Below are positions 1-64,000 of a DNA stretch of 64,000 nt, piece after piece. The stretch is from Ancylonema sp. Lineage: Eukaryota. Position 1 is the stretch's first letter, and each line of letters opens with the position of its first letter. The notes under the pieces were generated by a model that ran no database searches, was not told where the DNA came from, and saw nothing but the letters and a program-made list of their open reading frames with translations. The DNA lies in the NCBI GenBank assembly GCA_050230475.1, contig JBFLGF010000110.1, positions 1 through 64,000 of the forward strand, written 5' to 3'. The translations under genes and the position numbers were made by a program.

Positions 1-26333: not shown

Positions 26334-29300
26334 TTATGGTGGCCTCAAGAAGAAGCCGTAGAAAATTCGTTTCCATAAGTACACAGGAAACAAAAACATA
26401 GGTACACCACAAGCGAGGAAGCCCAAGTTGACATAGATGTAATCGCCACCAAAATCATGTATGGTGAGTTGTTCCAACAAGAACTCGAACGACACCGCTA
26501 CCGCCCCTGTTACCCGCACGAGCCCGTAGAGTTTACCAAAGTTGGCGAATCCAAATATTTGGCCCAAGTATGCTGCCATGCCCCCAAACACGAAGGGTCG
26601 AAGCATTGCATAAAGTATAAAAGACACTACCTGCACAAAACCACGAAACATAGCACACATAAGGGCCCAAGTTTGGGGGGGAGGGGGGGGGGGGGAAACG
26701 ATAAAACAAGACCATATGATATCTGGCCGATAGTGATTGGTTCTATGGATAAACACAACCGAGGTGCAAATTTCGAAGATAACTCCCTCTCGTAATCTAA
26801 CGCGAGATCTTGTCGAACCATTTGGATTGCATTCCTAGTGAAGGGGACTCACGGGCTTCAATGGAGGGCCACATGTAATTCTTGATACGTACCCTCTCCC
26901 GTAGGGGACAATTACTTTGTTTTTCTACTTGTTCGTTCATCGAGTTATTTGTGATGGTGTGCGGGCCTTGTGGATGTTTTTTAAGAGTCGGAACTACGAG
27001 GTACATCAAGTGGAAGGGTTAACAGCGCACAAGACGAGTAACAAAACCGAGATGAAGGCTATGGTAATCACGAAGGTTGGATACGTACGATTTTTTTCGT
27101 GTGCTCACAAGGTCCCGCCGATAGGCATCGTGATCGAGTGAAAATGACTACAGATGGGCACGTCTCGAAACTCAACTGCATTCGCATAATATTTCACGCG
27201 ATAAGTGGTCTCCAACAGACCACTCGTTGCCGAACCCACAGGTCCCGATTCACAATCTTCCCTCCCTTCCTCACCACCCCAAAAGTGGGCAGAAATCCCA
27301 ACGCTACATATACTACTACATATTCTACTACATATTCTACTACATATTCTACTACATATATTACTACATGATTTACTACATATTCTACTACATATTCCAC
27401 TACATATTCTACTACATATACTACTACATATTCTACGGCCCCAACCAGAATCTGAACCCCTTATTCGCACTTCATGCGCACCCAATTAGTCGCACTTCCT
27501 TCATCTCACCTGAACGAGAGGTGTAAGTTTCTATGTCTTTTTCACCTGTCCGATACTTAGCAGTCTCTCAGTTTCTCTCACCTGAACGCCAGGCATGGTA
27601 GGTTCTATGTTTCTGTCACCTGAACAACAGGAGTCAGGTTCTCTGTTTCTCTCACCTGCACGACAGGTGGCAGGGTCTCCAGGCAGTTTACAATGCAGAA
27701 TGCTGTGTTGAGTCCAGCTATGATGAGGAAAGTGGACACGAATCCGAATCGCACCATCACGAATCCCACGATGGGACTCATGCACATGCCGCCAGGTGGC
27801 AGCATGTAATTGAACAGGGCGGAGTAGAAGTCGGCTTCTGCTATCGCTGCTAGAGGGTCCCCTGCGCCAATGAGAGGGGAGGAGACGATGACTTGAGTCT
27901 GGTCAACTAGGAATGGTCAAACGAACTGTGAATTGTGAGCTGAGAACCGTGAAATGTGATCAGAAAACTGTGAACTGTAAACTGTGAACTGTGAACTCTG
28001 AACGATGAAATGTGGTATAATAATCCCCTACTCTGTTATAGCGGCACCCGGCTGTAGTGACGTTTTTGTGCACTTTTTGGCATTTATTTAACTCTCTTTT
28101 TCAATCCTCCCCCGTTATAGTGACACTTAAATATATAAGAAAACAGCCCACGAGTTTTACTTCTCAATATACGGATTGAGTGCAAATACATGTAGCTAAC
28201 TTTAGTCCTCTATAGTAAAGACATACAAGCACAAAAAGGTTCTACACATTCTAAAGATGATCCGGACACGATTCAGGGACATATTTTACATCCCCGGATG
28301 TCCAATTAATGCTCTTGCTTACCCCTAGAGCATCTCCCGAATCCGTTTCCTGCTCCTCTCTCATACTACATACTGAATGATATCTGAAGGGACCCCAATG
28401 TGTTGTCTGGCATAATTTTGGAGCCGAAAGTTACCCAGAAGTTACCCGGAAGTTACCTGGAAGTTGCAGATTTGCCGAGAACAGCAGCTGCCGATAGAGG
28501 GTCTGGATGTAATAATTCACTCGCAGGACCACAAAAGCGGTCACTACAGCCATGCTCCAGAATATGGGCGAAGAAATCTGGGTGAGGAAGTCCGAGTTAT
28601 AAATATCGGGGGGGCGGGGGGCGACTCTGCCCTGAAGTTTCGCGGAAAAATCATGTTCAGGGTGCTCGACTCCCCCATCCCTGGCACTGACTAGGGGCTG
28701 GGTCAATCTGCCGCCTGCCACGTCAGCAGCGGGTGCCACGTCAGCAGTGCGTGCCAGGGCCCACACCCGGAGTAGCTCCCCCTGGAACCGTGGCTTGTCC
28801 AAAGTCCGGGTATCGTCTGAGCGGAGCTGCCCACTTCCCTCGCTGTCCAAAGAGTCCCCAAACGGTTCGTCGGGGAAGAGGAAGAGACTGGTGAAGAAAA
28901 CGGTTATCGGGACCAGGGTGTACCCCAGGAACAGAGTCCTGAAAGACACCCCGAAGGTTGTGATGATCCAACTGAAGACTGTGAGGATGAGGGTGGAGGA
29001 ATTGAATCCCGTGGAAATCGCGCCAATGATCACGGGGGAGTGTGCGGGGAAAAGCTCCCCGAAACTGTACGTGGAATTGAGGACGCACGGACCCCCGACG
29101 GCCATAACGAAGAAGCCTACGTAGTAAAGGGAGTCCCCGAAATCTTGTGCGAGGGCCACACAGACGAGGCCGCAGCTGAGGAGGAGGGAGCCGAGGCATA
29201 CGGTTATCCGCGGGCCAGCGTAGTCTAGAAGGAGACCCACGAGAAAAGCACATCCGCTGATGGTGGTGGCTCCTATGGTGTACATGAGACTGAGGGCGCT

Positions 29301-29944
29301 GGCTTGCGCCTCGCAAGGGAGGGCGCTGAGGGGCGTATCCGGGGCGCAGAGCTTCCGGAAGGCCTGTACTTTGAACACGAGGACGCCGTAGATACCGGAG
29401 AAACCGAACACGACACCTGCACAGTGACGATGGGGTTGGGGATGTCGGTGGGAGGGAAATGAGAGCGGATTCAGGAGCTGTTGCGGTTGGGATTGGTTGG
29501 GGTAAATTGGTGGTTGGCTGGGAATGAGGGCAATTTGTGGTCGCTGAAATTATGTAGGCTGTAGGCTGTAGGCTGTAGGCTGTAGGCAACAGTATGGAGG
29601 TCACTGTTCACGTGAAACAATTGTCGTAGGAATCTCAGTGGCGACACCTTTCAGCATTCGTGACAAAATCACGACGGTATTCGACAGCTGTTGGGAGTAC
29701 GCTGTGTACGTGTGCGGGTTTCTTGGTAAGCTACTTTAAATTAATGGAAGCATGTTTGGGAAACCCTGCAACACAATCCATACTTCCGAAACAATGTCAG
29801 CAGTGAGCAACGTAGAAGGCCTAGACGTGGAATTGAAAAAATTGTACCTGAGGACAGCAATGAATATATTAGGGCCAACGTAACGAGAAGTACTTTTCGC
29901 AGATGGCTCTCGCCTCCAGCGCGTTGTTTTTTGAACAGCTCCAT
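26334..29944 (-). CDS. MFS transporter, SLC43/LAT3/Fmp42-like, 4 exons, 519 aa
   Basis: Exons 29944-29848, 29416-28457, 27861-27656, 26630-26334, GT-AG and phase-compatible. SSGVVFGFSGIYGVL, MFS motif A-like GLLLDYAGPR, FGFANFGKLYGL and many hydrophobic helices. Confidence 0.9.
27305..27435. repeat. 12-bp minisatellite (TACTACATATTC, ~10-11 units) in transporter intron 3
   Basis: Directly visible tandem units; explains the HILL/EYVV/RICS ORFs. Confidence 0.95.
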
Positions 29945-30641
29945 GAAAAGCCAACCTGATGTAGGACCTACACGTTTTTCTTTGCATACACCCGGTAAGT
30001 CTGTTTACCGGCCTATACTATAATTCCAGGACTCAAACTGAAAAAACTATGTGCACCACGTCCTCGTTCCTTGAAACTGTGCAATCGTACATGACGCAAG
30101 TGGAAAGCCGAAAGGGCCAGGACATTATGATGGTGCCTTCCACGTTGCGCAAGAGACATCCTCAACATATAACCACGAAAGTCGATGTCAATAAAAAGAA
30201 GACTGACACGCTTATGTACGAAACGTGCAGCAAATGTGTGATAACGATGACGTAGGAGTGCTGCTCTTTCCCTCCACCAGTACGAAGGAATTCCTTCGCA
30301 GTCTCACGCAGGGCGATGCGTCTTATATTTTGTTGTCAGAACAGCAGGGAGTCGGTCGAGTGGTACGGCGAACGTCAGATGACGCCATTGCGTGTCGCCA
30401 GACGGTAACGTGATGCTCCATGTAAGCCACGATGGAGTGACGGCCAATCAGTATCGGCCACGACGACTGAGATGCTGATCGGCTCGTGGGGCACGCAATT
30501 GATTGGCTCGAGCGCCAGACAAACTAGCACATGGGTTCTTTGCCTCGGTGGTTACCTCTGCGCCAATCAGGCCAACCGGGCGGGAGTCGTCTTGCGGCTG
30601 GCCAAAAGCCATCCGGCTTGGCCAGCCGTTGCCTATATGAG

Positions 30642-31454
30642 GGGAGATGTTACGCGCAGACTGGCAACGACTGCGCGCAGACTAAGGGTACCGGCTGGTG
30701 ATTTGGCCGTTCAAAACTTGCCGTCAAACTCTCCCGGTACTACCCGTAAAATCGATGTTGGCGTGAATCTTTGGCAGTATCTCGGTTTATCGTGGCATAA
30801 TTGAGGCTGTACGTGAACCAGCTTCATCCGACCCACGGCCTCTCCCGATTCGCTCTCTTTATTACCTTCCTTGGCAGCCACGATTTCTCCGCATCGAGTG
30901 CATACCCCACCTTTCTTCGAAATTTCACGATGCTTATGTTTCTCTGACATTCTTCTGTATCTTCCGAAAAAAAAAAAAAAAAAAAGGTTTTTAATCCTTC
31001 CTGTTATGCTGTTCGCGCGTGCTTTCTTGCCATAATATTGTTTCATATACTATGCTACATCATGGCGTCAAAATTATTTTTCATTTTTTTTTCCGATATA
31101 ATTTGAAAGTGGGATTACGGAGCGTGTCTCAATTGAGAGAGCGTGTTTTCAATTTGGTGGCATATTCGCTCAGGTCGCTTAAATTGAAGGTCTGCGGATG
31201 ACAATAGCCCGCAGTGCAAGGTCCTCTACTAGCATCAGGGTGCAGTAGAGTCCGAATTGAGTGGAAAAGGAGGCAACCGAACCTCATGCTTCGTTTCGCT
31301 GATGTGGCAATATTGTTACACGTGTGCAGTCTGGGTTATGTGATTAATTTTGACGGCAAGTTTCGAACGGCCAAATCACCAGCCAGTACGAGAATGGCCG
31401 ACTACAGGATTTAGTCTGCGCGCAGTCGTTGCCAGTCTACGCGTAACATCTCCC
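30642..31454. mobile_element. Non-autonomous TIR DNA element (813 bp) with 8-bp TSD
   Basis: TIR GGGAGATGTTACGCG(C/T)AGACTGGCAACGACTGCGCGCAGACTAA plus a second inverted block GCTGGTGATTTGGCCGTTC(A/G)AAACTTGCCGTCAAA. TSD TATATGAG at 30634-30641 and 31455-31462. Confidence 0.93.
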
Positions 31455-31821
31455 TATATGAGCGGGGTCGGAGTTGGCTACCACGTGGCCGCGCGGTAGG
31501 CCGCCACGCGACCGCATGGTGGCCAACCCCGATCGCGCTCGTATAGGTAACGGTTGGCCCAATCGAGTGACTTATGGCCAGCCGCAAGCCAACCCCCACC
31601 CGGTTGGCCTACCCTCACCCGATTGAGATGCGATTGGGCCGGTTGCGGTTGGAATATGAGAAACCAAAAAATGTACGCATAAGAAAAAAACTCTTTGCAT
31701 CTATGCCTAATCTCTCTATTAAAGTTTTTTTTGTTATAGTATGATGCACATAGTTCTTTCTTGGTGTCTTCTTCCAATATTTTTGCAACCATATGTGAGT
31801 AAAAGGTCTATACATGTACCT

Positions 31822-34800
31822 TGTGAAAACTTTCTTTTGCCATCTTTGCAAGAATCAAGTTCAACTCTTAATCAACTCATGAATCAATCGATCACGACAT
31901 TACACGCATTAACACACCAAAAGTGCTCGCTTGAGATAGAAAGTATGATTACACGATTTTGCATGCAAGTCCACTCTTAGTACAGTTGAGTGTGATCGAC
32001 AAAACGTCTAAGTCAACATATCGAAACGAAACTATCTGAGTCAACACCAATCACAACTAAGCATTACGCCACATCAAACTTATCGACACTTATGCTGACT
32101 GGCCAGAACTTGTCGACACAATCATTACTTACAAGTTCGGCCGGCATTTGCTGAACAACGACAAGAACTCAAACTACAACGAACGGATCGGACAAATCGA
32201 TATAACATGAAAAGTTCACAGCCCCTAAAAACTAACACCCCCTCCCTGGGTACTTTTGTTTCCCCCTCCAAAAACGATAACACAATATATCGATTTTTCA
32301 CAAAAACACAACAAGACTCAGAAATGTTCCCGACTCCTCAACCAACCCAATTAAACCACAATTCCTCCATAAAACTTCGACAGGTATAGCCTTTGTCATC
32401 ATTCCAGCATCTTGATCCTCACTTTTTACAAACTCCAGCCTTATATTTTTCTTTGCCACCCTCTCTCTCATAGAATGCCACTTGATCTCAATATGTTTTT
32501 AGCGTTTATGAAACACTGGATTTTCAGCCAGCTTCATCGAGCTCTCATTGTCACCAAGAATCAAAACTCCATCTTTCCCTCCAACACCAAGCTCCCCTTG
32601 CATTTGGCTGAGTTAAATCGCCTCATTGCCAGCATAATTGAGGTACTCACTCTCACAGATAGAGTGAGTAATTGTCTCCAAAAGACTGCTTTTCCAACTC
32701 ACTGGCGCCCCAGCACTCAGAAACACATAGCCTGCCTTGCCTTTTCTTTTGTCGACATCATCACTATGACTGGCGTCTCAATAACCATGCACTGGCAAGT
32801 CAGCTCCCTTCTCATACATCAACCCCAAGTTTATTGTTCCCTTCAAGTATCGCAACACACGTTTCACCCCCTCCCAGTGTTGCTCTCCCGGACGCCCACT
32901 GTATCGACACAGAGTATTCACAGCAGCTGCCAGATCTGGACGGGTCCTTGAGGTAAGATACAACAAACTTCCCATAGCTGATTTGTACCCTACTCCCTCT
33001 AAACCTGCAGCCTCATCAAGATCTCCCAGATTTGCAAAAAACTTCATCCCGATCTCGAGAGGGGTGGCTGCTGAGTTGCAGTCTTCCATGCCAAACTTGG
33101 TGAGCAACTCTTTGCCGCACTTCTCCTGACACAAGAACACATTGCCATTTGGCTGACGTCTGATCTCTAGCCCTAGCAGAAACCTCGCCTCACCCAGGTC
33201 TTTCATGTTGTCTTTGTCTTTGTCCTTTCACCCCAAATATTTTCTCGAGGAGTACACACAACAAAAAGATATCGTCGACATACAACGCCAGATACAAAGC
33301 ATTAGCTCCCTCTCCCAGAATATACAGTCCAAAATCAGAAGCCAGACGATGAAATTTTAGCTTCTTCAACACGTCGTCAATGTGCTGGTTCCATCCCCTA
33401 GGTGCGTGTTTCAGGCCATATAGACACCTGAGCAGTAACCACACCAGATCCTCCTCTCCAAGTCCACACGTGCCATCTGGAGCTTCCATGTACACCTCTT
33501 CCTCTAAGGGTGCATACAGAAAAGTTGTGGTGACGTCCATCTAGTGCATGTGCATCCCCATAGAAGCTCCCTTTGCTACTAGCTGTCTGATGCTTTCAAA
33601 ACGAACTGTCGGTGAGAGGGTTTGATCATAATCATCACCCTCTACTTGACTGGAACTCTTTGCAACTACCCTGCCCTTGTACTTCTCAACAGTTCCATGT
33701 GCATTATATTTGACTCTGAAAACCCACTTTGACTTGACAATTTTCTTTCCTTTTGGCCTAGGAACCAATCGATAGACTTAATTTTCTCGCAAGCTTCCCA
33801 TTTTTGTTGCCATAGCTGCTTCCTATTGAACTCTTTCTGGGCTCTCAAGTGCTTCTCTCACAGATGTTGGAGTTTTCACTTCTCTCTCCAGGTTGGCAAC
33901 AAATGCTGCAGCGAATCTGTTTGGAGGAGCACCTCGATTTGGCCTGGAAGATCGTCGAGGACAAGAAGGAATATCCGTGGTCTCAGCATCTGTATCATCA
34001 TCACAAGGTCCAAAAGGATTTGTTGGAGTGGCATCATCAGGGTACCACTCAGGACCATCTTCCAAGACATCTTGATCGTCATCACTCCCACTCGAATTAC
34101 TGACAAATTCTGGAAGTTCTTGATTCTGAAGAGGAACAGCTCCTAGAAGCTGAGGTAAGGGATTTCCCACAGCATCGGGGATTTGTTCATCGACAGAATT
34201 CAACATTTATTGAGGCACTTGCATGTGTTGCAACATTGATCTTGCTCTATCTTGCAGAGTTAAATTCATCCTTTCTGTGATGGCATTCCCCTCAGGTGTG
34301 TTTGGTGGCGTTGTCTCATATTTGACCCCTCTGCTTTTCAGTCATTTTTCCAAATCACCATCGATGAACTCTGCACCTCCATCAGATCTCAGATTTTTCA
34401 CTGGTTTCCCAGATTGCCTCTCCTGAATCGCAATCCAGTGCTTGAGACGAGAGCCTGCATCGTCTTTGTGTCGTAGAATCTCTACCCATAATTTTATGCT
34501 GAACTCATCGACGATCACCATGTCGAAGTTTCCACTCCCAATTGATGCAGGTTTGAATGGCCCTGCCAGATCTACCGACACTCTTCCAAGACACACTTTC
34601 TCTCCTGCACCTGCTTCTCGACGTGGATGAGGTCATGAGCCTTTCCCAGCTTGCAGCCCTCACATTTTTTCATGACCCCTGAAATTCCTCCCTCAAGTCC
34701 TCTCACAAGCTCATCTCGAAACACATTTTTCAGCACCCTCTCGTTCGCATGCCCTAGTCTGGTGTGAATTCGATTGATATCGATGGCAGCTACAACAGCC

Positions 34801-37800
34801 TCCCCCTCAATGCATTTTTGATGTCGAACTGAAGTGCAAATTAGAGTTTTGCGAACTGTCGATGTTTCCTGTAGCGTGCAGACCTGCTTCCTAGATTTGT
34901 TGAAGACAGGAATGATGCCCCCGGCCTTGCCACTGCAGGTATACGACCAGCCTGCTTCCCTTGCTTTTTGCCCACTGAACAGATTTACTCTCAGGCCTAG
35001 AATGTAAAGACATTTTTGGAGAGTCACTCCACCACATTCTCCATCTGTATTGAGCTCGACTGCTCCCCATTGCTTGACTCGAACACTGCGGACAAGGTGA
35101 TGCATAATAACCTCATGTGGAATGTCCTCGAGAGTTTTGAAATGGCTTTTCTGTCCACTTGAATGATGGTTGGAGCTATCGTAAAAAAGAAAGCATTTTT
35201 TTGCATCGTCAAAATTTGCTACATTCCCCTCGCACATTTCTGCAACGACAACTTCACTATGTCCGCAGCAGTCATCTTCTTCGATCTCAGCCTCACTGAC
35301 AAAAGCAGATGTCCCTGTGCGCACTCCTTTTCTCTGCATGCGTGGAGCTTCATTCTTTTTGTCGAAACAAATAAACTCAACATGACCGATCGCTCCACAG
35401 TACTTGCACTGACCATCTTTCTTCTTGCAGTCTCGACTGTAATGGCCTGTTTCTCCACACGTGTAGCAAGAATGACCTCCACTAGATCCAGTGTTGCCAC
35501 CTCTGCTCCCACGACTGTTTCCAAAATTTCCTTTGCTTGCACCCCTACCTCCTCGATTGTCGATGCCACCACCTCTGCCTCGACTAGAGAAATTTTGTCG
35601 AGATGACCACTTGGCATAGTTGGCTTCAGCAACGAGCGCTTCTGCATCTTTAACCTTCTGCTCTTTCTTGTCATCCAGTTCGTCGACTCCCATCTGTGCC
35701 CAAATCCAATCGATTCCAGGTGCCTCTTTCTGTCCATAATAGAGTCGCTTCACAAGTCCATACTTTGTTCTTGCCATCCCGGAAAACAGCGTCAGCACCT
35801 GATCTTCCTTGTTAACCGTGTAATTTTGATGTGCACACTCTCGCAAAATCGACAGGAACTCCTGCTTTCTCGAACTGACAGCTTCTCATTCACTCTGAAA
35901 GAGTTCAACTTCTCCTCGGCGAGTTGTCGAAGTTATGGAGTTACTTTATCATATTCCTCCTTCACGTAACTCCTCATTGATTTGGGGTCTCTTTCAAACT
36001 GCTCTAGCACTGTAGCAATGTCTTCACCGACAAGTGACAGGATGAGCATCACAACTTTCTTCGTTCTTTTTCGAAAACTCTTCATATCTGCAGAGTAGTG
36101 ATCCATTTCGGCTTCGTTTAGTGGCCAGTCCTCATCATCATATGTGGCAAACACTTCTTCTGGTGCCACCTCTGTGCCCTTGCAGATCTGACGTGCAAGA
36201 TGGAGTCGGCAGACAGCCTGTCGACGAAATCTCTCAAAACAGATTTTGGAAAAATATGCAAAACTTGACTTTTTATAATTTTCTGCGTCGATGAAAATGA
36301 CAGATGTCGGTTGATGACTTGGATGCTTGTCTGGATGAGCAGCATTAGGATTGGGCCTTTGGTCATCATCTGGATCTCACTTAGAGTAGATTGGTGTAGG
36401 TTGAATCCCTACTGAATGTAATTCTGACCACACAAGAATGTAATTCAAGCACGGTATGTGACTAATCAACGAAGTTTGCCGTAGCTACTACTCGCCGAAA
36501 GGCTGAGATGCACTCAACGCTTAGTGGCTTAGTGGTGGGAGGTCTAGAAACAACACATCAGGCGTTGCAAGTTATCGCACTTCACAACAGGTGACAACTA
36601 CGAGTAAAGAGAACGCAAGTCAAATATTAGCTATAGAATTTATACAAGGGTGCAGAATGGATGATAGTTGGTTGCGTCAAGATGCGCACTCACTATTGGT
36701 TTTTGGGAATCAAACGTTGTCGTGAATAAAACGATTCACTGAGAAACTCGAACGGGTGCACGCAATTCAAAGGGTGAATTGTCTGACTGAGCTCGCACGA
36801 AACGGTGCAGCTAATTGTAACAATTTATGACGTCAGCAAAACGGTTGACAATCAACGACTTGCAAGGGTCACGATTTTGCAAGGGTAACGATAATTCTGA
36901 CTACATAAGAATTTCACACGATGCGTATGCAAAACGGCACACGAATTTTTGTACTACTTGAGATGCGACAGCACGCACAAGCAAACATGCAATTTCGCAA
37001 AACTTGCTGGATGGAGCGACGCGAAGTTTGCAAAAATTCACAGAGAATATCAAAGGCGAAACGGCACACTTGATAACGATTGTTGACGATTTCAGAATAC
37101 ACGAATTCACAAAGATTGCAAAGATGGCGATTGCAAAGAGTTGTTGAAATTCAGACGGAGTAAACTGACAGCGGAAGCTAGCAGTTCAGAAAGCGACTTA
37201 GGCTTTAGTACAATCGACGCGCCGTTTCACACGCGCGGTAATCTAGATTTATCTTGATCTATGGTAGAAAACGAATAGTTGACTGGTCAACTAATCGTGA
37301 CTGTCTATTCTAGAGTTCTATATTTAACACGTGCGGCGGTTCAAACGCCAGGCTGGCTGACTGAGATAAAGCTCGGTGCGCACTGGGAATCTTCTAACTC
37401 GCCGATACGACAAAATACTCCGAATTAAAATCTAAAAAGTGGTTCACCGACTTTTCTAGATTGACTGAGTATAACAAAATTATCAAATCAAACGTCTGAC
37501 TGATTGAAACTCATATAACAACAGAGTTCAATATAACGACTAAAAATCGACAATGACCAAAATTGCTATTTTTCAAGCGGATCGACAATTAAAAAGACTT
37601 TACTTTCTAACGATCTCTAGCGGCATGACAGATCTCAAGACACTCAGCATCGTCAAGGATCTCTGAGGCCTTGGATCATCATGCTTGAAAAGGGACTTTC
37701 TCTCCGTCTAGGATGCAGTATCTTGCTCTGATACCACTGTGAGAACTTTCTTTTGCCATCTTTGCAAGAATAAAGTTCAACTCTTAATCAAATCATGAAT

Positions 37801-38139
37801 CAATCGATCACGACATGACAAGCAATAACACAGCAAAAGTGCAAGCTTGAGATAGAAAGACTGATTACACGATCTTGCATGCAAGTCCACTCTTAGTATA
37901 GTTGAGTGTGATCGACAGAACGTCTAAGACAACATATCGAAACTATCTGAGTCAACACCAATCACAACTAAGCATTATGCCACATCGACTAAAACTTATC
38001 GACACTTATGCTGACTGGCCAGAACTTGTCGACACAATCATTGCTTACAAGTTCGGCCGGCATGCTGAATAACGACAAGAACTCAAACTACAGCAAACGG
38101 ATCGGACAAATCGATATAACAACAAAACTAAAAACTAAC
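31822..38139 (-). mobile_element. Ty1/copia LTR retrotransposon (copia-2), both LTRs present, coding region decayed
   Basis: LTRs 31822-32237 and 37738-38139 (TG..CA); PPT 32238-32247; PBS TGGTATCAGAGC 37725-37736; gag with two CCHC knuckles (CYTCGETGHYSRDC, CKYCGAIGHVEFIC); protease, GAG-pre-integrase, integrase (RSDGGAEF), RT (YVDD), RNase H. TSD candidate TACCT. Confidence 0.97.
36189..37630. mobile_element. Nested 1442-bp solo LTR inserted in copia-2 gag
   Basis: TGACGTGC..GCATGACA termini; 4-bp direct repeat GATC at 36185-36188 and 37631-37634. Removal restores ECLEICKGTE, colinear with ECLEMCKVTE in copia-3. Confidence 0.92.
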
Positions 38140-40334
38140 ACCCCCTCCCTGTACCTTTCTTACCTTTCTATACCCTTCAATTCATTTAGCTTATTTTTAA
38201 CTTTTCACGTTATCATTTTCTGAACATCCCATATTTACTTGGTATATGTGATTGTTTATCATCTTTTTAATTTATGTTCAACAAACACATAATTCAACCA
38301 CACTCGTAGATTTTCATTCTAATTTCATTTCCACACTTCTCGATATTTTGATAGAGCGTTCATGCGGAGATTACAAGTGGAAATTACAATAATGTATGCG
38401 CATTTTCATAACATCATAACATCAAGTTCCATTCTTTACTTCACCATCGTTTATCAAGGTGAAAGGCTAGTCCACAACATCATAGAAGTAGCAGAGATGT
38501 CTAACTTCGAAGTTGTTATTTTGATTTGACGTCATTCTTGAAATTTTCATTACAAAACTAAAATTTGAACCCAATTTTGATTTTGAAGTTTTAAATTTTC
38601 GTTTTCTTCGCCTTTTTGTCAACCGCCCAACCGCATTTTACCCAGGTGGCACCTTCCTAACCGGGTGGGGGTGAGATGTGGTTGCCAAAAAGCCACCCGG
38701 CTGGGCCAGGGTTGGGTACGGTTGGGCGCGGATGGTACTGTACCTACCAAGGTAAAAAATGCGGAGGTAACAACCCTACTCCCGGCGAAGGGAGGCTCCT
38801 CCCCTTTGATAAACCCCTCCCTCTTTACCGGCGAGCGGGGCGGGCGGACGGGGGGTGAAATTTGGTAGGCGGGAAGGACCTATATTCAAATTTTAGTTCA
38901 CGGGAGTAAATATTCATGGGAATAAAATGAATTTGTTGTACAAAATATGGTAGGGAAAGGTAGGAGATCAATGAAAAGGTCGTAAAGAAGACCCGTGATC
39001 AGTGTTGAACGAACATAGCTTAGACACGTCATATCTTAGCAACAACTCACAATTACAAAGACAAGAAAGGCGGACATGTGGAAGGGGGTGATAAGGCCAT
39101 ACGCTATTCTGATTGCAACGTCCTAGCATGCCGAGCATACGCCAAAAAACGTTGTATTTCGAGAGAAACAGGATGAAGAAATAATGTAGCTAGAAAACTA
39201 AAATTGTGCCTTAACACACCCTTCGTTGCCGCGCAATGGGCATTTGGTGACTAATTAATCGTCTCCGAATGAGCGTCTTATGTTGCAAAAGGAGCCGGCT
39301 CAAAATTTTCACGGTGCAAGATCTTGATACTGCGCATTTTTATTTCGCTCCAACGCATTTTCTTCCGCTCCAAAGCGTCGACATCAACGAGTTCGATCAC
39401 CGATATTGTGTCCACCAAATCTTGTTGGGTGGAATCCGTGATATCCATGTAGACAAGCGAGTGATGACTATATTCAAAACTGAAAATTTTCGCCCTCTCT
39501 CCACGGACCTCGGGGGTGGCGGACGATGAGAAGGTCATCATTTCTCCCTAGGCATGCGTGCACGACTCTTGGTGAGGTAGACCATGTCGAGCACAAGATC
39601 ATGCGACGAAGTGCGCTCGCCCACGCGCGCACAAAACGTGAGGTGGGTGCCCAAGGCATATTTAGTAAAACTTAAGAAATGAGTTTTTTTTTTTTTTAAA
39701 TAATATTTTTGAATGATAAAAAAAAAAAACAGTATCCTACAGTTGTAGGTCTCTTATGTGCGTATTCTGGCTAGTGCCTTCACTTATAGTAGTACTTGAT
39801 ACGTATGTAATGTAGTAATGACGTAATGTAGTTGACGTGAGAACCGTGGTTCAAGTATATAATGGCGATGAATGTGACGCTCGCCAACCATTCACATGTT
39901 CTGCACAACATCATGATTCTTATCACGATCGAAACCGCACAAAGACGTGGAGTTTATATATATCTGCAGATTTATATAGTTTGTGGGGCATATTATTCAT
40001 TGATCACCGATAATTGAAGCACACAAGCGCACAATCTTGATTATGTATCAATCATAACTCTCCATTTTTTGCGTATATTACATGCATGATTATGACATGT
40101 TGTCATCATTACTAAATCCACACGCTATACGGACAAGTTCCGGTAGCTTGTCGAGGTGTAGCATTGCATTCACCTTCAAAAAGATTCTTGACGTTGGAAT
40201 GCTACGTTAGCAATTATTTGTAGAGTCCAACTTAGCGAATGGGTGTAATAAGAACTCCCGCAAGGAACTCATCGTTTACTAGACGAGGTTTTAAAAGTTT
40301 GCGAGCTATGCCAATTTTCCCGTGTTGCGGTCCA

Positions 40335-43300
40335 TGTGAGTGCTTTCTTCTGCCATCGATGCAAGAATAAAGCACAACTCTCTCAGACAACTCTTGAATC
40401 GACAAATCACGTCATTACAAACGTTGACACAACAAAAGTGCAAGGTTGAAGTAGAAAGTCTGATTAAGGACTTCAGCATGCAAGCTCAGACCTAGTACAG
40501 TCAATTGTTGCCTGGTCAAAGAATCTGCCGGTATCGAAACTACTTCGTCAATTGCCAATCATATCTAAGCATTCTGCCACATCAACTAGTTCTTATCGAC
40601 ACTTGTGCCAGATGGCCCAGTAATCATTAAAACAAGGACGTCGGCCTGCAGCCGGCCTGCAGCCTGCCAGCAGCCTGCATTTGCTGAATAACGACAAAAC
40701 TAAAGCTAAATTCCCGGATTGCTAAAAAACAGCCCCTAAAAACTAACATTTTCCTTGTTGTGTTCTTCCCCCCTCCCTGGGTACTTTTGTATTCCCCCTC
40801 CAAAATCGATAACCAAAAACGATATCGATTTTACAAACACAAGTCGACATTTATTTTTCATACACAAACCCCACCAGATCACAATTTTTCTGTAACACCT
40901 TGGCAGACACTGCTTTGGTCAGCATATCAGCAGCCTGGTCTTCACTCCGTACAAACTGCAGATTGCTTTTTCTTGGTCACCCTCTCTCGAATGGAATGAT
41001 ACTTGATCTCGATGTGTTTGGGCGCTTGTAAAATAGGATTCTCAACAAGTTTCAAGGAACTCTCATTGTCTCCCAGCAATAGCACACTCCCCCCACCAAT
41101 ACCCAACTCTTTTTGCATCTGGCTCAAATAAATGGCCTCATTTCAGCAGCACTCAATGCCAAGTACTCACTCTTACAGCTCGAGTGTGTGACTGTATCCA
41201 GGAGACCTTTTCCAGCTCACAGCAGCACCTCCACTAAGAAAGACATAGCCAGTTTTCCCCTTCCTAGTGTCGACGTCGTCACCATGACTAGCATCTGAGT
41301 AGCCGATGACTGGCAAATCACCTCCTTTCTTATACATCAGCCCCAAAATTACAGTTCCCTTGAGATATCGCAAAACTCTCTTTACCCCCTCCCAATGCTT
41401 GTCCCCTGACTGCTGACTGTATCGACACAAGGAGTTAACAGCGGCTGCCAGATCAGGTCTTGTTCCGAAAGTGAGATACAGCAAACTGCCCATTGCAGAC
41501 TTGTAGCCCACACCCTCTATTCCAGCAGATTCAGAAGCAGATTCACAGTTTGTAGAAAATTTTACACCCAGCTCAAGAGGAGTAGCAGCAGAATTGCAAT
41601 CTTGCATCCCAAACTTGGTGAGGAGATCCCTGGCATATTTCTCTTGTACCAAAAACACGTTTCCATCAGACTGCCGTCGAATCTCAAGCCCCATCAATAA
41701 TTTTGCTTCCCCCAAGTCTTTCATGTTATACTTCTTTCCCAGCCCTCTTTTCACCCCAAAAATAGCATCCAGCCTGATGCAGAGGAGAAACACATTATCC
41801 ACATAGAGCGCCAAGTAGAGTGCTTCTGGCCCTGCTCCCAGAATATAAAGGTCAAAATCTGAAGCGAGACGATGAAACTGCAAGCTTTTCAGCACGTCGT
41901 CGATGTGCTGATTCCATCCTCTCGGTGCCTGCTTGAGGCCATACAAGCACCTGAGTAGTAGCCACACCAAATCTGCTTCACCAAGCCCACACGTGCCGTC
42001 AGGGGCCTTCATGTACACCTCCTCTTCCAGGGGTGCATGGAGAAAAGCTGTCGTTACATCCATCTGATGCATGTGTAGACCCCTGGAAGCTCCCATGGCA
42101 ACAAGTTGGCGAATGCTCTCAAAACGAACAGTTGGAGAAAAGGTCTGATCGTAGTCCTCTCCCTCTACTTGACTGAACCCCTTAGCCACAACTCTTGCTT
42201 TGTATTTTTCTACAGAACCATCTGCATTGAATTTGATTTTGAACACCCACTTTGACTTCACAACTTTCTTCCCCTTCGGCCTTGACACAAGTCGATAGAC
42301 CTGGTTTTCTTGTAGACTCGTCATTTCTGCAGCCATTGCAGCTTTCCACTCAGCTGCTTGTGGGCTGTTAAGAGCGTCCTCGACAGTCGTTGGTGTCTTT
42401 ATCTCACTTTCCAAGTTGGCAACAAAAGCAGCAACAAATTTGTTGGGATGCATTCCTCTGTTCTCCCTTGCAGATCGACGAATAGGCTCTGGATCATCGA
42501 TAGAAGTTTCTGGAAAGTTGTCGTTCACGCCAAGTGGATTAAAAGGAGTAGCATCATCTGGGTACCATTCTGGACCATCTTCCAGATGATCTTCGTCTGC
42601 ATCGCCTCCACTAGAATTGCTGACAAGTTCTGGAAGATCTGCACTCTGAGGAAGAGGAGATAGCTGTGGCAATGGATTTCCGACAGCATCAGGGATCTCT
42701 TCATCGACAGAATTTGGATCGCCATAGGCAGGTTGCCCACCTCCAGAAATACCCCCTCCGAGACCAACACTACCCACCCCCTCCTGCTCCTTGATCAGCT
42801 GCATCCAGATCTAGCCATGACATTTTTGTTTGTGCAACTGGCTCATGCACTCTTGCCTTCTTGCCAATTTTTTGTCCCCTCCACCAGCTTTGCTTGACAG
42901 ATTCATCGAAGTCTACATGACCAGTGCCAACGTTGTGTACTTTGTTCGTTGCAAGATCCCAGACTCGGTGCAAGGACTGTCGGATTCCCCAACTAACACA
43001 CCAAGCCAAGCCAGTGCACTCATTTTCCCAGCCCGATCTTGTTTCTCCAGTCGCACATAAACTTTGCAGCCGAATGATCGAAGATGATCAATCTTTGGAA
43101 CTTCTCCTGACCACATCTCCTCTGGAGTTTTTGGAAGTCCGCTGACTTGACATCGATTTCTGAGGTATGAAGCTAAGGAGATTGCTTCTGCCCACAGACC
43201 AAGAGGAAGTTGCATGTGCAAAAACATAGAGCGAGCCCTGTTTGCAACGGACGATTCATGCGTTCTGTGATTGCATTGCCTTGAGGAGTGTTTGGCGGAG

Positions 43301-45737
43301 TTGTCTCATGTCTGATGCTTCTGTTTTTTAGCCACTTCTGCAGACCACCATCGATAAACTCTCCTCCTCGATCTGATCTCAGATTTTTAACAAGTTTCCT
43401 AGCTTGTCTTTCCCAGATTGCGATCCATTGCTTCAGACGAGGAGCTGCATCATCCTTTGCTGCGAAGTATTTCCACCCAGGATTTTCGGCTGTATTCATC
43501 GACGAGCACCATGTTGTACACTCCTCCCCCTATTGATGCTGGATTGAACGGCCTTGCCAAGTCCACCGACACTCTTCCTAGGCAGACTTGTTCTCCTGCA
43601 CCACCTTCTCGTCGAGGATGAGGTTTGTCGTGTGCCTTCCCCAGCTTGCACCCTTCACAATTTTGCAGAACTCCTGAGATGCCTCCTTCCAGTCCTCGTA
43701 CAAAGATGTTGTCGTGCCACATTTTTGAGCACTCTCTCATTTGCCATGCCCAAGTCTCGTGTGCAGGAGGTCGATTTCGACTGCAGCTACAACAGCTTCC
43801 CCTTCAGTAAGTTGCTGATGTCGAACCGGTGTGCAGATTAGAGTTTTTCGACCTGTCGATGTTTCTTGCAGAGTGCAGACTTGTTGTCCAAATTTGTTGT
43901 AAACTATAATGATGCCACCAGCTTTTCCACTGCAAGTGTAAGACCACCCTGCTTCTCTGGCTTTCTGACCGCTGAACAAATTAATGCGCATCCCAGGAAT
44001 GTACAAACATTTCTTGAGTGTTACTTCTCCACACTCTCCCTCGGTATTCAGCTCAATTGTTCCCCACTGCTTCACTCGCACACTTCCGACCAGATGATGC
44101 ATGATGACCTCGTGTGGAATGTCTTCGAGGATTTTGAAAAGATTTCTCTGTCCACAAGAATGGTGACTGGAACCATCGTCGAAAAGGAAATCTTTGTCCG
44201 CATCATCATTATCTGCAACATTTCCATCAAAGATTTCAGCGATGATAGCTTCTCCATGACCACAGCTTTCCTCCTCATCGATTTCACCAACGTAAGCTGC
44301 TTGTCTCCCAGTGCGTACCCCCTTTCTTTGCCTTCGTGGAGCTTCGTTTTTCTTGTCGAAACACGTGAATTCCACATGACCAATGGCTCCACAATATCTG
44401 CATTCTTCGTTTTTCTTGGAGCAGTCTCTGCTGTAGTGACCTGTCTCTCCACAAGTATAGCAGGAATGCCCTCCACTTGATCCATTGCCTCCACCTCTGC
44501 CTCCACGCCCACCTCTGATTCCACGCTTATCTGCTGAATACCCCCTGAATGTACCCCTGCCTCCACGATTGTCGATACCACCACCTCTGCCTTGGCTTGA
44601 TTTTTTTTGTTGCGTTGACCACTTAACATAGTTTGCCTCTACAACTAGTGCCTTAGCATCTTTGACATCTTTTTCTTTCTTGTCGTCCAGCTCATCCATT
44701 CCCATCTGCCCCCAGATCCAGCTGATCCCAGGTCTTTCTGTCCTCCATAATACAGCTTCTTCAGCATGCCGTATTTTGTTCTTGACATGCCGGCAAACAA
44801 TGCCATCACTTGATCTTCTGCGTTGACTGGAAATTTTTGATGTACACACTCTCTGATGAGCGACAGAAAAGTATTCTTGATATCTCTGACTGGCATCTTT
44901 TCATCGATCTTGAAAGATTTCAGCTTTTCTTTTGCAATCTGTCGAAGTTCTGGAGACACCTTGTCATACTCCTCTGTCAGATAGTCCCACATCGCCGTTG
45001 GATCTCGTTCAAATTGTTCAAGTGATGTAGCGATGTCGTCACTGACAAATTGAATGAGTAACATGACTGCCTTCTTTGATCTTTTGCGGAAGCTTCTGAC
45101 ATCAAGTGTATACTGCTCCATTTCTGTTTCATTTGTTGGCCACTGTTCATCATCATATCTGGCTGTAACCTCAGTTGGAATAGTCTCTGTTACTTTGCAC
45201 ATCTCAAGGCACTCAACATCATCAAGAGTAGCTGAGGCCTTAGATCTCCATGCTTGAAAGGTAACTTTATCTCCATCCAGAATGCAGTACCGTGCTCTGT
45301 TTCTTCTGCCATCGATGCAAGAATAAAGTTCACTTCTTCTTAATCACAATTCTCTCAGACAACTCTTGAATCGACAGATCACGTCACTACAAACGTTGAC
45401 ACAACAAAAGTGCAAGTTTGAAGTGGAAAGTCTGATTAAGGAATTCAGCATGCAAGCTCAGACCTAGTACAGTCGATTGCTGTCTGGTCAAAGAATCTGC
45501 CGGTATCGAAACTACTTCGTCAATTGCCAATCATATCTAAGCATTCTGCCACATCAACTAGTTCTTATCGACACTTGTGCCAGATGGCCAAGTAATCATT
45601 AAAACAAGGACGTCGGCCTGCAGCCGGCTGCAGCCTGCCAGCAGCCTGCATTTGCTGAATAACGACAAAACTAAAGCTAAATTCCCGGATTGCTAAAAAC
45701 AGCCCCTAAAAACTAACATTTTCCTTGTTGTGTTCTT
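40335..45737 (-). mobile_element. Ty1/copia LTR retrotransposon (copia-3), near full length, close relative of copia-2
   Basis: LTRs 40335-40767 and ~45300-45737, differing by roughly ten substitutions plus small indels by eye; PPT 40768-40778; gag-PR-INT-RT-RH order with frameshifts (ORFs 44645-45202, 43737-44849, 43450-43740, 43173-43499, 42913-43227, 41173-42804). PBS partly deleted; RT motif mutated to YVDN. Confidence 0.97.
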
Positions 45738-47069
45738 CTCCATACCTCCCCACGACAATTATAAGCTATAATTGTCGTTATAATTTAAAACGACTACATC
45801 AGTTTTATAGTTATACGGATAACCTTCCCTAAACCGTAAAGTTTTTGTTCGATTTCTTGTACCATCATTCGAAGAGCGTCATAATATTCTAGTTGTGCGT
45901 CAAGGCGTATAGAGCCGTCAATCTTCACTCTATGAATATAACTACCCGATAAACGTCGAGCAAACTATTCATGAATGTTATGTGTATCGGACGCTCAAAT
46001 ATTGTTCGATCTAACTTTCGGTCGAAGGCCACTCCGATATTTTCACGGTGATAGGAGTGACAATCTATCTTTCAACCCTATATTTCAAAATTGTAAGGCC
46101 ACCGAATACGCATGCAGACTCCGGTTGAAAAAGAGCATTGTGTGAAACTTAAACATCAACATGGTCCAAGAAACATGTGAGCTCAGGACATTATTCACAA
46201 TAAAAAACATTTGAGTGCGTACAATATTCGTACGATCGATGTGACCCCGCCTTTATAAATGCCTTCAATGTTACCAATTTATGATAGGCCACGAAATGAA
46301 TGCAAATGTTGTTGTTTTTTCCAACCGTCGTTCACCCGCCCAACAGCCCCAACCGCGGTTGAGCGGTTTGGTGGCGGTTGAGCGATCGGGCAACGATTGA
46401 AGGGCGGCTGGCAGTTAGCCAACCGCCAATCGACATGAGTCTAGCGGTGGGGCCCACCCTACTAGCCACACATACCGACCCTCAAATAATTATGAAAAGG
46501 GTTGTATGGGTCAAACGAAATAACTCTTTCTTGTGTAAAAAGTGGGTCATTTTATAATGTGGGTCACGACATCATAAATATAATTCAAATATCATTCAAG
46601 TTTGGGGAGTGCGTCAATTGGTGGTTCATTAGCTACATCAATTCATTTTCGAAAACCCGGGTAATTATGTGTGGCCTAGATAGAGTGCGAGGAAGGCCCT
46701 GAAAGCAACTATTTTGTTGCGTCATTAAATACAGTGCTTTTCCACCATACCCTAAATAGGGTAACCCTACCCAAGGACCCACTAACAATAGAGACTTCCC
46801 AACAACATGAACATGTTATTGCCGGATAGTACAGACAAACGTGTGTAACATGTGTGAAATTGATACACGTCATGTATCATGGCAGACTGGCAACAACAAC
46901 TCTTTTTTTGAAATTCACGATCCATGCCGATTGACTTATCCTCTACTACATCAACTTTGGAGTGAAGTTGAACAATGTTCAAGAAAAATCAAGTGTATAA
47001 ACCAATGAGCCGACAACAATCCTCTCGCACACGACATCGTCATCAAGTCTATCGTTGATCGACAACAAC

Positions 47070-47121
47070 ACGGTTATGTACGGTTATGTACGGTTATGTA
47101 CGGTTCTGTACGGTTCTGTAC
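47070..47121. repeat. 10-bp tandem repeat (TACGGTTATG/TACGGTTCTG x5)
   Basis: Directly visible. Confidence 0.9.
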
Positions 47122-47807
47122 CACGCCATAAGGGTTGACAAAGCAAATCAGAGCAGAGCAACCCCCTACCATTCCACATGGTCATTCTGCAAGAGATAAA
47201 GAACTTCAAATAGCTGAAACTCTTACACATCTCCCTCATACATGTCCTTTGAGGGGTAACAACACCACATCTTATACTATAAATATCATCTTATGCCTAA
47301 GAAACATCACCCGAGTCACCAATTGATCTCTCTTTTGCCTCCACAACTTTACGGCTAGCCCACCTCTGGCCCCACCTTCCCCTACCCAGGGGCCAGCCCT
47401 CTTCACCGATCCTATACCCGTTTCTTGTGCATTTCACCTAAGTAACAAAACCCATCATCTGTACTTTTACCTTCTAAGCCTAAATTTGTATATGCATATA
47501 TATTGTAGACTACTCAGCTTTCCGTTACAACTAAACCCCAGCCCCCACAGCAGAGGCCAAAGACCATGCCTGAAAAAGGCTCTCCACGGATCCGCCCTGT
47601 TCATAACAAAACGCAGCACCCCCCAAACCCCAAACCCTCCAAGCCCCCTTGACTTCTATGGCAGGAGCTGGCGCCCAAACTCAGATGAGCGCGCGCTCCT
47701 ACTTCCGTCCCCGCCCCGCATGTGACCTATTTCTACTGCGCTGTGTGTGGAAGTTATTTTCAGGCATAGTCTTTCTCTGAGTTGCGATGGCTGACGTCAC
47801 CACGCCC

Positions 47808-48503
47808 TTACTCCTCGATGCAAGTGGTTATCATCCGTTCGCGAACGTACTGCCCTTGTAAACCCCTCCCCGCGCCTCTCCCAGAGCGACATCTGTCCTT
47901 TAACGTGATATGGGGCTTTGAGTTCAGCGTGGCCGCATGCGTCACGTCTGGGCCCGGCACTGAAAACGCATTCTCGGCCATGGCAGAGGCTCTGGACATA
48001 GCCTCCGAGTCTCTCATCAGACGGTTGCCGACGCTTGCTGCGTCTAGTGGACTACGAGTGACACCGTCATGCTTTTGCCGGCCGGTGGTAGTTCTTGGTG
48101 ATTGCTTTTGTACACGTGCGGCCGGCTCCGATGAAGACGAACGATGAGCGGCCGGCTTCTGTGCCTTGACCACCCAAATCTCTGCTTCCCTAAGCTCCCT
48201 CGCTTCGGGACCATTAGGGTCTCCGCACGCTCGTTCGAACTTGAAAGCCAAATCTTCGCGACAGATGGACCGTATCTCGGCGCTGTCTTCATGCGTGCGC
48301 CGAGAACTGCGGGGGTGCTCTTCCTCGCCGCGACTTCGCGGCAAGAGCGTCTGAAGCAATATTCCTGAAGACCTTAAGGATGGCGAGGATCGGCCACCAA
48401 CCGGAGAAGATCTATAATCCTCGTCGCCTGACACCCCTGACGACTCCGACCTGCCGAAACAACCACAAATGGACTTCACTGCTGAACCCACGACGCGCAT
48501 CAT
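47808..48503 (-). CDS. Hypothetical Ser/Arg-rich protein, ~230 aa, single ORF
   Basis: A ~700-bp GC-rich ORF in AT-richer surroundings, with an ATG at ~48503 (MMRVVGSAVKSICGCFG..). No recognisable domain. Confidence 0.35.
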   Translation of the reverse strand: MMRVVGSAVKSICGCFGRSESSGVSGDEDYRSSPVGGRSSPSLRSSGILLQTLLPRSRGEEEHPRSSRRTHEDSAEIRSICREDLAFKFERACGDPNGPEARELREAEIWVVKAQKPAAHRSSSSEPAARVQKQSPRTTTGRQKHDGVTRSPLDAASVGNRLMRDSEAMSRASAMAENAFSVPGPDVTHAATLNSKPHITLKDRCRSGRGAGRGLQGQYVRERMITTCIEE

Positions 48504-50499
48504 GGCGTACAACAGTGTACAATGACGTTGTCAAGAACGCAAGTAGTACTTGCTGTTCTACATATGTAGGCACCCAGAGCGCGTCCAAGTATCCTCCTTC
48601 CTGCAGCGACCCAGGCACTGTGAACGCAGATGGGAACAGTTAAGGCGGAAGTGGCGGTGGACTGATGTTAAAGATTGGCACGCATTCGCTGACTCGAAGG
48701 TGCGCAGGCGGTATCGTTCGCCCGATACGCGTTAGGTGAGTTTTTTTGAAGACGCTTGCTGTGTATTTTGCAGCATTTTACAGAAACGCGGAAAGATTCT
48801 GCCCTCTGCCATATCGGCCACGCGGCACACAATTGGGTAATACGACAGAACGGCGCCACGAGAGACACACAGGATTCTACGAGATTTTCCGGACGTTTTC
48901 GAGGCACGGCTGGCCAAGCGACAGTCTGTATCGAATCGGACGGCGACTAGGGGATCACTCCCCAATTTTGAATCCTCAGTCGGCGGAAAGTTTTGTATAG
49001 GCTGCAGTGGCGAAATTCGTCCCAATGCCCTCCCAGCACTGGGGAAACTGCCACGTGCCTATCGCGCTGCCCTTCCGCGGTCGTCTGCATTTCGGCGCAA
49101 ACCGATGCCTTCCACGATCCCTGCGGAGGCATGGTTGCCTAGTATTGCGTACTACGCGTTGTAGACGGGTTTGTAAAACCTCTACCTCACATTAGTTTCC
49201 AAAGCTGGAGATTCGTGGCGACAACTATGCTAGGGATGTGACGGTATTAAAACGGTAGAGGCATTTGTTGCGCCGGGGATTGCATAAATGGTCGAATGTG
49301 GACCGGTAAAAAATAATTTTGCATGTCACTTATGTACTTCCTAGCGACGCGGAGGTCCTGCAGAGTTCGCGTAAAATACAATACCCCTCTAACCGCGGGT
49401 CAAACTCAGAACGCTGCTACTCATTGATGAGTTGGAATTGCATTATAAAAAATAATATATTTTTGTTCACCGTCTACAGATGTCGATAACTTGATATCTG
49501 ATTATTTGTGCAGGTTGTGACTGATCGAGAACTTCTTATTCATAAGTAACAAGTTGATTCCGCCCCTGTCTAGACTGGAATCACTCAGCCATATCACAAT
49601 GACATGTACAACCCGAGAGAGTAACTAAGTGAGAGGGAGGAAGTGCAAAATGTGTTATACAACGGTCCCCCCATTCTACATGTACCTTTTCATACTTTGA
49701 AGTGGTACATCCTCTATGTACTATGCATTGGTTATGCTATGTTCAATACAAAACGTGGTACTTAATTTCGTGTTTGACATGCGTCAATTTCAACGACTTT
49801 CTTTGCGTCGTTCTATATGTAAAAATCCATAACTTTGCGTTATCTACGACGACAACTTTCTTTGCGTCAATTTCAACGACTTCCTTTGTGCATCGAGAGG
49901 GCAAAACGCTTCTGGTCGACACAAAGATCCTCGAACGCCATTGTGCCGGAAACGAAGGCGGTGGTGCCGAGAGAGACATATAACTCATCCCCGATGTCGT
50001 CATCGTAACGGACCACTTGGGTCTTGTCACCCCACACCTGTCAACTAGACGGGTGACACGTGTCAGCCAACCCGCTTTCATGGGCATCCACGTCGAGTGG
50101 ATTGGACATGCATCGAATTTCGTCAATCTGAGGTGAGCATAATCAGGGTATGGCGTAGTTTATAATCACCAGAAGTACTCAACATCATCAAGCAAGAACA
50201 AAACCAAAGTCATCCAAGAGGGGTGCAGGTCATACAGGGGTGCGTCAATGTGCTACATGTAAAACCGCGAAGTACTCAACATCATCAAGCATGACGTACC
50301 TATAGAGATCGATGACGTCACTACACGTGCGGCTAGTAAGGCAACCTCAAACATGCTAAGGACACATGCGGACACGTGTGGAAAGAGTTCCGAACACGTT
50401 CCGAACAACATAGAAAGCAAGCGCTAACTACTTGCATCACAACACACATATCATCACACCACACCACAACTCACATACCTAGCGAGACTACAAACATGC

Positions 50500-53400
50500 A
50501 ATTTGGTTGAGGAGGGACTTGAAGGCGCCCCTGAACTCAGACCCCTGATCTGACACCACCTCAGCTGGGGCTCCAAACCTGCAGTACAGAGTTAAGGAAG
50601 GCGTAGGCGACGGTGTCTGCGGACTTGTCGACGCAGGGCACCAACTCGACCCACTTGGTGAAGTGTTCGATCATCACTAGCACGTAGCGGTTGCCTCGAC
50701 TGGTAGTGGGGAAGGGGCCAGCGAAGTCGATGCCCCGGCGGTGCCCAAGACCTCGGATGGGAAGGGGTTGAAGTTGCTGCTGGGGGTCCTTGAAGGCTGC
50801 TTTGGCGCGCGCACAGGACTGGCACCCCTTTGGCACCCCTTTCACGTCTACGCCCATCCCCTCCCAGTAGGCCTTATGGAGGAACTTGTGAATGCGCAGC
50901 TCCCCAAAGTGGCCCATCTCTGTATGGACCCTCATGATGAGGGAGACACGCTCAGCAGGGGGAGGCACAATCAGCAGCACCCCCCCCGGAAAGACTTTAT
51001 AGACGTGCCCCTTCAGCCACCTGTACCCCAAGGCCCGCTTGCAGACGCGGTCCTTGTCCCTGGCAGAGGCGCCAACAGCATGGCGATGGTGCTTCAGCAG
51101 GTCCAGAACCGGCTGGTCACCCTAGATGTCGCCTGCTGGTGGGGAAGGGGCAGAGGAAGAGGAAGGAAGGGTAGAGGACAGGGGAGGACGCTGTGGAATA
51201 GTGGCAGTAGCAGGTGCTGCCTGGTGGAAGGCGAAGTAGGTGGCAGGGCTGCTGGCAAAGTCCTCAGCTCCCTGGTAGGCCACCCCCGCAGCGGTACTCC
51301 AGAGCACCCCAAGCTCCTCTTGTTGATCCCTAAAGGCGTCTTCTGTAGACGGCAGGGGGAATCGGTTGCAGCAGTCTGCGACCACGTTCTCCACCCCTGG
51401 CTTATGTTGGATCTCGAACTCGCACTCCTAGAGCAGGAGTGACCACCGCGCCAAACGCCCCGTCAACTTGGAGGTCTTCATCATCCACTTGAGCGCAGCG
51501 TGGTTTGTGAGGAGGAGGAACTTGGAGCCGATGAGGTAGTGGCGGAAGTGCTGCACGGCCCACACGACCGCCAGTGACTCTCCGTCATAGTTGCTGTAGT
51601 TGCGCTCAGCGGCGTTGCAGCTCCTCGAGGCGTACGCTACCACAAACGCCTGCCCCCCCGCATCCAGCTCGCTGAGGACAGCGCCCATGCCGTCCTGGCT
51701 CCAGTCAGTCTACAAGCGGAAGGGCTTGGCGTAGTCGGGACGCCTCAGCACCGGGTCCGAGCAGAGCAGTCGCTTCAGGTGGTCAACAACTGCTTGTTCC
51801 ACTTCTCCCCAGCGTCAGGGGGAGTTTTTCTTCAGCAGCCTGTTGAGAGGGGCTGCAATGGTGGAGAAGGCAGGGACGAACAACCTGTAGTAGGAGAAGA
51901 GGCCCAGCAGCGCACGCAGCCCAGAGAGGTCAGAGGGGGTCTGCATATCGCGGATGGCTTGCATCTTTTCCAGCTGGGGGCGGATCCCAAAGTGGTTAAC
52001 CCGGTGCCTCAGGAAGTCCACCTCCTCAGCGCCGAAAAGGCACTTGCCAGGATGGATATTCAGGCCCTACTCCCGGAGGCGTCTGAAGACGATCTCGAGG
52101 TGCTTCAGGTGCTCTGCAAAGGAAGACGACCAGATGATGATGTCGTCGATGTAGCACCTCGCAAAGGGCAGCCCCGCCAGCACCTGGTCCATGAGGCGCT
52201 GGAAGAAGGGGGGAGCGTTCTTAAGGCCGAAGGGAACCACGTTCCACTCCCAAAGTTGACGTCGCATCCCCCAGAACGCAGTCTTGCACTTTTCGTGCTC
52301 AGCCACTGGCACCTGGTGGTAGCCAGACTTAAGGTCGAGTTTGGAGAAGATCACCGCCCCCTGCAGCTCCTGGAAGATGTCCTCAATCGCAGGAAGGGGG
52401 TAGCGATTCAGGTCGGTGTAGCCGTTGATTAGGCCTGTAATCACCGCAGTGCCGCAGATATGTGTAGGCTCCATCCTCGTCGCGCTTACGCACCACCACC
52501 GTGGCACTGGCGTACTTGGACTGGTGGGAGGGCTTGATGAGGCCTTGCTGCTCCAGCTTGCTGCAGTTCTCTCCCACGAAGTCCCACTCCGTCTTGCCCA
52601 GCTTGTGAGCGTGAGAGAAGATAGGGCGGTCTGTAGTCAGGGGGATCTCTATGGGCGCACCAGTGAAGCCCCCTAGATCAGCCGTCGAGTACGCGAAGTC
52701 AGCTTTGTGGCCTTCGAGGAAGTCCACCAGCTTGAGCTTCTCCGCCTTAGTGAGCCCCCCCCCCAGCTTCCAAGCACCCTCGGTGTCTAGAGCTGCCATG
52801 AAGGGTTGCTGGTCATGCAACATGTCCCGCAGCGGCTGCCCCCTCTTGGTCTGCTCGTGCTCAAGGAGCCGGATCCAGTCCTCCACCATGAGAGCCGCCT
52901 TGTAGAGGTGCAGGCGCTCTTCAGGACCAGTGTCGTAGTGTTGCAGCTACTCCGGGTCATAGAAGAACTCCTCGGAGGCATCGTCAAAGTGCAGCGCATG
53001 GAACTCAACGGGGAGTGAGAGCGCTGAAGTCTCCATGCTGTCCAGAAACCACTCCCTATTTCCCCCCTCCCTCAGACCACACACCTCCAGTGTTTGGCTG
53101 AGAGTGGGGTCTGATCCCTACGGGATGGAGTGGAAGGCCAGAATCGCACCGGACCACTGGATGACGTGGCGGTCGATAGTCTAGCCCAGCATGTGGTGAC
53201 GGTCGGCACCTGACACACATGGCCCTCCATCCGTGTGGCCGACGTCGTAGCCCAACAGAATCTCCTTCTCCCGCAAACTGGGAGACTCCCACTTCTGCGG
53301 TGTGTCGTTGATGAGCTGCCCCGGCCCTGGACGCCCATCCTTTCTGCGCTGGAAGGCGTGGCTGAGGGGGTAGCTGACAATGGTGGGGAGGACCTTCCTG

Positions 53401-56400
53401 TCCTGGCCCTTGACGTTGCAGAGTCGAAACGGAGGTTGATCACAGGAGAAGACAGGGGCTGGATAGTGCTCGTCATCGAGGTAGACCTCCAGCATGGGAA
53501 GAGGGTGGTCGTCTGGCAGCAGGCTGGCCAGTTCCTCTGGAGCCAGCATGTTCGTCTAGAAGCGACTCCATCTGTGGGAAAGGGATCCGAGCTGGGGAGC
53601 GTCGATGCAGATCGAGGGCTCTCCCAAGAAGGCTCGGATGAGCTTGTCCGCGTCCAGCACCGCCTTGCCTGCGTCTGCGTCGATGCAATCGTTCTCAAGG
53701 AGGTAGATGACCGGCCATCCTCCCTGCTCCGTCTGGCACCAGTTGATGATGCGGCAGAGGTCGAGGAAGACTAGAAAGCAAATGTCCTTATGGCCCCGTC
53801 GTGGTCCTGCTCTGCTGATCGCTTGGCAGGGGAAGCCAGGTGCCACCATATCGATGGGGCCACGCTTGGCTGTAAGGTTAACCAGGTTCATTGCGCTGAT
53901 CTTGCGGATGTCTTGCGCCAGCCGTTTTTCGAACTCCTCGATAATAGAAGCAGGGAGCAGGTGTGGATGGAGGGCGTGCTGCTTGGCCACCACAGTACGA
54001 GCCACGACATGGACATCTCGAGAGATGTCCACAAAGGTGTAAGTTTTGATGGGGATGCCGTTGTTGACGCACAACATCAAGTTGGGGCAGCCCGAGCCCC
54101 CCATGAAGTCGACCACGTGGACGCCCTCCTTCAGCTGCTGCACCGTCAGTTGCTGGATGTCCTGGCAGATAGGACTGACCAGATTGAGTTCTGGACTAGT
54201 CCACACTACGGGTGCAGACTTCGGCTTCTTCGATTGCTTCTTGGCTGAAGACTTCAGCTTGCCGATCCAGGAGCGCCGTTGCCGAGCCTCCCAGAAGGAG
54301 TTGGTGATGGCCGCCCTCTGGGATAGCTTGGCAAGTGTTTGGCTCTCCAGAGACCAGTTGCCATCTGGGAGAGGGGGTCCCGGCTTTGGGATGATGCCCT
54401 TCTTGCGTCTCGCCCTCTCCTCAACAGCTTTGTTGCGGTCCAGCTCAGCTCTCAGGTCCGACACGGGTGGGATGACCGCCAACACTAAGTCATGTTGACG
54501 AGTGAAGAGCTCAGGCTCGGGTCCAATGAGCCCACATGTACGGTTACTGTCTAGATAGGAGCGCAGCTGCTCCACGTGCAAGAGCACCGTGTCAGCCATG
54601 TCGCTAAGGTCTGGGACAGACATGATGGAGAAGGAAGGGATGGAGCGCATCCAGCAGCCCAAGTAGAGGTGAGCCAGCACTGTGCGCAGCATCTGTCGTC
54701 TGCTCTCCCGAAAGGCCTCCCGAGCATGCCATTGGGCCTCCAGCCACTCCAGTGCTGCCACTTGTCCGCGGAGAGATTCTGGGTCCTGAGGTCCACCTAG
54801 GAAGCCCTCGAAGTTGTTGGCATCCTCAGGGATCGGGAATGTGGAAGGGGGGATGTAAGTGTCAATCGGCACTCTTGCCGTCCTCTCCCCTTGCCGCCCC
54901 ACTCTTGGCAAATCTCTAGGTAGTTCTGACGCAGGTTGATGGAGTTGACCACTCGGTTGACGAAGTGGGAACCTAGCAGCACGTCGTAAGTCTCGGCGTT
55001 GTCCACCAATATGTGTAGATGCGCCACGGCTTCGTCCACTGTCCCAGGGAGAAGTCGAATGGCCACCGTCTTCTTGGTCACGCCTCTGCATCTGGCCGTG
55101 TTGCCATCTACAGTGAGGTAGGGGATGCCTGCAGCCAGATCTGCGTCTGTAATGCCCATCCTCTCCGCGTGCTTCTTCCCTATCATAACGTAGTTGGGCC
55201 CCGTGTCCACAACTACGTTTTCTGCTCCCATGCCGTCAAGGGTAAGCACATTTGCTGCATTCGGCAGCGTCATGTTTTTGTAGCAGATGATGTCCCGAAG
55301 GTTGGGAGGGATGATGGAAGCGAAGGTCGGATCCAGGAGTAGGGACTGCAGTTCCGGCGTGAAGGTCGAGAAGTCCTTGGCGAAGGACAAAGGAAGTGCC
55401 TGGAGGGGGTGTAAAAGAATTGTGTCCCTTGCTGGCCTCCCGAGACTGGGTATGTGGCGTTAACAGGTCTTGCACAAGAGCTGGATCTGGCCTCACCAGA
55501 TCCCAGCTGAAATTCCCCCCCTCAAGCTCGAACACGTTAGCTGCGTCATTGGCAACAACTGCAGACGCGTTCAGCAACACCCTCTTGATCGCTTCCCTGG
55601 CTTGCTCCAAGTGTTGCTCAGCCTCCTTGGCAGCTTCCATGGCCCGCTGCACAACCTCCAAGAGTGGAATTGAAGGCAGCTTCTGGGCTGGCGGCTCGTT
55701 CTCGTTGGTAGTGCCAGGCTCCAGGTCTCCGAATGGCCGCGTCTCAAAGATGCGTGGCATTTTCAAGGCCCTATCTGGCGCCCTGCCATAATCTTGACCC
55801 GTTGCAGGGCCTCTGCGAGCTGAAGCTACCACCCCAGAGCTGGGTGCAGTCACAGATGCAGAACTTGGAAAAGTTGGAGTGCGGGCTAAAGCTGGAGCTG
55901 GGGGAGGTTCTGGAGAAGAAACCCCAGGTGGCTCTGGTTCCGGTTCCCCGGAGGTGCTCGGATCAACAGAGATGGAAGGAGTTGGCTGCCTGGCCAGTCA
56001 CTCTCCCATTCTGGAAGCAGACTCGGACAAGAGTGGTCCGGTCTCTTCGTATCTGATCGGCTCCTCCGTCGCCGGATCCTAGGCCACTTTTTTGCCTACT
56101 GCTTCCCTGGCACCTAATCTGGAAGATCGCCTCAGATTTAGGTCTTCAGCAGCGGCTTGCAGCTTCAAGGCCGACTTGAGAGGCAGTTGGCACCCTTTAA
56201 GAAAAGGGTCGTCCTCCACCACATAGTCGTGGTTAAGGTAGCGAGGCTCAGGCTCTTCCAACTCATCTATGTGCTACATCACAGTGCCTTGTTGAGCTTG
56301 TAGAGCATGCTGGGTGGCTTGGGAGGAAGCCGGGGAGTATCCAGCCTGCTTTTGCTAGCACCGCGTTTCGGTGTGGTGCATCTTCTAACAGATGGTGCAC

Positions 56401-57800
56401 CTGGCACCCTTCGTCCGATGTGCCTCCGTGAGGTTCCACCTCTGCGGCGGTGCAGACCCAGCGCTGCTTGCAGCTCTCGAGGCAGCAGATGTAGAAGGGG
56501 GCTACTGCGTCTGAGACTGCTGCTAACCACCTATTCTAAGAGCTGCATGAGATTGGCCAGCTCCAGATGATGTCGGCTTAGACGGGCAATGCCGCATCAG
56601 ATGATCTGTCTGGCCGCACGTGTGGCAGGCACGGTCGTCTCGGCCAGAGTAGGCAGTAGTGGGAGATGGAGTAGAGACCGAGGGTAGGTTGGAGCGAGTG
56701 GGAGCAGAGTTTTGCCTCCTAGATGGCTGCTGCTGCTGCTGCTGGCCGGAGTTCCCTTGCAAAATCTGCACCCTTCTCGCCACGGGCTCCAGAATCAAGT
56801 TGGTGACGTTGTTGTTGGCCGGATCCAACCCGAAGTTACGGAACTCAGCCGTCCTGGCCTGCGGCGTATTCTCCGCTGCAGCAACGATGGTGCGAATCTG
56901 ATCGCGACCCATGGTTGGCAAGCCTGCAGCCAGCCGTCTCGCCTCCTCAGCACGGTAGTTAGCGTCCATCTCAATCTTGACAACTCTAGGTAGAGCGTTG
57001 TAGAACCGCAGCGTCCCCTCCCTCGGGATGGTCCGTCCAAACTGCTCACAAGCAGTGGCATCTTCATCGATCTTCGTGAAGATCATGTGAACGGAGTCCT
57101 CTGGGTCCGCTTGAAAGTTACGCAGCCTGTTGAAGGCTTCGGTAACGTCGCTGATGAACCGCAGACGGATGGCAACGAAGAAAGATTCGATGTCGTCCGG
57201 TTCATCGGCTAGCGGAGGCTGAGGAGGGTGTGCTGGGTTCGGGAGGGTTTGCCTCCTCCCGTCGATAGGTCATCCTGACTCTGCGGGCGGCAGCTCTATC
57301 CGCTTGCCGCTGATGATCCGCGTGGCCGGCTGGAAAAACCGCAGTCCTTTCGGTGACGTGGCTGGTGAGAACTTTCCTAGCATCCCGCCCGAGGAAAGGA
57401 ACCAAGTCGTAGAGGAGGAATTCAATCTCCCCATATCCCTTTTTGATGCGGGCCGGACGCATCGCGATCTTATAGTAGAGACCGCGAGCATCGATGAAAA
57501 AATCTGTCTGGTGGGAGCCTATCTCCCCATTGTACTGAGCGATGGAGTCGCCCATGTCTTCAGAGTCGCCTTCTAGAATCTGTATGTTGAGCAGAACCAC
57601 CCGCGGAGCTAGCGGTGATGTGGTCTCTTCTGTCTCGTCAGCTGGGGAGCCGGACCGCGAACATGCGGGTCCTAACGCCAGAGTGTTATCTGATAAACTA
57701 CGACCTAGACGGCCACCTCCACTACGTCGCCATGACATTCAGCAGTCATGTGCGCAGCGGGTGGGGGTCGGGCTTAGTTAGACCCAGCTGATAGATGCAA
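50500..57800 (-). mobile_element. Degenerate Ty3/gypsy retrotransposon with embedded C5-DNA methyltransferase; 3'-truncated within integrase
   Basis: Order gag (CCHC CHTCGQTDHLMRHC ~56585-56630), protease (VVVDTGPNY ~55190-55220), DNMT (54130-53150), RT (KLDLKSGYHQ, VPFGLKNAP, YIDD ~52140-52153), RNase H (TDWS..AYASR..ERNY), integrase (H-H-C-C, GIDFAGP, SDQGSEF). RT-RH-INT order indicates Ty3/gypsy. LTR limits not resolved. Confidence 0.95.
53150..54130 (-). pseudogene. DNMT3/DRM-like C5-cytosine methyltransferase domain of the Ty3/gypsy pol (two in-frame stops)
   Basis: Motif I VVDFMGGSG (~54090-54117), II YTFVDI, III QDIRKI, IV GFPCQ (53823-53837), VI YLLEN (~53691-53705), VIII SHRWSRF*TN (~53550-53579), IX EKEILLGYDVGHT, X RHHMLG*TID, in canonical I-X order. 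Confidence 0.93.
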
Positions 57801-58214
57801 CTTTTCTGATAAACTATCCAAGGCAATGGAGACCTTGGTTGCCCACATGCGCCGTGAGCTGGCGATTTTTTCGGCTAATGGGTTCCTGCCAACCTCTAAG
57901 CACTACTCAACGCAGCGGTATCAATACACAAAGTAATGCAAGACACGTGCGAGGCGATGATAGAAGTTCCGGGAAGTTATCAGAAAAGTTAGGGTACAAC
58001 GCTATTCCTATTCCGTGAGAGGTTGTTATGAGAAGTGGGAGGAATCGTTTTTATAAACAAAGAATGTGAGTCTACATAATGGTGAACATGTTGATTCTGA
58101 ATCATGGATTTGAAACGCGGTAACGCTTTTACTTTTCAAACTGCGATATTCGTATTGGGAGGGGTAACTAATTGTCCTCATCATTCTTCTAAATAGTGCC
58201 AAAAGGTGGGCTCC

Positions 58215-58700
58215 GTACAACGCGGCAGAAAGTGTGACTACTATGGAAAGATAGGACACATGGAAGCAGCGTGCATCAGCAAGCGCAACGACATTCAGTC
58301 CAAGAATGAGCAAGAGCGACGACAGGATGATAGCCGAGGACATGGAAGAAACTATCAACAACAATCAACGCAAGAGAAGGAGATTCAACAGTTCGAGGAG
58401 GAGAAGGAAAGCATTTATGAGGGTTATGTGCTGACATAATTAGTAGCCGAGATAGCCCTCGACGAATCGAAAAACTCGGAGGCCATTCGATCAAAAGAAG
58501 TGATCCCCGACGGACTGCATCGACAGGAGGATGAAGGGGAGCAGAAGCTCTGGCTCCTGGACTCGGGATCCACGCATCACGTGTGCACCGATGTGGAATC
58601 CTTCCACAACTTGGAGTGCGTAGAGAAAGACACCAATCCGAGATTCGTGACAGGGACTTTGAAAGTTACCCATGTAAGGTCACCAATGGTGGAGCTTGAC
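58215..58700 (+). mobile_element. Ty1/copia gag-protease remnant
   Basis: Decayed knuckle CDYYGKIGHMEAAC and protease motif WLLDSGSTHHVC. Confidence 0.8.
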
Positions 58701-58789
58701 AAGCAGTTCAATTTTCTGAATGTCCGTAGTCCACGTCACTATCTCTACCGGACGGCCGGTCTAAGGCCTACATGTGCGGACATGAGTAA

Positions 58790-59576
58790 TGACGTGCCAG
58801 ATAGGATCGATAGGGTTCAGGTTCGTTGATGACGTAATCAATTGATGTATGACGTCATAAGGTAGTCCATCGACATGAATTGGTGAATGTCGATATCGAT
58901 GACTTTGTAAGTGTAACTGGGCATCTGCCCTAACTAAGGAGTTTGGTACGCTTGACTCGCACAGTGATTGTAAACAATCACACAAACGACGGCAGGAACG
59001 TCGCCTTGACTCGGAAACTCTCTCACTGCGGGCAAGATGACAACGCGATAGCTCTACAATATTCTAAATGCAGAGTAATGCGATACAATAGTACAGTAAG
59101 TACAGCGATAGCTCTCGATCAGCGAGCAGTTATTTATGTGTAAGTCTATAATGCTTGTAATCATTAGCAAAACGACTGTGAGTCTGCACACCGACTTGCG
59201 TCGATGTAAATGTGTGAGTCACGAAGCTGCGTAGCAGGCAACGATGGTAAAGTACTGAGAGCGATAGCTCGATCAACCAAACGATGATAATAGCAAGTGG
59301 CAAGATGCACATGCAACAGATTGCAAGCAAAGCAAAGCCACACACACAAGATACAATTTACAATAGAGACGAAGTGGAATGCAAGTCTCTTCAGCGTTAG
59401 ATTCAGCGAAAGCTGAATTCTGAGTTCGAAATACAAAGGTTGTATATTCAAACTCTACAGACGACGCTAGACGCGTGTCGATCTACAATTCAATCTCAGG
59501 AAATATGCCTCGCGCGCAAATGTCTTATCTACAATATCTATCGTCGGATATTCATCGACGGCTAACAATTATGACA
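58790..59576. mobile_element. Possible solo LTR or LTR fragment related to the 36189 insertion
   Basis: Starts TGACGTGCCAGAT (compare TGACGTGCAAGAT at 36189); candidate end ATGACA at 59576; flanks AGTAA/AGTCA match 4 of 5. Right boundary uncertain. Confidence 0.4.
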
Positions 59577-60083
59577 AGTCATCACAAGTTGATTGCTGAC
59601 TAGTACAAAGGTGCCACGTCGGATCGACGGATAACAAATGCTAAACAATCTCTAATTCAAATATTGAGCGGGGGCGGAGGCTGACAACTGGAGCTCGGGA
59701 GCGGGACCGGCGAGCGGGGCGGAAGTTGTAGTGCGGCGGAACTCTTGATTTGGCGCGGCGCAGACGTGAGATTTAATATAGGGAGAGATTTAGTAGATAT
59801 TAGGGGTAAAATAGTTAACGATCTCAGTTGTCGTGATAGTAAAGGTGGAACCATAAAAATATGGATATGTTTCCCACGCGTAAAATATTTGCCGTATCGG
59901 AACCGGTTTTGATGTATCGCGGAGAAAAAATGCCGTAGAGACGTACTCGTATCCGTATCGGCGTAACCGTCGGCGTATCGGGGGGTACCTAGCCGTACCA
60001 GTTTTACTACGCATTTCACTATGTATCATGACCGTTATAAGATTGTTATTAAAAAAAAAAAAAAACACCAACCAAATCATATT

Positions 60084-60454
60084 CATAGATGGGTCAGCAC
60101 CGTGCGCAATATTTGCGCACGCGTGCGGCACGCGTGCCGCACCGGGACAATTTCCGTAATCGACTTTCGGACGTCGAAATTTGACCAAGTAGTGAGCAGT
60201 GACCATTTTGCAATGTAAGTAGTTCGATATAACGTCTTAGGCCCTAAATTGAATACTGCCACGTTGTAACCGGTTCACCAAATACATTTCATGAATTTGG
60301 AAACATCCTCGCACCCCTGGGGTGTAGGAAGTACCCCCCCCCCCCCCCGGGTAATAATAATATAATTTTAACGCCTATAGGTCAGCACCGTGCGCGAGAT
60401 TTGCGCACGCGTGCGGAACATGTGCGGGACGCGCACTTCAAAGACCCATCTATG
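60084..60454. mobile_element. hAT-like MITE (371 bp)
   Basis: 12-bp perfect TIR CATAGATGGGTC/GACCCATCTATG; 8-bp TSD ATCATATT/ATCATGTT (one mismatch); absent from the opposite arm of the palindrome. Confidence 0.88.
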
Positions 60455-62347
60455 ATCATGTTCAATAAATCCTTGATTCCCAACGGGTAGAGCCCGACTA
60501 TTCGGATCAAATGAAAGTCCGATAATAATGATAATCCAAATCACTACAAAATCACAAAATAATGATTTTGAAGTTAAATATAAAAACGCATCGCGTAAAA
60601 TAAATGTGATATTTATTGTAGAACTCCTCGAATTTCATCGAGAGTCGTCACGATATAATGAGTGCAAAGTTCACCTCGGAAAATCTATAAAATCATACTG
60701 TGACATCAATGTGATTTTCAATTCTTCTTACTATACAACTAAACAAATATAATTGAAAGTCATTGAAAGTTACACTTTGGGTGTGGATTCTTTATTTTTG
60801 ACTCGTCATAACAAAAAGAATATCAATCTCCTCCTACATATCCAAAGGTAATTCTTCAAAACATAACAATATACCATCGTAACATCTACAATCCAACTCA
60901 ATAAATATTATTCAATGCTAAAAACAACCAATAGAATAACAAATCTACCCAAGTAACCAATCTACCCGACAATACACTGTGTTACGTAACCTATGGCGCC
61001 AAACAGTGAAGTATACAACCCCTTGCTCATTGTAGAGTACCGTCAAATTCTTTTGAGATGTATAGTGTCCTAGACGACTACCTCATTTCCAATCGCGATT
61101 TTTCTCGCTTTTGTAACGGCACCGACAGTCTCGACAACACCGGTGACAAGGTCATTCATATGGTGTCACATGTTGAACAGGTTCTTCGACGCTGTCTCCA
61201 GGTGTTTCACAAGGAGAGGTTCACAATCTTTTGCAATGTTAACCATCGCGTAAAACACCCATGTCCCTTTAGCAATCACTCCAACCGCGACCAAGGAAAC
61301 CAAGGCGGCCCCTTGAACCACCTTATTCACTCTCGCCACGATGACCACAACAAAGTATGCGATCGTTAACAGCTTGCAACCAAAAACTACTCGCTTCACC
61401 GTGACTCGGTGTGCTCCGCCGTTCCCCCTGTCACAACGGCGGAGCACACCGAGTCACAATAAAACGAGTAGTTCTTGGTCGCAAGTTGTTAAATATCGCG
61501 TACTTTGTTGCGATCATCGTCACGGGATTGAATAAGGTGGCACTAGTGGCCGCCATGGTTTCTTTGGTCGCGGCTGGAGTGAGTGCTACAAGGAGATGGG
61601 TCCTCTACGCAATGGTTTTCTTTGCAAAAGACTGCGAACTCCTCTATGTTAAGCACTTGGAGATAGCGTCGAAAACCCTGTTCAACATGCAAAACCATGC
61701 CGATGACCATGCCAACGGTGTCCTCGCTACTCTCAATGACAATACTAAAGCGCGTAAAAAATGAATTGGAGAGAAGATTGTGGTATGGGACACCGCCCAA
61801 CTCAAAAGAATTCGACGGTACTCTACAGTAGGCAAGGGGTTGTACAAAATCACTGTTTTACGCCATTGGTTACGTAACAAAGTGTATTGTCGGGTAGATT
61901 GGTTGCTCGGGCAGATTTATTACTCTATTGGTTGTTTTTTTCATTGATTTATATTTTTTCTGGTGGATTGCAGATGTTACGATGGTTTTTTTTTTGGTTA
62001 CGAGGAGTTCCTTTTGGATATGTACAGGGATATTGATTCTGTTATTTTTACCATGAGTCATAGTTAGAGATTCTACACCCAAAGTGTAAATTTGTAAACG
62101 CATTGATGAATTGACTTTCGATGGTATTGAAGAGTTGTACACCAGGAATTGAAGATCACATTCATGCTACATCATGAATTTGTAGATTTTTCAGTTTGAA
62201 CTTTGTATTTATTATATTGTGACGTTTTTTGTTAAAATTTGAGGAGTTCTTCAAAAAATATCACATTTATTTTACGTGATGTATTAAAACAAATCAACTT
62301 CAAAATCATTGTATCGTGATTTTATAGTGAATTGGAATATCATTATA

Positions 62348-62618
62348 CCGTACTGGGTACCGTAAATAATTTTTAATTAATTATTGAAACCCGAAATCAA
62401 TCATTTATATTAATACCTATGAGGTCGGAATCATTAACCTAAAATCATTGATATTAATACCACTTCTGGATTTGTTTTTATTTCTGTATATAGGTTTCCA
62501 GAAGTCATTGCCAAAAATCATCAATAATAACTACCGGATTCCCAGAATCTTTCTTACAAATCATTAACAAATTAATTCGTTTTGAAAAAACAGAAATCGT
62601 TTACGGTGCCCAGTACGG
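62348..62618. mobile_element. Tc1/mariner-type (Stowaway-like) MITE (271 bp)
   Basis: 19-bp TIR CCGTACTGGG(T/C)ACCGTAAA, TA target duplication (62346-62347, 62619-62620), internal AATCATT repeats; absent from the opposite palindrome arm. Confidence 0.9.
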
Positions 62619-64000
62619 TAATCGGAATTTTAATTGATCCAAATAGTCGGACTTGGTGAAACTCGTTGACTACTAACGAGTTCTCGAATACAATGTGGTT
62701 GGTGGATTTTTGGTTTTTATATACAATCTTATAACGCTCGCGAGACATATTGAAAGGGGCAAAGTAAGAAATACACGATTAACGTCGATGTTAATTATGA
62801 AAACATGTTGCAAACAATTATCGGAAATAAAAAAACTGATATTCGATATTAAAAGTTGTGACCAGGCATCGGCTCTCGGCGTGGTTAAAAAGGCTACGTA
62901 CGCGTATTGGCATACGATAATCGATGGTTGGCCACAAGTGCCGACCCCTCCACATCATACAAACACACCTTATGGCCGACCCTATAACGAGGATACTACC
63001 CGGTGTACCACCCATATCATGTGGACCACATGATAACCGTGCCCATGCCCAAGGACACCCCCTAATCGCATAATCGCGTTTAGATGGCATGCGAATCTAT
63101 GCCTAAAATGAAGTTCGATGACATTGAGAAGATGTTCATTTGAAAATGCACAATGTCGATTAAGCGAAGATCACATTTATGTTACGGTGGTCAACTCAAG
63201 ATTCAAAAAGATTTTTGAAGTCATTATTTCGTCTCCCTATAGAGTTTTGTGTCGATCGGTTAATTTGAAAATAATTTGGCTCAATTGGCTTCCAAACAAC
63301 ATTGTTTGGTATGAGTTTGGGCGATTGCCCTCATTGTCCTTGTAACTTAGCTTTATGATCGGAGTGTAGTGCAAGGCCGCATCTTTGATTCGATAGGCCC
63401 TTGTTGGATTCAGGTTGGGCTGCGTGCTAAGTAAGAGATATCACCGACGCCGTTCTTGCACGTGCGAATTAATATAAATAGAGTGTGTTAGTTCTTATAA
63501 TCGTGCATCTTGAAAGCTCCTACAATTTGTGAGCAGGCTTCTCATATATGCACATGGTAACATTCTTGACCACTTTACATACACATTCGCAACGTCTGCG
63601 GATGGCCGATGCCTAGAGGAAAGCAACTGTGGTCCGAGTGGCACCGGTATTTTGTTACAAGAAACGCATTATGTATATTGTATTTTGCAATATGAAAAGG
63701 GTGCTTTACCAATGGTTTATGATTGGCCACAAATACAATATGTGTAAGGGACAGCGACAGCAAGTCTAACGTTCCTTCAAATACCTTGATTGCGACTTTA
63801 ATTCAACATCCCACCTTTGCTTTGCTAACTCTCGTAGCCTTGTCTTCTTGTTTTTGTTGGAACTTGTCAAGACATTGTCTTGGTCCAAGTCTGCCTACAA
63901 AACATGCCTTGTAGGAAGTAATTATGCATATATTGTTTACACCATCTCTTCATTGCAAATATTGCTTTTAGCCTTAATGTTTATTTAAATTCCAAGGGCT

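What the first reader, a model, noticed from the sequence alone, without database searches (positions are those of the whole stretch)
50500..57800. Ty3/gypsy retrotransposon carrying its own C5-cytosine DNA methyltransferase between protease and RT
Seen: a full-length C5-MTase domain (DFMGGSG, GFPCQ, LLEN, HRxxRF[W]TN, EKEILLGY..HT, RHHMLG[Q]T) lies on the pol strand after the DTG protease. It runs in one frame from ~54900 into the start of RT (~52430), interrupted only by four TAG stops, with one frameshift near 54900 separating it from the protease. Known: the motif VIII-X wording resembles DNMT3/DRM enzymes, and the I-X order is unpermuted, as in DNMT3 and unlike DRM. DNMT-carrying retrotransposons have been reported in charophytes and dinoflagellates (de Mendoza et al. 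2018), so the class is not new, but it is rare and this family or host may be undescribed. Inference: a polyprotein-delivered MTase could methylate the element's cDNA or insertion site. This copy is dead.
Basis: partly seen in the sequence, partly recalled or inferred. Interest (0 to 1): 0.93.

Follow-up and report, generated by a model that had tools for sequence, protein, structure and literature searches.

The report
Algal retrotransposon with Gag-linked DNA methyltransferase
A broken copy of a common algal jumping gene carries its own DNMT3-like DNA-methylating enzyme just before a conserved stop codon and a predicted RNA hairpin, so the element likely makes this enzyme in bulk with its capsid protein and would use it to mark its own new DNA copies.

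Summary
Confirmed. This is a dead copy of a multi-copy Ty3/gypsy family (roughly 65-95 times single-copy depth) in a probably zygnematophyte alga. It has an integral, unpermuted DNMT3-like domain between protease and RT. Relatives carry protease, linker and DNMT in one ORF.

It sits exactly at the DNMT C-terminus, where seven close relatives (36-81% identical) and a Klebsormidium nitens protein also stop. It is followed by an 8-nt spacer and the element's most stable predicted hairpin, the layout of MLV readthrough.

Likely model: Gag-PR-DNMT is made in bulk and RT-RNase H-integrase by leaky readthrough. The DNMT would then be an abundant particle protein that methylates the cDNA. Splicing and internal initiation are rivals.

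The kind is known (KnitGypsy-Dnmt3, 2018). New here are a separate clade, the conserved stop with its hairpin, and the family's breadth: 614 relatives, including Closterium and Scenedesmus, with two DNMT positions in Pol that track two RT lineages. Activity and readthrough are untested.

The parts
57813..58004 (-). Repeat A (5' terminal block; outer edge approximate)
   Evidence: Depth far above the single-copy flank; unique contig starts at 57975; joined to repeat B in 6 contigs of run X1 and also in X2-X4. No TSD found.
55400..57555 (-). gag, likely ATG at 57555, two CCHC zinc knuckles (near 56627 and 56399); one frameshift near 57238 and seven in-frame stops
   Evidence: Pfam zf-CCHC; knuckle scan; stops; length difference from most other copies near 57238
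54893..55357 (-). Aspartic protease (DTG), set off by a frameshift on each side in this copy
   Evidence: PF13650/PF13975; 66% identical to P0002; frames
54144..54890 (-). PR-DNMT linker, about 250 codons
   Evidence: 46% identical to P0244, in which it is in frame with both neighbours
53121..54143 (-). DNMT3-like C5 cytosine methyltransferase, motifs I-X in order; catalytic Cys and motif VI Glu-Asn kept; two decay stops and a replaced motif VIII arginine
   Evidence: PF00145; PDB profile ranks DNMT3A first; model pLDDT 90, Foldseek top hits DNMT3A/B; motif table
53118..53120 (-). TAG at the DNMT C-terminus, likely the natural end of ORF1 (Gag-PR-DNMT)
   Evidence: Seven close relatives end at offset -1 to +1 and the K. 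nitens group at +4
53064..53117 (-). 8-nt purine-rich spacer (53117-53110) and predicted 46-nt stem-loop (53109-53064); candidate readthrough signal
   Evidence: -28.7 kcal/mol, z -2.6, 1 of 200 shuffles as good; none of 345 tiled windows folds lower
52790..53063 (-). DNMT-RT linker in the DNMT frame; first in-frame ATG at about 53036; one further TAG at 52949
51338..52787 (-). Reverse transcriptase and RNase H; frameshift near 52430 and several stops
   Evidence: PF00078, PF17917; tblastn with full-length relatives
50509..51130 (-). Integrase (H2C2 finger and first half of the core), truncated
   Evidence: PF17921; rve positions 11-57 of 102; match to P0246 ends inside its integrase
50292..50508 (-). 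Repeat B (TG at 50500 to CA at 50292), the 3' terminus; very high copy; preceded by a poly-G tract in other copies
   Evidence: Depth about 80,000-145,000 against 131 in the flank; mixed flanks beyond 50292; loose ends at 50508

Best explanation
This is a dead copy of a multi-copy algal Ty3/gypsy family that carries an integral DNMT3-like cytosine methyltransferase between protease and RT; the enzyme likely ends the Gag-protease ORF at a conserved UAG, RT-RNase H-integrase are likely made by occasional readthrough helped by a predicted hairpin, and the abundant enzyme would methylate the element's cDNA in the particle. Shown: domain identity and fold, position, presence across the family, PR-linker-DNMT in one ORF in relatives, the shared stop position, and joint inheritance of DNMT and RT. 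Inferred: (a) the stop is programmed, about 0.9; (b) Pol is made by readthrough rather than by splicing or internal initiation, about 0.55; (c) the protease frees the DNMT inside the particle at Gag-like copy number; (d) it methylates new cDNA so that copies arrive marked, as camouflage or self-restraint, about 0.6. This copy itself cannot work.
For: Domain: PF00145 above cut-off; profile scores DNMT3A 82 bits, DRM 50-60, M.HhaI 41, DNMT2 35, with no DNMT1 among 57 matches; fold. Integral: P0002 and P0244 have protease, linker and DNMT in one ORF; identity to P0244 is PR 67%, linker 46%, DNMT 66%. Contig depth over the DNMT (10,500-13,000) equals that over gag and PR (8,700-12,200) against about 135 in the flank (rough). 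dN/dS of the DNMT among related loci is 0.14-0.31 in the 6 of 12 pairs that could be computed. Catalytic Cys, Glu and both Arg are kept in 99-100% of 146 relatives. RT and DNMT tree distances correlate (Mantel r 0.65, best of 500 permutations 0.20). Stop: P0089, P0090, P0097, P0180, P0211, P0215 and P0231 end at -1 to +1; K. nitens KFL_013780020 (Gag-PR-DNMT) and its group end at +4; 10 of 27 PR-first proteins but 1 of 79 RH-DNMT-INT proteins end within 8 residues. Hairpin: z -2.6 after this TAG against -0.4, +0.5 and +0.4 after the other three; lowest energy and third-lowest z among 345 windows. The frame continues into RT. MLV uses UAG, 8 nt and a structure for about 5% readthrough (PMC8310308, passages).
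Against: No DNA downstream of the stop was available for any relative that stops there, so conservation and covariation of the hairpin are untested. None of the 43 PR-first loci fetched stops exactly at the domain end (nearest -3 and +11), and other PR-first families fuse DNMT to RT in frame (P0192, P0251), so a stop is not required. This copy has 15 other in-frame stops, 13 of them TAG. Same-family fragments P0243 and P0088 end at two of the decay stops, so P0231 alone proves nothing. Only three of the seven close relatives were long enough for trees, and none is shown to be linked to an RT. In longer windows the best fold also pairs the stop itself, and no pseudoknot was tested. CpG observed/expected (0.65) is no lower than in two neighbouring copia elements (0.52, 0.56) or the host CSE1 gene (0.67). 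The K. nitens domain showed no activity in yeast, which the authors call inconclusive (PMC5890265).
Confidence: 0.58

Rival explanations
1. The stop is programmed, but Pol is reached by Ogre-like partial splicing or by initiation at the ATG 28 codons downstream, not by readthrough. The outcome, an excess of Gag-PR-DNMT, is the same.
For: A GT overlaps the stop, frame-keeping AG acceptors lie 66 and 84 nt on, and the downstream ATG has a purine at -3 and G at +4 (sequence). [quoted passage not shown]
Against: The base before that GT is C, whereas the 7 host CSE1 donors read by eye all have G; the host introns seen are 250-730 nt long. The interval is open in the DNMT frame and has the 8-nt spacer and hairpin layout.
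Confidence: 0.25
2. One reading: one Gag-Pol ORF (PR-DNMT-RT), with all four TAGs being decay.
For: Single-ORF PR-DNMT-RT-RH-INT proteins exist (P0192, P0246, P0251). TAG stops are common in this copy.
Against: The stop falls at offset 0 of the domain end, where relatives of 36-42% identity also stop. With about one stop per 145 codons, a hit within one codon has roughly a 2% chance. The strongest hairpin of the element follows it.
Confidence: 0.1
3. The DNMT is kept for a target other than the element's own cDNA: insertion-site chromatin, competing elements or viruses, or binding without methyl transfer.
For: No extra CpG loss in the element. Many relatives add a PHD finger after the integrase, which points to chromatin. 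The K. nitens domain was inactive in yeast.
Against: Catalytic residues are almost invariant in 146 relatives. Delivery on the Gag polyprotein places the enzyme where cDNA is made (inference). The related SymbioDIRS-Dnmt3 domains methylate CG de novo (PMC5890265).
Confidence: 0.3
4. A one-off insertion of a host DNMT3 retrocopy into a dead element.
For: None found.
Against: The same layout occurs in P0002, P0244, Closterium and Klebsormidium proteins and 43 of 80 loci; depth is even across the domain; the trees are congruent.
Confidence: 0.01

Closest known systems
KnitGypsy-Dnmt3 of Klebsormidium nitens (de Mendoza et al. 2018, PMC5890265; parts 1-4 of 7 read, plus passages; figures and main supplement not seen)
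   Same: Ty3/gypsy domains, intronless unpermuted Dnmt3-type domain, streptophyte alga, probably DIRS-like split repeats. The K. nitens protein KFL_013780020 is Gag-knuckle-PR-DNMT and also ends just after the domain.
   Different: Only 25% identical in the DNMT and in a separate clade; different host; longer PR-DNMT linker. The text I read places the DNMT in the Pol ORF and mentions no stop or recoding signal.
SymbioDIRS-Dnmt3 (Symbiodinium; same paper)
   Same: Dnmt3-type domain in a retrotransposon polyprotein; A-coding-B-A-B repeats; shown to methylate CG de novo in yeast.
   Different: DIRS class with a tyrosine recombinase; this element has a protease and a DDE integrase.
Murine leukemia virus gag-pol readthrough (PMC8310308, passages)
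   Same: In-frame UAG, 8-nt purine-rich spacer, then RNA structure, upstream of RT.
   Different: MLV stops before the protease and needs a pseudoknot. Here the stop follows PR and DNMT, only a hairpin is predicted, and nothing is measured.
Ogre elements (PMC6317226, passages)
   Same: First ORF holds Gag and protease; RT-RH-INT is separate and made at a lower level.
   Different: Ogre uses a roughly 274-bp intron and has no DNMT.
DNMT3A/DNMT3B catalytic domains
   Same: Best sequence and fold matches (E 4.5e-22; Foldseek E 3e-17, TM 0.64/0.76).
   Different: About 20% identity; no PWWP or ADD; sequence specificity unknown.

Membership tests
C5 cytosine methyltransferase, DNMT3 type | PF00145 match and motifs I-X in unpermuted order | tested here: met
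C5 cytosine methyltransferase, DNMT3 type | Closer to DNMT3 than to DRM, DNMT1, DNMT2 or bacterial enzymes | tested here: met
   Profile ranking and Foldseek; viral and bacterial MTases match only partly and fall outside in the tree. No tree with host DNMT3 was built.
C5 cytosine methyltransferase, DNMT3 type | Catalytic residues (Cys IV, Glu VI, two Arg VIII) | tested here: inconclusive
   Kept in 99-100% of 146 relatives; this copy keeps Cys, Glu and the first Arg, but the second Arg is replaced and two stops interrupt the domain
C5 cytosine methyltransferase, DNMT3 type | De novo methylation activity | not testable with these tools
   No assay
Ty3/gypsy LTR retrotransposon | Gag, PR, RT, RH, INT in that order | tested here: met
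Ty3/gypsy LTR retrotransposon | Two LTRs, tRNA primer site, PPT, TSD | tested here: not met
   No LTR pair or TSD in this truncated copy; no primer site seen after A; a poly-G tract precedes B in other copies. Relatives have split repeats instead.
KnitGypsy-Dnmt3 kind | Intronless Dnmt3 domain built into a gypsy polyprotein | tested here: met
KnitGypsy-Dnmt3 kind | DIRS-like repeats (A-coding-B-A-B) | tested here: inconclusive
   Complete in 5 of 23 PR-first loci of 9 kb or more and partial in 4. In this family, A precedes the coding region, B is terminal, and A is joined to B in other copies, but the internal B-A was not seen and the poly-G lies at a different junction than in those loci.
KnitGypsy-Dnmt3 kind | Purifying selection on the DNMT | tested here: met
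   Protein level for this family (DNMT 66%, PR 67%, linker 46%); dN/dS 0.14-0.31 in related loci only
KnitGypsy-Dnmt3 family proper | Same clade as the K. nitens DNMT | tested here: not met
   25% identity and separate clades; a union of the two is not rejected (p-AU 0.45)
MLV-type readthrough signal | In-frame UAG, 8-nt spacer, downstream structure | tested here: met
   (prediction only)
MLV-type readthrough signal | Pseudoknot | not tested
   Only nested folds were computed
MLV-type readthrough signal | Measured readthrough product | not testable with these tools
   No assay

The most novel reading that the evidence does not exclude
An ancient green-lineage superfamily of DNMT3-bearing Ty3 elements tunes the dose of its methyltransferase by where it puts it. 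This clade and the Klebsormidium clade make it the last domain of Gag-PR, ended by a UAG with an MLV-like readthrough hairpin, so each particle holds it at capsid stoichiometry and pre-methylates its cDNA. Other lineages fused it into Pol or moved it between RNase H and integrase.
Probability: 0.35. Interest if true: 0.82.

Novelty: new variant of a known kind. Interest (0 to 1): 0.62.

Why it matters
Why retrotransposons carry the enzyme that silences them has been open since 2018. A conserved stop right after the DNMT makes a sharp prediction: the enzyme is an abundant particle protein, not a trace part of Pol. Reporter assays, particle proteomics and cDNA methylation can test that. It would also add a readthrough case between DNMT and RT in an algal LTR element. 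The survey widens the class from one Klebsormidium family to Closterium, Scenedesmus and many environmental elements with two DNMT positions, which affects DNMT3 counts in algal genome annotation. I found no report of the stop, of the two positions or of these hosts in searches. These cover open-access text only, and Fig. 4c and the main supplement of the 2018 paper could not be seen.

Tried and rejected
No host genome is held, so copies could not be listed. No RNA holder was listed among the sequencing runs.

Scans for close relatives with the two-sequence alignment found nothing in metagenome or viral contigs; the broad profile found nothing in viral contigs. Scans with the Klebsormidium-type alignment in viral and prokaryote contigs gave only partial matches to ordinary C5 MTases (best E 8e-13), so no DNA after the stop was obtained for any relative.

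The read tables showed 40 of 1494 differences, none at the four TAGs, so they say nothing on which stops are private. A TSD scan over A starts 57990-58019 and B ends 50284-50299 found no match of 4-6 bp. CpG depletion as a sign of self-methylation was uninformative.

Order of events is unresolved. With a prokaryote/virus outgroup this clade branches first (98, 88), but one clade of all PR-first DNMTs is not rejected (p-AU 0.33), and host DNMT3 was not in the tree (P0002 was labelled with the stop group there although its end is unknown). Gao et al. 2003 on gag-pol recoding was not held. Bacterial origin and DRM-type permutation were rejected.
Full report
Observation. The minus strand from 57555 to 50509 holds gag, protease, RT, RNase H and a truncated integrase. 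Between protease and RT, one frame carries C5-methyltransferase motifs I to X in order, with TAG at 53558, 53183, 53120 and 52949. PF00145 scores 27 bits against a cut-off of 22. A 22-sequence profile ranks DNMT3A first (82 bits), then DRM (50-60), M.HhaI (41) and DNMT2 (35), with no DNMT1 among 57 matches. The model folded with X at the stops has pLDDT 90 and matches DNMT3A/B best. The copy is dead: five frameshifts, 15 further in-frame stops between 57236 and 50584, a replaced motif VIII arginine and a cut integrase.

Host. No genome is held. The neighbouring exportin-2 gene is closest to Closterium (59.6%) and groups with it and one unnamed sequence at 95 in a quick tree of 31 rows, outside land plants and Chara. 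Klebsormidium, Coleochaete and Mesostigma were not identified in that tree, so 'zygnematophyte alga' is likely, not shown.

The domain is part of the family. P0002 and P0244 have protease, linker and DNMT in one ORF, and P0002 also includes sequence upstream of the protease. Identity to P0244 is 67% in the protease, 46% in the linker and 66% in the DNMT. In run X1, contig depth is about 135 on unique flanks, 8,700-12,200 over gag and protease and 10,500-13,000 over the DNMT. The tool warns that this is no copy number; I use it only to show a multi-copy family with no dip at the domain.

Breadth. A full HMMER scan gave 614 representatives at E 0.001 or better, of which 150 were listed. Of the 132 rows with 230 or more residues of domain, 17 have the DNMT after the protease (two are this copy and P0002), 77 have it between RNase H and integrase, and 38 are too short to tell. 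The 77 lie in one clade (99) that excludes all 17. Named members are Closterium (PR-first), K. nitens KFL_013780020 (Gag-knuckle-PR-DNMT) and Scenedesmus (after RNase H). Of 80 loci kept from 227, 43 are PR-first, 34 after RNase H and 3 unclear. After thinning 108 elements with both domains to 70, the RT-RNase H tree splits the 9 PR-first from the 61 others at 98. The DNMT tree gives the same split with low support (17), and tree distances correlate at r 0.65. DNMT dN/dS is 0.14-0.31 in 6 of 12 locus pairs; 5 were saturated and 1 near-identical. The two positions therefore mark two lineages. Which came first is unresolved.

The stop at 53120. It lies at offset 0 of the domain end. Of 144 proteins whose match reaches the last 10 profile positions, 10 of 27 PR-first, 12 of 38 unplaced and 1 of 79 after-RNase H proteins end within 8 residues. 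The seven closest of these, at 36-81% identity, end at -1 to +1, and the Klebsormidium group ends at +4. P0244, P0088 and P0145 stop 12-21 residues short and fell outside that filter. P0088 and P0243 end at two of this copy's other stops, so shared decay exists and the 81% fragment is not independent; the weight rests on the 36-42% relatives. This clade and the Klebsormidium clade are separate. Other PR-first families run on into RT, and none of the 43 loci stops exactly there.

What follows the stop. After UAG come 8 unpaired bases and a 46-nt stem-loop of -28.7 kcal/mol (z -2.6; 1 of 200 shuffles as good). The other three TAGs give z -0.4, +0.5 and +0.4. Of 345 tiled 60-nt windows, none folds lower and two have a lower z. 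Longer windows add an outer helix that includes the stop. The frame continues into RT. MLV reads through a UAG followed by 8 nt and a pseudoknot at about 5% (PMC8310308, passages). Ogre separates Gag-PR from RT by a partly spliced intron (PMC6317226, passages). A weak donor overlaps this stop, with in-frame acceptors 66 and 84 nt on, and a well-placed ATG lies 28 codons downstream, so splicing and internal initiation stay open. All three routes give more DNMT than RT.

Ends. The window has no LTR pair. A 209-bp TG...CA block (B, 50500-50292) of very high depth ends the element, and a block A (about 58004-57813) precedes gag. Six contigs join A to B across a poly-G tract. Five of 23 long PR-first loci show A-coding-B-A-B and four more show part of it, the layout stated for KnitGypsy-Dnmt3 (PMC5890265, Fig. 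4 legend). This copy is most simply such an element that lost everything from mid-integrase to its last B (inference). In those loci the poly-G precedes the first B rather than lying between A and B, so the match is not exact. No TSD was found.

Mechanism. Shown: identity, position, family-wide presence, constraint and the shared stop. Inferred: Gag-PR-DNMT is the major product; readthrough supplies Pol; the protease releases the DNMT in the particle; it methylates the new cDNA, which integrates already marked. For this last step, related DIRS-borne Dnmt3 domains methylate CG in yeast, while the Klebsormidium one did not, which the authors call inconclusive. CpG content gives no support.

Literature seen. 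PMC5890265: parts 1-4 of 7, passages, and a term search of three supplements; figures and the main supplement were not available and may show the ORF layout. PMC11244446, PMC12344493, PMC9940879, PMC8310308, PMC6317226, PMC10952607 and PMC6338049: passages only. An earlier unchecked note of this scan on a moss element (e1-7304403) agrees on the layout and the split repeats.

Verdict. Real, and a new variant of a known kind. It works like KnitGypsy-Dnmt3 but is a separate family. The added value is the conserved ORF end with a candidate readthrough signal, and the two-position survey. Interest 0.62.

Noticed in passing
P0101/P0239 (Scenedesmus sp. PABB004 pol), P0091, L001, L010 and others: Most relatives are PR-RT-RH-DNMT-INT-PHD in one intact ORF: 77 of 132 tree rows and 34 of 80 loci, forming one clade in the DNMT and RT trees. 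This shows DNMT3-gypsy elements in a chlorophyte.
   Followed up: partly
L002:5630-14954, L031, L051, L078, L007: Decayed PR-DNMT-RT-RH-INT-PHD elements with A-coding-PPT-B-A-B repeats and no evident tRNA primer site after A; how they prime reverse transcription is unexplained.
   Followed up: partly
window 13160-18896 (+): Host exportin-2/CSE1 gene, 8 exons, 59.6% identical to Closterium; it groups with Closterium in a quick tree.
   Followed up: yes
window about 5200-6800 (+): Exon-like ORF resembling a cyclophilin (motif recalled, not searched).
   Followed up: no
window about 20000-23200, 31820-38130, 40335-45730: Three related decayed copia elements with LTR pairs 93-99% alike.
   Followed up: no
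window 58440-58829 (+) and 58816-60417: A copia pol fragment, then a repeat at up to about 3000 times single-copy depth, next to the element's 5' end.
   Followed up: no
window 60525-62346: Long foldback: nested inverted arms about 80% complementary with 11 nt at the centre.
   Followed up: no
window 30569-31610; 1118-1907; 27280-27460: A MITE-like inverted repeat, an AT microsatellite and a 12-bp tandem array.
   Followed up: no
L081:10001-10465: A viral-contig C5 MTase scores 67.5 bits with the retrotransposon DNMT profile, well above the other viral and bacterial hits (43 or less), and branches nearest the ingroup on a long branch.
   Followed up: no
window 57236-50584 (-): 14 of the 16 in-frame stops on this path are TAG and none is TAA, and transitions dominate among copies; this fits decay by deamination of host-methylated cytosines (inference).
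   Followed up: partly
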